A DNA stretch of 63,559 nucleotides, the filler included, from Sphacelaria rigidula (Eukaryota): NCBI GenBank assembly GCA_964200075.2. It is 11 parts of 11 records of this genome, joined end to end, with 100 filler letters (N's around TTAATTAATTAA, not from the genome) between each part and the next. Parts side by side here need not be neighbours in the genome. Positions count along the whole stretch, not along the records: positions 34,725 to 40,411 come from CAXNAA020025245.1; 10 more parts are not named here. The stretch is one strand, 5' to 3'. The number at the start of each line of letters is the position of its first letter. Positions within the stretch are counted from its first letter, which is position 1. Position numbers and translations under genes: made by a program. The notes beneath the pieces are model-generated. The model did not search any database. It worked only from the letters and a program-made list of their open reading frames with translations, and was not told the DNA's origin. Positions 1-63,559 of the stretch are shown in pieces.

Positions 1-1254
1 TTTTAATCCTCCGGGTTCTCATCCTCAATCAATAGCACCATCCTCAATATAGATGATTGGCTGTTTGCAATACAGAAACCAACTGTGGGAACCCAGAAAT
101 CCGGAGGAGCATAGCCTGATCGTCATGCATCAAGATTTTTAATAATCTTCCGACAGCTGATGACAAAAAACGATACCCTGCGTTCAACGGCCACACTCTC
201 CTCCTGCTGCTCCTCTTATTTATAATGCTACATCATCAATAATTAGTAGTAGTAACCTGCCGCAGCAGCTATATATATATACTGTATGTGTGTAATATGC
301 TGTATGTAATCATTGGTGACTTGGTTCGCCTATACTCAGTTCAAGTAAATTATTGTTGCCTCGCTGTGCCAAGGTCAAGGGACTTGTTTCACCCTAAAAA
401 AAAGTATCCCAGATCAAGTGAGTCGTCTCGTATGGGAATGAGTGTAAAAATCGGATTTGAAGGAAAAGGAACCCACCCGCCCCCTTCTCACCGGGCAGGA
501 CCAAATGAAATACAAATATAGTACGAATGGTGCCCTTGGTAGTAGTAATAATGATATTTTTGATCTGGGTGATTTTTACCGAACTCAAAGATCGTGCAAG
601 GGTGACGCACATTCCACACGACACTGGCGACAATCTCTGGCGCTCGTGGTGCTCCGCTATACCCTGCCAAACTTATTGCAAGTACCTGATAATTATGTAG
701 ACCGTTTTTTGCTATGAGTCACGCACAGCAACTAATTTGAACAGTAAAATGACGGTAGAGTAAAAATTACTAAAATAATTGAACAGTCCAAGCGTGTCCG
801 TTCACATCGTAATCTTGGATAATGACACATTTACAACAATCAGTAAATCAATTATATATTGATTTTAGTGAGAGCGAGGAAGTGTACTATCTGTTGACTG
901 CTGCTTCATTGCAGTAGCTCTCAAATCAGTCACCCTGACAGCATACAGTAACAGGGCAGTGGATGTGTCCGCACGCCTGCGGGCTGTTCAACTACCGTGT
1001 GCTTCCCTCATTCCGGGGGGAGACCGCGTGGCCTACTGGCCTCCTGAAGGTGCCGGCTCTGTAGAATCCCTGGTTTTGGGGCTGTTTAAAAACAGAAGCG
1101 AACTCGCTTGTCAACGGGACTTGCAGGCTTACAGCTCCCGCAGCTGCCGTACTGTGTCCATCTTCAGTCTGTAGCAGGACAAGGTCTGAAGGCACGCTAA
1201 AATTGGTTGCTCCATTTCGACTTTGGGCGGGTAGGGCGGCGGCGGCGGTAGATC

Positions 1255-3420
1255 ATGCCCCCGATCCGTGCAGAGCATGGTCTATCCTGGCGAAAAAGCA
1301 ACGGAAATGTGTCCGGCTCCTCCGGCATGGGCGACGGCGGCGGGGAAGAGCGTGCCAAACAACCGAGGCGTGCCAGCGGAGTTTCAAGACGTCACAGTCC
1401 CAGCCCCTCCCGTACCCCGAGTCCTAACAACCAACAAGTACCCTCGGTGACCGGCATGCCCGTACATGTTGCTGGGCATGGGCACGTCTTTGGGCATAGT
1501 GGCACCCGCCGCAGCCCATCTTCGAAGGTCTCAGGGAACAGTGCCAACGGCAGTGCGCGCGTGGGGGCAGGGGTAGGAGGGAGCGCGGGGGGTGCAGTAT
1601 TTGGCGCCGATGGTGGCGGATCTTCTTCCCGCGAAAAACGACGAGGTAGCCCAGATTCGGCACGCAAGGGCTATGTTCATGTTGGAGGGCACGCGTCGCA
1701 GCGAACGCTCGGCGGCAAGAGCCCTGCGTTCAGCCCACCGCTCAAGTCTTCTTCTGCAAGAGGCTCTTCCTCCAATGGGGTTTCGTCGTCATGGGGGGTG
1801 TCTTCGCCCACGGCCGGGATTGGGATGGCCGCCGCTAGTCGAGGGCATTCCTCCCCGAACTCGCTTGGCAGGGACAGGAGGGAAGAAAAAAATGAAGGGC
1901 AACCCTTGATGGCGCCACCGCTTCCCGCTGCCTTGTCTGCTGCTGCCGGCCTGGGATCGATGTCTGCTGCCGCCGCTGCCGCTGCCGCCGCCGCGGTTGC
2001 TGCTGCTGATGCTGTGAACGGTATCGGAGGATTCGTCATGAGGCCGCAAGAGGCAGAGGCGAGAGAAATGACCCCGCTTGATCGTGTGTTCCTGGAGCAG
2101 CCCCACGAGGGAAGGAAGGACGTGGAGGATGATGATCTGCATCTTTGTAACGAGATACAGCGGCATTTGCAGTCGAGGGTGCAGTCCCAGCTCATGGAGG
2201 CTACTAATCGCAATGCGTCCGCCGTAAGCGGCCTTGCTGGCGGCGGTTTGGGAGCAGGAGCCGGAGGGGGAGGGGGTCGAGGGTCGGGTGGCGGAGGAGG
2301 GGGCAATGTATCCAGCGCGCGATCTAGGGCGATCAACCACTTCGGAGCGGGTGTACAGCAGTCGATGAACATCGGAGTGTCGGGCTCGCCCGCCTTTGTT
2401 GATCAAGAGATAGAGCTTATCAACGAGGACCGCGGCTGCTTTTCGCCAGATTCCGTACTTACTGGTGTGGGTAGCGATCCTAGCGCGTTCATCACGGCCG
2501 CACCGCACGCCCGACGCGGAGGCGGCGGTGGCATCAACAACAGTGGCAGTGCCGGTGCTGGCGGCGTAAACACGCAACCGGCCTCCGGTACGGTGCCCAC
2601 CGGATACGCTCCACCTGTGTCTATGAACATCGGAGGCGGGGCCGACCTGCTCGATGATCCGGACAACGTCGGCTCGGCGGGTGTGCCTCCTGTCTCTCCG
2701 TCTAGCGGCGGTGGTCCGGCTCAAGGATTTGTGCTGGACTCGGTGGGCAGCTCGGTCGACTTTCTCCTGGATTCGAACGACTCGGCGCCCGGCCGGGGCG
2801 GCGGCGGCGCTCGAGAAGCTTCCCGGATAGGTTCTGAAGGGGACGTGCAGATGGGCGAGGCGTCGGACGACGGGCAGCTGCGGAAGGTGGTGAACGGGTT
2901 GGACGCGATGGATCTCGACGACGTAGAAAACGCCCTCGCCCTGCTCACGGCACAGAAGCAAAGGATCATCGCCAAGCAGCATGCCGGCGCTGCAGCGGCG
3001 GCGGCTGCTCACGCCGAAGCGCAAGCCGTCGCGACCCTCGTGCCGCCGCAACCACCACCAGCACTATCCAGCAACGGCAGCTGCGGAGGCGCCAACGGGG
3101 GGACAAGTTCGTCGAGTAGCCGAACCGGGGGCGGTGGCGGAAAGCAGAGGCGGTTCAGCGGGCGGAGCCGGCACAGCGGGGGCGACGGGCACTCGCCGTC
3201 GGCGGGGGGAAGGTTTGAAGCGTTCGGGGGCTCCGGTGGCGGTGTTCGAGGTGCTCCCGTTTTTTCCCGAGCGCCGCGGGGGCAAGGGCGGCCGCCGCCG
3301 GTGCCGGGGCACTTGTCGGCGTCGACGGCGGCCATGCGGCGTAGCTCTCCCGGGGATATTGCCAGTCTAGCGGAGCTGGATAGTTATTTGGAACACCATC
3401 ATCGACGACTCGTAGAACAG
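1255..3420 (+). CDS. Large coding exon of an unknown G/S/A-rich low-complexity protein (partial gene)
   Basis: The frame is open for 728 codons and is GC-rich relative to its flanks. There is an in-frame stop at 1198-1200 upstream of ATG 1255, and a probable donor CAG|GTGTGG at 3420/3421. Short helical islands (DLHLCNEIQRHLQSRVQSQL; SLAELDSYLEHHHRRLVEQ) are present but I recognise no family. Confidence 0.75.
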
Positions 3421-5516
3421 GTGTGGGTTTATTTGGAATAGGCGTTATTGTTCAGCGTTTATATAAACACACAAATATATGTTTCGCTTCCCCACTGGTT
3501 GTCGGTGTGTTCAAGTCGGCGACCACGAGGGCAAGGCTTTTGCTGTGCCAAGTCCTGACCCCCTGTTGTATTGAAGTGTTGTATTGAGGGGTATCGCCGC
3601 TCGAGGTGTCCTTTTCGCAGACGAAATATTGATTTATGCAAGTTGGAAAGGCACCGCAGGCTAACGCCTCAAGTCAGGAAGTTGCCAAGCTGGTCTGTAA
3701 TATAAAAACTGTGGACGGGTCCAATGTTGACCCTTTGGTGCAATCACGAACTCCCTTCGCTTCAAAACGCGGCGTGCGGCAATCTCGTTCGATCTAGGCT
3801 TGGCATTACGCAGTGCAAAAAAGGTAAAACGTACTCTAAAGCACTTGTACGAATTAACAAGTGCCATGTTTTCATTTTCAGTCAAGTGTAGTTTTGTTTA
3901 GTCTTAGCACGGACATGAGAAGTGTTCATGTCTCGCTCCTGCACAGCTCATAGGTGAGAGTTCATGGTTTGATATTGCAGCATGGCCAAATAGTGCGTTC
4001 CCGATGGATGTGCTGCAACCTGCCTCCACAGTCTTTCTGGTTTTGTTTTTTCTTTTCTGCATGTTCGTTATTTTGCACGACTGTCCTTCTTGCCTCAAGC
4101 AAGCTACCAATCCATCAGCTAATCATGAAGAGCCGTCATTGATAATCGATCCTAGTGCAGGTGGTACAGAAACGCTGAAGCTCGTTTGTCTCACCCATCT
4201 GTTGCGACTCAGCGTAGAGTGAATCCCCGAAATTCCTGACCTTATACTGCGGGTCGTCCCAGCGCTCGGGAAAAATCACGTATGCGGCATATGTGTCGAA
4301 AGTATCTTGTTTGTGCAAGAGTTGGGGCAGCTTCTACCGCTGTTACGTTTTGCTGTATGCAACATGTCCATTGTTGGAACCTTGAACCTCCCGGCGCTAG
4401 AGTCATCGTCGGGGATTTTATTCTCTGACGAGCTTGAAACACCTTCAAGATCAAATCATGCTGGTGCCATCGTTATACTCGCCACTGTATCGCTTCTGCC
4501 CCCCTACCGCTCTATTCCGTTCTTTCACTTCGAAAAAAAAAGTACAACGCAGTACGGCAGATGGTCGGACGCTTGGAGCAACGTAGTATTTCAGCATATT
4601 TCCTTTTGCCCTTTCAATCGAAGAACGTATAGCTGGGTATATAAGTACGGCAGACAGTCAGGCGCGAAACAAGAAGAAGAGTGGGTATATGGTGGTGGTG
4701 GTGGTGTTTTTTGTTGTTATTGCTGCCCCCTTTCTTTCCTTTCTGAGGCCGTTGCTTCTGTCGTTTTTCTGTTCCTTTTTATTTTATTTATTATTCTGTT
4801 CTATTTTTGCTGCTCCTGACCACGGGTTGGATTGTTGCAATCAGCTAATGTGAGATAATCAATCAATCAATCAATACAGATTCTTTCACGTTCATCACCC
4901 AATATTGTGTCATCAGCAACTGCCCTTCGCAATACCTACCCAGTAGTTGCATACATGTCAACACACCGACCGCCATGGACAGCTGAAGAGCGTGACAGCC
5001 GGATTTGTGTTGAAGGCCAAAGTGTTAGCTTAGCGCTTAGCACCCGTCATATTGTTTCGAGATCGAAATTGCGAACTCCAAGCCCAATTTTCACCCAATC
5101 TCCACATGCTTCAAATTTTGATGATCGCCATCAGCTCGGGAATCTTACGGAAAATATGTATGTGTGAACACGGTGACTACGGGGGTCGAATTATACCCCA
5201 AACCGTGATGTTTCTGTGATGGAGGTTCTGGCGTCGTCTAATGTCCACTCATGATACGAATGAAACACCCAGGGAGCCTCGTGATGGTTTACCTTATATC
5301 TGCTGTAAAGAAGCTCCGATCGTCCCCAAACTTGGCTTTTCCGTAGGTATTGATGCTCGGGCCGGATGTTATGGCACACAGATTTTTAGCCCACGGATTG
5401 TTCACGTCTATGACGTTTGACCCACTTTTTGACCCCCAAGCAGAGAAAATCGCCAACACACGTCTGGGACTCTTTGCATCACCCCATAGAGAGGAGAGCT
5501 TAGCCCACTTTTCAGA

Positions 5517-5688
5517 TTCGCTTGGCTCCAAGGTTTCAAGAGTGGCCGCTGAACAATAATCCGTGTGCAATAAAATCTAAGGCGATGCCCACAGATTATT
5601 GGGCAAAGTGGCGGGGGTCGGCAGGCACAGATTATTGCACACGGATTATTGTTCAGCGGCCACTCTCGAAACCTTGGAGCCAAGCGAA
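5517..5688. repeat. Near-perfect inverted repeat (57-bp arms) cut by the contig end
   Basis: 5517-5573 matches the reverse complement of 5632-5688 with 1 mismatch. CACAGATTATTG sub-repeats lie in the spacer and at its junction with the right arm. Confidence 0.9.
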
Positions 5689-5788
5689 NNNNNNNNNNNN
5701 NNNNNNNNNNNNNNNNNNNNNNNNNNNNNNNNTTAATTAATTAANNNNNNNNNNNNNNNNNNNNNNNNNNNNNNNNNNNNNNNNNNNN
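5689..5788. other. Artificial contig spacer (N44-TTAATTAATTAA-N44), first of 10
   Basis: Identical 100-nt spacers start at 5689, 11477, 17264, 23051, 28838, 34625, 40412, 46199, 51986 and 57773. The intervening contigs are all 5687-5688 bp, as expected for length-sorted concatenation. TTAATTAATTAA gives stops in all six frames. Confidence 0.98.
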
Positions 5789-5815
5789 CCCCTTCCCCCA
5801 CCCCGCTTCACTTTC

Positions 5816-5859
5816 ACAAATGACTAAGGCACGCAACAAATGAGTACGCCCCCCCCCCC
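5816..5859 (+). mobile_element. Poly(C)-tailed LINE 3'-end fragment (family A)
   Basis: AAATGACTAAGGCACGCAACAAATGAGTACG followed by C11, matching the 3' end of the LINE at 38824-39335. Confidence 0.85.
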
Positions 5860-5877
5860 TCCTCACTTTCTGCCATT

Positions 5878-6449
5878 AGCCTGGCCCGGCAAGAACTCAG
5901 CGTGCTCCGTTCCGGCTTTGTAGGGACGACCCCCTATGGGGTTGGTGTGGATTGGGCAATGACGCTGTAAAACACGCCTCTCACTGCGTAAGCTAGGCAA
6001 CCAGGTTCCCGGATATTTGTCACGCTCTTGCGTATTTTTTTGCGGTGATCATAATGGTGGTCGAGCTATAACATTTTGTGCGGGGTGAGAGAACCTCAAT
6101 TCCGCGCAAAGGGGATGGCAATACTATGTACTGTTTACGTGGTGAGACACGCATGAGGTAGTGTGTAAGCCGTGGCTGTCTCTGGAAGTGGCGATACCAG
6201 AAAAAGAAGCAATTCATTGTAGACTGTCACCCAAACACAAGATAATCAGTACGCTTCGGGGCGAACAATCTTAGCAGGATGTAGCTCACCCTTCATGCGA
6301 CTCGCCGAACACATCACGGCGCTTCGCGCTCGGTCATTGATTGCGAGCCTGATCCGGCGAACATCCGGCGTGGCCCGTCCCGACTTTGTATGGGTGCGAG
6401 GTCGATGATCAGATGACTACGGCATGAAAGATCATGAGTACACCCCCCC
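5878..6449 (+). mobile_element. Non-coding poly(C)-tailed SINE-like element (family B) placed just after the family A tail
   Basis: Aligns with 34132-34624, 38492-38820(-), 46299-46390, 49443-49610 and 52086-52160(-). It ends ...GATCATGAGTACA-C7 and has an internal ~48-bp direct repeat (5880-5927 / 6346-6395). No long ORF. Confidence 0.85.
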
Positions 6450-7367
6450 GCGCGCCTCCCCCCACCAAGATAAAAAAACACAAAGCCATGGGTCGTCTTG
6501 AGCTCCGGCGCCTGCGGGTCTAATGAGTCGAATTGACAACAAATGTCAAGTGTGGCGTATCGACGTGATGAAATGATATCATCTCCATTTCAAGTAAACC
6601 ATGTACGGTTGGCGACGGTGTGTAAGACCCCCCGGTGATACATTTTGGTGTCCGAAAAGTCATTATCCGCGGGTGTTTTATTAACGAGGGTGATATTCTA
6701 CTTACCTCAGTGCGGTACTATACATAACAAAATAACGCCAAAGGTAGCCGAAACATCGTTATTGTCCTTGGTGCTTTTTCACGGAGGGGTGGTGTAGTAC
6801 GTGCCGTTGACAGCACCGTTGTCTACGATGTGAATGTCGACACTTTCGGGATAGCACGAGTCTCATATCCTGTTGGTCTGATTCTTTTTGTGAGAACATC
6901 GAACCCTTGAGTTTCAATTGTAGCCTCTCTCATCCACCTCGCCTACAATAATCACGCCTTCCTCCTTGGCTTGTATGACACTGCTGACGTGGCGCTTTTT
7001 GTTTTTGCTTTTTGTCCCGAAAAATTCGGAGAAAGGTACACTTCCGGGCTGTGACGATGGTGTATGACCTGTTGGACTGATTGATATATCGGTTTTGAGG
7101 TGTGAAGAAACAATGAAGACTTCGGACCGATGTGCTCTTGAATTTAGAAGGATGTGTTGCGAAGAGAACGAGGCAAATATTTTTTGTTTACAACTGATGT
7201 TGTGTGTTTTTGGTGAAAAAACCCAAGCTTTTTTGGACTCACGCAATGTTGGTGAGAAACAACACTTTCTCATCGACCACTGTTTTCTCCGCCTGTGTCT
7301 CCGTCGTTACCGCCGTGGTCGCTTTGCGTGACATGTGCACAACATGGCTTGTATTTCGGTGGTGCAG

Positions 7368-7475
7368 ATCGATTTGACGGCTACGAAGGATGATCCTGCT
7401 GTGATGAAGATGCTGGAGAACGAATGCAACACGATGATGGCGCTGTCCCATCCCAACATTGTCCGTCTTCAAGAG
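7368..7475 (+). CDS. Ser/Thr protein kinase (CAMK/CDPK-like), exon with subdomains III-IV
   Basis: CAG|...|GT, phase 0. Encodes IDLTATKDDPAVMKMLENECNTMMALSHPNIVRLQE (alphaC Glu, HPNIV motif). Confidence 0.9.
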
Positions 7476-9522
7476 GTTGGTTCTTTTTTTAGTATTGGTG
7501 TTTTCTTGTCGCCTTCCATTTCCTCTTCATCTCTTTTTTTTCTTCTGATTTTCCCTCCCTGTCTGTTCGTTTCCCCGGTTCTTCTCCCATCTTTTTTAGC
7601 TTTTCAACTTTACGACCGTACTCCCCTGCTCCTGTCAGCACGGTCGTATTTACCACGTAGTGCTGCTTACACACCACAGGATGGTCTGTACACGGCTACA
7701 CGCAGTCGTTCGGATGTATACTTGATACGCGACGAATCAGGGTGCCCAGCGTGCGTTCGATTCCCAGAGCCCCAGAGCGTACCATGCAGCTCCACCGTGT
7801 TGTGCGCCCTCTATTTACGAGACCGTGGTGAACACAAACACTTTATTACGTGTATTTTGGTGTGTTGGGGTGCCACGACGGTAGACCCGCCTGATCCTCT
7901 GACTTTGTTTGGGTCATCAGGGCTGCAGACCTCTGTGAAGCGAGAGCGCTCAGCACTGCACTGAGCGCTGACACTTTAATAGCTGCCAGAGCCGCCGTAT
8001 TCCGTATGCTTTGGGGATGAACTCTCAGCGAATTGATTGCAATGTACACAAATTCCAGAGTCTGCGTTTTCACGGTAACTCACGCCTACGGCCTTTTACC
8101 CGATGGGGCCGTGAAGTGGCCATGATACATGACCCACTTACTTTTTCGTCGTTGCGTCTTCTCCGAAGAACGGTCGTTTCGGAGTATAGAATGAAGTGCG
8201 GCTTGCAAAGCTCTCCACGCGGGGAAGCAGCGGCATCTCATGCTTTTTGTCTTGTAGCAATCCTTGATGCAGAATCGAATACCGGGCCCTGCTTGAGTGA
8301 TGATTGACTGACTGTCACACTTTAACTGACCCCCCCAGGGATCCGCTCGTGGTCACATGATACCTGTGTGTTCGTCTTTGCTTGTCGGCTCTCAGACCGT
8401 GAGCAGGGTGTATAAAAGGCGGTATGAAAAGAAAAGTGCCGAAAACGAAGAGACGTCAAGAAAGGAAGCCAGTCTATCATGCTGTGCTGCGGCGGGCACG
8501 AAAGTGTGTGTATGTGACGAAACGCTCTCTATTTGCACCCGTACATGGAAGTGACCATTCGTGTTTTACCCTTGGAGCAGCTGCCCTATTTTTGTTTCGC
8601 AGTGCGCGTGCGGGGGTAGAAAAGCTTGTGCGCGTGTGCGCCAGATCTACAGTACCTCCCACGCATGTTGTTTTTCATCATACATATTATGTTATGATTG
8701 CAAGATGGTCAAAGATAGCTGAGGCTTCATCTGCGTCCGTGGCCTTATTTTTTGTCCGGCATCGGCATCTTTCTTGAAGCCCTGGTCGACACGTTATTTT
8801 GTTTTGTCTGCGGATCAGTACCCAGTTTTTAGCCTTGCGTTGCTTCGCCGTTCTGTTCTGTGTATTCTTGTCCTTCATTTGTAATTCTGGCTTCCTTTTC
8901 ATCGGCTTCCTCCCGCGATTGCTTCTGTCTCCGTTTTTTTGCACCTTTGATATGTATGTTTTCGTAGCCGCCATTGAAATCGTACCGACTCGGTTAATGT
9001 GTGGCAATCAATGAACCAATTCAGCAATGAACAAATGGGGGAGGCACCGAGGGTTGCAGATGTTGAGAGTCCGGTCGCGGTTCACCGTACTGCGTACAGC
9101 ACCTGCTCTCTGCACTCACCATTGATGCCGTACATTGTTGTATATATTCAAGGTCCGTTCTCCTCACCAGCGAATAGGTGTTTCGAGTTCTGGCTTACGT
9201 TTTTGCACGTCACTCATCACGTTGAGATCTTGACCACGTCGGCAGGTTGTGGCTTCATTACTAGGATCGTATGCCGTAGGCTTTGTGTCGTTGTGTGGAG
9301 TACGTGAAGAGCAGATGGATATCCTCGGTCCTGACGTGCACCCCCCTCCGATCCTACGGAGTATGTGATTCCCCCAAACTCTTGACTGTTTCGCACCGCA
9401 ACTGTGCAAAGCTACGATATCCGCGCGCTCGTTTATTGCAGTTGTTGTTCATATATGAATTTGTTGTTTCAATTCGTGTGCGATATTTATTTGTCGTTGT
9501 ACTGTACTGTACCATACTGCAG

Positions 9523-9693
9523 GTCTACAGGCCGACGTCTGGGGATGCGATGTACCTGGTTCTCGATCGGTTGGAAGGGGGGAGCGTGGAAGGTCTGTGG
9601 CGCGAGCAGGGAAAGTTGAGCGAGGATCACGCGGCCCACATCATGCTGCAGGTCGTGTCGGCTGTGCATTACTGTCACCAGCGAAATATTGCG
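9523..9693 (+). CDS. Ser/Thr protein kinase (CAMK/CDPK-like), exon with subdomains V-VIa; GC donor
   Basis: Encodes VYRPTSGDAMYLVLDRLEGGSV...AVHYCHQRNIA. The donor G|GCAAGT at 9694 joins in frame to HRDLK. Confidence 0.9.
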
Positions 9694-10810
9694 GCAAGTA
9701 TACTCAAGAAAATAATACGCCACGTACAAGAGTAATATAGCACAGATAAGTTGTAAGGCCTGATGACTCCCTGCAGTATTTGCAGACTGAATTTTTTTAA
9801 TTTTCATGAATAAAATCGCTCGAAACTTACTTTCGCAGCTCTTGTTCCCTCCGCGGTGCCTTGTTAAAGCGTTACGGTCCAAGTTCACACTTCACCCAGA
9901 GATATCTCGACTGTATTCCAGCAGAGGAGCACCAAACAAGGGTATTCTCCTGCAGCGGATTACACAGCCTGTTTTTTTGTTGTTGTAACACGGAACAGTA
10001 GCGGATTCGTTCGTGTTTTTTGTGATTACTTCGTATCATGCTTGTGTGATCATACTTGTAAACCCTTGTAAATCCCTCCGCTGCCAGACCCCCCACCCCC
10101 CCCGCCACAGGACGAGTGGGTAGTCCCATGGGATTGTGCCATGTCTCCGCCGATCCTTGTCTCTTGAATCAGCATCCCAACAGACCGACGAGTTTGGTGG
10201 AAATTATCGCTGTTTCCTTATTTTTTCTGTCGGCGGGAACCAGGAACAATGATTCGAAGATCTTGTACTGTTGGGTTTCGAACCCATGATCGTCGCCGTC
10301 TTATCCTGAGAGGTGGGACGACGTTTCGGGGGAGGCGGGAAGGGAAGAGAAGACAGCGACCAAACCAGATCTTCTTGGGAAAGGGAAGCGATCAGTTTTC
10401 TAGATCTCTCATTCTGTTGCTATCCGCGTGCTGTGCTCTGTTGGTCCTTTTGCTTTAGAAGCCAATTCGTGCTTTGCTTCGCGTTCTTCATCGTGACCTG
10501 ACGATATACAATGAAAGGTCACTATCAGTCAATTGTACATGTTCTTCATGCGTTTTTTTTGTGTTTTGCTAATGAATCGATTTTACCAAAAATGATAGTC
10601 ACACGTACGCCCTAGGATTGAAGACCTCATGCTTTCGGTCTTTTTGTCGCCAAGATTCCAGTTTGACGACGTATCGCTTAGACATACTGCCTAATGCCTA
10701 GAACTCGAGGCGTGAGATTGTTTGTTCAATTGTACAGGTACTCAGTCCCAAACGCTACCCCCCCCTGTTGTTTCTCCCTTCTGTAATGTATCTTGGGCAA
10801 AACCGATCAG

Positions 10811-10960
10811 CATCGGGACCTCAAGATGGAAAACAGTGTTTTCGAGGACGCATCACTTGTCCCCATCGTTAAGATCATCGATTTCGGGCTGTGCGCCGAG
10901 CTCAAGAAGGGCGTGACATCCAGGTCTTTCGTGGGTACCGTCCTCTACACAGCACCAGAG
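10811..10960 (+). CDS. Ser/Thr protein kinase (CAMK/CDPK-like), exon with subdomains VIb-VIII
   Basis: Encodes HRDLKMEN...KIIDFGL...FVGTVLYTAPE, with CAG| acceptor and |GTAACG donor. Confidence 0.95.
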
Positions 10961-11576
10961 GTAACGGGGTCCGCTGATTCCGCTGTGGTGGGGTCCCTGT
11001 CGTCTTGGGGTTGCGAGGTGTCGGCGCGTAGCAATGTCGGGGACAGGCATACAACCCGAGGCCGTGTAGATGTAGTCACTTTCAGTCACTTTTTTTTCCA
11101 ACTGAAACATTTAAAGGCCTTGATATGAATGTACAAAAGCTTCTGCGGCAGATATTCTGGACAAGTCTTCAGTCAAGAGGGATTCACCCCTCAGGAATCG
11201 ATGCGACTTTCCCCCGGCACCGTGTGTGAATCTGGCTTACGCCAAGAAAAACCACCACACTCAAATTCACGCCATTTTTTTCGGAGAAGGTAGCTCTGGC
11301 GACCGCGGCACTGTGGGGTCGTGTAAGCATGTGCGTATACAATCGAGCATATTTCCGCAGTTTTGAGAGACACAGAGCCATCGTACGCATATACATTTGC
11401 GACATGTTGTTCGTGATGTTAAATGGACGAACACTTCATGTGTGAGCCATGCTACGATAGAGAGGAGGGGGGGGGGNNNNNNNNNNNNNNNNNNNNNNNN
11501 NNNNNNNNNNNNNNNNNNNNTTAATTAATTAANNNNNNNNNNNNNNNNNNNNNNNNNNNNNNNNNNNNNNNNNNNN

Positions 11577-11640
11577 TACTCATTTGTTGCTTGCCTTAGT
11601 CATTTGACCATTGACCACGCATCCCTTTCGAGACGGAGCA
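11577..11640 (-). mobile_element. Family A LINE 3'-end fragment (tail lost at contig break)
   Basis: Reverse complement reads TGCTCCGTCTCGAAAGGGATGCGTGGTCAATGGTCAAATGACTAAGGCAAGCAACAAATGAGTA. Confidence 0.9.
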
Positions 11641-12254
11641 TCATTCCATGGGGATGAAAATATGCAAATTCGTACCCAAGTAATGGTGGCATATACTGAT
11701 CTAAATAATTAATTGCATTGTTAAGGTTTTCTCATCTTACACAGCAATAACAGTTAACACGGCGGGTTCACATTTGCCACCACTAGGTAGCCTTGCGCCG
11801 TCACACGTTGTTGTGCAACTACATATTTACAAAATTCCAGCCTCTAGGTTCTAAAATCGTATGTCTTTCACGCTGTCGATGACTGTGGACTTAAATAATG
11901 TGGCCGACCTCGTTAAGAAATGCAACAGCTCGAGGGCGTAGATCTGGTAATGCTTCCAAGACGTTTGGGTCCTTCATCACGTCGTAACGTCACGTGACTC
12001 CGACGCATATCATCACGCGGTTGCTCTCGTCATTCGAAATAAGCTGGAAGCGGCGCTGGGTTGCGAAAACATACACAAGCGTGGTCAGGCGGTCGGCAGC
12101 GTACACACACCATGCTCCGTACTGTACAGTTATCTTTAAAGTGGTAGGCAACTGGCGCAGACCGGTGTCGTCTCGTGACGGAAGACGCGGGGTTCACGAC
12201 GTACGATACAATCCAATTTGCAGCTCGGATACAGCTAGAGTAATGTGGACTCAC

Positions 12255-12356
12255 CGTGCTTTGATGTCCATGCACGCCTTTGCCTCGAGAGTGTTGCTGA
12301 GCTCGTCAACCACTATGGTTTGGGGAGTGTGATTCTGGAGAGCTTCAATCATGACC
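12255..12356 (-). CDS. Ycf45/SpoIIIAA-like ATPase exon (Walker B)
   Basis: Encodes VMIEALQNHTPQTIVVDELSNTLEAKACMDIKAR. Donor CG|GTGAGT; the next exon is not found in this contig. Confidence 0.93.
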
Positions 12357-13054
12357 CTGTTGTGTATTTTACAGCAACATCCAAGAACACTTGTTACGAG
12401 AATATGCGAAACCATTTCGGCTATACAGCAGCCGCCAGTCGAAGGTAAGACAAATGCTCGGCATTCCACATCAATATCCACCGTTTCATCCATGCATGAA
12501 TTTATGGCGATTGGTTGGTTGATTGGTGGTCATCTTCCCTTCCTCACTACGAATTCAGTCGTGGTTACAAGACGTCTTCTCTGTGCGTGCGGTCCTAGGG
12601 CCGAAAGTCTCGAGAGCAGGGCGGCACGTGCACTACGCCAAGTTGATAGGGGGTTTTAGTGGGGGCATCCTCCACACTGCTGGCCTTGAGCCACCGCTCG
12701 AGGCGCCTTCCCCGCATGACTGCCGCGAGGTGGTCTAGCCGAGCGTTCGGGTAATCGGCACACGAACTCGCTGGCGATCGCTTGCGAGCGCTTGCGGGGT
12801 AGATGTTGGGTTGGGTTTCCTCCTTCTATCAACGAAAAGAGAAAATATGCGTGCGGTCTGCAGGCTCGGGGAAGTGAGCTGCGAATGGGTGCGATATTGA
12901 TCTCAACGCCGGGCATCAATCCGGAAGCCGCGGGTCAGTTTGTCAACCTGGGGTACGATAGAACGGGCACAACAATGTCAACCGGTGTGAAACCCCTCGA
13001 CCATGCTTCGACGTTGCGAACAGAGCACAATGACCCCGGTAGTAGAGGAGGCAC

Positions 13055-13170
13055 CTGTGTTGATGATCCTTGCTGGGCACCATGAGCCTCCGGCTGTGGC
13101 CGATCGCCCCACGGTGCGGGATGGCCCCGTCTCCCGCTATCTCGTTGCTAGTATCGACTATGACGACCGT
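13055..13170 (-). CDS. Ycf45/SpoIIIAA-like ATPase exon
   Basis: Encodes [38 protein letters not shown] (family signature VDTSNEIxGDG). Confidence 0.95.
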
Positions 13171-13436
13171 CTTCAAGCAGCGTCACGTTCACAGAATCGA
13201 TCAAGCATCTCCGGTAAGTGTACGTGGTGGTATAACATACACCTGTACTTCTAATAATGACGTGTGACACGTGGCATTTGAACTTCATTGACTTCCAAAA
13301 TACAGTGTGCTGTTTCCCAGATGAGATTGACACACATGTACTACTGCATGTGAACATACGGCTGTGAGGGCGACCCCCACATCCACGAGGTAAAAGAGAA
13401 GGCAATGAGTTGCTGATCTTGGATGTGCAGCCGTAC

Positions 13437-13540
13437 CTGAGATAATGAGAGTTTGCGGGAAATTTCTCGGATCACCGTCGTTTTACCAGACCCCGGCGCT
13501 CCCAGGATGAGGAGAGATGGAGCTTTCCTTGGTGTCTCCT
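13437..13540 (-). CDS. Ycf45/SpoIIIAA-like ATPase exon (Walker A)
   Basis: Encodes EETPRKAPSLLILGAPGSGKTTVIREISRKLSLSQ. Confidence 0.93.
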
Positions 13541-13857
13541 CTGCATGAAAGAGCAAAAGACACAAATGAGGGAAGGTGCTCGAACAAAGATACTTTTGTT
13601 CATTCTACTGCACAAGGTACCATCGAGAAGGGTCGAGCGGCACATCCACGGTACCTCGCGTCCGTCAGGGAGCAGGTAGCATCTAAATAACAGTATATCC
13701 ACCCCAAACACGATGGATCAACGAATGGATATATTGTTGGTCTGGATGCATCTTACGGCGGGAAAGGATTATCCAACTCTATCTCAGCAAAAGCACTGCC
13801 CCCTTCGCCAATCAAGCGTGGACATGCACTGACTTCAGCTGACGAGGGAAATCGCAC

Positions 13858-13957
13858 CATTGACGTCTGATGGATAGAACAAGAGGTCGTCTATGATGCC
13901 GGCGCTGCCCCTGAAAAATCGTCCGATGCGGAGAGTCACGCCGTAGATTCTCCGTGT
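13858..13957 (-). CDS. Ycf45/SpoIIIAA-like ATPase exon
   Basis: Encodes TRRIYGVTLRIGRFFRGSAGIIDDLLFYPSDVN (GxTxRxGR motif). Confidence 0.9.
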
Positions 13958-14939
13958 CTGCGAGCGGACCAGGGGGGGGGGGGGATAAGAACAGGGGGCA
14001 TCAGAAAATCTTGGCGGACAACGAGAAAGCCTGCGGGCTGAACCCACCCCCTCGCCCCCCCCCATGACCATCATGTGTCACAAGAAATAGTGTAAGAGTG
14101 ACTCACAAATAGCATTCACACTCTCAGTTTACCCCTGGGACGGTGGATGCCGGCGCGAAGTTCCTTCTCTGTGGCATTCACGGGAAGCACGTGCCAAAAA
14201 GGGTAGACGAACACAATAGAGTCGTGAGGGGTGCCCTACACTACAGTACATGGTGAACGCAGTATGTCGTTCTGGCACCTGTCGGGTCCCACTGACACCT
14301 CAATTCACAACCTGCGTCTCAAAGCACCACTGGCCCATCCAACCGGCAGCTGCCCAGGTCCCACTAACCCTCATGCTAACCATGAACTTAGCCCTTTGAC
14401 CCCCCAAGGGAGGCCACCTGTTAAATTGGCATCACGTTCGTTCAGAACATTACTTCACGACCCACATACCCTACCCTGCAGTCAAAGGCTTACCCCTAAC
14501 ACTTACGACAACATTCGGACGTTCAGGCCAGTTCAAAACACTGCATTTGTCGCTTGTTGCCGCGTGGTCCATCTCACGAGCTGCCAGTCCAGTGAAACGT
14601 GCCATGGTACCCGAGGGGTCCCTGTGGTAGGTCCCACTCGCATGCCCAGCGTTTAGTGGCACCATGCGCTATATTGAGAGTATGACTGCGATCGTCAGGA
14701 TCATGAAAATATGCTCGGACAGTCACGGTGCAACAGGGATCGATGTTGATGCTTAGTGCTTTCAACGACTCGTCTACGACTGCTGTACCAGCAGCGGTAC
14801 AGGAAACATGGAGGAACGTAGTTGTTGTCACTTCGTCCCCAGTATACAAATCCAGTGAAAGGTACGCGCGTACAAGTGAGGAATATTCAAGTCTGTCCGC
14901 CGATAAAGATCATTCTTGGCGACAGGCGCCTGGGGGAAA

Positions 14940-15127
14940 CCGCGGTCCAATGGTCAGAGTGTCACCATTAGGGTGGAGAGAAAGTGGATTCGATCCTCGT
15001 AGACACTCGTTTCTGGTTCTTCTAAATATATTATTTCCACACTCGAAAGTGTGAGGACGTGGGGAAAGATGAATTCGACCCCTTGAGACCATTAGACAAC
15101 GGACTCTTCCCGAGGAAGAGGAGGTTA
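14940..15127 (+). mobile_element. tRNA-derived SINE, internally deleted intronic copy
   Basis: A-box-like CGGTCCAATGG (14943) and B-box GGATTCGATCC (14986). The 3' part matches the copies at 24628-24950 and 54815-55145. Confidence 0.6.
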
Positions 15128-15394
15128 GGCCTGTGTACTGCAGCGGTAATACACGGGTCGTTCTCGACGATTGTTGCTTTTGGGGGGGGGGGAACGTACG
15201 TTACCCGAGATTATCAGAGTAGATATTCCGTCAGAAACACCCATGTTCTCAGCGCACATGAAGCAGACTAGGGATCTTCATGCTCAGGTCTGCTCTTATC
15301 ACAGAGAGTGCAGAGTCAGCGAACATACTACAGTATATTGCGAAATCGCACAATCTCCGCCCGCCGCGTAGTCCTTCGTGTATCATCTCGGTGA

Positions 15395-15960
15395 TGTCTA
15401 CCCCCAACCACCCTGACTATGCTTGTTGGTGAAGTACAACCCCTAAACGCGTATAGAGAGGCAACATCCATGCCAGCGAGGCACCCCGGAATGCGGTCCA
15501 ACATGTGGGAGGAGCCAGTGAAAAAACGAAAGCAATATGAAGAGCAGAATCTGCACCCACGTGCTGATGACCTCCGTTTCAGTCGGAATCAAGATCATCG
15601 ATCCGAGAGGGATCTCCAAGAGTAGGACGGTCCGATCCTACAAGAAAATAATCCATGCGCTAGTATGGGACCAGGTATCCGACGTGGTGTACAGCGGCAA
15701 GTTCACTCCGATTATCATCCTGATGGTGCTGGTAATGGCGGGAAAAGTAAAGCCTGGACTGCTTGCATCTCGACCACAACACTTCGCTTCTGTAGGCCAA
15801 AAAGCAGAAATTCATGACGGATTAATACCTGGATAAGAGGCATCGACCACAACGGATTTTCGATATCAAAATGCTTTTCAACAGCCTTAATGAGTGGCCG
15901 TCGTTGTATTTCAAGTTGTTGGTGAAAAGTGGTCATGCGCCATGCGGTAGAGGTTATCGT
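15395..15960 (-). pseudogene. Heavily decayed reverse-transcriptase fragment (DIRS/Ngaro- or Gypsy-like) inside an intron
   Basis: Frame-broken motifs occur in RT order: FDIENPLWSMPL, PGFTFPAI, MDYFLVG (YxDD-like), LGVVLH..WLGVDI. Many stops; the call rests on pattern recognition only. Confidence 0.3.
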
Positions 15961-16216
15961 TTCGAAAACCTCCAGCCGGACACTCTTACCCCCCTAATCT
16001 TGGGGCACGGAGAGGTTTTTATCTTAACCGATAGGTATCGACGGCACATGAGACTAGACCTACATCTCGGGCGTAGCATTGCGATACCTCAAGGCCTAGA
16101 ACCTAGCCTAGACAGAAGATGCAACACCCACTACATGAAGACCAGTTACCAAGTTGCCGAGACAAGTTCGTTTTCCACGTATTCCCGGGGTACTATGCAT
16201 GGCCGATCGCACTTAC

Positions 16217-16377
16217 CTTATCCCTCATGACGCTGAGGCGATGCAGCTGACCAGGGAAACCAGCCCTATTGTCGTCACCGATTCTGCGTTGGCGATCAAG
16301 GTCTCCGACGACCATGTTGATGTGTTCCTTGGTGACCACAACTCTTTCGTTGCTGCACAGGAATATTCTCCCCCGAT
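16217..16377 (-). CDS. Ycf45/SpoIIIAA-like ATPase exon
   Basis: Encodes DRGRIFLCSNERVVVTKEHINMVVGDLDRQRRIGDDNRAGFPGQLHRLSVMRDK (DNRAG...LHRxS motif). Donor GTAAGT. Confidence 0.9.
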
Positions 16378-16762
16378 CTAGACAGAGCGCACATGCACGT
16401 GAGGAAACGATTTTGCGACGTCAACAATGTTGTGTGGACCGAGCAACATCATCACGTGTACTCGAGTGGACAGGTCACGATACAGCGGACACTTCTGGAC
16501 CGCTGCGGGTATGCACGAAAGTGAGCGTGAGCAGCGCCCGGGCTGTAGGACAAAGCAAAACGCGTGTGCACGTCACGCAAATCCAGTCAGGGTAAGTCAT
16601 GCAGCTAGCCACCCACGTACATTTTGGTCGTACTCTGTCGTTGGGATATTATGGTCCCCGCTTCGTAACCGAGTGCTTGAGTAGACCCTCAACGTGTTCT
16701 AGAATCGTTCCTGGTTTCTTCGCGCGATATGCCTTGCACTTCGTACCGGTAGACACGTGTAC

Positions 16763-16836
16763 CTTTCAGGTGCGCCATTGGCCTTGCGCCTTCGTCCAGC
16801 ACAAGTTCTTGCAGGCTATCCAAGATATCAGTGTGC
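16763..16836 (-). CDS. Ycf45/SpoIIIAA-like ATPase, first recovered exon
   Basis: Encodes HTDILDSLQELVLDEGARPMAHLK, resembling the Ycf45 N-terminal ExVLDxGxxP motif. AG/GT bounded and phase-compatible with the next exon. Confidence 0.75.
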
Positions 16837-18031
16837 CTGATGACAAACGCGGGTATACGGTGGGGAGAAGGCTATTCTATAAAATCGAGATAAACGATAG
16901 ACCGGCACGGGGGTGTGAGACTTGGGTACAACAACGATCCACCTCAGACTAATGAATACTATGCAAAAACACATACCGCCTCCGGCTCCTACGACGTCTC
17001 CTCTGCGGGACATGACTAAGTCAGACACTTTGGTCACCGCGTCGGACACACAGCGTTGCACCACGTCGTTGCGAGACGTACTCAAATTAACGTTAATGGA
17101 GAACCTGCTCACGTGAAAAATACTCATGGAATCAATCTTAATCTTTCATCGCAGCCAGTACTACCGTAGATTCACCCGAGAACGTCGCGAAAAGAGGACT
17201 ATAGTAGTCGGCATCAGAAGTTTTCAGAATTCGTAGTTGTCCTTTTTTCTGAGTTTTTCTGGANNNNNNNNNNNNNNNNNNNNNNNNNNNNNNNNNNNNN
17301 NNNNNNNTTAATTAATTAANNNNNNNNNNNNNNNNNNNNNNNNNNNNNNNNNNNNNNNNNNNNAACAAGACATGTCCCATATTTTAGCTCTTCGGCTAAT
17401 TTTAAACGAGTCCTCAGTGTTTGCCGGGTGCCGATCTTGAACGCTCGGACATGATCGCGCTTCGCGCAAATAATTCAATTTACTATTATCCCCATGGATG
17501 GGTCCTGTGCCACAGATTTGCCAACATCACTTGGCACAAGTTCGACCCGCCTCACGAATATCAATTAATTGCACAATACCACTGCAGTAAGCGGTCTCAG
17601 CAAAGTGCGGTCACATCCGATCTGCGATCCACCGCACTATGCAGGGACCCAAACTGTACTCTACAGTACACCGTACTCCTTGACTGTGCCAGCGACTCCT
17701 GGGATCGATCTACAGTACGAGGAGAGCATGTCGAACATTCGAACATTCATAACATACTGACGAAAAACCCAACCAACCAACGCGCACCAACAGCAGAGAT
17801 ACGACCCCGACTGTATTACCATCGGAGAAGATCTCTCTCTCGATCCAGGCGATCTTTCGGATCGGGGTCATGGACTCTTCACTTCTCGAAACTTGAGGTT
17901 GAACAAGTCATTGCGCAGGGGGTGTTATACTACGTAGTGTGCCGTACAGACCGTACAGAAACAGTAACGCAAATGTCTCAAAACGCAAGACGCCAACACA
18001 CAGTCGCGGTCATGACAACCAAACCGCCAAC

Positions 18032-18227
18032 CTGGAGAAACATAGCCAGAGCTGGACCATTCCCCGAGCTGAGAAAGACCGTACGGTCCCTGGCGTGAAC
18101 CATCAGGTGCGCGAAGATACCAGTTTACCCCCCTTCCTCCTCCTGCCCCTGCCGTGGTGGCTTTCACTGCCGCTCCGAAAAATGCGCCCGCAGCAGCCAG
18201 CGTTGTTCTTGACACGTGGAACCTCAT
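18032..18227 (-). CDS. Exon encoding a GYF-like domain
   Basis: Encodes NWYLRAPDGSRQGPYGLSQLGEWSSSGYVSP, fitting the GYF pattern WxY/L...GxxQGP...LxxW...GY. Donor CAG|GTTGGC at 18031; the 5' boundary is uncertain. Confidence 0.7.
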
Positions 18228-18976
18228 CGTGAGCCAGACGACTCAGCGCTGAGGGCCACGCCGGGGGCAGAAAAAAGAACAGCTTACGCCAGCAAGCCAG
18301 CTGCTTGGGTGATGATCGTGCTTCGAGCACACAGTACCTAAACCTGCTTCGCCGGATCCTGAGCAACATCAACAGGAGTTGCCGACCGATCATGATGGGG
18401 TAAGATGTCGTTTTCTAAATGGGTTGCGCTAGCGTGTTTTCAACTTATCTTTATCCGTACATGGATCCATTCACCAAGTGAGGTTGGAACTACAGTATCT
18501 GTATAACACTCTGTTCGCTCTACTGCCTAAGATACCCTGCAGCAGACGTTCCTGTGGGAGTCTAAGGAAAGGGTCGTTCGACGCAGCAGTACCATATAGT
18601 ACCATTGCAGGGCAGAGGTTCATCTTGAGATTTTGGGGACATCCCGAGCAGAACACCGACCGCACGGTACTACTTAACCGCGTACTGGCCTTGTGCCGCG
18701 GAAGGGGTTCCAGATCCTAGGCTTAGGGGACAAGATGCCCGCACCAGCACGGCGAAGACATCATGGAGCGCCCCCAGCGCACCTCAGAGTTAACATTTGT
18801 GGTACTAAAATGACTTTCCAGCAATTCATGGGCTGTTGTTGCTTGTACTATTGCTTTGGGTGTTGTGCAGTCATAAGCCTCATGACAGTTCTTCTTGCGA
18901 CGACATCATCTTCCACCAGCGAGGACGTCCTTGTCAAGACCCAACCCAGGTGCAGACAGTAGGGTAGCCCGCCACT

Positions 18977-19537
18977 TTGAAGAAAAACGATTGTCGCAAA
19001 TTATTTCATGCCCCAGGGACCCAGCCTTGGTCACATGATAGACGTATCCGAGGTAAAACAAAACGAAAAACACTCGCGCTGAAGGAAAGTGAAGACAACA
19101 GGAAGGTGAAACAGAGCACAAAGCGTAGAGTACGGGAAAAAAGAGAGGAAAGCAAAGCAAAAACAAAACAAAACAAAACTAGAAATGGCCGGCCTTTGCT
19201 ACACGGCTTCAGGTGGAAACTGTCTGGCGCAATCATGCACGCATTCATGCCCAGTTGAGAGAAGAAAGCCGTGGGAACAGATTGCGGTTCATCTGCTTCG
19301 GCCACGTTATTCCGGGTATGAGCTCTCACTCACGAACCCTACGGAAGCGAGGCATCAAACTGCGACTGGCATACACAGGGAGGAAATAATACCCATAAAG
19401 ATTAGGAAATATTATTGCGGTTCATCTGCTTCGGCCACATTATATTGGGTATTGGGCATGAGCTCTCATCCACGAACCCTACGGCATCGAGGCACCAAAC
19501 TGCGACTTGCATACGTCGGGAGGAAAGAATAATAATA
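18977..19537 (-). repeat. Interspersed repeat (family D) with an internal ~133-bp tandem duplication
   Basis: Its reverse complement aligns with 46640-47020. 19281-19400 is duplicated at 19414-19537 and followed by a (TA)n(GA)n tract. Confidence 0.8.
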
Positions 19538-19544
19538 TACACGA

Positions 19545-19580
<36 letters not shown>

Positions 19581-20855
19581 CGAGAGAGGGAGGGGCGGAC
19601 GGACGGACGGAGACGGAGAGGGAAGAATAAGACTCCATAAGTGATCAAACCCCAAGGACAAGGGACGGCAAAGTAGGTACGAACTAGCGAAACAGGGAAA
19701 ACCGCAAGACCACCGGCCGAGGATCAAATCAACAACCGGTGGGAACAGACAAGGATGCACCAGTTTCCGTGTTAGCTCAGCTTCCCCCATTCATCCCTGG
19801 CGGGGTACAAATCGGTCCATTCTCTCGGTTACTTTCCATCCTGAAGTCTTCATCAGTTGTTGCTGTTGTTGTGCTGGCGGCGGCAGCTCTCTGATTGGCG
19901 ACTCTCGACGTAGCAGCCTCTCCCGTTTGTGGCGGAGGACTCGCGTTTGTCTTCCTGTCGCCACGTGTGCTCGAACTCTTCTACCCATTTCTCGACTCCA
20001 AGATGTTATTTGCCCATGTTCTTGTCGCAGTGACCTAGTCGTAGACGTCGTTAACGCCCACACCGACTGGAATGTGATATACTACGGTTTCAAAAGTACC
20101 ACCAGCGGTAGAGACACACCCGGTGCCCTGCCCTGCAGACCGTTATGCCACGTTGATTGCAAGCCCAGATTTACCGCGGCACCAGGCCCAAAGGTACTAG
20201 GCCGCGTCAGATGCGCGGGGATATGAATACGAGTGTGTTCTCATTTCGGAAGTACCCCCGTATATTGCGGGGAGGAATGGGGACAGTTCGGTTTTGCTTA
20301 CCTCTTGCAGCACGTCGCCACTCTTTTTATTGCGAGAGTAAATGTTGTCACGGTCATATACTGCGTGGTAGTAATAGCAGATGAGCGTGGATCGAGAAAT
20401 CGCGTCACGACACAGAGTTAATGTGCACTAAGTTTGCATCAGCTTACACGGGTTTTTCTTGTGTCAGTAGTGGTCGAAGTGCGTCGGGTGCGGTGCTTGC
20501 ACATGAATGCGGTATCTTCCTTGGCTTCATCTTATGTATATTTTTTCATAATGATAGGATAGCCAATGCACTGGCTGGGGTCTCTCAGTATGAGTGCCAG
20601 GGGATACCATGGTGCCAACCCACCAAGCTCCCACGTGGACAACATCACACAGACCTAGCTATTCATCATGAACCATAACAGAGTAGGTTCATTCATGTAT
20701 ACTGCCGATCGGGAACTCACGTGTTTCATAGCGTCATGTTATATCTACAAGCAGCTCTCTTACTCAGTACCGCCGCGGCGCAGCCAAAGGAGCAGAGCGT
20801 AGTGATGGCCCAGAGTAGAGACCAAGGCAGACCAATAACTGATTGAGGTGGGTCG

Positions 20856-21601
20856 ACACGACCTCTGGCGGCGGCCAAACAGTGCCAACTAATGACAGTA
20901 GCAAACGCAGTAGCAACGCGTCACGGAATCAGGGTCTACGAGCAGACCCGCACATCGTGATATCTTACTGCCACCCAGCTTCATCACACTAGCCCATCCT
21001 AGATGAGTCCTTGTGCAGTTGAATCATCATCACCTCGGCAAACAATAATTGCGCTGAGGGATTTGAAAATTCAACGAGAAAGGGCTCTTCTACACTACGC
21101 TCGTACAAAAGCATGAAGCGAAGAAAAATCATGACTCTCCCACACCTCTTCGAGGCGAGCATCGCTGCGATCCGACACATCAAACGTTCAATCCACAAAG
21201 GGGAAAACGTTGTATCTACGTGACACTCACGCACCTATATTGAACAAGACAACACACATGCAAGTCCATCTACGAAGTGAAGCACTAAATGGTACGCACG
21301 CGTAGACCCCATCTACCAACGGAACAAGGATGGAATGCCAGACAATCCGGGAAGAGGGGAGAGAAAACGCAGTTGCGGCATAGCATCGCGACAACTGCTC
21401 TGGTCGTACGCAGATCCAAGTGAGCTCCTCGTCTTTGTCCGACTCCGTCCCGACACATCCGTCGCGTACACGACCTCTGGCCGTGGCCAAATAATGCTAA
21501 CTTATGACAGTAGCAAACGCAGTAGCAACGCGTCGCGGAATCCAGGGACTACGAGCAGACCCGCACATCGTGATATCTTACTGCCACCAAGCTTCATCAC
21601 A
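20856..21601. repeat. Pair of ~133-bp direct repeats about 612 bp apart
   Basis: 20856-20988 and 21468-21601 are roughly 90% identical by eye. Confidence 0.9.
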
Positions 21602-22671
21602 ATTTTCGGGCTACCTCATTGTTGCGGTTGGTGTGTACACCTTTCGTCCACGTGAAAATTTGATTCGCCAATATGCTTCGCGAATCTACGGCACCTACTA
21701 GATAGGAGTGACCTGTAGAGATATTTTGAAATGGAGCAGATTTTGTATGGGGATGGAGTGTCGGTGCGGTATGTCGACGAGAAAGCTGTAATATTTTACA
21801 CGTACTCAATCGACAATTCTTCACTTGAAAACACGGGTTTGTCTGTTAGCACAAGGATGAGGCAAGCATGTTGCAGGATTCCAATCTCGGAGGGCAACAC
21901 CCGCGAGACTATCCAATAACTAGAGGTGGATCCTTCTCTCATACGAGGACATGGAGCTAGCCTGGGCAATGTACCATCCCTTCTTGCCTTGAAATATTGC
22001 GCATAGATTGTAAGCTGTTCGTGGTACCTCGCTTACCCAAGACTGCATATGGTGCGGTGGGGATCAAATTCTAAGACCGACGACTTCACGACTTGGTCCC
22101 GCTCTAGGGGTCGTTATCCTTGGTTTTCGACAGATTACTTTTCCCTTTGAAAACCGTCGTCTGTGTAATACACTCTAGTCTCCTTCAACCCGTGGAATCA
22201 TCATTCCAGAAGTAAGTTGTTATCTCAAACAACACTTCTGACCAGGACATCGAAGTCGTCGAAAGAGCCCCGCTACATACCCATATTTGCTCACATTTTC
22301 CCGCGTTTGAGTGGTCGGACTCCGGACGAATCGTTCATAAAACGCTAATGACCCGTCTGCAACCAGACTGCAGTTTTTGAGAGAGCATCGCGAAGGGTTA
22401 AGCCTGAGTGGGTGTTGACCTGTGGCCACGATTTTAAGGACAGGTCGATCTCACGATCACCTTTCAGCGTGCGACTCAGAGAATGATGTTTACAAGCTAG
22501 AATTTCAGGAATTGCATCTTCAGTCTCCTATTTTTCGAGTTTGCATACTATCGGAGTGAACGCCTAAAACGCTTTATCCATTAACGCGAGAGAGCCTTGC
22601 GTCAGAGGTCTTGAGGTCAAAATTTGGAGGCTTTTGTATTGTTTATTCATGTGAATCTTCCCTCCTCCCAC

Positions 22672-22930
22672 GACTGCCACCCGGCTGGGGATGGTTGTGT
22701 CGGGGTAAGCTAACCCCATCGACGACACAACCAACAAGTAGGTCAAGGTAGCTTGACCTATAGACCAGCATATGTTTCGTGTCAGTGGTAATGCAACACA
22801 CAGTCTAGGCAGTGGGTCAGGCAGACAGTGCTGACGTCCAGGCTCAATCCTGCAACTTCGGAGTTTCGCCCTGTGCTGAGCACCAAATTGAACCCCGCAG
22901 CTGCAGCGTTTTACCCGGCGTTGGGACACT
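22672..22930 (+). mobile_element. 5' end of an RTE-like LINE (structured leader plus tandem PAM2-like motifs)
   Basis: Aligns with 36420-36680(-). Encodes SRLNPATSEFRP and TKLNPAAAAFYP. Confidence 0.8.
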
Positions 22931-22934
22931 GTCA

Positions 22935-23050
22935 CGGAGACCTGCCAGGAACAAGAAAGATATATAGCAGTCGTCGAAAGGAGGAGGAAGTAGATAGAAT
23001 GAACTGCCTCTGTGGCAAAGCAATAGAGAGCAGAAGTCATATAGTGGCAG
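22935..23050 (+). mobile_element. Family A LINE fragment (C-terminal zinc-knuckle region)
   Basis: DLPGTRKIYSSRRKEEEVDRMNCLCGKAIESRSHIVA matches the translation of 39160-39270(-). Confidence 0.85.
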
Positions 23051-23158
23051 NNNNNNNNNNNNNNNNNNNNNNNNNNNNNNNNNNNNNNNNNNNNTTAATT
23101 AATTAANNNNNNNNNNNNNNNNNNNNNNNNNNNNNNNNNNNNNNNNNNNNGGGGATGC

Positions 23159-23348
23159 CCTGACCCGTATTCTTGTGCATCTAGAATCGTTAGGAGCTCC
23201 TGAACCAGACAACATTTCGCGAAAAAAGCGCACCCCTACCGTACGTAGCATTGCTCCTGACCCATATTCTTGTGCATCTAGAATCGTTACGAGCCCCTAA
23301 ATTAGACAGTACTTCGCGAAAAAAGTGCACCCCTACCGTAGCATTGCT
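23159..23348. repeat. Tandem duplication, 97-bp period
   Basis: Units start CCTGACCC at 23159 and 23256. Confidence 0.9.
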
Positions 23349-23389
23349 TAGCAGGTTCTCTTGTACCGGAGATTGTGCACACGAGACTA

Positions 23390-23640
23390 ATGCCGTGATG
23401 CCCCCCTCCCCCCCCGAGAAAAGTGGCTGGTTTGAGGAGGCAAAATCTACATGCGAATCAAAATGACAAGGGCCGAGCACGCTGCGAGCAGCGGGGAAAT
23501 CCCGCCCTTGGGATCATTTCCGCCAATTTTGACCGTATGAGACGCTCTATGCAGTCTAAAACCGGCTATCAATCGCTGTATGACCATTTTCTTCGCGACA
23601 GTTTTGTTTGGGGCTGGTTTGAGGGGAGTTATCGCGGCAT
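23390..23640 (+). mobile_element. MITE-like element (family C) with C-run/G-run-containing terminal inverted repeats
   Basis: Ends are ATGCCGTGATGCCCCCC and GGGGAGTTATCGCGGCAT. The ~200-bp core matches 40015-40254(-), 47400-47625(-) and 53967-54230. Confidence 0.75.
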
Positions 23641-24627
23641 ATCACTCCCGACTAATGGATTTTTAAGGAATTAACGTTCCAAACAAAGTGCACTGTGATG
23701 GATAAAAGCGCGTGCCGCATCGTGCTCAACCTTAACGCTGCCTAACAAGCCGAAAATGGAAAATGGGTTACAGTCTTGAAATATAGTGAGCCTCGTTGAC
23801 TCCTGTTATGTTCCGCAAAATATTTCGCCCCCGCAGGCGCGTTCGCCCCGACTCTTTTGTGAACTGTAATGGAACCAAGACCTCTAGGGAAGGGAGAGTG
23901 CCTGTCTAGTCGAGATGAGCCTGTAAGGAAGGAGAAGACAAATTTAACGCGTCCGAAAAAATGAGAAGATCACGTCCAGATAGTTTGACGCAAGCACTTT
24001 CGCTGCAACTGTGTGGAGCAAATCGAACGGCATTTGTAGTAAGAGTGCATGAGACTCACTCCAAACCACCTTTTTACCTGAATCTCGAAGTGAAAAGGGG
24101 AGGTTTTTTTTCGGCCTCAAGTGGTCTTTCGCAGATACCCTTTGGGGGAACGAAAGACGGGAAAACCCCAAAAAATCGTTTCAGGGAGGTGGTAAATTGG
24201 CACCGTCCATGTGAAGCCATTTGTCATGACTTAAGATCAGGGAAGGTACTGTTTCGCAGTTGAAACTCATTTCATTGTTCAAACTCATTTCCGTTTTGTC
24301 GTGAATTGGGCACCGCATCGTCGCATGCCGTGTGATTTTTGAGCTGCTCATCGTGGGGTTTTCGTCAGATTGGTATTCGATCTTTTGACCGGTGGTGTGC
24401 ATCACCTGGGCCCTGCGATCATTTTTCAAGTGATCATGATGCCGATGCAGCAGATGACCCCTTATCGCGACCAACGAGTTGAATCCGAACGCTTGTTTAG
24501 GACATGGCCGTGTCCACAATCCTCACATCACCAGACGTTGCACGTGACAAGTTGGGCCAGGGCGCGTCTGGATCATCTGCCCCCGTCACATCAACAGTCA
24601 TACTCGCAAAATGTTCGTCAAAGAGTC

Positions 24628-24950
24628 GTTTTCTTTTCACTTTTTTGTTGTTGTCGCACTTTGAATCCTTTTCATTCCTCCGGACGAGTCCATGGTCACA
24701 AGGGATCAACTCCTCTCTCCCTCGGTACACGCCTTACATTTGGGTATCGCGGGTTGGATCATGACTAACACTCCCGCATCGCGTCGACGCTCGATACGCA
24801 AACTCAGTCAACTAGTCGTTATTTACTAGTGCACTCGCGCTTTCCACGGTGAAAAATTACATACTTCGGAGAAACAAAAAACATATCGGGAGTTGAACCC
24901 ACGTTCCCTCCACCCTATCGGCGACAGTCGGACCATTACACCACCGGGAC
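24628..24950 (-). mobile_element. tRNA-derived SINE, best-preserved copy
   Basis: The head has A-box TGGTGTAATGG (24943-24933) and B-box GGTTCAACTCC (24899-24889), and the tail is A-rich. Other copies lie at 14940, 28670-28760, 46390-46620 and 54815-55145. Confidence 0.75.
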
Positions 24951-26371
24951 GCGACGATGGCAACTCCAGTAGATGAGGCTACAGTATCGCTCAGTGACAA
25001 TAACATCTCGCGGCTTCCAAGGCTGTGTCCTATGGAAACCCAACAGGAAGAGAGAAATGAAACAAGCGTCAAAAAGCAGCATGTTGTTGGGTCGCCGCAA
25101 CCATAGACCCACCCGGCGATCAATCAACGCGCCGCCTGAGGACGCATGTTTCGTACCTCGCTTTTTGTTTCTTGTCTCGATCAGACACGGCCTAATCCCG
25201 GCCAGATCGCTGCGATCGCACGGAATCAATCGCATAGAGAGACAGTCAATCAAATACTCGAAGTTTGCGAGGGGGGGGAAACCAAGCACAGCTCGTGAAT
25301 TCACCAAAACAGTCCTGCGGATATCGCGAATTCCGACACTCAACGCAAGCTTGAGATACATGAAGAAGATCCGGAAAATATTCTCACCGCTGACTGGCGA
25401 GAAAGGTTGCCTCTGCAAACCTCTTCTCATCACCAAAACGCTCGAAGGGTTCTATGGAGGGCGAGGGGGGGGGGATACTACCCTATAGAGCAGGTATATC
25501 ACCACGAGTGCTGTCGATGACTCATCACCTTTCTGCACATATATACACTCTTATGTTTGCGCCCATCGCGTTCCCGTTTGAACCAACATCTGTCACACAG
25601 CACGCTCATTGGGCATGATAAACGGCACTCGAAGTAGTCACGCCTATTTGCAACCACGTAGACGACAGGGGGGGGGGGGGCTCAAGCACTCTCGGTCTAC
25701 TCATGCCTTTACAAAAGAAACAAATGGTCACGAAGAAATTACAGCAAGATCCTTCATGCGGCTTCGCGCCTGCTCCCCGATAATCTCCAACGCCTGCCAT
25801 CGCAGCAAGCGACTCCTCAGTATCCCAGAGACCGTGTCGCTGGCATACGAAGACACGGTAGCCACACTACAGTGCACAAGGCTATTGTACGCCATCAATA
25901 GATTCGCCAACAATTGCGTGGACGACAAGAGGCAAACGCATGACTGGGATATGCCTGCAAAAGTACGCATAACACTGAGCATGCCGGGAAAAGTTTACAC
26001 ATTGCACTCAACACTACTACGATCAGGACTAACAGCTCCGTCTGAAATATATATATATATTTCCTTTTACTGCTACGTACGCACGTTTGCGATAAATCTA
26101 AAAATAAAACACTTGAAGAGAAACAAAAACAAAACACGACGCAGCACACACGCCATCAAAAAAGTGATTGAAGAAAGTGATTGAGACAGTCAACACTTTT
26201 CATGTTGTTACCCGTTCGTTTTTCGCTATCCGTAGCACCGGATAGTCTCCGTAGCTTCTTTTTTCGCATCCTGACCCCCCTTTTGAAGATACTGTTCGCG
26301 TTCCCATTTTGGAGATTTGTGCACCGAGATAGCGTAGAGAGATGGACGAATTGGGCAAGTACCCGAGAATT

Positions 26372-26373
<2 letters not shown>

Positions 26374-26444
<71 letters not shown>
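26374..26444 (+). repeat. 71-nt poly(G) tract (one T at 26410)
   Basis: Read directly from the sequence. Confidence 0.95.
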
Positions 26445-26445
<1 letters not shown>

Positions 26446-26975
26446 ATCATGATTGAGAACAGAGTGATACGTATGGTGCTCGGCATTTTTTGGTATATCC
26501 CACCTCACTTTGAAGAAGTTGCGAACATGGTGGTACGTATACATATGCAGTACATGAGTCGATTTGGCGAGCCCCACAAGCATACGTAAATCACACCGGA
26601 CCGCATCAAACAGGCATTGCTATCCGCTATCGTGTGACTCCTATGAAGCCATGCCCCGTACATATGCATTTGGTCTGCCCACTCTCATCATATCTCGAAC
26701 GCACAGTGTTTCATCGCGCGCTTGACGCACGACGGATGGCTCACACACACACACACACCAAAAGGCAGGACAGATGGAACCTAGTCGTTGCACGGCACTT
26801 CATATGATCATCTCTGCACCGGATGGGGCCATCTTGTTCCGCGAACAACTGAACCCAAGCACACTTGATGTATGATCATTTACACGTATCTCGTGCCGCA
26901 CAAATCTCTCCCATCATCACCGGGTGGACATGTCTTTTTACTGTATGTGCACTGCGATCTTGAGCACCAAAATAC

Positions 26976-27078
26976 CACACCCTGGAAAATATATGATCAA
27001 TGGATGCAATAGGGTTATACTTTACTCAGTATATTTCTTGTCTACTGCATCTATTGACAATATATTGTCAAGGGTCAG
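26976..27078. mobile_element. Palindromic MITE (family E), short copy, 8-bp TSD
   Basis: Starts CACACCCTGGA and is self-complementary. Flanks are CAAAATAC / CAAGATAC. Confidence 0.75.
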
Positions 27079-27161
27079 CAAGATACCTCGATGATCTCGG
27101 CGCCACATACTAGCCATGAAAGGTCATTGATGAATTGACGGGTTGAGCAGTCAAATGATTG

Positions 27162-27330
27162 CACACCCTGGAGATTATATGCCCAATGGATGCAGTAGAG
27201 AAAAATGTACTGGATAAAGTAGAGGCCTATTGCAACTATTGTCGACCGACAATAATTGCGATAGGCCTATACTTTGCCCAGTACATTTTTGTCTACTGCT
27301 CTATTGGCCATGGGGTGTGTCCAGGGTGTG
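27162..27330. mobile_element. Palindromic MITE (family E), 8-bp TSD
   Basis: CACACCCTGGA...TCCAGGGTGTG, with ~82-bp arms and a 4-nt loop. Flanks are AATGATTG / AATGATTC. Confidence 0.88.
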
Positions 27331-29499
27331 AATGATTCAAGGACGTGTCGGGCAATATCGGGTATACCCGATATTGTGATATTTCGAAGAGTCGCCTATT
27401 ACCTGCTCACGTCTGTCATCACAACTTGTACGGGCTTTAGAGAGGGGAGCAATAGCACTGAGCTGGCTGCTACTGTGGACATGGATCGGGCCTCCACTTC
27501 TCATAATACCTAACTATTGGGCATACTCTACCCGACCCGCCGTTGTGATGATTGTTGCACATTCACCGGTTCATGACAAAGCGAGCCGTGGTCATACGAT
27601 AGACCCTTCCAAGGAGAAAAATAGAACGGAAAGACTCGCGATAGAGAACCGAGACAAGAGGCGACCTTTTCCCCATTCTTTCAAATGTCCCGTAAGGAAG
27701 ATCTCAAGGAAATGCCTTCATAGACACACACACCCTTTCGTAATCGATTGAACACCGTTACAGGGGAGAATGAGGATCATGACGACGAAAACGAAAGAGT
27801 GCAAGGGAAAAAAAAAACGCGGAGGAATATACACGTCATTTCTACAAGACACGCGCTTCGTCCCCAATTAAATTGATTTTAGTATACAGTAGTGCAGCAC
27901 TTCCATCCAGTTTTTCTCGGCACAGGAAGCAAGTCGGCCTGTGGCACTTTACAGCCCCTCGCACACATACAAAAGCCAGGGGGTCATGCGTTGGTTTCTC
28001 ATTGATCGCCACAGCGGATCTCAAAAGCCTCCAAAACAGCAATAAGCAGCCTGTTTTGGTACACTTTCGTTTGGTGCAGTGTTTGTGGAACGCCTCAAGG
28101 AACGCCATGTATGGCTCCCTAGTTTGGGTGTGTGGCAAGCCTACGCGAGAAGCCGCACTCCAATCCTCTGCTTGCTTGCGGAGATGACCGTGTTGAAAGA
28201 CTGCCACTTTCGGGTTTGGAACCAGCAGCGTCTTAGCGATACTAGCAGTATGCCAGGTCAACGTTTTCTGCTGCTGCTGCGGTGTGTGGCGGCCGCTACT
28301 ACAGCTAACAACTTTTTCGTGAAATTGAGAGTTGAAGGTACGATTGAGAGTGAAAAGCGGTCAATGAGTGAATAAGCCGTTTCAGTTCCGAAATGCACAT
28401 CCACCAGGCCCAATATGTTTGCTGTAGTAGCTTGCCACTGAGACCCTCGATACCCCTGAGTAGGATATCATCGTGTAGCTGTAAGCACATGGCAGTGATG
28501 AGACGACGAAAATCACACATGGAATGAAAAAATGGCCAAGTTATAGCAAATGATCAAAGCCACTCTCAATCCACACCCAACTCTCAATCTCACGAAAACC
28601 TTGTTGTTCCCGATTTGTTTTGCTGACCGCGGGACGTGCCCTGAGAAAGGTTACACTTCGCCGCCCTCACTGTATTTTTCGTCGCACTTTGAACTCCCCC
28701 CCTTTCTCGAGATGAGTCCGTGGTCTCGAGGGATCAACCCATCTCTCCCCCAATATAACTGAATCAAAGGAAATGGAAAATGAGCACAGACGGAGGGAAC
28801 TTGGGAGAGAACGTCGAAGGGGCGATCTAAGCAGAAANNNNNNNNNNNNNNNNNNNNNNNNNNNNNNNNNNNNNNNNNNNNTTAATTAATTAANNNNNNN
28901 NNNNNNNNNNNNNNNNNNNNNNNNNNNNNNNNNNNNNCCCGAGCTATGCTATTGACAGCTTTTGTGTTTTCGTGTTTTACGTGGTAAAGTTGACCTCAAC
29001 ATACTGTATACAGTACGACGAACACTTGAGAAGAACACAGCACCAGCACGAGTCGTCCTCTCATGCTCGTGGGATTTTTCGGGTAAACTCCGGCAGCGTA
29101 CTCCGCAGTCCGATCAGTTTAAACCAACAGTTGTACATGGGGATTTTGCTGTTTCGTGAGCAAAAAAACAAGTTCTGAGCAAACTCCTATTTGTGGACAA
29201 TATTTCCACCTTTTTCTCCGTGTTCCAACTTGTTTTTTCAATCAGGACGCATTGTCTGTGACACATGGGGTGTTGCGCGTTCTTTATACTTCAAAACGTG
29301 CAACCAAATTCGGTGTGTCTCATCTACCATTCTGCGCTCACAATGTGCGCGTTCCGTAATACCAGTCACACCACACCCATGCCGGATGTTCCACCTTCTA
29401 CTCGTCAGATATAACACAGATTCATAACCGATACAGACATCCAATCTCTAGCTCAACCTTTTGATAGGAGTCTTTACCTTTACCATCTAGAAATTAAAT

Positions 29500-31800
29500 T
29501 AATTCCTTTCCACGCCTATCGTAGAGGACGGGGCCGCCTATCGGCGACCCCGTCCGATCCTCGTACCGTATACAAGAATGATTTGAGATCCGTGCGCGCG
29601 GGGTGGGGCCGACATGTAGATAGCCGTGCACAACATCGCCGTGTACTACCGGGACGCGACCTCTTTTCAGTAGCAATCACTTGCGATGTGTGCTGTGACG
29701 GGCCTCGTGCGTGATGCTGCTTTTTTCATCTCTGCACACCGCCCGTAAAGCTAGCCTTTGATGCTCGAAGTGCTCAACCTTCTTCCCGTAATGACCTCCC
29801 CTCTTGGCATATTGCAATTGAAATTGCGGGACATGACTCTCACTAACGAAAGGTACATATTCTCCGACACTAATGCCTCCACAACATCGAAAAGGAATAG
29901 CATTGGCTGCAAACACGCGCATGCTATCTGTGACCGCTCCCACGCCAGAAGAAAGGAAATATCACATGTTTTTGGAACAAAATCTGACCGCTTCCACCCC
30001 GGTACGCATTGCTGCAACGCCCCACCCCAGATCCAGCGAGATGGGCTTGCTGTTTGTGGTGTTCATGATACACGGGTGGTGTTTCAAGGCCTTGTAGCGC
30101 CCACAGCGCGCGTGCTTCCGTGTCTCGAGCGCTGAGCACCTCTACATGCAATACGCCCAGGCGTTTTGCACAGATTGTCATCATCCAGCGGGCGTCCCAG
30201 TACAGACGTACGTTTGTTTCCCAGCGCAGCAGCGTCCCAGGTGTTTATGATGTCGAAGTAAGTGGACGAGTTGCTTCACATATGCGTGTACTCATGGTGC
30301 ACGCATTTCTGGACAGCGGGTCAGGCATTTTGAGGGCGTATCCACGGTTCGGTGTTCGCGTCGATCGGGCGGCCCCACAGACGGAACGTCGCTGCACCTG
30401 ATGCACATGCTGTCCATAATGTGCTCGATTAATGGTCCAAGGTTCACCGTGGATCTCTGAGCCGATATGGAGAAATCTACATGCAAAAGATCGGACAGCA
30501 TATGGCAAAAGGCACTAGTCAATCGCGGGAAGATACATCAGGTGCGGTTGCGCCGCTTATCCCACGTAGGGACACGTGCTCGCGGCATATCTCCTCTCCT
30601 CGGCAATGCGGCAGAGGTCGGGAGATTTGCACACAAATTCGTGACGGCGTGACAGCCAGGGTTTGGTAGATGGCCCTCTGGCGCCTTACGGTTGTAATGG
30701 TATCGGGTGCGTCGTTACGTTCAAACAGGCGTATCGTGTTGGTGAAAAATGGCGCGACAGTGCGGGTGTGCGTTGGGCTTCTTCGTCGATACAACCGGGG
30801 TTCACGACTGGGCAATGTTGATGATATTTTTCGAAACCTGGCGGATGCCTAGGACTTCTCGATCGAGTTCGTGCCTCCTCTCTTCAGAACAAAGCGCCTC
30901 GGAGGTTCACAGAAAGTACATGTATGCTGGCAAATGTGACAAATCACGATTGCTCGCCCGGGTGTAGCCCGTGCCCACCGCCAGGTACTGCGATCTCCGG
31001 AATAATACATGCATCTATCCTCATAGAAAACACACAAATGCTCCAAGTTGTGTGTGACAGGCATGGCGGTAAGAACGTCGCCTCCGAGGTTATTATTACC
31101 CGTAGAAGATTTCAGGAAGGTGGCTTTCCGTACGATATACGCGGAAATGGAGAATTTTCTGTTGGTATACGACACCTTACACCCGGATGTGTGTCGAATA
31201 TCAGAGTTCGGTCCTTGTGCGGAATATGGAGGCGTGCCTCATACGCTCCAGGGATGGTTCGGGAGGGCATTTGCCGATGATATACTTTTTTTTGTACCCT
31301 TATACGCACCATTATTTCAGGCAAACTGTACTACATCCCTCGGAAAAAAAAAGCTGGCACAGTAAAGTTCTATTCTCCAGTTACGTATGAAAGAATTGTA
31401 TCCTATCTGCTGCCTTCACGTGGAGACTCAGGACTTGTCTCTCCACCATCTCTCCACGTAGCCCCCAAGCCGTCGCCGTGACCCAAACAACAGCGAGCTA
31501 GACACCAAGCGCCGGCGAAACTACGGACGAAGCTCTGGCGTCGTTCGATAGCCGGCGATGACGTGCGCCTGCAACCGCAACACCGGACAAGAAAGGACGC
31601 CCATCAAACTCTCCATCACCGACTCCGTCATGAGTGCCGCGAAAGTTTACATCCACTAACCTAACCATCACGTCAAACACAGGCGATACATTAATTCACC
31701 ATGATGAAAACGAAGACAAAACGCTGTCTGTCGCCATTCCGAGCTCATGGACGTCATACGCGACTTCCTTCCTCGCTGGCGTCTGCCGGCACCTGAAGGG
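29500..31800 (-). pseudogene. Decayed coding-like region, possibly a CMC/Plavaka-type transposase relic
   Basis: About 2.3 kb without simple repeats, with frame-broken fragments (SDLLHVD; KTP...RHGS...NT; EHHKQQAHLA; VHGYLHV) loosely recalling these transposases. It lies next to a CACGG-ended element. Support is weak. Confidence 0.25.
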
Positions 31801-32082
31801 GCAAACATGAGATAGTGCAGGCGAACGATGGAAAAAGTGGGAGTCGTATTCAAAACGTGGCTCAGGGGCGTTACACAATACGAGCCTAGTGATATTCCCC
31901 GTGTGTCCATCGCAGCAAGATCGTACTTACGAGGGAACTGTCCTGTGAAGACTCGCTGAAACTACGCTACTGTTCATGTTCCCTGCCGCTTGACCTGATC
32001 CCCCCTTCAATCGAACTGTCGTTCAGCTACTTGCCCCCAGGTTTCGGTTACCATATTTTGGTCGTCTCCTACTCAAGTATAG

Positions 32083-33706
32083 CACGGTCCGGATGAGAAA
32101 AATCGTGACTCGACTCATATTCAACATTTGGACGAATCCATCATACGATTCGCGAAGAAGTTGTGATTTGCACACGTTTTCAGGTTGTGATTCGATCGAC
32201 ACTACTTTGGGTGTACACATTTCCAGCTCGTGATTCGTGCGGTACACCGTTGAAGGTACACATATCCTACATTTCCATTTGTGTGGTGTGAATCTCAGGC
32301 AAATGGTTCCCTATTTTTATTCATTCAGCATGAGTCATGGGCACACGTTACCTGCCTTCCATTCAAAGAAGGCGAAACAATCGTATGTGGTTCCCGATCT
32401 CCGTTCATGCAGGATGGATCATACCTACATGTTTCCCACCCTCCACTCATACAAGGTGAACCAAGCGTACATGCTTCCTGATTTCACTCATGCAGCATGA
32501 ACCATACGTACATGTTCCCTTCCTTTCATTCATACGAAATGGATCAAGTGTACATGATTCCCACTTTTCATCTATGCAACGTGAATCATGCGTACATGTT
32601 CTCCACCTTCTGTTCATATATTTATATAAATCATGAGAACATGTTGCTCCCTACCTGTGATTTCATGGGGCGCGACTCTTCGGTGGTGCGGCCCTTTTGC
32701 AGATAAGTCAGGCGAATGCGAGCGTACAGGTCGCTGACCTCGTAATAGCCGAATTCGCAAGAAATCCAATTTCAATTTTTGTACTCACACGTAGCACATC
32801 AGCTAATGTACAACGCACGCGTCTGCGTGCCCAGAGCAGTTTTTCTAGCAAGGTGTTTTCCTGTGCCATGCTATTCACAGCCTTTGTGGTTTCATGTGGT
32901 GTTCTGTAGTGCAGTTGAGCTGAACGTGCCGTATAGAATACCACGAACACTTGAGAAAACACAGCACCAGCACGAGTCGTCTTTTCATGCTTTTGGGAGT
33001 TTTCGCGAAACCTCCGGCAGTGCACACTGCAGTCCGCGGACAGTACGGTACCGCATGGCGCAGCACGCATCTGTGCGCCATAAGTGATTCTTCTAGCTGT
33101 TTGTTGTACTGTGATCCATACAGCATGAATCACCTGATCTATGTACACGTTTTACACCCTGCGTTCGTGAGCATGAATCCTAGATACATGTTCCCCACCC
33201 TCCATTCATTAGAGGTCAATCAAGCGTATATGCATCTCCCTCTTCATCCATGCAGCATAGGAATCAGTAGCACTCGTTCCTCACCTTCCATTTATACTAG
33301 GTGAACCACAGGTACATGGTTTCCAATTTCCGCTTATGCAGCATGAATCCTGTGCACATGTTCTTCGTCTTCGGTCTATACGAGAATCAAGCGTAAATTT
33401 TCCCTAATTCCCGTTCGTGCTAACATGTACATGTTCCCCACCATCGATTCATACGAAATAAATCAAGAATATATGTTTCCCGCCCACGAATCATACAGGA
33501 ATTGCGATTCATACGTACGTTGCACTCTTGATTCGTCTGACACAACTTGGAGTGCACACATTCCCAGTTCGTGATTCGTGCGGTTTGATTTTGAACGCAT
33601 GACCTCACCATCCGTGATTCATACCAGAGGATTCTTTGGTACATGATTCGCGTTCAACATTTCATAGCGAGTCAACTCATATGAACTATGATTCGTCGGA
33701 ACCGTG
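32083..33706. mobile_element. Putative non-autonomous element with CACGG...CCGTG termini carrying a 42-bp repeat array
   Basis: The left end CACGGTCCGGATGA matches the reverse complement of the right end, CACGGTTCCGACGA, at 11/14 positions. No clear TSD. Confidence 0.45.
32254..33500 (+). repeat. Diverged ~42-bp tandem array, split by an insertion at ~32661-33110
   Basis: Consensus is approximately GTACATGTTYCCCACCTTCCATTCATRCRRSRTGAATCAWGC, with about 10 units before and about 9 after the insertion. Confidence 0.85.
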
Positions 33707-34131
33707 AACTATTGCCCCACCCGGCGACCACATCGGATCCAACACTATTGGCATTATACGAAGTATGTATGGACGGCGAAAAGCGCACATTTGCGGGTAC
33801 TGGATATCTTCATTTTGCTGGAATGGAGGATTTCTGTGTTTTGTTTTAGATCGGCCGATTTTTCCATTATTTGTTTTCGCGTGGCACCGCTCATCCCAGT
33901 GAACATTTCATCTGTAACTGCGGCGATCGGGAGATTCAAGGCATCCGCTCTACACCCCGAAACGAAGATTATACCTACGCTCAATATTGGATATACGGGC
34001 TGTAGTGATGGGGGTTGTTATTGATCGTTTCTGACCCAAGAAACTCTTTTCGGGCAAGGCGCAATAAAAACTCGTTGAGGTCAAACTAAGAATTTCTGTA
34101 GAGATCCCACGATAGCAAGCGGAAGGGGTTC

Positions 34132-34624
34132 GCCCTGGTCCGGCGAGAACCGGCGTGCTCCGTCCCGGCTTTGTAGGGGCGGACCCCGGATGAGGTTGGT
34201 GTCAGTCGGCGATGACGCTATTGAACACGCCGCTCACTGCGTAAGCTCGGGAACCAGGTTACCGGGGGTTTTACGCGCTTGACTTCTTTTTGCGCCAACC
34301 GTGATGGTACCGTAGTCGATCTAGATCATGTTGTGCGGCGTAGAGAACATCAACTCCGCACAATGAGGATGATCCTACTACGTGGTGGTGTTTGAATGGT
34401 GAGACACCCATGGGGCAGTGTATAAGCCTTGACTGTCTCTGGAAGGGGCGATACCAGAAAATAGAGAAAGTCATTGTTGGCTGTCACCGAAATGCAAGAT
34501 AATCAGGGGGCTTCGGGTCGAACAATCTCACCAGGATGCAGCTCACCCTTCATGCGACTCGCCTAACACACCACGGCGCTTTGCGTTTGGTAATCGAGTG
34601 CGAGCCTGGTCCGGCGACAACCCG
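34132..34624 (+). mobile_element. Family B SINE-like element, cut by the contig end
   Basis: Collinear with 5880-6365. Confidence 0.85.
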
Positions 34625-34724
34625 NNNNNNNNNNNNNNNNNNNNNNNNNNNNNNNNNNNNNNNNNNNNTTAATTAATTAANNNNNNNNNNNNNNNNNNNN
34701 NNNNNNNNNNNNNNNNNNNNNNNN

Positions 34725-36680
34725 CAGGTACACAAGTGTGTTCATACTTCACCTGTAGGAGCTGGATCGCATAGAAACTGATCTGTCCGACGTGTGTAAT
34801 CTTTGCCTCGCAATATCGTTCTCTGCTTGTCATTCCGACAGTCTCCACCCTGCTTTGAGATGACTGAACCATCCTATCATGTCATCAAGAATATACACCT
34901 CCAACTCTCCAGCCAACCTCCAGGTACCGTCCACCCCGGGTTGGATCACCTCTCAAGAGCTATTTTGCACGCTGCTCGCAGTGTGCACCATGCGGGCTTC
35001 TCGCTCGATAGTCCCAGTCGCACCGTTGAGCTTGCCTTGTCCCCTTCATTCCCGGCCTGTTCGAACTCCGTTCGGATGCCATCATCCTCAAACCATCCCG
35101 ATGAACACGGCTTTCGGGTCAGGCGGGGTACCACCTTTTCAACTGCACTCAGGAGTTAATCGGCAAAGTTCGCAGACAGTGTACCGAAGGTATCGCCAGG
35201 TCTATCTTGTTTGAACCCGTTGATGATGAGCTGGGTAAGTTGTTCACACTGTTGGCGTCAGATATTATTGCTCGCCTATCGATCGGTTTGCACCCAATGA
35301 AAACTCGCCTGGGTCTCTTCTGTGCAAAGCGACCGAGAAACCACACTGAGGCGCATGCGATATTGTGGTCAGAGCTCGGCGAGTGGATTGGCTGAAGGTG
35401 GACGGTGACATTGCGAACAAGCCTGCGCTGATCTTGCCATGTCAGGATATAGCCAATGCGTTTGTTGTCCGCGGGACGGTTTGCAATACCGTTGAACGTA
35501 CGCAATGTGCTTCCCTTGGAGGTGGAAAGAATGCGTTGCCAAGGGCAAGCCTGTTGTCACCTGCACGTTGTAGTAGAGACGTTCCCTTCCTGTAGTTGGT
35601 TCGGGAGTCCCGGCCGTATGGCCCCACCATTTTACATTTCTCCTCACCTCTTCGTACCCTAGTCCTAGCGTCGGGGCTCATTATAATAACGAGGTGGTGT
35701 TTGTTGGGAACTCGGTTCACAAATCCTGTCCAACTCAGTCCAGAACATGTCTCTCGTTTCTGTCGACTTTGATGTGACTGTAGGGACGTAGGCAATGACA
35801 AACGTAGCAGCATTTTATTTGCCTGAGAAGTTGGAAGTCATCGACATAAGCCGTTCGTTGATGAGTGTCTGAGTTGACGTCGCCTTGTTCATCACTGACT
35901 CCTTCACCGCCAACTACCATCTAGCCCTTTCCTTTCCCCCTCCCTCCACGCGGCAGAAGACACGATATCCCGCCGCAATAAACTCGGTACGGCCCGTTCT
36001 TCTGGTCTCCTGGACTCCGGTGACGCCACATCTCACCGCTTGACATTATTGCAGAACTACCTCAGCATGGCCAGCTGCGTTCTTTCCCGTGAGGGCCAAG
36101 TGTACGGACTACAAGTAGCCACTTTGAGCTCCCCTGCACGCGACCCAGCTCCAACCTTCTCCACACGTCTTCCTCTTTCATCTGCCCTGCTTTTCGGTCC
36201 GCTTCACCTTCGTATTTCACGCGCGAGATCTTGTTCCCGTTCGTACTCTGATTCTTGTTTGGCACGCAGGTCGGTCACGGTACTTGCCTTGCGCTGTAAT
36301 CTCACGGGGAGGGTGCACCCCTCCCAGTCCGCGTCGTTCACTAGCTCCAGTCCACCGAATCTGCTACCTACTACCCACACGCGTCTCATCTCTCCATCAA
36401 TGTGCTTACCGTGATGAAGTCCTGACCCCGGGTAACCTCTGCAGCCGTGGGGTTTTAGTTTGGTTCTCACTACAGGGTGAAATTCCGCAGCTGCAGGATT
36501 GAGCCTGGAGGCCACCACTGTCGGGATGACCCACTCACTGCCTCGACTTGTGTGTTGCATCTCCACTGACACGAAACACGGACTAGTCTGTAGGACGAGT
36601 CACTCTTCCCCACGCCTCCGTTGTGTCGTGGGGTGGGGTTAGCTTACCTCGACACAACCGTCCCCAATCGGGCGACGGCC
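34725..36680 (-). mobile_element. Decayed RTE-like LINE: 5' leader, N-terminal extension and apurinic endonuclease (APE) domain
   Basis: Frame-broken APE motifs occur in order: ELKVAT.VRTL (~36130), GVQETRR, DART, GPYGRD..LALGNAFF, RIGYILT..RRLVRNVTV, SDHN. The RT would lie beyond the contig end. Clade assignment is by motif style only. Confidence 0.85.
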
Positions 36681-38491
36681 GTATATACCAGACGGAACAT
36701 GGAATAAGCCAAGAAAAACGTCCAACACTGAGGGTACCAATGCGGCCGAGGAGAGCAGCAGGAAGATGGCAGAACGTGTAGACAGATATGTCCCGGGTTA
36801 AACATCACAAAAAAGTGGCAGGGATCCCACCATCCCCTCATGTCCTTCTTTCTCTTGATAATTCCTTCCTTCCTTTGTACCCCTTACCCGATGTGGCGTG
36901 TTCCCATGTGGTGCTTTTCATGGGATATCAAGCAAATTCGTTCATATGGCTGTCTCTAAAATTTCTGTGTACGGCGGGGGTGTACCTGGCCGATGAAAAC
37001 CCGACCTGGAATATTCCAGCATGGCAACAACGTGGGGGTACCATGTCTTTGTATTGGCATTAATGTACAAGTAACGGGTACACCTTGGTTCTTGAGACCC
37101 CCCACGTGCACGCCCATGGGTGGGGAAAGGACAACGCCGACGTAACTCCTGGTGGGTGAATACGCCCCGGGGGCCTCGTAGAGGTACAAGGATATAAGCG
37201 TGCGATTCCTATTACTGTGGTTGGTGATCTTTGGTCTCTGAGTTTGGCTCTACTTCTGTTTTGCTTTGCATGTCGAGTGAGGACGTTGGCGTCTGACTCC
37301 AAAAGTGCGATGGTTCGCCTACGGCGCGGGATGATATGGGTTGGCGGTACTTTTTCTTGTATCGCGGCTGTGTTAGTCTCTCACGGAATGTCATTTTAGT
37401 TTTTATTTGGTTTCCTTATAGCTTATGATGGGGTAGTGAGCCTGTGGCCACGGAAGGTGTCCGCATCAGATCCTCAGCACAGGAATAGAAGTACTGCGCA
37501 GAGACAGGAAAGGTTTTTCATGTCAAGACAACAGCAACAACAACAACAATGACATAGTTTGCCTACGCAACTGGTTGCAGTTATCATTCCGTTTTGCCTT
37601 TATAACCAAGATACTTTTTTTCATTTGGGATGCGGAATAATTGTAAAAAGTGGGGAAAGAAAAAAGACATCTCCAGTCGAGACTTGAAAACAAAAAATGA
37701 GCAACACCCATGAACTATTTCCATCAGAATCTACACATACACACACGTGTTTAAAACTTCGAGCCACGACTCGCGAGTCAGTCGAGGAAGATCCGAAAAC
37801 TACATACTGTGGTAGAGAGCTTCGAACAACACGATTTCGTCTGCAAACCGGCATAAGAATGCACCATTTGGTACAATTTCGTTGTTTCCTGGTCGACAAG
37901 CGACTCGCAGCGCACACCTGGCCACGACAGCATTACTTGTCTGTTTCTCGGCCACCAAATACATGTGTTCGATCGTGTTTGTCTGTGCTATAAAAGAGGT
38001 GTTATCTCGAGAAAAGATCAGGTCGTCAAACACCATCTCATGCTTGCTTGGTGGGACCGGCTCGTCGCACCTTGATGCGTCATCTCCTGCACCGCTGCTC
38101 CCGTGCTGCTGCCGTCGGCATGACCCTGGTGCACCGTTTTTCTTGCTGCCGTGGAATCTGCATGCCCCTGATGCGCAGCTGCTCGTGATGGTAGCGACGG
38201 AGGCGGTGGCGAAGCTGCTGCTGTGCCGGCAATCGACAGATAACCCGGGACGCCGTTTTTCATCCCCTGTGGGCGCTTTTCTTGAGGAGAGGGCAAAGCG
38301 ATCGCCACCTTCTCCGTTCACGAGTATACGGGAGGTAGAGGCGAACAGGGGAGGGGGGGAGGGGATGTTTTGGTACTGTGACTTCGACGATGTTGCTTGA
38401 ATATCCTCCCGCATCAGACGGTTATATGGTCACGAGACAGTGATGTGATCCTGTTTTTATTACTCTCGCACACACCCCTTACCCCGCACAC

Positions 38492-38820
38492 GGGGCGGGG
38501 GAGGGGAGGGGTGTGTGTGTACTCATGATCTTGCATCCCGTAGTCATGCCGTAGTCATAGGACCACTGCCCTCGCATCCCTGCAAAGCCGGGATGGAGCA
38601 CGCTGGGTTTTCGCCGGACCATGCTTGCAATCACCAAGCACGAAGCGCCGTGATGTGTTCGGCGAGTCGCATGAAGGGTGAGCTGCATGCTAAGACTGTT
38701 CCGACCGAAGCGTATTGATCATCTTGAACACGGATGACAGCTTACGATGAGTTGCTTCATTTTCTGGTATCGCCACTTCCAGACAGCCACGGGTTACACA
38801 CTGCCTCATGGGTGACTTAC
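38492..38820 (-). mobile_element. 5'-truncated family B element directly downstream of the family A poly(C) tail
   Basis: Its reverse complement matches 6140-6449. The 5' junction abuts G13 at 38824-38836. Confidence 0.88.
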
Positions 38821-38823
38821 CAT

Positions 38824-39335
38824 GGGGGGGGGGGGGCGTACTCATTTGTTCTTTGCATGAGTCATTTGATCATTGATTACATGTCCCTTTCGAGACGGAG
38901 AACCGTTCCTACTCCAAATAGAGACATCTCCAACAGTTGGGGCGCACATTACGCTTCTTCCGTACACCACACAGAAGCCTCCTACATATCTTATCCACGT
39001 CCTGTTTCGCCGTCTGCGGCCAAGATCTATCTTCTACAGTAGTGTAGCCATCGTTTTCTCCCTACTGTCTAATGCATCAGACGATTCCATGCCACCTTCG
39101 TTTACTTCCCGCAGTCCCCCCTCTGGCACGTCCCGTTCCTCCTTTAATGGTTCACATTCTGCCACTATATGAGTTCTACTCTCTATTGCTTTGCCACAAG
39201 GGCAATTCTGTGCATCTATTTTCTCCTCCTCTCGACTACTGGTTCATATCATTCTCCTTTCTGGCAGGTGCGGGTCCCTCACCCGAGATCGTACAGTCAA
39301 TTTTTCGCGTAGTCCCTTTGGCCATGCGAATATGT
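38824..39335 (-). mobile_element. 5'-truncated CCHC-knuckle LINE (family A) with a poly(C) tail
   Basis: Decayed ORF end ...HLPERR..SSREEEKIDAQNCPCGKAIESRTHIVAECE...DALDSREKTMA...SRNGSPSRK, then TGA-GTACG-C13. The CxC-x8-H-x4-C knuckle resembles non-LTR ORF2 C-termini. Confidence 0.85.
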
Positions 39336-40014
39336 CACCGCGGGGGGGTAGAGACGTATGCCACTCCTCTGCGAGCTGGCGCTGGGATTGGTATCACGCC
39401 GAAGTTGGGCACTAGAGGCAACACGGACATCGGCCTGTTGGTTATTCGCACATTGAATGTGCGCGCAGAATCAGTGCTCCCGCAGAAACCGATGGAGCGG
39501 CAGTACTAATTGTCTGGACCGCAAAGGTACAGGCTCCCCGGAAAATCTTCAAATTGGTCAAGTAACCAACGGCTTGGGAAAAAATATGCTGCTGTCCACG
39601 GAGTGTTGTGGGGTGTTGTTCACCTGTCTCCTCTACCCGTTAGGCATCTTGTTTTAATATGTTGGCTCGGGGGAGAGTTGAGCCGGCTGTAACCGATAAC
39701 GGCAGCACATTATGCGTGGTTTCCTCTCCATTCGATCGGCAACAGACACAACAGCACGTGTCGACGACCACAGCCCTGAAAGATCATTCTCCGTCGCAAC
39801 AAAGCTTCCGGGACCCAAACAGGGTCCAAAGGGTAAAAAATAATGATTCTTGGCGGCGTGGGCACGCATGTCGCGTGTTTCCTCAACAGCGTCTCTCGAG
39901 GTTAATGTCACTTGACACAGACCATGAAAAATGAGGGCTGTATAGCGTACATGCGATATATTATAGTACTGCATCTGTTACAGGGAGTGTAGCGAGCACA
40001 GCAATGGTACGAGT

Positions 40015-40254
40015 TATGCAGCGATAGCACCCCCCCCCCCTCCCCGCCCAAAACCAGCCACAAAACTGTCACGAAGGAAACGACCACACAGCGCATGATG
40101 GCTGGTTTCAGAATGCATGAAGCACCTCCTGTGGGCAACATTGGCGGAAACGATCCTAGGCGTGGGAGTTCCAAGCTGCTCGGTGCTCTCGGCTTTTTTT
40201 TCCCCCATCATTTTGATTCACATGTAGATTTTGGGTCCTCAAACCAGCTACTTT
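40015..40254 (-). mobile_element. Family C MITE-like element whose G-run end is hit by family A insertions
   Basis: The core matches the reverse complement of 23420-23625. Confidence 0.75.
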
Positions 40255-40411
40255 TCTGACGGCGGGGGGTACTCATTTGTTGCTCACCTTAGTCGTTTGA
40301 CCATTGGCCGCGCATCTCTTTCGAGACGCTCTGACGGCGGGGGAGGGGGGGGGAGGGGAGGGCGTTCTCATTTGTTGCTTGCCTTAGTCATTCGACCACT
40401 GACCACGCATC
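40255..40411 (-). mobile_element. Two stacked family A 3'-end insertions, the first with a 14-bp TSD
   Basis: TCTGACGGCGGGGG occurs at 40255-40268 and 40330-40343. The second copy spans 40345-40411. Confidence 0.9.
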
Positions 40412-43400
40412 NNNNNNNNNNNNNNNNNNNNNNNNNNNNNNNNNNNNNNNNNNNNTTAATTAATTAANNNNNNNNNNNNNNNNNNNNNNNNNNNNNNNNN
40501 NNNNNNNNNNNTGACCCCAAACCTAGCCCCCCCCCCTCTACTCAACGACCCATGACGCGCCCCCATACTAAAAACAGTATACTAGTGAACCCCCACACTA
40601 AAACCAAGGCAATTCTCATAATAGTTCTCAAATATATCCCAGAAAACCCGCCAATATTCGACACAATATTTCGCAGTAATTACGAATCGGATTCAACTTT
40701 CTTTTTTTAGAGGTATCCTCAAATCCATAGCTTTTCAACAAGCCTATCGGTAGTATCGTGAATGACTAGGTTGGCGAGATATGATTTGCACCCCATAAGG
40801 ACCTTTACTTATGGCACAGAGGAAGTATAACAGTACAGTACAGTACACTGTAGCAGTGTTATAAAAAGCGCGTGCGGAGGTGCGGCAGCGCAGATATTTA
40901 GGCGAAATCCGGCGAAGCGCAGGTGCTGGGAGTAATAATCTGCGGCTTGCCGCCGAATTTTTTTTCGGAGCGCACTTTATCGCCGGTAGGCGACAAAAAT
41001 TCTGCGGCCCATTTCTTTTTGCCGGAGGCGCAAAAACATTTTTAGGGGTTTATTTTGGTTTCGCCTGAGGGCGGATGAGATTTTTTTTCAGACACAGCAA
41101 TCATATGCTTCCGTTATGATCCTTCTTCCTGTTACTTGCGTTTCAATGTGAACAAAATTAACCCAAACCAACCAAAAACACGGCAAAAACACCTAAATCC
41201 CAAAATTTGCCGCTCCGGGGCCGCATGTCGCCTTCGGCTCCAACCTGCGCAAGCGCAGGTGGAGCCTTCGGAGAATTTATAACCCTGCACTGTAGCACGC
41301 CTCTCCGACTGAAGCAGCAGCTGCCGCTGCATACTCCCTTGCACGTTCTGGGCAATTCTCAGCCACCGAGATCAACTGCCTATATACCGCTTCTTAATCC
41401 CCGCCCACCACATACATGTTGACTGCACCCTGCAAGTCATCGCCAGAGGGATAAGTAGAACTCATAACAGTAGATCCTTTTGTCTTTCCACAGCCCACCT
41501 GGGTTTAGGGCGTGGTGAAAATGACCGCATGGTAGCATGTACACTCCTGCCCGGCTTTTCCGGTCGACCCTGTGTTGGTGTAAATTACTACGTTTTAGTA
41601 GGGAATTGATACCCAAAAAATCCACCGGAAAACTCGGGAACGGTGTACTGAGTGCAAGTGATATCATGTAACCAAGCTCCGACCGCCCTGCGCTTGGAAA
41701 CCTGCGAAGTCTTATCTGGGCCAGGGATAAGGTCCCCACACGATGTCTACAGTGGCCAACACCCCCAGCACTGGTCGTTCGGGTCTGGTCGATAAATTTC
41801 CCCTCGCCGTGATTGGGCAGGTCGCTCGAAGACTTGTGTTTTTACTATTTCACTAACACAGGGTCAACCCTGTGTTAGTGGGGGGTCGGTCCCGAAAGGG
41901 TTCACGGGTAAAAGTGCGTAAAACAGACAGTAGACCGCGTGAACCAAATCTTTCAGCCATATCACTGGCGGGGCCGGAGCAACTCCAGCCCCACGCGTTC
42001 ATGGGGATTGATCCTCTTCACAAATTATCAGTGCTTCATACAACAAAACACATGAAAACTTCTCTGGGACTGCGGGTATGAATGACGTGCAACAGTGATG
42101 ATAATCATAGATTTTTGCCGAAATTATTGGCCCCGCCCGTTCGTGGGAATTGTTCCCCTGTATAAATTATTATTATTCCAAACAATAAATCACATGATAA
42201 CTTCTTCAAGGCTGCGCGGGTATTAAGGATGTGTAAAAGTGTTGGCCAATAGTCATAGTTAAAGCCGAAGTTATTTTATACCGTACCAGCTTCAATCATT
42301 GAAATTATGATAATATAACGAATGATGATAACAATCATCGTAGATAGTAGCAATTTTGATGACAACACCGATGATACTTATCCATCGAGACATGAGGATA
42401 ATTTGCGCATTTCGACCTGTTGTTCCCGCTGGTGTTATACGAGCTCTACTGCCCGGCGGGTATGAACCTTGTCAAACAGTAGTTTGACGGACTTGGGCTC
42501 CAATGAATGTATGTTCATCGTTGATATCACTGGATTTGAGTTTGAACAACGAGAATCGGATCTTTTTTGGGGCTCGACAGTCCCGTTTGCTTGCTCCTAG
42601 CGTGCCCCCAACACGTTTTCGTCCATATCGGCGCTGTAGCCGGTAGCGTTGGGTTACAATTTACCTATAGTTGATATTACTTGATTTGAGTCTCGATGAC
42701 AAGAATCGGATATTCAGTGGGGCTTGATTGTCCCGTGTACCTTGACCAATATTTTATTACATGTGTGCTTCTCTTTACCGGCGACACTGTCGTGCGCTTA
42801 CACAGCTATTCGGCGATATCTTAGTCAGCGATATCAAAGGCTCCGGCGGCAAGCTACTACAGAAAGCGTACCTAAGGCCCGGAGCGGCGTTTCGGAACTG
42901 AAACTACTTCTCTCATTAGTCGATCGCTTTTCACTCCTCATCGTATCCTCGACTCTCAATCTAACGAGAAAATTGTTAATATTGAAACGCGATTTTGCTG
43001 CTCAAATTTGCTGCTCCTAGCGTGCGCAGAACGCGTTCTCGTACGCGTCGGCGCCACCGCTGATTAGAGGTCTACCAATGCCACACTTTACCTAGGAAAC
43101 TCTGTGCATCCCCCTTGCCCTAGGGTTTTCGGTATGACTTGTATTGGGGTTGGGGTTACGATAAGCGGCAGTTATAAATATGTCAAACCACGAATATGAT
43201 GTAGCCAAAGTTCGGTTAACCCAGTCCGGTTACCCCACCTCGCGAGGTTGATGAGCAGGTGGTGCGGTCGACGATCATGTGCTTTGGATCATATTTTAGC
43301 CAATGTACCCGTAGACTAAATCGGCTGTACCACCTCATGTTTTTTACGATGCTGATGGTACCACAATCCATACTGACACACGAAGGATTGCACGTGGTCT

Positions 43401-45478
43401 AATCAACAGCAGTATGGCATAGCAGATGAGAAGTAAGCAGCGTAGTGCTGCACCAACGCTGCCCACCGGAGCCTCTTGCTGTCACCTTCGAAGTACAGGT
43501 AGCGCGCACGGGGTTTGACAGGCGGAGTTGAAGTTAATTTCATATCACAAATACGAGTAATAGTTGACGAGTAGTGAGCTAGGACTGACGCGCGTGGCGG
43601 CAGTGCGGCAGGTATCAACGGCACAGATCTCGCACGCACCGAGGTGTTGAACAAAATAATGAAAAACTGAAAGTGTGATCTTGAAATTTGCCATAATTCG
43701 CCAGTAGAAGCAGATAGGGGGCTTCCAATCCTACGGCTAACTAGCTGTAACCACTACGAACGAAGAAAGGAGGCCTGGCCGTGTTGGCTCCAACCCGATA
43801 GCGTTACAATCATGGAGAACCTATCCCGAACAAGGAAGGACCACACCGAGTAGAATGTCGCTCCGTCTCTCATGTACCTCCCCACCGGAGGAGGTACAGT
43901 AATATCTCCTCAAGGCGTGCCTTGGACCGTTTATGGTGAGAGGACGACCTAACAGATATATATATATATATATACATGTATATTTTCCACCCACGTTTGC
44001 CAAGACACACCAGTAGATAAAAACACTTTTGAAAATTGATGGCCCCAACATCGACCAGTTTTCAGGTGGTACCGCCGAAGGCGTCACGCTGCGGTTAGTA
44101 CACAGTGTCGAACACAGCAGCAAGCAGCATATTTTATGTACAGAGCGCGTGTTCTAAGACCAATACGCACACACACAGCCACTACTATCGCCATCATTAT
44201 CGATCGGGGGGGTACCCCCCCCTCCTCAAATAGGGTACCCGGGGTCCCCCCCCCCTCCCCTCCTACGTACGGTCCCAGAATGAGGTTTGGTCGACCTGGG
44301 GGGGGGGTTGATGCCGTCATTTCCCGATATGGGGCCCCTCGACCCCGCGTGCAGCTGCTTGACGCTTGACGCTGTCTCCTGTCTGCTCGAGAAACAGCAG
44401 TCTGCAACTTTCAATTTATGGCATACCGAGAAGCAAGTCCTGTACGTGTACTTGGAAACAGGCATGGTGATGGCTGGGACTAGTGCGGGACGACCTAGTG
44501 GGAAATTGCCAGGAAACGGCTAGCGTCTCAGCGCCGGCTTGCTGCGGGCCCTTACGAATGTAGGGCGATAGCGATAACACGAAAACGATTTATGCTTCAA
44601 TGCAACTTTACGCTTCCGTGCAAGGACACATCACCATCCACCGGGTGCGTGCGGCAGAACTTCATTTTAGAGCCACTAATAACAAGGGCCCAGCGGAGAC
44701 CACTCCGGTTTCACCGCCGCAATCCGAGACCGCAACGTCACAAACATCGACATAAATTGAAATTGAAAGCGTCCTGGGCACAGGGCAATCTATACTGTAA
44801 ACCCCATGCCATAGGCTAAAGCTAACCCTAACCTAACCCATAGGGGAACGGTCTCGGAGCGAGCGCCATGAATTACAACTGCTGTCGAATGTACTGGAAA
44901 CCTCGAGGTTTTTTAGATACCGCCGTGGCGTAGCCAAAGCACCGCGCTACTGCACCACCACCATCCTAACTTCTGTACTACACAGCATTACGCTGCATAT
45001 AATCGAATCCTCACGCCAGTGTCAGAGTCTTCCGGGCGCAATAATCGATGCCGACATGTGAAAGTGCCGAACTGACTCGCGGGCGAGCTGCACATCGGTG
45101 CGGTTGGGCGACGCTCCACTCAAGAAGATCGCGATTGCGTTATCGTTCTCAACTCTTGAGCGGTCAGGAACGCCCGCCGGACGAGACTGCAGGACCACCA
45201 TGATGACATGCTATCAACCTCCGGCGAGCGCAATCTTTCACTTGAATTTTCAACGGGTCCCAAGAAACGGGGCGGCCCGTCCGGTTCGGCGGCGCGGGCG
45301 ACTTCTCCCGCGGTTATCGGCGCGACGATCGAAAAATTAGGCGCGATTAGCGCCGGGCTCCCCCGTGCGGGGGACGCCTACATTCTCGAACGGGGGTAAG
45401 GAGGCGTGGGCGGAATTCGGCGCTCTCGCGAGGCTCGGAATACAAGCCTGCCGGGCCGGAGCTCCGCTGCGGCCCCGC

Positions 45479-45895
45479 CCGCGACAAAGATCTGAACACA
45501 AACGGAAAAATGAGTCACTCACGCCAACACGGGGGTCGGTGTCGTGGACATCAACCATGTTGAGAAGGGTACAGTCGGTCGCATCCTCCCGAACGCAGTC
45601 GGACGCACATGCGTGGTAGTTCACGTATCGTGCTTCTTCACCTTCTGCATCGCACGAGTAAGGGGCATTAACGGCGCAATGATGCAGTGAACGCTGTGCC
45701 CTTAGCGCCCGTTGCTCGTGCGATGCAGAGGGTGGAGAAACACGTTACGTAAACTACCACGCGTGTGCGTCCGACTGCGTTTGGAAGGAGGCGACAGACC
45801 GTACCCTGCTCAACATGGTTCAAGTCCACAACACTGACACCCGTGTTGGCGTGAATTACTCATTTTCCCCGCTTGTGTTCAGATCTGTGTCCCGG
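45479..45895. ncRNA. ~417-nt fold-back hairpin, candidate pre-miRNA or hairpin-RNA locus
   Basis: The ~205-bp arms differ by about 30 substitutions and almost no indels, with a loop of a few nt. The inverted repeat is certain; RNA function is inferred. Confidence 0.5.
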
Positions 45896-46298
45896 TATGT
45901 TCAGCTGTGCCCATAAATTATGACGGAACTATACCGCAAGCTCGAGAAATGAACATGCTAGTCGCGTGTGCAGGGCAAGGTTATATACACCACATAAAAG
46001 AGATACATGTAATTTAGTTTTGTCGGCACGAACGCAGAAAATCACACCCATTCTTGCTCTAGCGGCAACACCAACTACAGGACTAGAGCTAACCGTTTTC
46101 TCTCGAGATTGAGAGTAGAGCGTTGAGAGGAGGATACTAAAGCTCGGAAGAAAGTAAAAAAAGATGGTACAGCAGAAAAAGAAGGAAGTTTGGGAAGGNN
46201 NNNNNNNNNNNNNNNNNNNNNNNNNNNNNNNNNNNNNNNNNNTTAATTAATTAANNNNNNNNNNNNNNNNNNNNNNNNNNNNNNNNNNNNNNNNNNNN

Positions 46299-46390
46299 GG
46301 CGTACGCCGCCCCGGCGTTGTAGGTATGCGAGGTCAATGGTCTTATGACTACGGCATGCATGATCATGAGTATACCCCCTCCCCCTCCTC
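46299..46390 (+). mobile_element. Family B 3' end with C-rich tail
   Basis: ...GAGGTCAATGGTCTTATGACTACGGCATGCATGATCATGAGTATA-CCCCCTCCCCC. Confidence 0.85.
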
Positions 46391-46620
46391 CGAAAGAATC
46401 CGTTGTCCCGCGGGATAACTCCGTCTCTGTCACGGCACACGCCTTGCACGTTGGCATCGCGGATTGAATCAACACTGCCGTGCCTCGCCGAATATCGTCA
46501 TTTGCTTTTTGTTGCTATTCACGTCCTCACGATTCAACGACGAGAGAATCAGATGATTCTCAGAACCAAACCCAGATGCATCTCATGGGGATCGAGTCCA
46601 CCTGGTTTCCCCCATTTTTC
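46390..46620 (-). mobile_element. tRNA-derived SINE, decayed copy
   Basis: The body matches 24680-24900 and has a B-box-like GGACTCGATCC. Confidence 0.55.
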
Positions 46621-46639
46621 TGTCTATACGTGTTCGTTC

Positions 46640-47020
46640 ACGTCGGTGTATGGCAGAGCAGTGTGGTGCCTCGCTTCGTTGTGTTTGTTCATGGATGAGA
46701 GGGTTCATGCCCGAACTAATACGGCAGTAGTAGATGCGCCGCAATCTGTTCCTTTTCCACGGCCTTTTGCTCTCAACGGCTGGGTGCGAGTGAGGTTCTG
46801 CGCGAGTCCTTTTCCACCGAAGTCATGTGGTAGAGGCCGGCCGTTCTTATTCTTTTATTTTTTTCTGAGTCTACTCTGCTTTTTTGTTCTCTTTTCTCTG
46901 CTTGTTCTTCTCCTTTCCTTCAGAGAGTGCTTCAGTCATGATTTATCACGGGCACGTGTGTCATGTGGCCACGGCTGGACCCTTGGGAAGTTCATTGAAA
47001 GTACGACAATCATTCAGTAA
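46640..47020 (+). repeat. Interspersed repeat family D
   Basis: Matches the reverse complement of 18977-19400. Confidence 0.75.
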
Positions 47021-47289
47021 AAAATCAAATGGTTCCGACCTATTTGGTTCCCCCTCCACCAAGCTACGTTGACCGAAAAAGGTACGTCAACTAGTAAGGC
47101 CCACGGGCGAATAAGGTACATATGTAAGTAGAGTACGCTAGGGAATGACGTGCAGCAGGAGTTACAGGCTCATCCGCGGAAACGCATGAAAGAGTGCGCA
47201 CTGACGGTCTCTCGAGAACTCTTTGGAACTATTACTTAAAATTTCACACATCCATCCGTTTGCCCAGGACGAAAATGAATATATGAGTC

Positions 47290-47625
47290 TTTTTACGATA
47301 CCCCCCCCCCCATAGTGCTCCGTCTCGAAAGGGATGCGTGGTCAATGGTCACACGACTAAGGCAAGCAACAAATGAGTACGCCCCCCCCCTCCCCCCATG
47401 AAAAAAATAGCCTAAACTCACACTAAGAAAATGGTCATCATAGAGCCTGATGCATTTCTTCAGGCCGCATAAAGCGCCGAACATGTGCGAGATCGGCGAA
47501 ACCGAACACAAGCGTGGGGAATCCCAGCTACTCGTTGTGCTCGGCTTTTCATTTCGATTCACGTGTAGATTTTTCGCCTGCCCAAACCAGCAAGGGTCTT
47601 GGGGGAGGGCTATCGTAAAAAGTGT
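47290..47625. mobile_element. Family C MITE with a family A 3' end (47316-47397, +) nested in the C-run of its left TIR
   Basis: CTTTTTACGATA-C11 ... GGGGGAGGGCTATCGTAAAAAG. C-runs flank the nested insert on both sides. Confidence 0.85.
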
Positions 47626-49442
47626 TGTGCTCTATTTTTCCCGCACTTCTTATTCTTAGCTCAAGATGTTGAATATTGATAGTGCCAGAACATTTGTTTT
47701 TGACGCCATGTCTCCCTCTCTTACGAGCGTTGACGTTGGGAAATCGTAGATGAAAAACAGTCATGATCGTGGTATTGTTTCCGGGTAGGCGCATGTGCTA
47801 TTTCACATCGGAACCCCGTCAGATCGCGGAAGGAAAAGTGAAAAAGCGCATGACCCGAATTTTTGGGGGAAAACATTCTGCTGAATCTGCGGCAGCTTCA
47901 CGAAATTTTACCGATTGGGTTGTGAAGGTTTTAAACATCCACGAATCGGGAATACGAACGACGGGACGTATTCCAACTCATAGCATTCGCCTCTGCAGTT
48001 AAGATATTGGAGGGAAAACATATTTCGCAACAGTATTTTGCCCGTTACTGTCAAAACATCTCGAGTTGAGAATTGCGAATCCAATGTGAGCTACACTCGT
48101 AATAGTCGTCTTGCGAATGTGCAAGGTTGTACAAAATTTAATATTATCATTCATGAAACCAAGGACGGAAAAGCGAAGTGATTAAATATCTGGATTTGGG
48201 GGGAAAGCACAACTCACGAACATTTATCTTGAAAAGCTTGTCAGGTGCACATAACTTGTGAAGCGTGAACAGCCGGAAATATGCCGACCTCCGTTTGTGA
48301 CCTTTGAATCAAGATATTGGGACAATTTCGTTGTGTTTCGGATATCACCCCTCGCTACGCGCTTTATCGCTACGCCACATGATCCAGCCGTGGTCACACT
48401 TATTTATAAAAATCTGGAGTTGAGAGTTGAAAATTCAACTTGGGTCACGGGCACGTATTTTTGTCTCTTGTGCCGCTGTGCTGATATTTGCAAAATACCT
48501 TACTGGGAGCGTGACAGGTCTTCCTGCAAACGGGCATGAGAGGGCTGGATCTGGTGCAGAATATAGCGGGGTTTGATCGAGTTGTGATACTCGTACCGTT
48601 TCAATCCACGACTGCTCTGTAGCTCCAATGCAACCAGAGTGTTGTCTTCGTTTCGCTGACAGCATCACGCAAATGTGTCCAAGTGTCTACGTATTGTTCG
48701 TAGATCCCGGGGAACGTTCCGGGAACGCTCGTTCATTGTTATCCGTGAACTAGCGTGTACGGTGCAGAAAGAAGTCAATAAGACATGGAGGCTGGGCGCG
48801 GTTCAGACGAACAGAAGGGAACAGCGGACAGGCGTAAGGGTGCCGGTTGAACGACAGCGCGTCACAATGGTTGACATCGAACGGTTCTTTCCGGCCTGGT
48901 ATCCAAAATTGCCTGTGCGCACCTACGAACGATCGTAGTGTTCAGGGTGGCTTTCAAATACTCTTCGACGAAGCCAGAATGTCGTTTCAGCAATCGTGCG
49001 CGTGTCTCAAAAAGCCGTGCACGTCGCAACCACTTCACAGGCAATCCATTCCAAGACGGCAGAACGCTCGTCTCTCGAGGTGGCACTGGCAGCTCTGTCC
49101 GAAGCGCAATCGGCGGCGCGCAGTAGAGAGCGGGCCGTGAAACGAGGACTCGCCGACGGAAACAGGTGAGGGTGTTGTAGATGCAAGCGGGACAGGGAAG
49201 CGACTTAAAATGATTGTTGGCGCGGCACTACCTGTACATCGATACACCACGGCTCGATGCTCTCCGTTTATGTGCATGGCAAATGACTGAACACATGAGT
49301 GTCGATGCTTTGATGTATCGAGATGTCAGCTGATGTGCACAACTAGGACGCACCGTCGGTAGGCGAACAATGTTTTTCTTCAAGCTCCCATGGGATGTTG
49401 TTTACAGAAGCATATAGGAGTGGCGTTTAGACACGCCAGAAC

Positions 49443-49610
49443 ACTCACCCCTCATGCGACACCCCGAAGACATCACGGCGCTTCACGCTTGGTGATTGCG
49501 ACTCTGGTCCGGCGAAATCCGGCGTGTTCCGTCCCGACTTTGTGGGGATGCGAGGTCAATGGTCTAATGACTGCGGCATGACTACGGCATGCAAGATCAT
49601 GAGTACACCG
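49443..49610 (+). mobile_element. Family B 3' portion
   Basis: CTCACCCCTCATGCGAC...GCAAGATCATGAGTACACC. The tail is only 2 C. Confidence 0.85.
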
Positions 49611-50266
49611 CATTAACGCGGATCGCCAAGGGGGCCAGATTTTCGAAAATGCACATGCCGTATGTAGACCTTCGAAACCCACGCAAGCTAGTGTTGACGT
49701 GTCAGTTTGATCGCTGGAGCGCTGCGCGAACGCTGAGGTTCTTCGCAGTATTTCGTTGAGTTAGCCCATCGCTGTAGTGTCAAAATATGCGTGTATGTTG
49801 TGACAAGGTGGAGTGCCGGCCGTTCGAGCGGCTTGTTCAGTTCAACTGGTGGTAAAGTAAAACCGATAGGAAACCTTCCCCGCCAATGTTCTCGCCCACA
49901 AGCAGTATAATGCGACTGGTGAGTAAGAGTGCAATCTAGCCCCATCGGGTTCATTTCGGTTGGTTATTCGAATCTAAATAGGCACGTCCCTGTCTCCTCC
50001 CCCTTTTTTCACAAATGACTTACAGATCCTCCTGTTTCCCTGCACATCACCTACAAAGTAACAGGAGACACGATCACACAACCAGCAGACCCTTCCACGA
50101 TACCCCGAAGACCCCGCCCTCAGACGTTGAGCGGTTGGAAGCGAGGAAGGCCGAGAGGAGGGGCACGCCGTCTAGAAAAAGACCCAGCACCAGCTGCTGG
50201 TGACACAAGACTCAGCGCCAGCTTCTGGTGACACCGAAATGCCGTGAAGATCAGCAAGTCGTCCAG

Positions 50267-50355
50267 CGATAGGGGGGGGGCGTACTCATTTGTTGCTTGC
50301 CTTAGTCGTTTGACCATTGACCACGCATCCCTTTCGAGACGGAGCACGATAGGGG
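50267..50355 (-). mobile_element. Family A 3'-end insertion with a 9-bp TSD
   Basis: CGATAGGGG occurs at 50267-50275 and 50347-50355. The tail is G9 on the plus strand. Confidence 0.92.
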
Positions 50356-51756
50356 AGGGAGGGAGGGATGTTGGTCATACTCTAGATGTACCTATGATTT
50401 TTTGCCTTATCCCCGTCAACAAGCAGCACACTTTGCCTCTAACTCGCCACCCATAGTGCTGTTCTACCCGTTAGCCCCAAGTTGCCGAGATGGCTCGTGA
50501 TGCAGACAACAGCCACTGCGCACAAATGTGCCGCCGTGTTTTTGGTAAGGTATGTAGAGCAAGCCACTAATGTACTTTTCAGATCTGCACTATTGTTCGG
50601 CATATTCCCCGGCCAGACACACGTGAATCGCAGCTTCTTCCACTAGGCCCCGGCTGAAGGTGCCGTTTCTGGGGCGACACCTAGAATTACACGAGCTCTC
50701 TCTAGGATGTACATTCATTTGTGTGTGGGAGGATGATGCTTGCTTTTCAGTCGGTAGAGACACTCTGAATATTTGGGGCTTCACAATACGGGGAAAACCC
50801 CCCAACAACTAAGGGGGGCTGCAATGGCACACTGTTGAGTACGTAAATAGCCACTCAGCAAAACACATCGGATACGTACGCGCCTTGCAATTTTCACAAC
50901 GAAAGTGTTGCTGTTGAGCGAGAACCGCGGTTCTCATGACCACGACCAGGCGGAACTTCAAATCTTGCACCAGCGGCTTTACCATGTACTTGACGGCGGC
51001 GTGATACTACCCCAGACGATACCTAAAACACAAGAAGTCATTCACGTGGCGTAGTTAGCCCGTTTACAAGACTACACCAACCGCAATTTGCCGCAAGGCT
51101 CTCTTTTTCCGACCCTGCCGTCTGCTTCGCATGCCAGGCATTTTCAAGGGGTGATCAGACCTGCGCCTGGACATCGCGCTATTATAAGCCACTTGTGTAT
51201 AATAATTAGAGACATGGTTATGAAAAGCGTATCTCCATTGACTCATTTCATGAGACGACGTGATTGGCTGTTTCCTGCAACTAATGAATAACCCAAGTGG
51301 GGGTATATAGAGCGTCAGGGAACTTCCAAGGGTTTGGACGGGCAGCTTCATTCTACTCCGGTTTACATGGTCATATAAAATTGATCATTTACCCTGCCTG
51401 CAGTATTGATTGAGTTATTGTGTCGGCACATCCAAAATGGGGTTCTCGTAGCTTGCCCGGGGAAGCTTCAAAAGATTGGGCATTGGAGTGTCCGTAAGTA
51501 ATCCCATGCATGAATTCCCCCCCCCCCCCGAAAAAGAAGAGACTCCTGTGTCGGCTTTCCTCCCTCCTGTGTAACCCCGGCGGGTCCGCCCACATCTGCG
51601 GAAAGGTGCAGACTAGCGTCTAGAATAGATGAGATGACAACACCGCAGTTTTAGGGCTCTGACTATCTTGAAACTTTCGAGCGAGGAGGAATCATGGAAT
51701 GAATAAGTTCGTCCACTACTGTTTACTTGCCCCGAAGTGAGTCACGCGTTCACAAA

Positions 51757-51872
51757 GTTGAGCAAATTCGGGATACTGTTTTTGACAGTTCGAGCAAACT
51801 CGGAACTTGTTCTGACAGAGTTTTGAGCACATTCGGAATACTTGTCTTCTCGTAACGTATGAACAAATTCGG
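51757..51872. repeat. Diverged ~30-35-bp minisatellite, 4 units
   Basis: The core TGAGCAAATTCGG and its variants recur four times. Confidence 0.7.
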
Positions 51873-51902
51873 CAGTTTCCTTCTCTCCCGCCCCCCCCCC
51901 CC

Positions 51903-51985
51903 TAGCTAAAGGGACAAAATGAGACGTGAACAAAAGTGGCATGAAATCGTTTGATGCATTAGACAGTAGGGAGAAAACGATGGCT
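51903..51985 (+). mobile_element. Family A LINE internal fragment with its 5' junction at a C-run
   Basis: Encodes VNKSGMKSFDALDSREKTMA and is preceded by the C-run ending at 51902. Confidence 0.85.
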
Positions 51986-52650
51986 NNNNNNNNNNNNNNN
52001 NNNNNNNNNNNNNNNNNNNNNNNNNNNNNTTAATTAATTAANNNNNNNNNNNNNNNNNNNNNNNNNNNNNNNNNNNNNNNNNNNNGCCTGAAGCGTGCTG
52101 ATTATCTAGCATTTGGATGACAGCCTCCAATGAGTTGCTTTATTGTCTGGTATCGCCACTGGGGGGAATGAATCCGTATCGACAGAGAATAAAACACGAT
52201 GCACATCATGCACAATGGAGATGTTGCAGAACAAATGCACAATACAAACGGTCTCCCTCCGTGGAGAGAAAAATTATGCAAGTGCGGGCCTCCGGTGTAC
52301 TGAGCCTGACCGTGTCAAGACGGGGTTTTCATCTAGACTGCATGCAGCAGTACCGCACCACCACGCCAAAAGCAGACCATTCCCCCAACATGCAGCTATA
52401 TTTTGCCAACTCGAACAGTTAAATACTTCGACGGCACGGCGCGACTTCGGTAAGGTGGTCACGACTTACAGTGCAGTTCATGCTGAAAGTCCCGGTTTTC
52501 CGGTACAATGACGGGCGTCGAATCGAGCAGACACCAAAAATTGCCGTGGGTTTGGGAACAGTCTCCTCCATAAAACTCAGGACATTCCTACACTAGAGCA
52601 TGACCGGTCTGAAGTGTGGCCACCGCTACCCTCAAAATTCCGCAATACTT

Positions 52651-52799
52651 CACACCCTAGACAAAATAATAATAATATATAAAAAAAAGTGTACTGCGTA
52701 CATTATCGACTATTGCGTCTATTGCAATAGAAAACAGATCCGATACTGTACGCAGTACACTTTTTGACAATATAATCTAGTGTCATTATCCAGAGTGTG
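52651..52799. mobile_element. Palindromic MITE (family E) with a perfect 8-bp TSD
   Basis: CACACCCTAGA...TCCAGAGTGTG, with CAATACTT at 52643-52650 and 52800-52807. Confidence 0.88.
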
Positions 52800-52871
52800 C
52801 AATACTTCAACTCGAGGCACCTCCAGTGTTACAGTCCATGGTGCAGCCTGAGTTTTCTGCCATGTATATAC

Positions 52872-53028
52872 CTGGACGGCGTTCTTGGTGGCCAGGCACT
52901 CCTAGTCCAAAGAGCAGCTCTTTTGCTCCGCTTTCCCGCCACGTATCACCAGTCCCAGCGTCTGCAGACGAAAAGCGGCTCAAGTTTCCGGCATCCTCCC
53001 CCATTGTGAGGATTAGCGCCGCTAGTTC
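52872..53028 (-). CDS. TRAPPC10: TRAPPC10 exon
   Basis: Starts ELAALIL, completing YQ|EL, and is open for 52 codons to CAG|GTATAT. Confidence 0.78.
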
Positions 53029-53628
53029 CTGATGATATACGGTATTGAATGGGTGATGGGAGATCGACCGGTCGGTCTGTTGGGTTAATTTGGCTTGATC
53101 TGATTCGATTGTATTGTCTCACACTACCCGATCCGCCCCAGTCTTGTGGCACATCACCAATATGGACGTGCTCAAGGCGGTTTAGACCGAAAGGCTCTCC
53201 ATGAAGAAAAAACAAATGAGAAGACGAAGTTTAAAATTGAACGGACTGGACGGGCACGTTGCCCCCCTAAAAATAAAAAAAAGAAGTTAACAGTGCAGGT
53301 GTTCCGAGGGTGAAGGAAGTAGTGCAAGTTAGTCAGGCCATACACGACCAGTGCGTCACGTCTTCACTTGATCAGAACTACATACAATGGCGATGCTGCT
53401 ACAGCAGAGGTGCCAAAAAAAAAAAAACGGTTTACAAGCATTCCATTTATATTCAGACAATATATTGTCTTATTACTCCTTCTTTTTTTTAACCCGCCCG
53501 CAAGCGTTCACACCGACTCGTTCTCGTAGCCGAACCACCTGGACCTTGCTCTGAAAACACAACCGTACCGATGCAAACATGAGATGGCACGGAGAAAAAA
53601 CGCCTACCCGCCGAGCATAAACTCTGAC

Positions 53629-53722
53629 CTGGTACTTGAGCAGAGCCTCAGCAGGCAGCTGTAGCTCCTTGAACATGAGAGCCAGTGATTCCTTCACAAC
53701 GAAGAACTCTCCGAAGTCCCAC
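53629..53722 (-). CDS. TRAPPC10: TRAPPC10 exon (signature motif)
   Basis: WDFGEFFVVKESLALMFKELQLPAEALLKYQ matches the Trs130 WNFxxFFxxKExLAxxF...ALxxYxEL block. Confidence 0.9.
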
Positions 53723-53966
53723 CTGTGGATTATGACACATAACGTCTGCCCGTAAATGAGTCATTTCGACGAGTAGCTAAACAGGCATGATCTCTAGACA
53801 ACCCGCTAGCTTGTACAAATCGCCGTCCCTTGGGGATGAAAATATAGGCACGCACTGACAATACAATACCTGTGATTCTGACGGAAAAGAGCTCTTGCCG
53901 CACAAGTCTGACTGTGTATTCCCGTGTCTCGGCTCCCCCCTGAATTGGTGACGATGATCCACCTGC

Positions 53967-54230
53967 GACACTTTCTACGGTAGCCTCCCCCCCCACCCCA
54001 GAAGGGGCTGGCTTGGGGAGGCAAAACCTACACGTAGATTGGAATGAAAAAAGCCGAGCACATCGAGCAGCTGGGAATTCCCATGCTTGGATTCGTTTTC
54101 ACCGATGTCGCCCATATGAGGCGCTTCATGCAGCCTGAAACCAAACATCAGGCGCTGTATGACCATTGTATTTTCGAGAGTTTTTCGCTGCGTTTGTGTT
54201 TGGGGGGGGGGGGCTATCGTAGAAAATGTC
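53967..54230 (+). mobile_element. Family C MITE in a TRAPPC10 intron
   Basis: TIRs are GACACTTTCTACGGTAGCCTCCCC and GGGGGCTATCGTAGAAAATGTC. Confidence 0.85.
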
Positions 54231-54309
54231 TTGCTTGGGGAACAGAAGAAACAAGCTCAAGTGGTGCCACGGTATCGGAGGGAAAAAATACATGAGAAAA
54301 AAAACTCAC

Positions 54310-54401
54310 CCTATCATCCCTCGCGTGGCATCCAGGCGAGCTAGGTCGGCGTTGTAGCATGCCACCCTGGCCTCGAAAACCTCCATCACCACTCTGCCCA
54401 C
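54310..54401 (-). CDS. TRAPPC10: TRAPPC10 exon
   Basis: Encodes VGRVVMEVFEARVACYNADLARLDATRGMIG (FxxRVxxY...R). Donor GTGAGT. Confidence 0.87.
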
Positions 54402-54814
54402 CTGGTCACAGTACATGAGCAAAAGAAAAGTGGTCGCCAGCACTAGTAGCTGCATGAGTCACAATCTGTCTCGAGCATATTCTTACATTTGCGCTGTCAT
54501 CGTCCACTGCTTATGCTCTCTTCTCTCCTTACCCTCCTTGATGTGCCATGCTTCTCCCTCTGCTCGACTTTTCCTCCACCGAATGAAATACTTCTCCTGA
54601 CCTATACCCCGGTCATATATATCCTGCGACCCGTCACATGCATCCCGTGACCCGAGACTCGATTCATCACGTATCACTTAAGGCAAGGCAATCAACCAAC
54701 CAATCGATTCACCCATCTATCCCCACACCCCCATCGTCCATCAATCTCAACGTGCAGCGTACGCAGGGGAGCGGTCATTATGCTAACTCGGATTCTGGCA
54801 CTCCTTTGTTTCCC

Positions 54815-55145
54815 CCCAGGCATATTTCCAACCTCCCCCCTCTTCCTCGGGACGAGTCCGTGGTTTCAAGGGATCCCCCCATCTCTCCCCCGGTACACGT
54901 CTTGACATACTGGTATCGCGAATTGGATCATGACCATTATAAGCGCTCTCGCACCGCGTCTACTCTCCTCAAACCAACTCAGCCGAACCCATTTGGTCTA
55001 CTCACGTCCTCACGTTCCCAACGGCGGAAAAAAGATACTTCGCGAAGAAAAAATCCAAGGCGCATCTGGCGGGAATCAAACTCGTGTTCTTTCCCCCCTA
55101 ATGGTGCCACTTGTACTATTTTAATTTAGAATACCGGGGTGCGGC
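54815..55145 (-). mobile_element. tRNA-derived SINE in a TRAPPC10 intron
   Basis: Collinear with 24655-24950, with a B-box-like GAGTTTGATTCC. Confidence 0.7.
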
Positions 55146-55747
55146 AGCATTATCATATTACATGTACAAGCCGCACGGGACCCGGGGCTGCGCCCCGGTC
55201 CCGTCCGTCTTTTTCGAGGGTCTCGGTATTCTTGGTCCTCGTGAGAATAGATCCTCTCTCGAAATGTTCATGCCCGCCGGAAACATTGCACGACCACCGC
55301 GATCGCGCGTCCGTTCGAACCGTCGCGAACGCATGTGTACCCCCGCACAAAGCAAGGTACGAATCCGCTAACCGGACAACTCTCATTGGCACTGGCGCGA
55401 ACAGTCATTTTCCGGGGCGGGTACGGAGGAACTTGCATACTAAAATCAGCAATAAATCTTTTGGACACCTCGTTACGAAGTATGCTTGACGCTCGCGACT
55501 TCGAAACATTCTCTCTCTATATATATATATATTACATATATACTATAATGCATGCACCACCATCTACGAGCTCTCGCAGAAATACAAAAAAAAAAAATTA
55601 AGGGTGAGTTACGGGAGGCCACCGGGGTAGACAGAGCCAAAACATTTGGCGACCCATGGAAACCACAAGAGGTGAGGGGGATGTTGCGTATCCTGATGAC
55701 TACCGATCATCAAAATCCCGTGAAAAATGGCTCCATAAGGCTGTTAC

Positions 55748-55825
55748 CTTGGCGAGTAGATCGCTCCATTGCTTGGGATGGTGTCTGGGGCTGGCCATAG
55801 GCCTCCCTCGTGGTCGGTGAACTCT
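55748..55825 (-). CDS. TRAPPC10: TRAPPC10 exon
   Basis: Encodes RVHRPRGRPMASPRHHPKQWSDLLAK (WxDLxxK). CAG| acceptor and |GTAACA donor, phase 0. Confidence 0.8.
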
Positions 55826-56688
55826 CTGCTTTGTTGGTAGTACGAAAAAAAAGATCAGAAAAAAGGACAACGTAAAAACGAACAGATGATGCACGCAGAT
55901 GCAAAACGAAAAGAGGATTATGTGCAAATCAGTGCTCCGGCATCGTTCGGTGACCTACGTAACTAGACGTCAATAAACAGGAGATGTAGGCCGAAGGGCA
56001 ACACAAAGACAAGACACACACACACACACGTCATCACAAACTGCTTCTGCCCACGCTAGCCACGTCTTAATCACTCATCAAGTGCTGTTGCCATGAGGAG
56101 GGCACGCGGAGAAAATATAGTAAAGAGCGTTAGTTCGGTGTGCAGCAGAAGCACAGCTATATCGACCACCTACATTGCTACCTCTGAACATCATATCCTC
56201 GCTGCTGGCCGTCTGGATCCGTCATGCTAAGTGTTCCATTCCTTGGCCTGGTTGTGAAATATAACGTCACATTTCTCCGAGAGGAAGTTTCTTCTTTTCC
56301 GGGGAAGGAGTCGGAGAGGTCGGGGAAACAACAAAACAGCCCCCTTACTAACGACCCTTGGGGATATTTTTTTCCAGCATTATTTTTGTTTGAAAAGTCG
56401 GAACATGTTCCGAAAAAGTCGAAAGATTCTGAAAAAAAAAGTCTCGTCAGTGATGACCCTGACTGGAGGAGACACTCACGCTGAACCTTACCCGTGCACG
56501 GACAAAAACGCACTCCTGGAACTCATCCAAAACATGAGACCCCCAATGGCAACGGTACGGCCACGACATCATCACAGCACTAGACTTACAACCCACCAAC
56601 ACATGGGCCGTCCTCGACCCCTACTCTAGACCGCCTCAGCGCAACAGACGCCGAGAACAACACGCAACAGAAATACAAGTACACTCAC

Positions 56689-56955
56689 AGAAGACGCCTT
56701 CGACGATCCCTGATCTACGTAGAGCGACACCAACGAGCACCGATCCCCGGGGGTCTTGCTATAAAAATCTGCGCACAGCCACCAGAAAATCTTGCCCTGC
56801 GCCTCCACGGCGGCCGCACTGGCGGCGGCATTGGCAGTTGACGAAGTCGCTTGCGGGGCAACGATGACGTACAGCAGGAGCCAGCCCCCCCCGTCGGCCC
56901 CGCCTCCTCGCCCCTCTACCTTGTCTAACCATTCTCGGATGAGCGGTCGCACTGT
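56689..56955 (-). CDS. TRAPPC10: TRAPPC10 exon
   Basis: Encodes TVRPLIREWLDKV...WLLLYV...KIFWWLCADFYSKTPGDRC, matching the Trs130 N-terminal VRxxIREW / ADF / DRC pattern. Confidence 0.85.
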
Positions 56956-57469
56956 CTGTGGCAATGGGGGAGACCCGGAAGGTGGGGGTGGGGGTGGGGG
57001 TGTGGGAGGGGAGGGTTGAACGGGGTGTGAAGAGGATCATCCGGGTAGGAGCGACGTGTAGGTACCCTATTCTCCAGCAGACAGGTGACTCCTGCCCCAG
57101 TTGGTTTCAGTACTCTGCTACGATCCATACCCTCATCCCGTGATGGACCGTATCGCAGACACAACGGGAGATTGTGGCGCAGTTGGGGGGCAGGGCAGTG
57201 TGACAGAATGGGGATGTAGGGTACAAAGTTTTTGACAACAGACGAAAATCTCAAATCCCTTTGCACGCAAGACTGTCTTAGATTGTTGGACAACAACTGA
57301 TCCCGCTACAAATCCAATCGCGGTCACAAGAGAGACAATCGTTGCACGAAATCTCCACGGTTGGTGTAGAAAGACGTTGACATGAACAACAAACATCTTA
57401 CGGAGCCATCCTTCCCTAAATGCACATGCAGGAAAGCCCCCCCGCCCTCTTTCCCCCTCCCGCCCCTAC

Positions 57470-57537
57470 ATCCCGAAAGGGATACGTCGTCAATGGTCAA
57501 ATGACTAAGGCAAGCAACAAATAAGTACGCCCCCCCC
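57470..57537 (+). mobile_element. Family A 3' end with C8 tail, intronic
   Basis: ...GTCAATGGTCAAATGACTAAGGCAAGCAACAAATAAGTACG-C8, with a C-rich 5' flank. Confidence 0.88.
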
Positions 57538-57554
57538 TCTGTGCGTGCCCTTGC

Positions 57555-57734
57555 CTGCTTGTAGTGCTCCTGGCTCTCAGCGCTGACCATGTAGATGAAC
57601 GCAAACGATGCTCGGTATCGCTCCGCAGGGGAGTTGACCAACCTCGCCGCAACTTCCGTACCGGCTAATGTTCGATGCACCAGACACTTCATCGGCAGCT
57701 CTTCTATGTTCATGGGACTGCTCACCGCGGGAGG
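57555..57734 (-). CDS. TRAPPC10: TRAPP II subunit TRAPPC10/Trs130, N-terminal exon; GC donor
   Basis: Encodes PPAVSSPMNIEELPMK...RYRASFAFIYMVSAESQEHYKQ. The donor CAG|GCAAGG joins in frame to TVRPLIREW. Confidence 0.8.
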
Positions 57735-57872
57735 CTGTGATGTGTTGGGGAAGCCGGAACAAAAATGGGGGGNNNNNNNNNNNNNNNNNNNNNNNNNNNN
57801 NNNNNNNNNNNNNNNNTTAATTAATTAANNNNNNNNNNNNNNNNNNNNNNNNNNNNNNNNNNNNNNNNNNNN

Positions 57873-57938
<66 letters not shown>
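57873..57938. repeat. (AAT)n microsatellite
   Basis: About 22 units at the contig start. Confidence 0.97.
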
Positions 57939-57939
<1 letters not shown>

Positions 57940-58519
57940 TAATACTGCGTGCATGTTGAATGGCGTGATTATGATACAAGAGTTATGTGGACGGAATAAC
58001 CGCAATGGAGGGATGATTGGAGCATTCCGTACAGGAGGCGTTTCATCGGATTGTGTAGTATGACACATTCCTGTGGTCATTCCGTGTTGTTGCACGTACG
58101 TGCCACCCACCAACACCGAGTTCAGTTCTGTTCTTGTTCTTCACTTATTCTTCTGTTCTTCAGTTGTCAATGTTTCGTATCGGTTTCATGTGAGTCTACA
58201 TGGGCTACGGTGTGAGGTGATGTGGTGAACGATAATGGAGAGATAATGAAGAAAAGGGTATAATCGCCGTCGATGCACCGAGCTTCTTCTCGTCACACGA
58301 GAAGAACCTCAAGAAGAAAACTGACGAGAAGTGACGAAGAGTGAGACCATGTGGGATGGTCACAACGCAGATCGGTACCCTATTTTGCTACCTTCTCGAA
58401 CGATCAATCGATATTCCCATATTTAGGACTTTTTCTCAAGAACTCTCACTGTCGCATGCTCCGCCAAATCTAGAAAACGTATCCAACCGTCAAATATTTC
58501 ATGGGGCGAGTTTTTGACT

Positions 58520-61500
58520 GACCTGCTACTACTAGTCAACGATATCTTTCCAGAACAAAATTCATTACACAACAGCATTCTCGAAGGCTGCACAACAACT
58601 CCAATAGTTTCCTATTGCCCCGCATAATGTCCCGCCTGTTACTTAGTGAACAAACCTTCGTATCTTAGCTTGATGCTACTGAACATTGACTCACATATGA
58701 TATGCAACACGAAACTCTCGACACCCCTCCCCAATGGAAGTAGCACTCAGGAAAAGTAAAGAAATGCGGACCGATGAATATTCTAGGCCCACTTATGCAA
58801 ACGCATGTTTCCATTTCTGCACATTCTCTTCAATTTACCCTTGGATTCTCAATCTCAACCCTTTCTACGTTCTCATTTCTTCAAAACACCGTCGTGATCC
58901 AACCACACGCTAAAAAGTACGCATCATACCACCTCCCTTGTTCGCGTCCTTATTTTAAGTCCTAAAGGTCTTGATTATGTGCAGCAGATGCAGGTGACGT
59001 TGCTTGCCCGAGCATTTCGTCCCAATGTCGGCGTTGTTCGTGGTCATGAAGGGTGACCCTCCGCTTCTTGATGAGTTAGCGAATGAAGAAGTAGCGCAAT
59101 GCCACAAGCTTGGTCCGTCCACTGTAGGTGCTGTTACCGGCAACGTGAAGTGTTGAGGTGTCGTCGATGTGAACCGGAACACTGTGAAATGCCTCGCCGA
59201 ATCCCAACTCCAGCATCATCTTAGAACGGAACCCAGCCTCCTTGATTGCTAGCGCTGCCACCACAAGCTCAGCTTCTATTGTCGACTGAGCAGGTGGACC
59301 CTGTATTCCGACCTTGAAACTCACCGGAGCGTTCGAGAGCATGACGATATACGTGGACATCGATTTCCCGTTATCAGGGTTGTTCCCTCAGTTGGCGTCC
59401 GAAAACGCCGTGAGCTGGAATCCAACCTTCCTGTACGTGATATCGAAATTAGCACTCCGCGCAAGGTAGCGTAGAAGATGTTACGCAGCACCCATGTGTG
59501 CTATTGATGATCTTGACATCGCTCTCGCAAGCTGGTTGACAGGAAAATGGATATCATACCGGGTCACTTGTGCTAGATACATTAACGAGCCGGTGATCGC
59601 CTGGTATCGCTGTGTTGCCGCCGGATTCAGAAGCTGCTGTTCCGGTTGATTTGATGACAGCTCTGCTCCCGTTCCTGGTGTACTCAGCGGATTGCAGTCC
59701 CTTATGCCTCACTTCTCCAGGATCGATTTGGTGTAGTTCTCCTGGCTGATCGTGAGCGTCCCATTCTCGCAATCTCGGGTGACTCTCATTCCGAGTGCAA
59801 GCGACACGTCTCCCATGTCCGTCATTTTGAAACGAAACACGAGCGTTTTCTTGAGCATCTATAGTACTGCCACGTCCCCTCCAACAAGGAGCACATCGTC
59901 CACGTAGAGGGTGAGAAGCGCGACAACCTTCCTCTTTCCGAGAGCGGTGATGACGGTGTCACCCCGGGAGCTACCAGCCCTAATGCCGTCGTGGTCGTCG
60001 TTGTCAGTGAAGGCGTAGATGCAGGGATCTGAAGCGAGAGAGGTGGAACTGATCTCCAGAAAATTGTTCATGGTGTTCCACCAATTCCGTGGCGACTGAC
60101 GGAGGCCATATAACGACTTCCGGAGCTTGATCACGAGAAGAACTCTCGTCACGAGATCGTTCTCCTCATAGCCCGGGGCCATCTTGACGTACACTTCCTC
60201 TTCAACGGGCGCGTTGAAACATGCCGTCTGCACGTCCAGCTACCAGAGTTCCCAGTCCATCTCGGCAGCCGCTGCAAGCACCATACGGATGCTCTGTAGC
60301 CTACAGAGGGAAGCGAAGGTGCTGCCGCAGTCAATGTCTGGTCTTTGTCCCCATCCTTGGACGACGAGCCTTCCCTTGCATGTGTTGTCGGCTTTAACCA
60401 CATACACCCACCGGGGTCCGATGGCGATCATCCCCGCAGGAATCGCCGTGAAGGGTACAAGCGTGAAGACATTACTAAAACGGAAGCTTTCTACCTCCTT
60501 GTCTGATGCTGCCTTTCATTGCTTCGCCGCTGGCAGTCGCATTGTCTCTTGAAAGGTGTTCGGCACTATGACCACTTTCTCCCCCTCCGAACAACTTCGA
60601 ATTCGGATGTTTGCGGCAGAGTACGCATACTCCAGAAAGGAAACTCCATCTTTGAGCGATGTCTCGCATATTTGTCCTGGTGTAGAAGTTGGCCAAAGTC
60701 TCCAGGCGCTTAAGCTCGCGGGCTCGAGCGCTGCTCGTGCCTGCGCCGATTATGATGTTTATCGGGGCTTGTGGGTTAGCCCGCGTGCTGACACGTGAAG
60801 AATCCGCTGGGGGTGACGGGGTTGTAGCTGGAGGTAAACCTTCAGTGACTCCCCCTTCTGGGGAGGCTCCAGTTGGGACCTCTCTCGATGAAGATCCGAT
60901 AAGGTCGTTGACGCGGTCCGTCACGTCGCGTAGATCTCCGTGTTGTTTGCTTTTGCTTAGAACGCATACGTCGCAGGGTGATAACGTTCCATCGATATCA
61001 GAGCCTCCCACCTTCCGAATTACATTCAGGCTCTTGATGCCGACGTGACCAAGTCGGCGATGTCAGAGGTTTGCGCCTGTGCTGACGTGCATAGCCACTC
61101 CAGGTTGCTGCTCCGCGAGGCCGCTCAGCTTCATGCGAAACGTGTAGAGGTCTTGGTCATTGATCGACTGTGTAATGCGTGAGAGGACTGCGTGTTTAGG
61201 GGGCCGCGTTGTAGTTCGAAACATCTCAGGATCGATATTTTCAGAAGAAATCCGGCCAGTCCCTGCAGGGACCACGCCCCTGACCCTGACCCCAACCCTA
61301 AGCCTAATCCTAACCCTAACCATGAGGCTGTTCAAATTCCGATGCGGTCCTCTAAGCACGCGGTCCTCCACGCATTACAGATTGTTCCAGGGGAAGCACG
61401 AACGGTGAAGTCTCTAGTCGGGGATCATATTGATCAAAGATGGCGATGGTGCCTTGCTTGGTCGCCATTTTCACGGATAACAGATGACACCCTAGTCGGG

Positions 61501-62720
61501 GACGACGGAGCAAGAGAGGGCGACATGGTGCGCCTTCTCTTGTCTGTCGGTGACTGTACCATGAATGGTGGTAGTTGCGACTGCTTCCACTTTATTTTGT
61601 CCCCCTGTTATAATTTTGAACGGTCGTTCGAGGGCCGTGAACGAACTCGCCCGTGCTAAAACACCCGACTCGAGATTGATGTCCAAGTAATGACCGGTCG
61701 CGCCACTGTCCAACAGCCAGGTTACGGAGTTGGTGTCGTTGGCTGTCCGAGCCGTTGGTGCCGCCGCAATGAAGGCTGCGCCTGTACCCCCACCGAAGGC
61801 ACCGAAGAGTTCAAATATATGTTTTGGGAGTCCGGCATGCTCTGGTGGGGTAGACGCGCCGAAGGAAAACACAGGAGGAGCCGACTCCGTCATCACAGGT
61901 TGCTGGGGTCCTCCGACTGTTCCGGACGAATTGCTGTTTGCAGTCGTCGCCGCGGCAGGCGGCAGGATGAACGACCGGGACATGCTCACATTGGCGATGT
62001 TGGCGTTTCCATTCGTTGCTGCTTTCTCTTGTTGTGCCTTGCACTCAGCATCGTTGTGTGTTGTTGTTCTGTGATACGAGCACCATTTTGATGCTTCGTT
62101 ACTTCCCTTTTTCTTGTCTGCTTTTCGACGTCTCTGTGTTGGGTTACTCTGCCGTGTCCGACTTCACCTGTTGTTCGGGCGTTCACGTTGACAGTGCTCA
62201 AACCCCTTGCAAAGGTGACACTGGATACGAAATGTCGTAGCCTGCATGGCCGATCCAGGTCCGGCCACGGTTGGTCTAGTTGACGAACCAAAATTCCGAC
62301 CATTGTACGAGTTGCACATTGCGGTGTGAATGTTGTCGAGACCGAAGTCGCGCTCGGTGTAGCATTTCGTGCGCACGAAGTCATACTCGAGGGTTACCGC
62401 CTTGAGGATAATGTCCTCGTAGCGATCGTCATGCATTTTATCCCCGAGGCTCTCCATACGCGGATGAATTTTGTCCATGTCTTGGAAGAAATTTTCGGGG
62501 TCCTCGCCCGGTTGCATCGTGCGGCTAACCAGCTGAGCGTGAATTGCCCGCCTAGCCGCTTTGGTGTTGCCGTCGAACTTCTCGACCAGGGCCTTCCACG
62601 CACCATGCCCATCACCGACCCGCAGACCGTCGAGGTCTTCATCCTCTGTGTACAAGAACCGCCGGATGGTCGCAGCAGTGAAGGTGCTCTTATTGTTCGT
62701 AAATGTAGGTTGAATACGGC
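58520..62720 (-). mobile_element. Decayed Ty1/Copia LTR retrotransposon lacking the integrase core
   Basis: Domain order is gag (GHGAWKALVEKF; knuckle CHLCKGFEH), protease WLLDSGATGHY (~61700), pre-integrase HRRLGH..CDVC (~61060-60960), RT (KGRLVVQG, KSLYGLRQSPRNW, YVDDVL) and RNase H (FSDAN*G, STIEAE). A PPT GGGGAGGGG is followed by TG at 58723 (3' LTR start). There are many stops and frameshifts; the 5' LTR is not seen and the LTR end is approximate. Confidence 0.93.
61171..61379. mobile_element. MITE with TGT...ACA termini, ~45-bp TIRs, 5-bp TSD and an internal telomere-like array, nested in the Copia element
   Basis: TGTAATGCGTG...CACGCATTACA with flanks GACTG / GATTG. Removing it restores the Copia frame (LPLEQ|SINDQDLY). 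Confidence 0.88.
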
Positions 62721-62773
62721 CACTATGCGGTCGGAACTGGTGGCGGTGTAACTGATCATGCAGAGAAAAAATA

Positions 62774-63180
62774 AACTACGCAACGCTGTACGCTTCGAGG
62801 CTTATCAATGCTTGACGCGCAATTGCGAATTCCCAGACTGTACCGCCTTCCTGCGCGCACACGTTTAAACTGTAGCTTGTACAGACTGCAGCTGATGCAG
62901 GTTTCGTCCGCAGGGATGATGAACTACGCAAGGCTGTACGCTTCGAGGTTTACCTATTCTCGACCCGTAAGTGCGCATTTTCTGACTGTGCCGCCTTCCT
63001 GCCCTCACAGGTTTTCACTGTACCTCGTACAGACCACAGCTGGTGCAGGTTTTGTCCGCAGAGATTATGAACTACGCAAGGCTGTACGCTTCGAGGCTTA
63101 CCGATACTCGATGCGTAAATGTTAATTCCTTGACCGTGACGCCTTCCTGCGCGCACAGGTATAAACTGTAGCTCGTACAG
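62774..63180. repeat. 148-bp tandem repeat, about 2.75 units
   Basis: AACTACGCAASGCTGTACGCTTCGAGG starts at 62774, 62922 and 63070. Confidence 0.92.
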
Positions 63181-63559
63181 CGTGCCGCCTTGACTCCAGA
63201 TGCGTAGAGTACAATCCGCGGTTGCCCCAACTCACTTGTAGTGTCTGTGTTGTCCCAGGTATTCAGCTCCTCTGTAGAACTCTTCAGAACTCTGTAGAAC
63301 TGGTCGATGGCATCTCCCCGGCAAGCTCTTCTTTAGAAGCTCTCGGCATTTGCGTCTCACAGACAATCGAGGCTCACAACCTATTGAGGAATACGGTAGT
63401 CGTGGAGACCGTTGTACTCCTCTTGGCAGGTGACTGCAGAGGTTGGCGCATGCAGCTTCATGCTGACCTCGTCTCAGGAATGAGCACCGCAGGTGACTGA
63501 ACACGAACGAATATATATTACTACTTGTCCATGAATCATCCTACGATTGGGGGGGGGGG

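What the first reader, a model, noticed from the sequence alone, without database searches (positions are those of the whole stretch)
5878..6449. Non-coding partner element (family B) shares the LINE's last ~70 nt and C-tail: a candidate LINE/SINE pair
Seen: family B ends TGCTCCGTCCCGGCTTTGTAGGGATGCGAGGTCAATGGTCTAATGACTACGGCATGCAAGATCATGAGTACA-Cn (consensus by eye of the copies). This is collinear with the LINE end TGCTCCGTCTCGAAAGGGATGCGTGGTCAATGGTCAAATGACTAAGGCAAGCAACAAATGAGTACG-Cn, while upstream sequence is unrelated and non-coding. Six copies occur in five contigs. Established: 'stringent' LINEs mobilise SINEs that share their 3' end. Inference: B parasitises A, and the shared segment (possible GGTCA...TGACT stem) is the RT recognition signal. 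B might correspond to an abundant unclassified repeat already reported in Ectocarpus; I have not checked this.
Basis: partly seen in the sequence, partly recalled or inferred. Interest (0 to 1): 0.78.

Follow-up and report, generated by a model that had tools for sequence, protein, structure and literature searches.

The report
LINE-dependent non-coding retroposon, already described
A roughly 570-base non-coding repeat in this brown-alga-like DNA copies the last 60-70 bases and C-rich tail of a jumping gene (a LINE) and probably borrows its machinery to spread, an arrangement published for the brown alga Ectocarpus in 2025.

Summary
The window is 11 fragments of about 5.7 kb. Family B occurs six times in five fragments. 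Its last ~60-70 nt are collinear with the family-A tail and the rest is unrelated. No reverse transcriptase lies next to any A tail in the window. Three outside contigs (L001-L003) show that the A tail is the 3' end of a LINE with one endonuclease plus reverse-transcriptase ORF. The ORF's stop codon lies a few bases before the C-run. B is non-coding and is 5'-truncated at three different points. Both families sit in C-runs, including each other's tails.

B shows no tRNA, Rfam or Pol III box signal and carries an internal T-run, so it is not a classical SINE.

A 2025 Ectocarpus paper (PMC12477816) describes the same kind of pair: RTEX-1/RTEX-2 LINEs with (C)n tails and C-rich target duplications, and a ~605 bp partner, RTEX-N1, sharing 60 bp at 83%, head unknown, sometimes in tandem.

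Verdict: real and correctly read, but of low novelty. The species and sequence identity to RTEX-N1 could not be checked.

The parts
5880..6449 (+). Family B, full-length copy B1 (~570 nt), non-coding
   Evidence: Shares its 5' end with B2, with unrelated upstream flanks. Longest sense frame is 61 codons.
5882..5925 (+). 5' motif of B1: a diverged repeat of the first ~44 nt of B's own tail domain, including hairpin 1
   Evidence: the repeat finder family D10. The 6-bp stem is intact here and in B2's motif.
6035..6041 (+). T7 run inside B1 (T5 at 34287-34291 in B2), which would act as a Pol III terminator
   Evidence: Many other copies carry T-rich runs just after 6011 (loose ends).
6370..6442 (+). 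3' module of B1 shared with the LINE tail
   Evidence: Alignment. 79% over 58 nt against L001, E 1.5e-8.
6443..6449 (+). C-run tail of B1
   Evidence: In other genomic copies the sequence after 6449 is also a C-run (loose ends).
5817..5862 (+). LINE (family A) copy cut down to its last 32 nt (5817-5848) plus a C-rich run (5849-5862), flanked by an 8-nt direct repeat (5808-5815 and 5863-5870)
   Evidence: 97.5% to L001 over 5817-5856. Flanks read by eye.
34134..34624 (+). Family B copy B2, full 5' end, 3' end cut by the fragment end
   Evidence: 79% over 490 nt against B1; alignment.
38497..38822 (-). Family B copy B3, 5'-truncated at the position matching B1 6140, inserted in the C-run of the LINE copy upstream
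   Evidence: The same A-tail-to-6140 joint is seen in 4 and 3 contigs of two runs.
38824..39334 (-). LINE copy holding the last ~509 nt of the element (end of the ORF plus tail)
   Evidence: 81% to L002 and 78% to L001.
40258..40328 (-). Short LINE tail copy (~66 nt) flanked by a 12-14 nt direct repeat that starts in a C-run
   Evidence: by eye.
40348..40411 (-). Second LINE tail copy, in tandem with the previous one, cut by the fragment end
46299..46391 (+). Family B copy B4, tail only, at a fragment start
47315..47398 (+). LINE tail copy (~67 nt plus C-run), with an 8-nt C-rich direct repeat at the flanks
   Evidence: 97% to L001 and L002; flanks.
49444..49609 (+). Family B copy B5, 5'-truncated (~166 nt), with an 11-nt internal duplication shared with B3 and no C-run
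50271..50347 (-). LINE tail copy flanked by an 8-9 nt direct repeat that starts in a C-run
   Evidence: 98.7% to L002; flanks.
52087..52160 (-). Family B copy B6: internal piece, 5' end preceded by a C6 run, 3' part cut by the fragment start
57471..57539 (+). LINE tail copy
   Evidence: 94% to L001.
11577..11647 (-). LINE tail copy at a fragment start (last bases and C-run cut off)
   Evidence: 97% to L001.
22939..23050 (+). Internal LINE fragment (end of the ORF region), cut by the fragment end
   Evidence: 80% to L001 over 112 nt.
51923..51985 (+). Internal LINE fragment, cut by the fragment end
   Evidence: 92% to L002 over 63 nt.

Best explanation
Family B is a non-autonomous, non-coding non-LTR retroposon of about 570-600 nt. 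Its 3' terminal module (about 60-70 nt plus an oligo-C tail) is copied from a LINE that encodes an apurinic-type endonuclease and a reverse transcriptase. In the LINE, this module is the last ~20 codons of the ORF, the stop codon and five more bases before the C-run. Inferred mechanism: the LINE's reverse transcriptase recognises this terminal module on B RNA in trans ('stringent' 3'-end recognition). The C-tail of the RNA anneals to a G-run exposed at a nick in a C/G-run target, and target-primed reverse transcription then copies B. This often stops early, giving 5' truncation. Because every inserted copy brings a new C-run, later copies of either family land in earlier tails. That would produce the A-B, A-A and B-B tandems seen here. 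B is not a classical Pol III SINE, and how its RNA is made is unknown (read-through or a Pol II promoter are guesses). Shown here: the shared module, the LINE's coding capacity, B's lack of coding, 5' truncation, C-run insertion sites, and target duplications for A. Inferred: trans-mobilisation, the role of the module as the recognition signal, and C-tail/G-run priming.
For: A is a LINE tail. L001:694-4455(-) is a 1253-aa frame with Exo_endo_phos (E 3e-11) and RVT_1 (E 8e-33) that ends inside the A tail. L002 and L003 carry the same architecture. Window A copies are 90-99% identical to these tails, and one window copy extends 509 nt into the LINE.

The module looks constrained. L001 and L002 are 79% identical over 3.6 kb, but 97% in the last 75 nt, the highest of 48 windows. 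Three further proteins that are 67-86% identical over the last 118 residues (71-86% over residues 850-1253) end in the same or nearly the same peptide (identical in P0019), among them one annotated in Ectocarpus sp. CCAP 1310/34.

B shares only this module. It has no frame above 61 codons.

Of the five copies whose 5' end is in view, two share one 5' end with unrelated flanks and three are truncated at different points.

Direct repeats of 8-14 nt that start in a C-run flank 4 of 6 A copies with both flanks in view (by eye).

The window shows A-tail-to-B junctions at 5862/5880 and 38828/38822. L003 has a LINE tail followed by C13 and then B-like sequence. Contigs of two DNA-type runs repeat A-to-B, B-to-B and B-to-A joints, for example 10, 8 and 5 contigs in X1.

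The run whose contig covers the unique flank 6421-6700 with 0 differences gave 75,392 contig pieces at 80% or more on the stretch, so the families are highly repeated in the source genome.

Independent curation of Ectocarpus reports the same set of features (PMC12477816: passages, supplement file 1).
Against: No clear target-site duplication could be read for the two B copies with both flanks in view (B1, B5). B3 is ambiguous because both flanks are C-runs.

B5 has no C-run.

Predicted tail structures are no more stable than shuffled sequence: z from -1.3 to +0.6, with 18 to 143 of 200 shuffles folding as well.

No base pair shows a compensatory double change: 0 of 11 pairs, and only one-sided changes in the 6-bp stem. 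Most copies are dead and decaying, so they say little about selection either way.

The conserved C-terminal peptide, also kept in a related form in LINE proteins only 41% identical over the last ~117 residues (44-50% over residues 850-1253), could mean that part of the tail's conservation in the LINE acts at protein level.

Trans-mobilisation itself is untested.

The LINE's first several hundred bases were not available, so descent of B's head from the LINE's 5' end cannot be excluded. The paper notes a 'weak homology' there.
Confidence: 0.85

Rival explanations
1. B is a classical SINE: a Pol III transcript with a head derived from a tRNA, 5S or 7SL RNA and an internal promoter, fused to a LINE-derived tail.
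For: B has the LINE-derived tail, is short and is highly repeated. The Ectocarpus paper leaves the SINE option open.
Against: ARAGORN finds no tRNA in the window. Rfam gives no match at gathering score. With E up to 10 on B1 and B2 it gives only sub-threshold CRISPR-DR, SNORD60 (opposite strand) and GA-cis hits. A-box and B-box matches at up to 2 mismatches number 0-2 per copy, no more than the 0.9-1.7 expected in shuffles, and none lies at the same place in B1 and B2. A T7/T5 run lies about 155 nt from the 5' end in 2 of 2 full copies. By established knowledge, this should stop Pol III before it reaches the tail.
Confidence: 0.07
2. B is not an independent family. It is the 3' part of a longer sister LINE, or a heavily deleted LINE whose head still derives from the LINE's 5' end.
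For: The paper's note says 'weak homology to 5' of RTEX-2_Ec32'. The LINE contigs held here lack the first several hundred bases, since both published consensus lengths exceed what L002 and L003 hold.
Against: B1 and B2 start at the same base beside unrelated flanks. No part of B except the tail matches 5.0-5.2 kb of two LINE lineages at E<=1. B has no long frame. The published partner consensus is 604-607 bp and is marked complete.
Confidence: 0.05
3. The full-length B unit seen here is a 'one-and-a-bit-mer'. An older core B, starting about 57 nt further in and right after a C-run, inserted into the tail of another B. A copy that kept a deleted remnant of the upstream tail then became the master. 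This refines the best explanation and does not exclude it.
For: B1 and B2 both begin with a ~44-nt diverged copy of the start of B's own tail domain, followed by a short C-run. In L003 the B-like sequence starts just after a LINE's C13 at about B1 position 53. Among other genomic copies, the sequence just before 5955 reads as a C-run followed by B-like bases (475 and 445 loose ends, agreement 0.65-0.67). B-to-B tandem joints exist, and the paper notes tandems.
Against: Only two full-length copies are in view. Contig-based loose ends are noisy and partly reflect clipped alignments. The published consensus could not be read to see where it starts.
Confidence: 0.4

Closest known systems
RTEX-N1_Ec32 with RTEX-1_Ec32 / RTEX-2_Ec32 of Ectocarpus (PMC12477816; passages and supplement file 1 read)
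   Same: Both are autonomous LINEs with a single EN-RT ORF, a (C)n 3' end and C-rich target duplications. Both have a ~600 bp non-autonomous partner that shares only about 60 bp of the 3' end (published 83%; here 77-79% for single decayed copies). In both, the head is of unknown origin, tandem arrangements occur and copy number is very high.
   Different: Sequence identity could not be tested, because the paper's FASTA libraries are not readable here. B1 is 570 nt against the published 604-607. The window's species is unsettled: a kinase exon has 73-78% best hits and no Ectocarpus hit. B may therefore be the same family or a relative in another brown alga.
'Sower', the most abundant unclassified repeat of the first Ectocarpus genome paper (as cited in PMC3145265, one passage read)
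   Same: It is the most abundant repeat, at about 2.5 Mb or 1.2% of the genome. That is the same total as the 2.48 Mb given for RTEX-N1_Ec32.
   Different: No sequence or structure of Sower was seen. The equation Sower = RTEX-N1 = B is an inference from the matching totals only.
RTEX-N2_Ec32 (188 bp)
   Same: A second partner family with a B-like tail (3' 100 bp, 87% to RTEX-N1).
   Different: It is much shorter. The 166-nt copy at 49444-49609 could be a truncated B or of this kind; this was not resolved.
Stringent LINE/SINE pairs such as eel UnaL2/UnaSINE1 and ruminant Bov-B/Bov-tA (recalled, not looked up here)
   Same: The partner shares the LINE's 3' end, which is the reverse transcriptase's recognition element.
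   Different: Those SINEs have tRNA-derived Pol III heads, and the shared part is 3' UTR. Here no Pol III head is found, and the shared part is the end of the LINE's coding sequence.

Membership tests
LINE-dependent non-autonomous retroposon (SINE in the broad sense) | 3' end shared with an autonomous LINE of the same genome | tested here: met
   56-58 nt at 77-79% (B1), E down to 1.5e-8. The LINE's nature is shown. LINE pieces occur in the window.
LINE-dependent non-autonomous retroposon (SINE in the broad sense) | No coding capacity of its own | tested here: met
   The longest sense frame in B1 is 61 codons. The only frame of 75 aa or more that overlaps B1 is on the other strand and has no Pfam hit.
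LINE-dependent non-autonomous retroposon (SINE in the broad sense) | 5' truncation with constant 3' ends | tested here: met
   3 of 5 copies with the 5' end in view are truncated, at three different points.
LINE-dependent non-autonomous retroposon (SINE in the broad sense) | Target-site duplications | tested here: inconclusive
   Clear by eye for 4 of 6 A copies. For B: none for B1 or B5, and B3 is ambiguous. A shuffle test of the flanks was not completed.
SINE in the strict sense | Head derived from tRNA, 5S or 7SL RNA, with an internal Pol III promoter | tested here: not met
   Also an internal T7/T5 run.
RTEX-N1_Ec32 (Ectocarpus) | About 604-607 bp; 60 bp 3' end ~83% to the LINE; C-rich target; tandems; head unknown | tested here: met
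   The descriptors match. B1 is about 35 nt shorter than the consensus.
RTEX-N1_Ec32 (Ectocarpus) | Sequence identity to the published consensus | not testable with these tools
   Supplementary FASTA files MOESM1 and MOESM2 are listed as unreadable.
RTE-X clade LINE (family A) | Single ORF with N-terminal AP-type endonuclease and RT; very short 3' UTR | tested here: met
   The stop codon lies five bases before the C-run.
RTE-X clade LINE (family A) | RT domain groups with RTE-X references in a phylogeny | not tested
   No named reference sequences were at hand. The clade name is taken from the paper, by matching the (C)n tail, which only its RTE-X families carry.

The most novel reading that the evidence does not exclude
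The recognition module of this LINE lies inside its own coding sequence, with essentially no 3' UTR. The LINE is effectively a C-run-specific inserter whose every insertion creates a new target. This self-seeding would have built the B unit itself, as a core element plus a deleted remnant of an upstream B tail. It would also explain the 'unknown head' of the most abundant brown-algal repeat.
Probability: 0.3. Interest if true: 0.35.

Novelty: new member of a known kind. Interest (0 to 1): 0.15.

Why it matters
The pair is a clean example of a LINE and a dependent non-coding partner outside animals and plants. By the published count, it is the most abundant repeat family in a brown-alga model genome. 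For annotation, it means these ~570-nt repeats and the many 40-100 nt C-tailed stubs should be masked as one LINE system. Its scientific novelty is low, because the same arrangement was curated and published in 2025. Three small additions remain from this work. First, the shared module is the end of the LINE's ORF. Second, the module is far more conserved than the rest of the LINE. Third, the B head begins with a partial copy of its own tail.

Tried and rejected
(1) I looked for RT or endonuclease domains beside the A tails in the window. In 20 plus 99 frames, none was found. The LINE had to be fetched from outside.

(2) No whole genome is held for this window. Earlier findings of this scan gave nothing.

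(3) The viral-contig scan for the tail pattern gave 0 hits.

(4) Hammerhead or other known RNA in the tail or in B: nothing at Rfam gathering score. Only sub-threshold hits appeared on B1 and B2. Among them, SNORD60 sits on the opposite strand at the same position in both copies (18.5 and 19.9 bits against 42 needed). I treat it as chance.

(5) Pol III boxes: not above shuffle expectation.

(6) Covariation: RNAalifold found 0 compensatory pairs, and folding energies were not better than shuffles. The MAFFT alignment put the first stem of A and B out of register, so I read that stem by coordinates instead. My offsets for the second hairpin were two bases off, and those columns are not used.

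(7) Species: a 729-aa frame and a kinase exon gave only brown-algal named relatives at 39-42% and 73%, so no species could be named.

(8) Run search: seven further coded organisms hold small shares (0.10-0.17) of the sampled words.

(9) RNA-library contigs do hold B pieces, some inside longer contigs, for example a 3533-nt record. The libraries may contain DNA and contigs cannot show starts, so this is no evidence for or against a B transcript of its own.

(10) A shuffle test of flank repeats (target duplications) was not completed. The duplications are given as read by eye.

(11) Summed contig depths are not copy numbers and were not used as such.

Full report
**Layout of the window.** The window is not one stretch of genome. 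It is 11 fragments of 5687-5688 bases joined by N/linker spacers. No whole genome is held for it. Named protein relatives of two frames are all brown-algal:
- Ectocarpus sp. 8 at 42% and Choristocarpus at 39% for a 729-aa frame.
- Laminaria digitata at 73% for a kinase exon, with no Ectocarpus hit.

The source is therefore a brown alga or a close relative, and the species is not settled.

**The observation.** Self-BLAST of the fragments finds family B six times in five fragments:
- B1, 5880-6449 (+), full length.
- B2, 34134-34624 (+), cut by the fragment end.
- B3, 38822-38497 (-).
- B4, 46299-46391 (+), tail only.
- B5, 49444-49609 (+).
- B6, 52160-52087 (-).

Family A is seen as short 3' ends at 5817-5862, 11577-11647, 38824-39334, 40258-40328, 40348-40411, 47315-47398, 50271-50347 and 57471-57539.

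The alignment of eight A ends and four B ends shows one collinear terminal module of about 70 nt. Family-specific differences are shared by all four B tails, and sequence upstream is unrelated. B against A scores 77-78% over 62-70 nt inside the window (E about 1e-6). B1 against L001 scores 79% over 58 nt (E 1.5e-8). The tail-end motif occurs 7 times against 0.05 expected.

**Is A a LINE?** Inside the window this cannot be shown. None of 20 plus 99 open frames, including all frames of 75 aa or more upstream of the A tails, has a reverse-transcriptase or endonuclease domain.

A pattern scan for the tail found two metagenome contigs (L001, L002). It also found one contig filed under a bacterial MAG (L003). 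All three carry, on the strand of the tail, one long frame. In L001 it is 1253 aa, with Exo_endo_phos (E 3e-11), Exo_endo_phos_2 and RVT_1 (E 8e-33). This frame runs straight into the A module, and its stop codon lies five bases before the C-run.

Window A copies are 90-99% identical to these tails. The copy at 38827-39334 continues 509 nt into the LINE. Internal LINE pieces lie at 22939-23050 and 51923-51985. Family A is thus the 3' end of an autonomous, apurinic-endonuclease-type LINE, mostly present as severely 5'-truncated stubs.

**Constraint on the module.** L001 and L002 are two LINE lineages, 79% identical over 3.6 kb. In 75-nt windows their identity ranges from 0.60 to 0.89, except in the last window, the tail, where it is 0.97. 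That is the highest of 48 windows.

The two tail differences between them are both non-synonymous as read. By the stem reading, one turns a U-G pair into U-A. In one search, the other lies in a hairpin loop.

A search with the LINE's C-terminal 404 residues found seven proteins. The three closest are 71-86% identical over residues 850-1253 (67-86% over the last 118 residues). One of them is annotated in Ectocarpus sp. CCAP 1310/34. All three end in the same or nearly the same peptide that the A module encodes (identical in P0019). Two more distant ones (44-50% over residues 850-1253; 41% over the last ~117 residues) end in a related peptide.

Ectocarpus LINEs therefore have this kind of tail. 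Part of its conservation in the LINE could act at protein level.

**What B is.** B shares nothing with 5.0-5.2 kb of the two LINE lineages except the terminal module. Its longest sense frame is 61 codons.

B1 and B2 start at the same base next to unrelated flanks. B3, B5 and B6 are cut at three different 5' points. This is the 5'-truncation pattern of target-primed reverse transcription.

Tests for a small-RNA-derived, Pol III-type head all came back empty:
- ARAGORN finds no tRNA in the window.
- Rfam finds nothing at gathering score.
- At E up to 10 on B1 and B2, Rfam finds only sub-threshold hits.
- A-box and B-box matches are no more frequent than in shuffles, and none is shared in position between B1 and B2.
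- Both full copies carry a T7 or T5 run about 155 nt from the 5' end (6035-6041 and 34287-34291).
- Many other genomic copies have T-rich runs at that place.

By established knowledge, Pol III stops at such runs. B is therefore a LINE-dependent non-autonomous retroposon, not a SINE in the strict sense.

**Insertion sites.** Flanks printed show, by eye, direct repeats of 8-14 nt in 4 of 6 A copies with both flanks in view. Each repeat begins in or just after a C-run. These are the copies at 5817, 40258, 47315 and 50271. The copy at 57471 has only about 5 nt, and the copy at 38824 is obscured by B3.

For B no clear duplication is seen. B1 and B5 show none, and B3 has C-runs on both sides. A shuffle test of these repeats was not completed.

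Several junctions place elements inside C-runs:
- B3 sits directly in the C-run of a LINE copy.
- B1 lies 17 nt after another LINE stub.
- Two A stubs are in tandem at 40258-40411.
- In L003 a LINE tail is followed by C13 and then B-like sequence.
- Two A stubs are inserted in the terminal C-run and G-run of an unrelated ~220-nt inverted-repeat element.

Contigs of public runs add to this. The run whose contig matches the unique flank 6421-6700 without a difference gave 75,392 pieces at 80% or more on the stretch. Recurrent joints were A-tail to B (10 and 4 contigs), B-tail to B (8) and B-tail to A (5). C-runs follow position 6449 in other copies.

This fits priming of reverse transcription by a G-run at the nicked target, paired with the RNA's C-tail. 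It also fits each insertion creating a new target. Both points are inferences.

**Structure of the module.** A 6-bp stem closes a GAAA loop in A and a 9-nt loop in B. All six pairs are intact in 7 of 9 A-type sequences, 2 of 4 B tails and 2 of 2 B head motifs. Variation consists only of one-sided changes that keep pairing.

RNAalifold adds a second hairpin. It has 0 compensatory changes in 11 pairs. Single-sequence folds are not more stable than shuffles (z from -1.3 to +0.6).

Hairpins are possible and their loops differ between families, but there is no statistical support. Dead copies are in any case poor material for covariation.

**The B head.** B1 and B2 begin with a ~44-nt diverged copy of the start of B's own tail domain, including the 6-bp stem, followed by a short C-run. 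In L003, and in the loose ends, B-like sequence begins just inside this point, directly after a C-run.

One reading is that the present unit descends from a core element inserted in the tail of another B, with a deleted remnant of that tail kept. I give this reading about 0.4. It rests on two full copies and on noisy contig data.

**Comparison with what is known.** The 2025 Ectocarpus transposon paper (PMC12477816) was read as passages, part 1 of supplement file 1 and supplement searches. It lists:
- RTEX-1_Ec32 (5867 and 5511 bp) and RTEX-2_Ec32 (5582 bp): single EN-RT ORF, (C)n 3' end, C-rich target duplications.
[quoted passage not shown] It has more than 6000 copies and 2.48 Mb, the most abundant family.
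- RTEX-N2_Ec32 (188 bp), with a similar tail.

In that list only the RTE-X families have (C)n tails. Every descriptor fits A and B.

A review passage (PMC3145265) says the first genome paper's most abundant unclassified repeat, 'Sower', covers about 2.5 Mb. The matching total suggests Sower is the same family, but no sequence was seen.

The paper's FASTA libraries are not readable here. Identity of B with RTEX-N1 is therefore untested. Because the species is unsettled, I file B as a new member of a known kind. If the window is Ectocarpus, it is simply already known.

**Verdict.** It was published in 2025 for a brown alga. The strict SINE label fails its defining test. Small additions from this work are:
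- The shared module is the end of the LINE's coding sequence.
- The module is far more conserved than the rest of the LINE.
- C-runs of unrelated elements and of earlier copies serve as insertion sites.
- The B head starts with a partial copy of its own tail.

Interest is low.

Noticed in passing
window 23400-23620, 53968-54213, 40026-40268, 47385-47625: A ~220-nt repeat family with a C-run at one end, a G-run at the other and short inverted flanks beyond them. It looks like a MITE or foldback element. Two of its four copies carry LINE tail stubs inserted in their terminal runs. The Ectocarpus paper mentions a 217 bp TcMar-N1 MITE, but no link was tested.
   Followed up: partly
window 1252-3438 (+): A 729-aa open frame with no Pfam family. 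It has 16 homologues at 38-91% identity, mostly from single assembled contigs, and the named ones come from Ectocarpus sp. 8 and Choristocarpus. The graded identities suggest a repeated, possibly transposon-borne, brown-algal protein.
   Followed up: partly
window 60475-62775 (-): Copia-type remnants: Retrotran_gag_2 (E 1e-10) and a gag-pre-integrase piece. A 148-nt unit repeated three times in tandem lies at 62771-63214.
   Followed up: no
window 32300-33500: Arrays of ~42/84-nt degenerate tandem repeats (families D2 and D5).
   Followed up: no
window 45479-45895; 5517-5688; 27154-27337: Long self-complementary (palindromic) stretches of 419, 175 and 188 nt at 80-84%.
   Followed up: no
window 9280-9732 (+); 53476-53760 (-); 13344-13604 (-): Exon-like frames: a protein kinase piece whose relatives are EF-hand kinases, a TRAPPC10 N-terminal piece and a P-loop NTPase piece.
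   Followed up: partly
L003 (whole locus): A contig filed under an uncultured-bacterium MAG is almost entirely a eukaryotic LINE, 95% identical to L001, with a ~62-nt tandem repeat at its 5' end. This is likely a binning contaminant.
   Followed up: partly
proteins P0022, P0023 (Ectocarpus sp. CCAP 1310/34): LINE proteins only 41% identical to L001 over the last ~117 residues (44-50% over residues 850-1253) still end in a related terminal peptide. The terminal module, or its peptide, therefore seems older than the A lineage.
   Followed up: partly
window 6167-6225 (-) and 34424-34482 (-): Sub-threshold SNORD60 matches (18.5 and 19.9 bits, 42 needed) fall at the same position of B1 and B2 on the antisense strand. 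I treat them as chance.
   Followed up: no

Follow-up and report, generated by a model that had tools for sequence, protein, structure and literature searches.

Can a retrotransposon protein begin with the kind of peptide that host proteins present to poly(A)-binding protein (PABP)? The question is raised by a window of 63,559 nucleotides from Sphacelaria rigidula (GCA_964200075.2), which consists of small contigs joined by N spacers and comes from a fragmented source assembly of 244 Mb. A preliminary description of this DNA proposed tandem PAM2 motifs at the N-terminus of an RTE-like LINE protein. In our analysis both motifs do head the open reading frame (ORF) of the element family, although each of the two copies in the window scores below the Pfam cut-off for PAM2. 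The point bears on cis-preference, the long-standing question of how a LINE protein comes to select the mRNA that encodes it. A separable PABP-binding-type motif on a single-ORF LINE makes a PABP-based account of cis-preference directly testable.

The window copies and the reading frame of the family

Copy A, on the minus strand, is a decayed RTE-type LINE with both PAM2-like motifs. By blastn it retains the 5' 1.8 kb of the element, comprising 5' UTR, leader and endonuclease (34839–36681), with 72% identity to the near-full-length copy L074 over this span (36681–34839) and 78% identity to the majority sequence of 31 copies (36681–35162). The alignment stops about 110 nt short of the contig boundary (34725), before the reverse transcriptase (RT), and there are many stops along the copy. 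The 5' UTR of about 150 nt, which includes an upstream ATG, was placed at 36528–36681 (−) from conservation among copies, mapped by alignment; at its 5' end, column conservation rises from ~0.45 to 0.87. Motif 1, LNPAAAEFHP, lies at 36474–36503 (−; family residues 9–18) and was identified by translation, Pfam and alignment. Motif 2 (family residues 24–33) was placed by alignment at 36428–36458 (−), where two indels, one of +1 and one of −1, disrupt it and confirm the frameshift described earlier. An Arg/Lys-rich leader (36132–36427, −; copy alignment) runs from the motifs to an APE-like endonuclease domain (35251–36131, −) that is itself decayed by stops and frameshifts. This domain was recognized by tblastn and by Pfam on the family copy L029, and the related protein P0002 aligns to copy A in tblastn at 46% over 302 aa (36099–35251). 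The distance from motif 2 to the endonuclease start at 36131 is 297 nt, in agreement with the original estimate of ~300 bp.

Copy B (22660–22938, +), delimited by alignment, is an isolated 5' fragment of ~280 nt containing UTR, upstream ORF and both motifs. Over 279 nt it shares 88% identity with the majority sequence, and homology stops at 22938. Translation and the copy alignment place an upstream ORF of the form MQHTV-stop at 22791–22808 (+), while translation and Pfam place motif 1, LNPATSEFRP, at 22843–22872 (+) and motif 2, LNPAAAAFYP, at 22888–22917 (+). Both motifs are in one frame, as had been stated for this second copy, but no endonuclease follows position 22938 and we reject copy B as a full element. 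The in-frame start codon of the family is mutated in both window copies, to ATC in copy A (36525–36527, −; copy alignment) and to AGG in copy B (22819–22821).

PAM2 was the sole Pfam family match for copy A (12.5 bits, E 0.12) and for copy B (17.4 bits, E 0.0034), below the 20-bit cut-off in each case. A six-frame scan of the window with a motif pattern, shaped after relatives had been seen, gave 2 matches, whereas 100 shuffles averaged 0.03 (max 1). Short fragments related to the 3' part of copy A's RTE family are also present in the window at 19890–20055 (−), 8293–8360 (−) and 46892–47028 (+).

A DNA search of the alga's own genome with copy A, in which 40 of 165 candidates were scored and all 40 matched, yielded at least 40 matches, namely copy A and a further 39 at 70–77%. 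We aligned 30 loci together with copy B (31 copies), all retrieved by DNA likeness to copy A and not by the motif. The majority reading of these copies is a UTR of ~150 nt followed by one frame that runs from an ATG through the motifs into the endonuclease. In this family ORF, motif 1 (residues 9–18) and motif 2 (residues 24–33) are followed by an Arg/Lys-rich stretch, the endonuclease from about residue 130, and RT. The motifs and the first endonuclease motif lie in one frame in locus L033, with RT further downstream on the same contig, and the motif and first endonuclease motif of L073 are likewise in one frame. The concern that the motif residues might be unconserved or untranslated is therefore not borne out, the family frame being continuous with the endonuclease. 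The Pfam scan that had been recommended gives a divided result: L033 scores 24.2 bits for PAM2 (two stretches), above the 20-bit cut-off, as do several family copies in the own-genome PAM2 search, whereas copies A and B and most single-motif relatives are below the cut-off or have no match.

The start codon is not the conserved ATG (MQHT) that was first proposed. The frame opened by the MQHT ATG closes within 5 codons in 20 of the 31 copies; it continues into the motif frame in just two, L020 and copy A, and in copy A this is due to 5 inserted bases that bring the ATG at 36558–36560 (−; copy alignment) into frame. We therefore reject it as the family start codon; in most copies it opens a five-codon upstream ORF. 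The in-frame family ATG lies 28 nt further downstream and is an ATG in 24/31 copies. In most copies ~10 nt separate the end of the upstream ORF (MQHTV-stop type) from the main ATG, and this ORF could modulate how the element is translated. Folding of the 5' UTR is modestly more stable than that of shuffled sequences (z −1.91, 6/200).

From its position before a low-complexity basic leader that contains no Pfam domain, we infer that the PAM2-like N-terminal region is disordered. An Atlas search with the leader returned no usable match. The basic run directly before the endonuclease is common to all aligned relatives, and is likely to serve in RNA binding and/or nuclear import.

In its other properties the element is an ordinary RTE-type LINE, just as the motif is an ordinary PAM2-like peptide. 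It has a single ORF in which an APE-like endonuclease precedes RT, the arrangement of the RTE clade. Pfam detects Exo_endo_phos in L029 and RVT_1 downstream in L074, which spans ~4.3 kb. Intact relatives (1163–1240 aa) contain endonuclease and RT domains and gave no Pfam match to RNase H. There is no separate ORF1, only the ~150-nt UTR with its five-codon upstream ORF ahead of the ORF. In all 20 loci fetched, a conserved terminus leads into (CAAT)n-type repeats at the 3' end; L094 contains a further 3' end whose repeats are followed by A8. First-look genome candidates numbered 2270 with the 3' end and 165 with the 5' end, a comparison that is indicative only, as the query lengths differ. A tandem-repeat 3' tail and mostly 5'-truncated copies are again characteristic of the RTE clade. 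The RTE hallmarks applied here, other than those found in a published Ectocarpus table, are general background on the clade.

The Ectocarpus elements RTE-1_Ec32 and RTE-2_Ec32 similarly have a single endonuclease-RT ORF, a length of 4.0–4.6 kb and a short tandem-repeat 3' tail, as judged from table rows in the available part of PMC12477816 and not from sequence alignment. Their tail is (CAA)n in those rows, compared to (CAAT)n in the algal LINE studied here. The text of PMC12477816 and its 5 supplements mention neither PAM2 nor PABP.

No target-site duplication was obvious by eye at both ends of L074, a single old copy. A stem-loop before the 3' tail can form, but its stability is no better than that of shuffles (z −0.78 and +1.35) and it was rejected as a candidate feature. 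It should also be noted that in 2/20 loci (L081 and L094) two element 3' ends lie in opposite orientation within one 3-kb locus.

Conservation of the motifs within the family and among relatives

Conservation within the family was measured at 12 core positions, the L, N, P, A, F and P of both motifs, which were set from the PAM2 consensus in the available part of PMC7356810. Family copies share ancestry, so that the within-family statistics are non-independent counts: core positions are changed in 15% of copies compared to 26% for the other residues of 2–33 (permutation p 0.009); replacements common to at least 4 copies occur at 0/12 core positions and 10/20 other positions (Fisher p 0.004); and pN/pS relative to the majority sequence is 0.41 for the core, 0.93 for the other residues of 2–33, 0.63 for the rest of the leader and 0.52 for the endonuclease. 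Between motif 1 and motif 2 there are 6 synonymous changes (7.5 sites) and 3 replacements (22.5 sites). Read in the other frames, the same comparison gives the reverse pattern in 4/5, the fifth (antisense) giving 4 to 3. Motif 1 fits the PAM2 consensus completely, and motif 2 departs from it only in having Ala where the consensus has Glu. Among the 31 decayed copies, the L-N-A-F-P anchors are intact in motif 1 in 15, in motif 2 in 14 and in both in 6. The call for a check on the motif codons is thus answered in favor of the proposal, with conservation above that of the flanks within the family and retention of the motif across related families.

Only one motif is present in the nearest family (P0022, ~58% identical, from a cluster of 2648 members), and the tandem pair is therefore on present comparison a local duplication particular to copy A's family. 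Two motifs are also found in a degenerate database protein, P0196.

Three protein searches, extended to cluster members, gave 43 proteins with a leader of at least 100 residues; leaders of fewer than 100 aa were treated as truncated. Together with a second RTE family from the alga's own genome, these proteins form 20 clusters, 12 of which have the motif. Among the 14 database representatives with a full leader, 11 have the motif within the first 25 residues, and the pattern has no matches in their other 12,188 residues. This cross-family pattern was adjusted after the data had been seen, and the count becomes 9/14 if Ala is required strictly. Left out of the 14 are the own-genome second family (motif present), P0001 (miscalled N-terminus, P0022 family), P0235 (starts inside the motif), P0278 (outside the clade), and P0220 and P0230 (leader placed wrongly, within the endonuclease). 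Two relatives, P0115 and P0129, are annotated as Ectocarpus, and P0129 carries a W-type motif.

In an endonuclease tree, all motif-bearing rows fall within one 19-row clade (99/99) and are spread over several of its branches; the outgroups of this tree are unnamed or loosely named and have long branches, with no named RTE or RTE-X references among them. P0010, P0013 and P0205 are members of the clade that have a full leader and no motif, so the motif is dispensable in some lineages. The distribution fits a motif that was ancestral to the clade and subject to losses, the inner forks of the endonuclease tree being unsettled. By eye, the N-terminus of P0010 is like a decayed form of the motif region of the second RTE family, and a secondary loss is suggested for this protein.

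These comparisons bear on the possibility that the resemblance to PAM2 arose by chance in neutral or non-coding sequence and was then multiplied by transposition. Such an origin could be entertained for a short motif whose two window copies are dead and below the Pfam cut-off. However, the motif holds an in-frame position, divergence between the repeats and between families is biased toward synonymous change, and the motif is retained in proteins that are only ~40–58% identical. We therefore regard chance resemblance as extremely improbable and largely refuted.

PABP as the likely partner and what binding might achieve

The PAM2 consensus, LNxxAxEFxP or LNxxAxx[F/W] in the available part of PMC7356810, is shared by PAIP2, superPAM2, LARP4/4B and eRF3, and the algal motifs resemble all of these. 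A profile of the tandem peptide matched 3 PDB entries in all, the best being the PAM2 of PAIP2 (1JGN_B, E 0.034) and superPAM2 (8SMO_B, E 0.073). An N-terminal motif position, as in the algal LINE, is also seen in LARP4/4B. eRF3 has a motif pair too, but there the two overlap, whereas those of the algal LINE repeat at 15 residues without overlapping. Unlike in the cellular PAM2 and PAM2w ligands, the motif is here carried by a transposon protein.

The RRM exons of the host PABP were located on one contig (C725), and the PABP exon is 85–92% identical to Ascophyllum- and Scytosiphon-labelled proteins. Searches of the fragmented assembly by family, pattern and protein did not recover the exon for the MLLE domain, which is no proof of absence because C725 ends soon after RRM4. 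P0314, a PABP with 97% identity to the host over the RRM4 exon, has a full MLLE (E 6e-32). Compared to human PABPC1, this MLLE is identical at 9/12 of the pocket residues named in the available part of PMC7356810, with the numbering anchored by us. Taking together the three readings below in which binding occurs, we consider it highly probable that the motifs bind the MLLE of PABP.

Five of the 11 motif-bearing relatives have W in place of F, the PAM2w variant that MLLE tolerates according to the available part of PMC7356810. The fact that these F-to-W swaps obey the known PAM2w rule, that the anchors L-N-x-x-A-x-x-F/W and the final P fit the MLLE-binding consensus, and that the best PDB matches are PABP ligands makes it improbable that the motif is kept for some other partner, be it an MLLE protein distinct from PABP or an unrelated signal at the N-terminus, and no more than resembles PAM2. 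Several observations would nevertheless suit another partner. UBR5 also has an MLLE-like domain. Pfam finds no PAM2 match in 9/11 motif-bearing relatives, P0007 and P0009 having weak matches (as does P0166, which is outside the 11). In one subgroup (P0124, P0126) Val replaces the conserved Ala, and a bulkier residue at this position is said to be unfavorable for MLLE in the available part of PMC7356810.

The reading that we prefer, and hold at about even chances, is that the PAM2-like motifs dock on the MLLE of host cytoplasmic PABP and tether the new protein to its own mRNA. Because the motifs are N-terminal and would be the first part of the protein to leave the ribosome, they could meet PABP on the poly(A) tail of the same mRNA during translation. 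This would keep the nascent protein on its own mRNP up to the point at which the 3' end is engaged by the basic region and RT, which would there take hold of the conserved terminus and the (CAAT)n tail for target-primed reverse transcription. Cis-preference would in that case run through MLLE, in parallel with the PIE-RRM1 contact that has been proposed to provide it in human L1 ORF2p. Having two motifs may raise avidity on PABP multimers. Such a tether would require that the element RNA be polyadenylated. Genomic copies end in (CAAT)n and not in poly(A), and PABP would therefore tether the RNA and not supply the priming tail, which qualifies the earlier suggestion that the protein captures the 3' end of its mRNA. 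In this respect, a PAM2-like motif in a LINE with a tail repeat in place of poly(A) separates the idea of PABP as tether from that of poly(A) as primer.

The available part of PMC7617806 reports that PABPC is required for L1 retrotransposition and proposes that it sets cis-preference. The role of PABP that the preliminary description cited from L1 is thus upheld, but the contact in L1 is made through RRM1 and not through MLLE. The two systems are alike in that a LINE endonuclease-RT protein contacts PABP directly, which is only predicted for the algal LINE, and in the co-translational cis-preference proposed (PMC7617806, available part). They differ in that the L1 PIE is an element within the linker (residues 272–297) that binds RRM1, as supported by prediction and mutants in the same part of that source, whereas the algal LINE has a host-type linear motif at residues 9–33 that is a predicted MLLE ligand, and no genomic poly(A) tail. 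PAM2 and MLLE have 0 mentions in PMC7617806.

MLLE binding might instead act on the fate of the mRNA. Host PAM2 ligands are of the eRF3, PAN3 and Tob types, and the element protein could compete with them, block deadenylation, or lift translation past the upstream ORF, in the manner of LARP4/4B. Motif conservation and PDB likeness fit such a role equally well, and a short upstream ORF is present ahead of the start in 20/31 copies. LARP4/4B, which are PAM2w proteins, stabilise mRNA and lengthen poly(A) according to the available part of PMC7356810. The presence of the motif on a Gag-like ORF with a different replication cycle (see below) also fits a general use at the mRNA level. We consider an effect on mRNA fate rather unlikely, as the extreme N-terminal position of the motif in 11/11 motif-bearing relatives suits co-translational capture, and one protein per transcript would titrate abundant PABP inefficiently. 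It should be noted that sequence alone cannot discriminate between cis-capture and an effect on mRNA stability or translation.

A further reading is that MLLE binding mainly localizes the ribonucleoprotein to PABP-rich granules for assembly or storage. L1 ORF2p and PABPC share cytoplasmic puncta, an association that is lost in PIE mutants (PMC7617806, available part), and the Gag-like protein, with its Gln/Pro-rich N-terminus, has the same motif. Granule localization is at the same time compatible with a tether to the element's own mRNA, and as the main function of the motif it seems to us quite improbable.

Other carriers of the motif and further features of the window

Of 91 candidates scored in the own-genome PAM2 search, 49 matched. 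Among the 30 matches fetched, copy A's family accounts for 12, a second RTE family for 4 and an unrelated repeat for 14. The second RTE family (L073:1689–2798 (+), L056, L038, L055 and L058) is divergent from the first, has a single N-terminal PAM2-like motif and ends in a similar (CAAT)n tail. Compared to the two repeats of copy A's family, its motif shows 5.5–10.5 synonymous and 2.5–4 replacement changes. Probable remnants of the second family lie in the window at 42548–43158 and 4711–4874.

An LTR family of Ty3/gypsy order (L072:3340–5469 (+), L098, L105 and L108), with 58 own-genome matches among 78 scored, also has an N-terminal PAM2-like motif, in this case on a Gag-like ORF. This Gln/Pro-rich ORF has LNPQAQPFYP at residues 5–14 and a CCCH-like finger at its end. 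Downstream of it lie RT, RNase H and integrase, ordered as in Ty3/gypsy elements, an arrangement that was pieced together from several copies. Between two subfamilies, the motif codons of the Gag-like ORF have synonymous differences only (4 changes). An Atlas search with this ORF returned only sub-0.9 leads, to zf-CCCH and Retrotrans_gag.

The occurrence of such a motif on an unrelated Gag as well suggests that mobile elements have convergently come to mimic a host motif. We tentatively propose, as something possible though short of probable, that two unrelated retrotransposon orders, represented by several RTE LINE families and by a Ty3/gypsy Gag, independently gained an N-terminal host-type PAM2. 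If so, docking on MLLE would represent a convergent second way to PABP-based cis-preference, alongside the one proposed for human L1, and one that may be general for finding the element's own mRNA even where the tail is a microsatellite. A transplantable tether might also be of interest for the engineering of gene insertion based on retrotransposons.

A search by title and start of abstract found no report of PAM2 in a retrotransposon, though subscription journals, Repbase notes or InterPro architectures may mention PAM2 in passing on retroelement proteins. Within the literature searched, the combination of PAM2 with a LINE, its clade-wide conservation and its recurrence on a Gag appear to be undescribed.

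Several features of the window are separate from the RTE elements. Remnants of a Copia-type Gag (Retrotran_gag_2, E 1e-10) and gag-pre-integrase lie at 60478–62775 (−), and a 148-nt tandem repeat adjoins these Copia-type remnants at 62771–63214. A stop-free frame of 729 codons is found at 1252–3441 (+), where the sequence is GC-rich and long antisense frames overlap it; the frame has no Pfam match at E 0.01. Positions 32308–33498 hold a degenerate tandem array of ~42/84-nt units in two clusters. Finally, there is a long inverted repeat at 45504–45869, with 175-nt arms that are 85% complementary and a 16-nt loop.

What the first reader, a model, noticed from the sequence alone, without database searches (positions are those of the whole stretch)
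38824..39348. A LINE whose 3' tail is poly(C), not poly(A)
Seen in sequence: a non-LTR-type ORF end with a CCHC-like knuckle (CPCGKAIESRTHIVAEC) runs to TGA, then GTACG, then C13. The same terminus with a C-run or C-rich tract recurs at 5816, 40264, 40345, 47316, 50272 and 57470; at 11577 the tail is lost at the contig break. These copies span six unlinked contigs, have variable 5' truncation and a fixed 3' end. Established: that pattern marks target-primed reverse transcription, and LINE tails are normally poly(A) or short A-rich tandem repeats. Inference: this abundant family ends in oligo(C) and has almost no 3' UTR. I do not know of a described poly(C)-tailed LINE, but I could not search.
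Basis: partly seen in the sequence, partly recalled or inferred. Interest (0 to 1): 0.9.

Follow-up and report, generated by a model that had tools for sequence, protein, structure and literature searches.

The report
Brown-algal LINE ending in oligo(C)
This is a decayed, front-truncated copy of a very abundant brown-algal jumping gene (an RTE-X-type LINE) that really does end in a run of C instead of A, but the same oddity is already recorded for its Ectocarpus relatives.

Summary
On the minus strand, 38837-39341 is a 5'-truncated, stop-riddled LINE copy. Its reading frame ends at TGA, then 5 nt, then C13 (38824-36). The same ~60-70 nt terminus occurs 8 times in the window. All 7 copies whose downstream side is visible are followed by a C tract, as are 3 of 3 intact copies in unrelated public assemblies. 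One of those assemblies carries an intact 1333-aa endonuclease + reverse transcriptase + CCHC ORF. Seven of 9 copies also have a C-rich tract just 5' of them, and the target-site duplications begin with that C run. New copies sit behind older C tails, giving head-to-tail arrays. A ~0.6 kb non-coding partner family shares the last ~60 nt and the C-rich tail.

Most likely mechanism (inferred): target-primed reverse transcription in which a G run at the nicked strand pairs with an element-borne oligo(C).

It is not new. The supplementary annotation table of Genome Biol 2025;26:320 lists Ectocarpus RTEX-1/RTEX-2 as "single EN-RT ORF; (C)n 3'", with "C-rich" TSDs, and a 607-bp partner, RTEX-N1. The window comes from another brown alga, so this is a new member of a known kind. 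The mechanism is still unstudied.

The parts
38837..39341 (-). 5'-truncated, decayed copy of the LINE (family A). Covers the last ~157 codons including the CCHC motif, with two in-frame stops.
   Evidence: tblastn of P0004 residues 1204-1360, 47% identity, E 1e-29.
38842..38844 (-). ORF stop codon TGA. Only 5 nt (38837-38841) separate it from the C run.
   Evidence: Same layout in L001-L003.
38824..38836 (-). C13 tail (G13 on the + strand).
39342..39348 (-). C7 directly 5' of the copy. This is the C-run part of the target or its duplication.
38492..38823 (-). 5'-truncated copy of the non-coding partner family B. It starts directly after the C13 of family A, ends in the shared terminus and has a 20-nt C-rich tail (38492-38511).
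   Evidence: Summed depth there is even higher than over the LINE.
5817..5859 (+). Short family A 3' end (5817-5848) plus C11 (5849-5859). It has an imperfect 10-12 nt direct repeat after the C runs on both sides. A family B copy follows (about 5878-6442, tail C7 at 6443-6449).
11577..11647 (-). Short family A copy whose tail is cut off by the piece break. It is 60/60 identical to the intact external element.
40264..40411 (-). Two family A copies head to tail. The first is 40363-40411 (cut by the piece end) with a 24-nt C-rich tail (40339-40362). The second is 40270-40329 with C6 (40264-40269). A 9-nt direct repeat follows the C run on both sides of the second copy.
47289..47397 (+). Short family A copy (47313-47381) with tail C9TC6 (47382-47397). 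It is inserted in the C run (C11 at 47301-47311) that bounds another repeat (D).
50272..50370 (-). Short family A copy (50281-50348) with tail C9 (50272-50280). A C-rich tract plus a 5-nt direct repeat (TATCG) lie on both sides.
57437..57537 (+). Short family A copy (57471-57529) with tail C8 (57530-57537) and a C-rich tract 5' of it.
51891..51985 (+). C12 followed, 5 nt later, by a 5'-truncated internal family A fragment that runs off the piece end.
22939..23050 (+). Older family A fragment (residues 1221-1257, with CCHC) running off the piece end. It has no clear C run 5' of it.

Best explanation
**What it is**
- The locus is a dead, 5'-truncated copy of a highly abundant non-LTR retrotransposon of a brown alga.
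- The element has a single ORF encoding an APE endonuclease, a reverse transcriptase and a C-terminal CCHC motif.
- It is of the kind annotated as RTE-X in Ectocarpus.

**Shown here**
- The element's DNA ends 5 nt after its stop codon in a run of C.
- Copies are 5'-truncated and flanked by duplications that begin with a C run.
- Insertions sit in or just behind pre-existing C runs, including the tails of older copies, which gives head-to-tail arrays.
- A ~0.6 kb non-coding family (B) shares the last ~60 nt and the C-rich tail, so it is presumably mobilised in trans.

**Inferred**
- The endonuclease nicks the strand that carries the complementary G run.
- The freed G-run 3' end pairs with an oligo(C) near the 3' end of the element's RNA and primes reverse transcription. 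This is the L1 scheme with C:G in place of A:T.
- The oligo(C) is inherited from the parent copy by read-through transcription and adjusted by slippage, as in LINEs with microsatellite tails. It is not added like poly(A).
- With almost no 3' UTR, the sequence recognised by the RT must lie in the last ~60-70 coding nucleotides.
For: **It is a LINE**
- P0004 (1360 aa; Pfam RVT_1 and Exo_endo_phos) matches the window's C-terminal frame at 47% identity over 87% of the query.
- contig L004 holds an intact 1333-aa ORF, 88% identical to P0004, with APE and RT. It ends with the same stop, 5 nt and C13.

**The C tail**
- 7 of 7 window termini with a visible downstream side have a C tract.
- 3 of 3 external copies at different loci have C8, C10 and C13.
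- the background for CCCCC in a 7-nt window is 0.0059.

**Target preference**
- 7 of 9 copies have at least 8 C in the best 10-nt window within 20 nt upstream, against a background of 0.0107.
- direct repeats begin with the C run and extend 0-12 nt beyond it in all 5 copies that have both ends visible plus a repeat (5817, 38837, 40270, 47313, 50281). The 57471 copy has only C4+T.
- two of four copies of an unrelated repeat (D) carry family A insertions in their bounding C/G run. The other two have a single uninterrupted run, so they serve as paralogous empty sites.

**Extra Cs beyond the target**
- In 5 of 6 copies the 3' run exceeds the perfect C run adjacent to the 5' end by 4-9 C.

**Arrays**
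- A behind A at 40264-40411.
- B behind A at 38823 and at about 5878.

**Abundance**
- Summed contig depth is 0.9-2.0 million over the LINE part, against about 67 for single-copy flanks in run X1. This is a rough indication of the order of 10^4 copies.

**Recent activity**
- The short copies are 97-100% identical to the intact external elements over the last 62 nt.

**Lineage**
- The nearest named RT relatives are Ectocarpus proteins, at 68% identity, and they have a similar C-terminus.
- A host kinase exon matches brown algae best, at 77-84%.

**In print**
- supplement file 1 of PMC12477816 lists RTEX-1a_Ec32 as 'single EN-RT ORF; (C)n 3'' with TSD 'C-rich'.
- It lists RTEX-2_Ec32 as '(C)n termini/TSD'.
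- It lists RTEX-N1_Ec32 as 607 bp, non-autonomous, '60 bp 3' end 83% RTEX-1/RTEX-2', 'can be present in tandem'.
Against: - No RT or endonuclease of this family lies in the window itself. The link rests on homology of the last 157 residues and of the terminal nucleotides.
- RTE-X membership was not tested against Repbase or against the Ec32 consensus sequences, because the FASTA supplements are unreadable here.
- No RNA evidence exists. Whether transcripts end in, or merely contain, oligo(C) is unknown.
- One copy (40270-40329) has no more C at its 3' end than its target duplication can explain, and it lacks the terminal G.
- One family B copy (49599) has no C run.
- Two of 9 copies lack a C-rich 5' flank.
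- Homopolymer slippage after insertion blurs all length comparisons.
- No conserved RNA structure was found in the terminal 70-110 nt. The fold z-score is 0.08, and 0 of 11 predicted pairs covary.
- The clustering of 5' ends at 58-70 nt before the tail is not explained by simple random truncation.
Confidence: 0.8

Rival explanations
1. The LINE is tail-less and site-specific. It inserts only into pre-existing (C)n tracts, as microsatellite-specific LINEs do. All C on both sides are then split or duplicated target, and none is carried by the element.
For: - Seven of 9 copies have a C-rich 5' flank.
- The copy at 40270-40329 has a C6 that is fully accounted for by the repeat shared with its 5' side.
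- Insertions lie inside the C/G runs of repeat D.
- The published note reads '(C)n termini/TSD'.
Against: - The 3' run is longer than the adjacent 5' run in 5 of 6 copies, for example C13 against C7 and C11 against C4.
- In the filled D copy the two runs total 27 nt, against about 12 in an empty paralogue.
- All 3 intact external copies carry C8-C13, so transcripts reading through a parent copy would contain the run anyway.
Confidence: 0.12
2. The C are neither templated by the parent copy nor taken from the target. They are added during mobilisation. Either the RNA is C-tailed by a nucleotidyl transferase, or the RT adds untemplated G to the nicked primer before it engages the RNA at GTACG.
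For: - Tail length varies from C6 to C13 and beyond between near-identical copies.
- The templated sequence ends sharply at GTACG in 9 of 10 family A copies.
Against: - No data here speak for such an activity.
- It would not by itself explain the strong C-run preference of the target.
- The interruptions within tails (T, G) look like decay of inherited runs.
Confidence: 0.06
3. The C/G runs are artefacts: poly-G from two-colour sequencing chemistry, or assembly joins through homopolymers.
For: - Several pieces end in G10-G11 (11467-11476 and 63549-63559).
- Homopolymers are hard to assemble.
Against: - The runs sit at one exact position of the element in 7 of 7 window copies and in 3 assemblies from other sources.
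- They are bracketed by matching target duplications.
- An 89-nt contig of an independent run matches 38825-38913 without a difference (table 8).
- The same feature was curated from a near-complete Ectocarpus assembly.
Confidence: 0.02

Closest known systems
RTEX-1_Ec32 / RTEX-2_Ec32 (LINE/RTE-X of Ectocarpus) with their non-autonomous partner RTEX-N1_Ec32. Source: Genome Biol 2025;26:320, PMC12477816. I saw main-text passages and passages of supplement files 1-4, not the whole text.
   Same: - Single EN-RT ORF.
- (C)n at the 3' end and 'C-rich' target duplications.
- They are the most abundant LINE group of that genome.
- A ~600 bp non-coding partner shares about 60 nt of the 3' end and occurs in tandem.
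- The host is a brown alga.
   Different: - The species and sequence differ. The nearest Ectocarpus protein is 68% identical in the RT, and a host exon is only 77-84% identical to Ectocarpus and Laminaria.
- A-to-B identity over the shared end is 73-77% here, against the 83% reported there.
- No direct comparison with the Ec32 consensus sequences was possible.
- The paper's main text does not discuss the tail. 'c-rich' occurs 0 times, and the 2 uses of 'tail' are unrelated.
RTE-clade LINEs, for example RTE-1/2_Ec32 with (CAA)n tails. The general RTE features are recalled, not tested.
   Same: - Single ORF with APE and RT.
- Very short 3' UTR.
- A short repeat as tail instead of poly(A).
- Non-autonomous partners that share only the extreme 3' end.
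   Different: - The repeat unit here is a single C.
- This ORF has a C-terminal CCHC motif and a conserved terminal peptide.
L1-type LINEs (recalled textbook knowledge).
   Same: - Homopolymer tail.
- Target duplication that begins with the same base as the tail.
- Priming by a complementary homopolymer at the nick.
- New copies landing in the tails of old ones.
- Frequent 5' truncation and trans-mobilised short partners.
   Different: - C instead of A.
- Poly(A) is added after transcription, whereas oligo(C) must be templated or made in another way.
- One ORF instead of two.
- A 5-nt 3' UTR.
Microsatellite-targeting LINEs (recalled from the literature on sequence-specific R1/R4-type elements; no paper read here).
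   Same: The 3' end of the element is the same simple repeat as the target, so tail and target cannot be cleanly separated.
   Different: - The repeat here is mononucleotide.
- The preference is strong but not absolute (7 of 9).
- The element itself creates new targets.

Membership tests
Non-LTR retrotransposon (LINE) with APE-type endonuclease | Reverse transcriptase domain of the LINE type | tested here: met
   RVT_1 at E 7e-32 in the intact ORF of L004. The precomputed Pfam for P0004 agrees. It is not present in the window copies, which hold only residues 1204-1360.
Non-LTR retrotransposon (LINE) with APE-type endonuclease | N-terminal apurinic-like endonuclease | tested here: met
   Exo_endo_phos at E 8e-11 and Exo_endo_phos_2 at E 1e-7 in L004.
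Non-LTR retrotransposon (LINE) with APE-type endonuclease | Common 3' end, 5'-truncated copies and variable-length target-site duplications | tested here: met
   Eight termini with 5' ends from 35 to about 500 nt before the tail. Direct repeats flank the copies that have both ends visible.
Non-LTR retrotransposon (LINE) with APE-type endonuclease | No long terminal repeats or terminal inverted repeats | tested here: inconclusive
   None are seen around the truncated copies or in the 5259-bp contig L004. However, the true 5' end of a full-length copy was not reached.
RTE-X clade (Repbase) | RT groups with RTEX reference elements in a phylogeny | not testable with these tools
   No Repbase sequences are available here. 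Indirect evidence only: the Ectocarpus (C)n-tailed elements have best blastp hits to RTEX-4_NV and RTEX-1_BF according to the paper's table. This family's nearest named relatives are Ectocarpus proteins.
RTE-X clade (Repbase) | Single ORF with EN then RT, and a very short 3' UTR | tested here: met
   One 1333-aa ORF in L004. There are 5 nt between the stop and the tail.
RTEX-1/2_Ec32-like family of brown algae | (C)n 3' end and C-rich target duplication | tested here: met
   Seven of 7 window termini and 3 of 3 external termini have the C tract. Seven of 9 copies have a C-rich 5' flank.
RTEX-1/2_Ec32-like family of brown algae | Nucleotide similarity to the published consensus sequences | not testable with these tools
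   The library FASTA supplements cannot be read here.
RTEX-1/2_Ec32-like family of brown algae | Non-autonomous ~0.6 kb partner sharing ~60 nt of the 3' end | tested here: met
   Family B spans about 5878-6442 and shares 73-77% identity over the last ~62 nt. It has a C-rich tail in 3 of 4 copies. No tRNA, 5S or 7SL head was found.
Poly(A)-tailed LINE (L1-like) | A-rich 3' tail | tested here: not met
   No family A copy is followed by an A run.

The most novel reading that the evidence does not exclude
The oligo(C) is a functional, templated tail. It pairs with a G-run primer produced by an endonuclease that prefers C/G homopolymers. Every insertion would then seed the next target. This would drive head-to-tail arrays and the spread and growth of C/G runs through brown-algal genomes. 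The window has 89 hits to C10, against 0.11 expected. In addition, a discrete terminal module of about 70 nt may be copied preferentially, which would mark the minimal unit recognised by the RT. None of this is discussed in the text I could search.
Probability: 0.35. Interest if true: 0.5.

Novelty: new member of a known kind. Interest (0 to 1): 0.3.

Why it matters
- Homopolymer tails other than poly(A) are rare among LINEs. An oligo(C) tail cannot be supplied by normal polyadenylation.
- The family is therefore a natural test of how a LINE defines its RNA 3' end and chooses its target by base pairing.
- It is also by far the most abundant repeat signal at this locus, and it probably shapes the unusual density of C/G runs and the contig breaks of the assembly.
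- For genome annotation, C/G runs next to this terminus should be read as retrotransposon tails, not as sequencing artefacts.
- The basic fact is already in a curated Ectocarpus library. The gain here is that the feature is conserved in another brown alga and in marine metagenome contigs. The window also adds detail on target choice.

Tried and rejected
**Searches that gave little or nothing**
- No whole genome is held for the window, so a genome-wide logo was impossible.
- The scans of metagenome contigs and genome contigs gave only 2 and 1 loci.
- The contaminated bin G001 holds only one copy of the terminus.
- Viral contigs gave no relative.
- Earlier findings of this scan: none.
- The Atlas look-up gave only generic EN-RT clusters without taxa.
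- Rfam and tRNA scans of the window gave nothing, so family B's head stays unassigned.

**RNA structure in the terminal 70-110 nt**
- It is not supported. The fold z-score is 0.08, and 0 of 11 pairs have compensatory change.

**Sequencing runs**
- No RNA holder is listed.
- The four runs laid are contigs, which cannot show RNA ends.
- No contig bridges from unique sequence across the C13, because the flank is itself a repeat.

**Considered and rejected**
- Homology past the C run: the flanks differ in all 10 visible cases. The apparent continuation at 38823 and 5860 is a separate family (B) that also occurs alone.
- Pieces of the window being contiguous: apart from the piece 2/3 junction, the ends do not continue each other.

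**Literature**
- 'poly C tail' + retrotransposon gave 0 papers.
- 'non-LTR retrotransposon' + 'poly C' + 'target-primed reverse transcription' gave 0 papers. The search engine may not match 'poly(C)' written with brackets.
- 'RTE-X' / 'non-LTR' / '3 tail' gave 15 listings, none on tails.
- 'RTEX' / 'RTETP' / 'Proto2' gave 3 papers. Passages of PMC5753468 only confirm that RTEX is a Repbase clade.

Full report
**1. The window**

It is not one stretch of genome. It consists of 11 pieces of 5687-5688 bp joined by N44, a 12-nt stop-codon spacer and N44. No whole genome is held for it. C or G runs of 10 or more give 89 pattern hits, against 0.11 expected from shuffles.

**2. The observation**

- The frame ends at TGA (38842-38844). 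Then come 5 nt (38837-38841) and C13 (38824-38836).
- The frame is broken by two in-frame stops.
- Only the last 157 residues of the protein are present.
- The C7 at 39342-39348 lies just outside the 5' end of the copy.
- Self-BLAST and a motif scan find eight copies of the same 3' terminus: 5840+, 11583-, 38845-, 40276-, 40371-, 47373+, 50289- and 57521+.
- There are also two internal fragments that run off piece ends, at 22939-23049 and 51905-51985.
- One terminus is cut by a piece break. The other 7 of 7 are followed by C11, C13, C6, a 24-nt C-rich tract, C9TC6, C9 and C8.
- A given 7-nt window of this sequence holds CCCCC with probability 0.0059.

**3. It is a LINE**

- No ORF of 100 aa or more in the window has a LINE-type RT. 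The only RT is a Copia-type RVT_2 near 60 kb.
- The read-through C-terminal frame finds five longer proteins. One is P0004, 1360 aa with RVT_1 and both endonuclease families, at 47% identity over 87% of the query.
- A 26-nt pattern from the terminus finds three public contigs from different assemblies.
- In each contig an open frame ends in the same way and is followed by C8, C10 or C13, and then by unrelated sequence.
- One of these contigs (L004) carries an uninterrupted 1333-aa ORF, 88% identical to P0004. Pfam finds an endonuclease at residues 192-436 and an RT at 762-1011 of the 1381-aa open frame.
- The CCHC motif and a terminal peptide are conserved in more distant relatives.
- The short window copies are 97-100% identical to these intact elements over the last 62 nt. 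The copy in the finding is 84% identical, so it is older.

**4. Target sites**

- Seven of 9 copies with a visible 5' boundary have at least 8 C in the best 10-nt window within the 20 nt upstream. The background is 0.0107. The two exceptions are 11647 (C4 only) and the old fragment at 22939.
- Where both sides are visible, the copy is bracketed by direct repeats made of the C run plus 0-12 further nt:
  - 5 nt at the 50281 copy;
  - 9 nt at the 40270 copy;
  - 2 nt at the 47313 copy;
  - 1 nt at the 57471 copy;
  - an imperfect 10-12 nt at the 5817 copy;
  - C only at the copy of the finding.
- In 5 of 6 copies the 3' run is 4-9 C longer than the perfect run next to the 5' end. The 40270 copy is the exception, and it also lacks the terminal G.
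- New copies lie directly behind older tails. A follows A at 40264-40411. The partner family follows A at 38823 and near 5878.
- An unrelated ~215-bp repeat (D) is bounded by a C run on one side and a G run on the other, with inverted flanks.
- Two of D's four copies carry family A insertions in those runs. The other two have one uninterrupted run and so act as paralogous empty sites. The filled run totals 27 nt in two parts, against about 12.

**5. A partner family**

- The sequence just beyond the C13 (38823 down to about 38521) is itself a repeat (B). It occurs six times in the window.
- B extends to about 570-600 bp where it is complete (about 5878-6442).
- B has no similar frame but shares the last ~62 nt with the LINE at 73-77% identity.
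- B ends in a C-rich tract in 3 of 4 copies.
- No tRNA or Rfam family matches its head.

**6. Abundance and host**

- Contigs of four public runs laid on piece 7 give summed depths of 0.9-2.0 million over the LINE part and 4.3 million over B. Neighbouring single-copy sequence in run X1 gives about 67.
- The tool warns that this is not a copy number. I read it only as very high, of the order of 10^4.
- Many joints place the G run next to different positions of B, and one places the position 70 nt before the tail next to a C-rich tail. This is consistent with C runs preceding truncated copies elsewhere in the genome (tables 5 and 5c).
- The nearest named relatives of the RT are Ectocarpus proteins, at 68% identity.
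- A host kinase exon matches Ectocarpus species and Laminaria best, at 77-84%.
- The window is therefore from a brown alga or a close relative, but not from one of those species.

**7. Mechanism**

- Shown: the fixed 3' end, the 5-nt UTR, the C tract, the C-run preference and C-initial duplications, the arrays and the shared terminus with B.
- Inferred: this is target-primed reverse transcription in which the G run exposed by the nick pairs with oligo(C) on the RNA.
- Inferred: the oligo(C) is inherited from the parent copy by read-through and changed by slippage.
- Inferred: recognition by the RT rests on the last 60-70 coding nucleotides. Conservation of those nucleotides between the coding LINE and the non-coding B supports this last point.
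- A conserved RNA fold is not supported.
- Unexplained: five of 9 copies start 58-70 nt before the tail, and three of them start within 2 nt of each other.

**8. What is known**

- Genome Biol 2025;26:320 (PMC12477816) reports that RTE-X LINEs and a ~600-bp partner, RTEX-N1_Ec32, are the most abundant families of Ectocarpus. It reports that the partner shares its 3' end with RTEX-1/2 (main-text passages).
- Its supplementary annotation table (file 1, passages) reads:
  - RTEX-1a_Ec32: 'single EN-RT ORF; (C)n 3'', TSD 'C-rich', best blastp RTEX-4_NV;
  - RTEX-2_Ec32: '(C)n termini/TSD';
  - RTEX-N1_Ec32: 607 bp, '60 bp 3' end 83% RTEX-1/RTEX-2', 'can be present in tandem'.
- The main text does not mention the tail.
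- The library FASTA files could not be read, so identity with those families is by features, not by alignment.
- My searches for a discussion of poly(C) LINE tails found nothing. The engine may miss 'poly(C)' written with brackets, and subscription journals and Repbase reports are not covered.

**9. Verdict**

- The element is a member, in another brown alga, of an already catalogued kind of LINE.
- The mechanism of the C tail remains unstudied in the text I could search, and that is where the remaining interest lies.

Noticed in passing
window 23401-23640 (+), 53975-54225 (+), 40010-40263 (-), 47289-47622 (-): A ~215-bp repeat (D) is bounded by a C run on one side and a G run on the other, and the 8-13 nt outside the runs are inverted repeats of each other. 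One example is the 22-nt arms at 47289-47310 and 47601-47622, which are 91% complementary. It looks like a MITE-like element whose terminal repeats include a homopolymer. So not every C/G run here is a LINE tail, but these runs are used as LINE targets.
   Followed up: partly
window 26374-26444: G36, one T, then G34: a 71-nt near-pure homopolymer, far longer than any LINE tail in the window. No recognised element terminus lies next to it.
   Followed up: no
window 47313, 50348, 11647, 40329, 57471 (5' ends of short copies): Five of 9 LINE copies begin 58-70 nt before the tail, three of them within 2 nt of each other. A joint in public contigs (38907 to 40360) repeats this boundary next to a C-rich tail. 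It could be a preferred stop of the RT or a discrete terminal module. It remains unexplained.
   Followed up: partly
window 11467-11476 and 11577: Piece 2 ends in G10, and piece 3 begins with the LINE terminus lacking only its last 2 nt. The two pieces may be neighbours broken inside the homopolymer. Pieces 10 and 11 also end in G runs. Most piece ends fall in these repeats.
   Followed up: no
L004 about 4735-4850 (minus-strand numbering): Upstream of the intact LINE, in the opposite orientation, lies a diverged copy of the same terminus. Here about 29 nt separate the terminal motif from a C-rich tract. This may be a subfamily with a longer 3' UTR.
   Followed up: no
window 59557-62775 (-): Remains of a Copia-type LTR retrotransposon: RVT_2, gag_pre-integrs and Retrotran_gag_2 in successive broken frames.
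   Followed up: no
window 9280-9732 and 10787-11125 (+): Two exons of a protein kinase gene. Their best matches are EF-hand kinases of Ectocarpus species and Laminaria, at 77-84% identity.
   Followed up: partly
window 1252-3438 (+): A 729-aa open frame with no Pfam match, overlapped by long frames on the other strand.
   Followed up: no
window 49444-49608 (+): A family B copy with the normal terminus but no C run after it (only CC). It is the single exception among 14 visible A and B termini.
   Followed up: no

Follow-up and report, generated by a model that had tools for sequence, protein, structure and literature searches.

C-tailed, RTE-X-like LINE copies and their non-autonomous partner at C/G-rich target tracts in an intron-rich eukaryotic genome

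In LINEs of the L1 type, target-primed reverse transcription starts from T-rich nick sites, with pairing of the poly(A) tail. LINEs that target microsatellites were reportedly described by Kojima and Fujiwara in 2004. Other LINEs carry simple-repeat tails, such as (TAA)n in the I element and (TGTAA)n in UnaL2, according to the accessible part of PMC3747384. The closest described systems to the one studied here are RTE-X elements of the Ectocarpus transposable element (TE) library; in the accessible part of that source, RTEX-1_Ec32 is annotated as 'single EN-RT ORF; (C)n 3'', RTEX-2_Ec32 as '(C)n termini/TSD', and the target-site duplication (TSD) column for RTE-X reads 'C-rich' (PMC12477816). 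RTEX-N1_Ec32 and RTEX-N2_Ec32 are given there as non-autonomous partners of the Ectocarpus RTE-X LINEs, the former being 607 bp long, with a 60-bp 3' end that matches RTEX-1/2, and an element that 'can be present in tandem' (PMC12477816). In the accessible main text of the same paper, the terms 'C-rich' and 'insertion preference' are absent and target preference is undiscussed, and we found no main-text treatment of a C-tailed, G-run-targeting LINE in the literature.

The window analysed here, meaning the whole stretch of 63,559 bases, is made up of 11 separate contigs, each 5687-5688 bp long, with 100-bp linkers of 44 N, 12 bases and 44 N between them (at 5689-5788, 11477-11576 and onward). 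Neighbourhood across the linkers is therefore meaningless and, as the 11 contigs are unrelated, contig ends cut off several element copies. Of the 22 contig ends, twelve fall within the RTE-X-like elements described below or in a G/C run, which suggests that the assembly breaks at these repeats. The contigs look like unplaced ones in size order. Their DNA is eukaryotic and intron-rich: pieces of host genes include split protein-kinase exons about 1 kb apart (9280-9732 and 10787-11125, plus strand), a TRAPPC10-like exon (53476-53760, minus strand) and a weak GYF match (17928-18242, minus strand), and these pieces show long introns. Other repeats in the window are a decayed Ty1/copia element with gag, pre-integrase and RVT_2 pieces (59862-62775, minus strand), an (AAT)n microsatellite at a contig start (57873-57920) and a dispersed repeat present at 22680-22927 and 36419-36672 with 77% identity, which directly abuts one of the LINE fragments, at 22943.

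An earlier note on this DNA had drawn attention to two TSDs, of 14 and 9 nt, around short repeats, and had interpreted them as signs of insertion into G/C homopolymer tracts. Both duplications are exact, and the bases beside each pair differ, so that both are exactly bounded (Table 1). Among 20,000 random pairs of flanks drawn from the window, 0.2% had a junction-abutting direct repeat of 9 nt or more and 0.03% one of 14 nt or more. The best junction-abutting repeats of the nine copies with both junctions measure 14, 9, 9, 8, 7, 6, 5, 5 and 0 nt, where one of the 9s stands for 8 beyond the pure run and the 8 for 15 with two mismatches. Duplications of at least 8 nt thus occur in four of nine copies, compared with 0.5% of the null pairs, while repeats of 6 nt or less, found in about four to five of the nine, often arise by chance, 17% of null pairs reaching 5 nt or more. 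The two TSDs described earlier are confirmed and lie far beyond chance. All TSDs of at least 7 nt start in a C run on the element strand; in element orientation this run joins the C tail, which bears out the merging of G-run and tail that had been described, and the upstream TSD copy, though away from the tail, also carries a C run.

The repeat between these duplications, here called S and about 66 nt long, gave six matches at no more than three mismatches in the window compared with none in 100 shuffles, and BLAST added further copies at 5817-5848 and 38839-38909. The latter had been considered as a copy without a TSD, a reading that was rejected, as it is the 3' end of a longer copy of a LINE family, L. 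Two further families are needed to describe the insertions, a non-autonomous one, X, and a MITE-like one, Z (Table 1). At the ends of all S and X copies stands a terminal motif followed by a C run (17 motif matches in contrast to 3.8 expected), and the tails, though C-rich, are not pure C in every case and contain an occasional T, G or A. Since S and X end in one motif plus a C run, their orientation is fixed, with the C run as the 3' tail. The opposite arrangement, an element on the other strand with a G run at its 5' end and joining by microhomology, was rejected on the strength of this shared end and because S reads as the C-terminus of an ORF with a stop codon.

Table 1. Positions of the LINE-related elements, the MITE-like family and the target-site duplications along the window.
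Feature	Position	Strand	Remarks
L, 5'-truncated LINE copy, decayed ORF C-terminus with CCHC motif	38824-39341	-	S module 38837-38909; C13 tail 38824-38836
L fragment, 5' junction 51921-51923, cut by contig end	51923-51985	+	contig loose ends at 51921 and 51923
L fragment (CCHC region), copy cut by contig end	22943-23050	+	counter-example: no C run within 25 nt upstream
X, apparently full-length, ~563 nt + C7 tail (~580 bp)	5880-6449	+	last ~65-80 nt common to S
X, 5'-truncated	38497-38822	-	directly abuts C13 tail of L
X copy cut by contig end	34134-34624	+	no C run at 5' junction
X, 5'-truncated, without C tail	49444-49607	+	counter-example: no upstream C run
X 3' end (46299-46374) + start of C-rich tail	46299-46390	+	5' side cut by contig start
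X fragment	52087-52160	-	5' junction abuts C6 run (52161-52166, element strand)
S copy, 61-nt LINE 3' end	40269-40329	-	few nt short at each end compared with other copies
C-rich tail 40344-40363 (element strand) + S copy 40364-40411	40344-40411	-	cut by contig end
S copy, 66 nt + 5 extra tail C (element strand)	50276-50346	-	
S copy 47316-47381 + C-rich tail 47382-47397	47316-47397	+	in terminal C run of Z copy 47385-47625
S copy, 5'-truncated (31 nt), + C11 tail	5818-5859	+	
S copy + C8 tail	57471-57537	+	5' flank is C-rich tract 57437-57465; best repeat only 5 nt
S copy, tail cut by contig start	11577-11640	-	
TSD copy beside tail of S copy 40269-40329	40255-40268	.	identical to 40330-40343; aligns with terminal run of other Z copies
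Second, upstream TSD copy of the same insertion	40330-40343	.	repeat comparison
TSD copy beside tail of S copy 50281-50346	50267-50275	.	repeat comparison; identical to 50347-50355
Upstream TSD copy, then G-rich tract present in empty allele	50347-50355	.	repeat comparison and contigs of other runs
8-nt TSD of S copy 47316	47306-47313 / 47392-47399		
15-nt TSD with 2 mismatches, S copy 5818	5801-5815 / 5856-5870		
Z, MITE-like family, ~215-250 bp	23400-23620		
Z	40026-40268		
Z	47385-47625		
Z	53968-54213		

The coding content of S and L ties these short repeats to a longer element. A decayed peptide of L with a C-x-C...H...C motif matched 278 library proteins at E no greater than 0.001, all of them short fragments, and one of these, P0130, led to P0152, a single ORF of 1360 aa with an Exo_endo_phos domain at residues 170-392 and an RVT_1 domain at 740-989. 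An atlas look-up yielded nothing beyond generic EN-RT clusters. S translates to the final 20 residues of P0152 and of a second protein, P0001. The stop codon falls inside the terminal motif, 8 nt before the C-rich tail, so that S amounts to the last 20 codons plus the tail and a 3' UTR is almost absent. The link between L and P0152 rests on this common C-terminus and on 57-71% identity through the decayed fragments. Judged by these sequence matches, S represents the very 3' end of an APE-type LINE, and X a non-autonomous partner with the same end. The 5'-truncation that the earlier note had proposed is thereby borne out: the short repeats are truncated copies of a longer endonuclease-encoding element, of whose relatives P0152 and P0001 S encodes the C-terminus. 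Within the window itself, no endonuclease or non-LTR reverse transcriptase (RT) domain was found in the 167 scanned ORFs out of 189 (stop-to-stop, at least 90 aa).

Copies also occur outside the window. One library protein, P0118, spans S, a C run and a truncated L, and a 20-nt S query returned four metagenome loci, three of which (L001-L003) are LINE 3' ends followed by a C run; the fourth, L004, was rejected as an S copy, being a chance match. Tandem arrangements of S-tail-S, S-tail-X and S-tail-L are present, the S copies at 40269-40329 and 40364-40411 forming one of the first kind. The copies of S show no diagnostic differences from the 3' ends of L. At the 5' position of S (50346/50347), hundreds of contigs per public sequencing run end exactly, without continuing into L; this suggests either a preferred truncation point or a discrete unit of about 66 nt. 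Neither X nor S has a SINE head of the pol III type (tRNA, 5S or 7SL RNA): an Rfam scan of the whole window at gathering thresholds gave 0 matches, and S is LINE coding sequence. A stable terminal hairpin in the RNA of S and X was considered and dropped, as folding of their 3' ends gave no significant structure (three of four z-scores between -0.02 and +1.1 and one of -2.05, relative to shuffles).

A preference of these elements for C/G tracts as target sites is supported by their 5' junctions. Four or more C in a row occur within 25 nt upstream of 10 of the 13 5' junctions that could be read, compared with 7.8% of random positions; since the tails of the elements themselves count towards this background, the test errs on the conservative side, though it is not independent of them. 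The three exceptions are the L fragment at 22943 and the X copies at 34134 and 49444. Further 5' junctions at or near C/G runs that had been listed before proved to be real and to belong to the same superfamily, with runs at 39342-39348, 47301-47311, 51891-51902, 52161-52166 and 57437-57465. The first of these is the G7/C7 run at the 5' junction of the L copy at 38824-39341, and the third is a C12 run 19-21 nt upstream of the junction of the L fragment at 51923. Strict site specificity is not what we found, since 3 of the 13 junctions have no run and the sequences beside the run vary among insertions. The proposed insertion into G/C homopolymer tracts therefore stands as far as a C/G-rich target is concerned, on the evidence of 10 of 13 junctions, the TSDs and an empty allele, but 'homopolymer' is too strict a term because the sole empty site has only four G in a row; the target tracts are C/G-rich and not always pure homopolymers.

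Members of the Z family are a frequent landing site of S. At each end Z carries a short motif and then a C run of 8-12, the two motif copies being inverted relative to each other, and three S copies (40269, 40364 and 47316) sit inside the terminal C/G run of two Z copies, so placed that the 14-nt TSD copy beside the tail of the first falls within the terminal G/C run of Z copy 40026-40268. The other two Z copies, 23400-23620 and 53968-54213, keep their terminal run uninterrupted and represent paralogous empty sites. An identification of Z with TcMar-N1_Ec32 was rejected, with no obvious match between them and different published termini. A motif like the Z terminus, followed this time by a G run, occurs at two contig ends (11450-11476 and 63524-63559), at 50267-50280 (the target of the insertion at 50281) and in the 3' flank of metagenome locus L002, and may mark a second terminal-repeat family that offers G-run targets. 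The longest homopolymers of the window are G runs of 36 and 34, one base apart, at 26374-26444, with no recognisable S or X end beside them.

We also looked for an empty orthologous site, as had been proposed, and one was found. The contig at 46299-51985 is present wholly or partly in five of seven public runs, and contigs from four of them (X1-X4) were aligned to it. In runs X2 and X3, which show no differences from the window, contigs enter the insert at 50281 from both sides. In record 6 of run X1, from another study, and record 30 of run X4, from another sample, position 50266 is joined directly to 50347: these contigs cover 49583/49595-50266 and 50347-51530 at adjacent record positions (1221|1222), with 10-14 other differences per piece. 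What is absent from the two alleles is exactly 50267-50346, that is, 80 nt made up of S, five extra tail bases and one copy of the TSD. The insertion is recent and polymorphic, and the empty allele keeps G4 in a G-rich tract at the TSD, as reconstructed from the window sequence, which means that the run was there before the element. The filled allele has nine C/G at this site compared with four in the empty one, so the insertion brought in at least five tail bases. For the insertion at 47316 and for the X copy at 49444, no bridging contig was found in the four runs aligned to 46299-51985. Together, TSDs of variable length, 5' ends at many positions and a precise empty site are what is expected of LINE insertions.

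Across the same public data, the summed word depth on S reaches about 10^6 compared with 25-70 on unique sequence, which makes the family very abundant. In 157-468 contigs per run, a long C run follows the tail; on the other side, past the 5' end of S, 181-215 contigs per run continue with one base and then a long G run, and 300-479 with upstream L sequence. Agreement with the flank consensus is only 0.39-0.56 overall and 0.39-0.45 for the C-run and G-run flanks, so these figures are to be read as a hint and not as a count.

The explanation that we favour, with a probability of roughly 0.75, is that the L and X copies were made by target-primed reverse transcription at C/G-rich tracts, with a nick in the G strand and priming on the C tail. 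In this scheme, the strand with the G run would be nicked at a C/G-rich tract, and the nicked 3' end, finishing in G, would pair with the C tail of the RNA and prime cDNA synthesis, a C/G counterpart of the L1 reaction. With a second nick at a distance of 5-15 nt, the resulting TSD would have C as its first base on the element strand. Since each insertion leaves a new C run, old tails would in turn become targets along with other C/G runs, and tandem and nested arrays would follow. Within this scheme, we infer the nick-and-prime step itself, namely nicking of the G strand and pairing of oligo(dG) with the C tail. A possible extension, which we put forward tentatively, is that each insertion plants and lengthens a C/G run that serves as the next landing pad, or else that the last ~66 nt are a discrete minimal retrotransposition unit. 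If such a self-reinforcing loop of runs were true, this LINE family would be a main source of the long G/C homopolymers and tandem arrays of the genome.

The data record insertion sites and not nick sites, and they are fitted equally well by non-specific nicking followed by selection for pairing between primer and tail. An endonuclease with little or no preference, or lesions at G runs such as stalled forks and G-quadruplex breaks, could in this way produce the enrichment through pairing of G ends with the C tail alone. Such loose specificity would lead one to expect junctions without a run, as in 3 of 13, and ends suitable for pairing with a C tail are plentiful, given that G and C runs of at least 7 number 37 in 62.7 kb compared with about 6 in a rough estimate for random sequence of the same composition. 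Endonuclease-independent insertions of L1, however, usually lack TSDs, whereas the duplications of 8-15 nt and the precise empty site seen here match the outcome of two staggered enzymatic nicks, and the relative P0152 has an apparently complete APE domain. We regard this explanation as unlikely.

The upstream C runs might instead have been made during insertion, through nucleotides that the RT adds without a template or through a template switch from one tailed RNA to another that gives tail-to-head tandems. The tandem S-tail-S, S-tail-X and S-tail-L arrangements would fit such an origin, as would the rise from four to nine C at 50281, where some C were indeed added at insertion. Against it, the empty allele, as deduced from the window, already has the G4 and G-rich tract at the TSD, the run is likewise present in the uninterrupted Z copies, and the upstream TSD copies include unique sequence that was duplicated along with it; an origin of the runs during insertion is accordingly very improbable. 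An artefact of assembly or sequencing at homopolymers might be suspected from the 12 contig ends in these elements or in a G/C run and from the make-up of the window as a string of small unplaced contigs. It is hardly credible as the source of the pattern, because both alleles, filled and empty, recur with exact boundaries in independent contigs of two studies, unrelated metagenome contigs carry the same 3' end and C run, and the published Ectocarpus library reports the same features.

Among known systems, L, S and X most resemble the RTE-X elements of Ectocarpus, a likeness established from published feature descriptions in the accessible part of that source. As there, a single EN-RT ORF (here from the relative P0152) is combined with a (C)n 3' tail, C-rich TSDs and very high copy number; as in the accessible description of RTEX-N1_Ec32, a partner of about 600 bp (X, ~563 nt plus tail) has its last ~60 nt in common with the LINE and occurs in tandem. 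The nearest named relatives of P0152 are Ectocarpus proteins. The closest of these, P0155, is 54% identical to P0152 but only 37% to the decayed fragment of the window, and this low identity means that the window may hold a family different from Ectocarpus RTE-X or stem from another species. The earlier note had called the target specificity unusual, a fair description, although the trait was already recorded for Ectocarpus RTE-X elements, as the accessible part of PMC12477816 indicates. Because the trait already stands in a curated library, to judge by that part, the value of the present observations lies in confirmation and in a sharper mechanistic question rather than in discovery.

The likeness to L1 lies in TSDs that start with the base of the tail and merge with it, in 5'-truncated copies, in variable TSD length and in the mobilisation of partners. 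In contrast to L1, tail and target are C/G here and A/T there, and a 3' UTR is almost absent. The partner X also has the specific 3' sequence of its LINE, which corresponds to the 'stringent' type of recognition, whereas recognition by L1 is relaxed, in the terms used in the accessible part of PMC3747384. With the simple-repeat and microsatellite LINEs, these elements have in common a tail repeat that matches the target repeat, pairing or slippage being thought to start reverse transcription, as far as the accessible source material describes it; they differ in that the repeat unit is the single base C and in that a preference, rather than strict site specificity, is seen. They thus offer a natural example of a LINE with C/G in tail and target instead of A/T, together with an exact pair of filled and empty alleles, which makes it testable whether the target is chosen by the endonuclease or by pairing between primer and tail. 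Such an element would also help to account for G/C homopolymers, for arrays of elements in tandem and for breaks in the assembly of brown-alga-like genomes.
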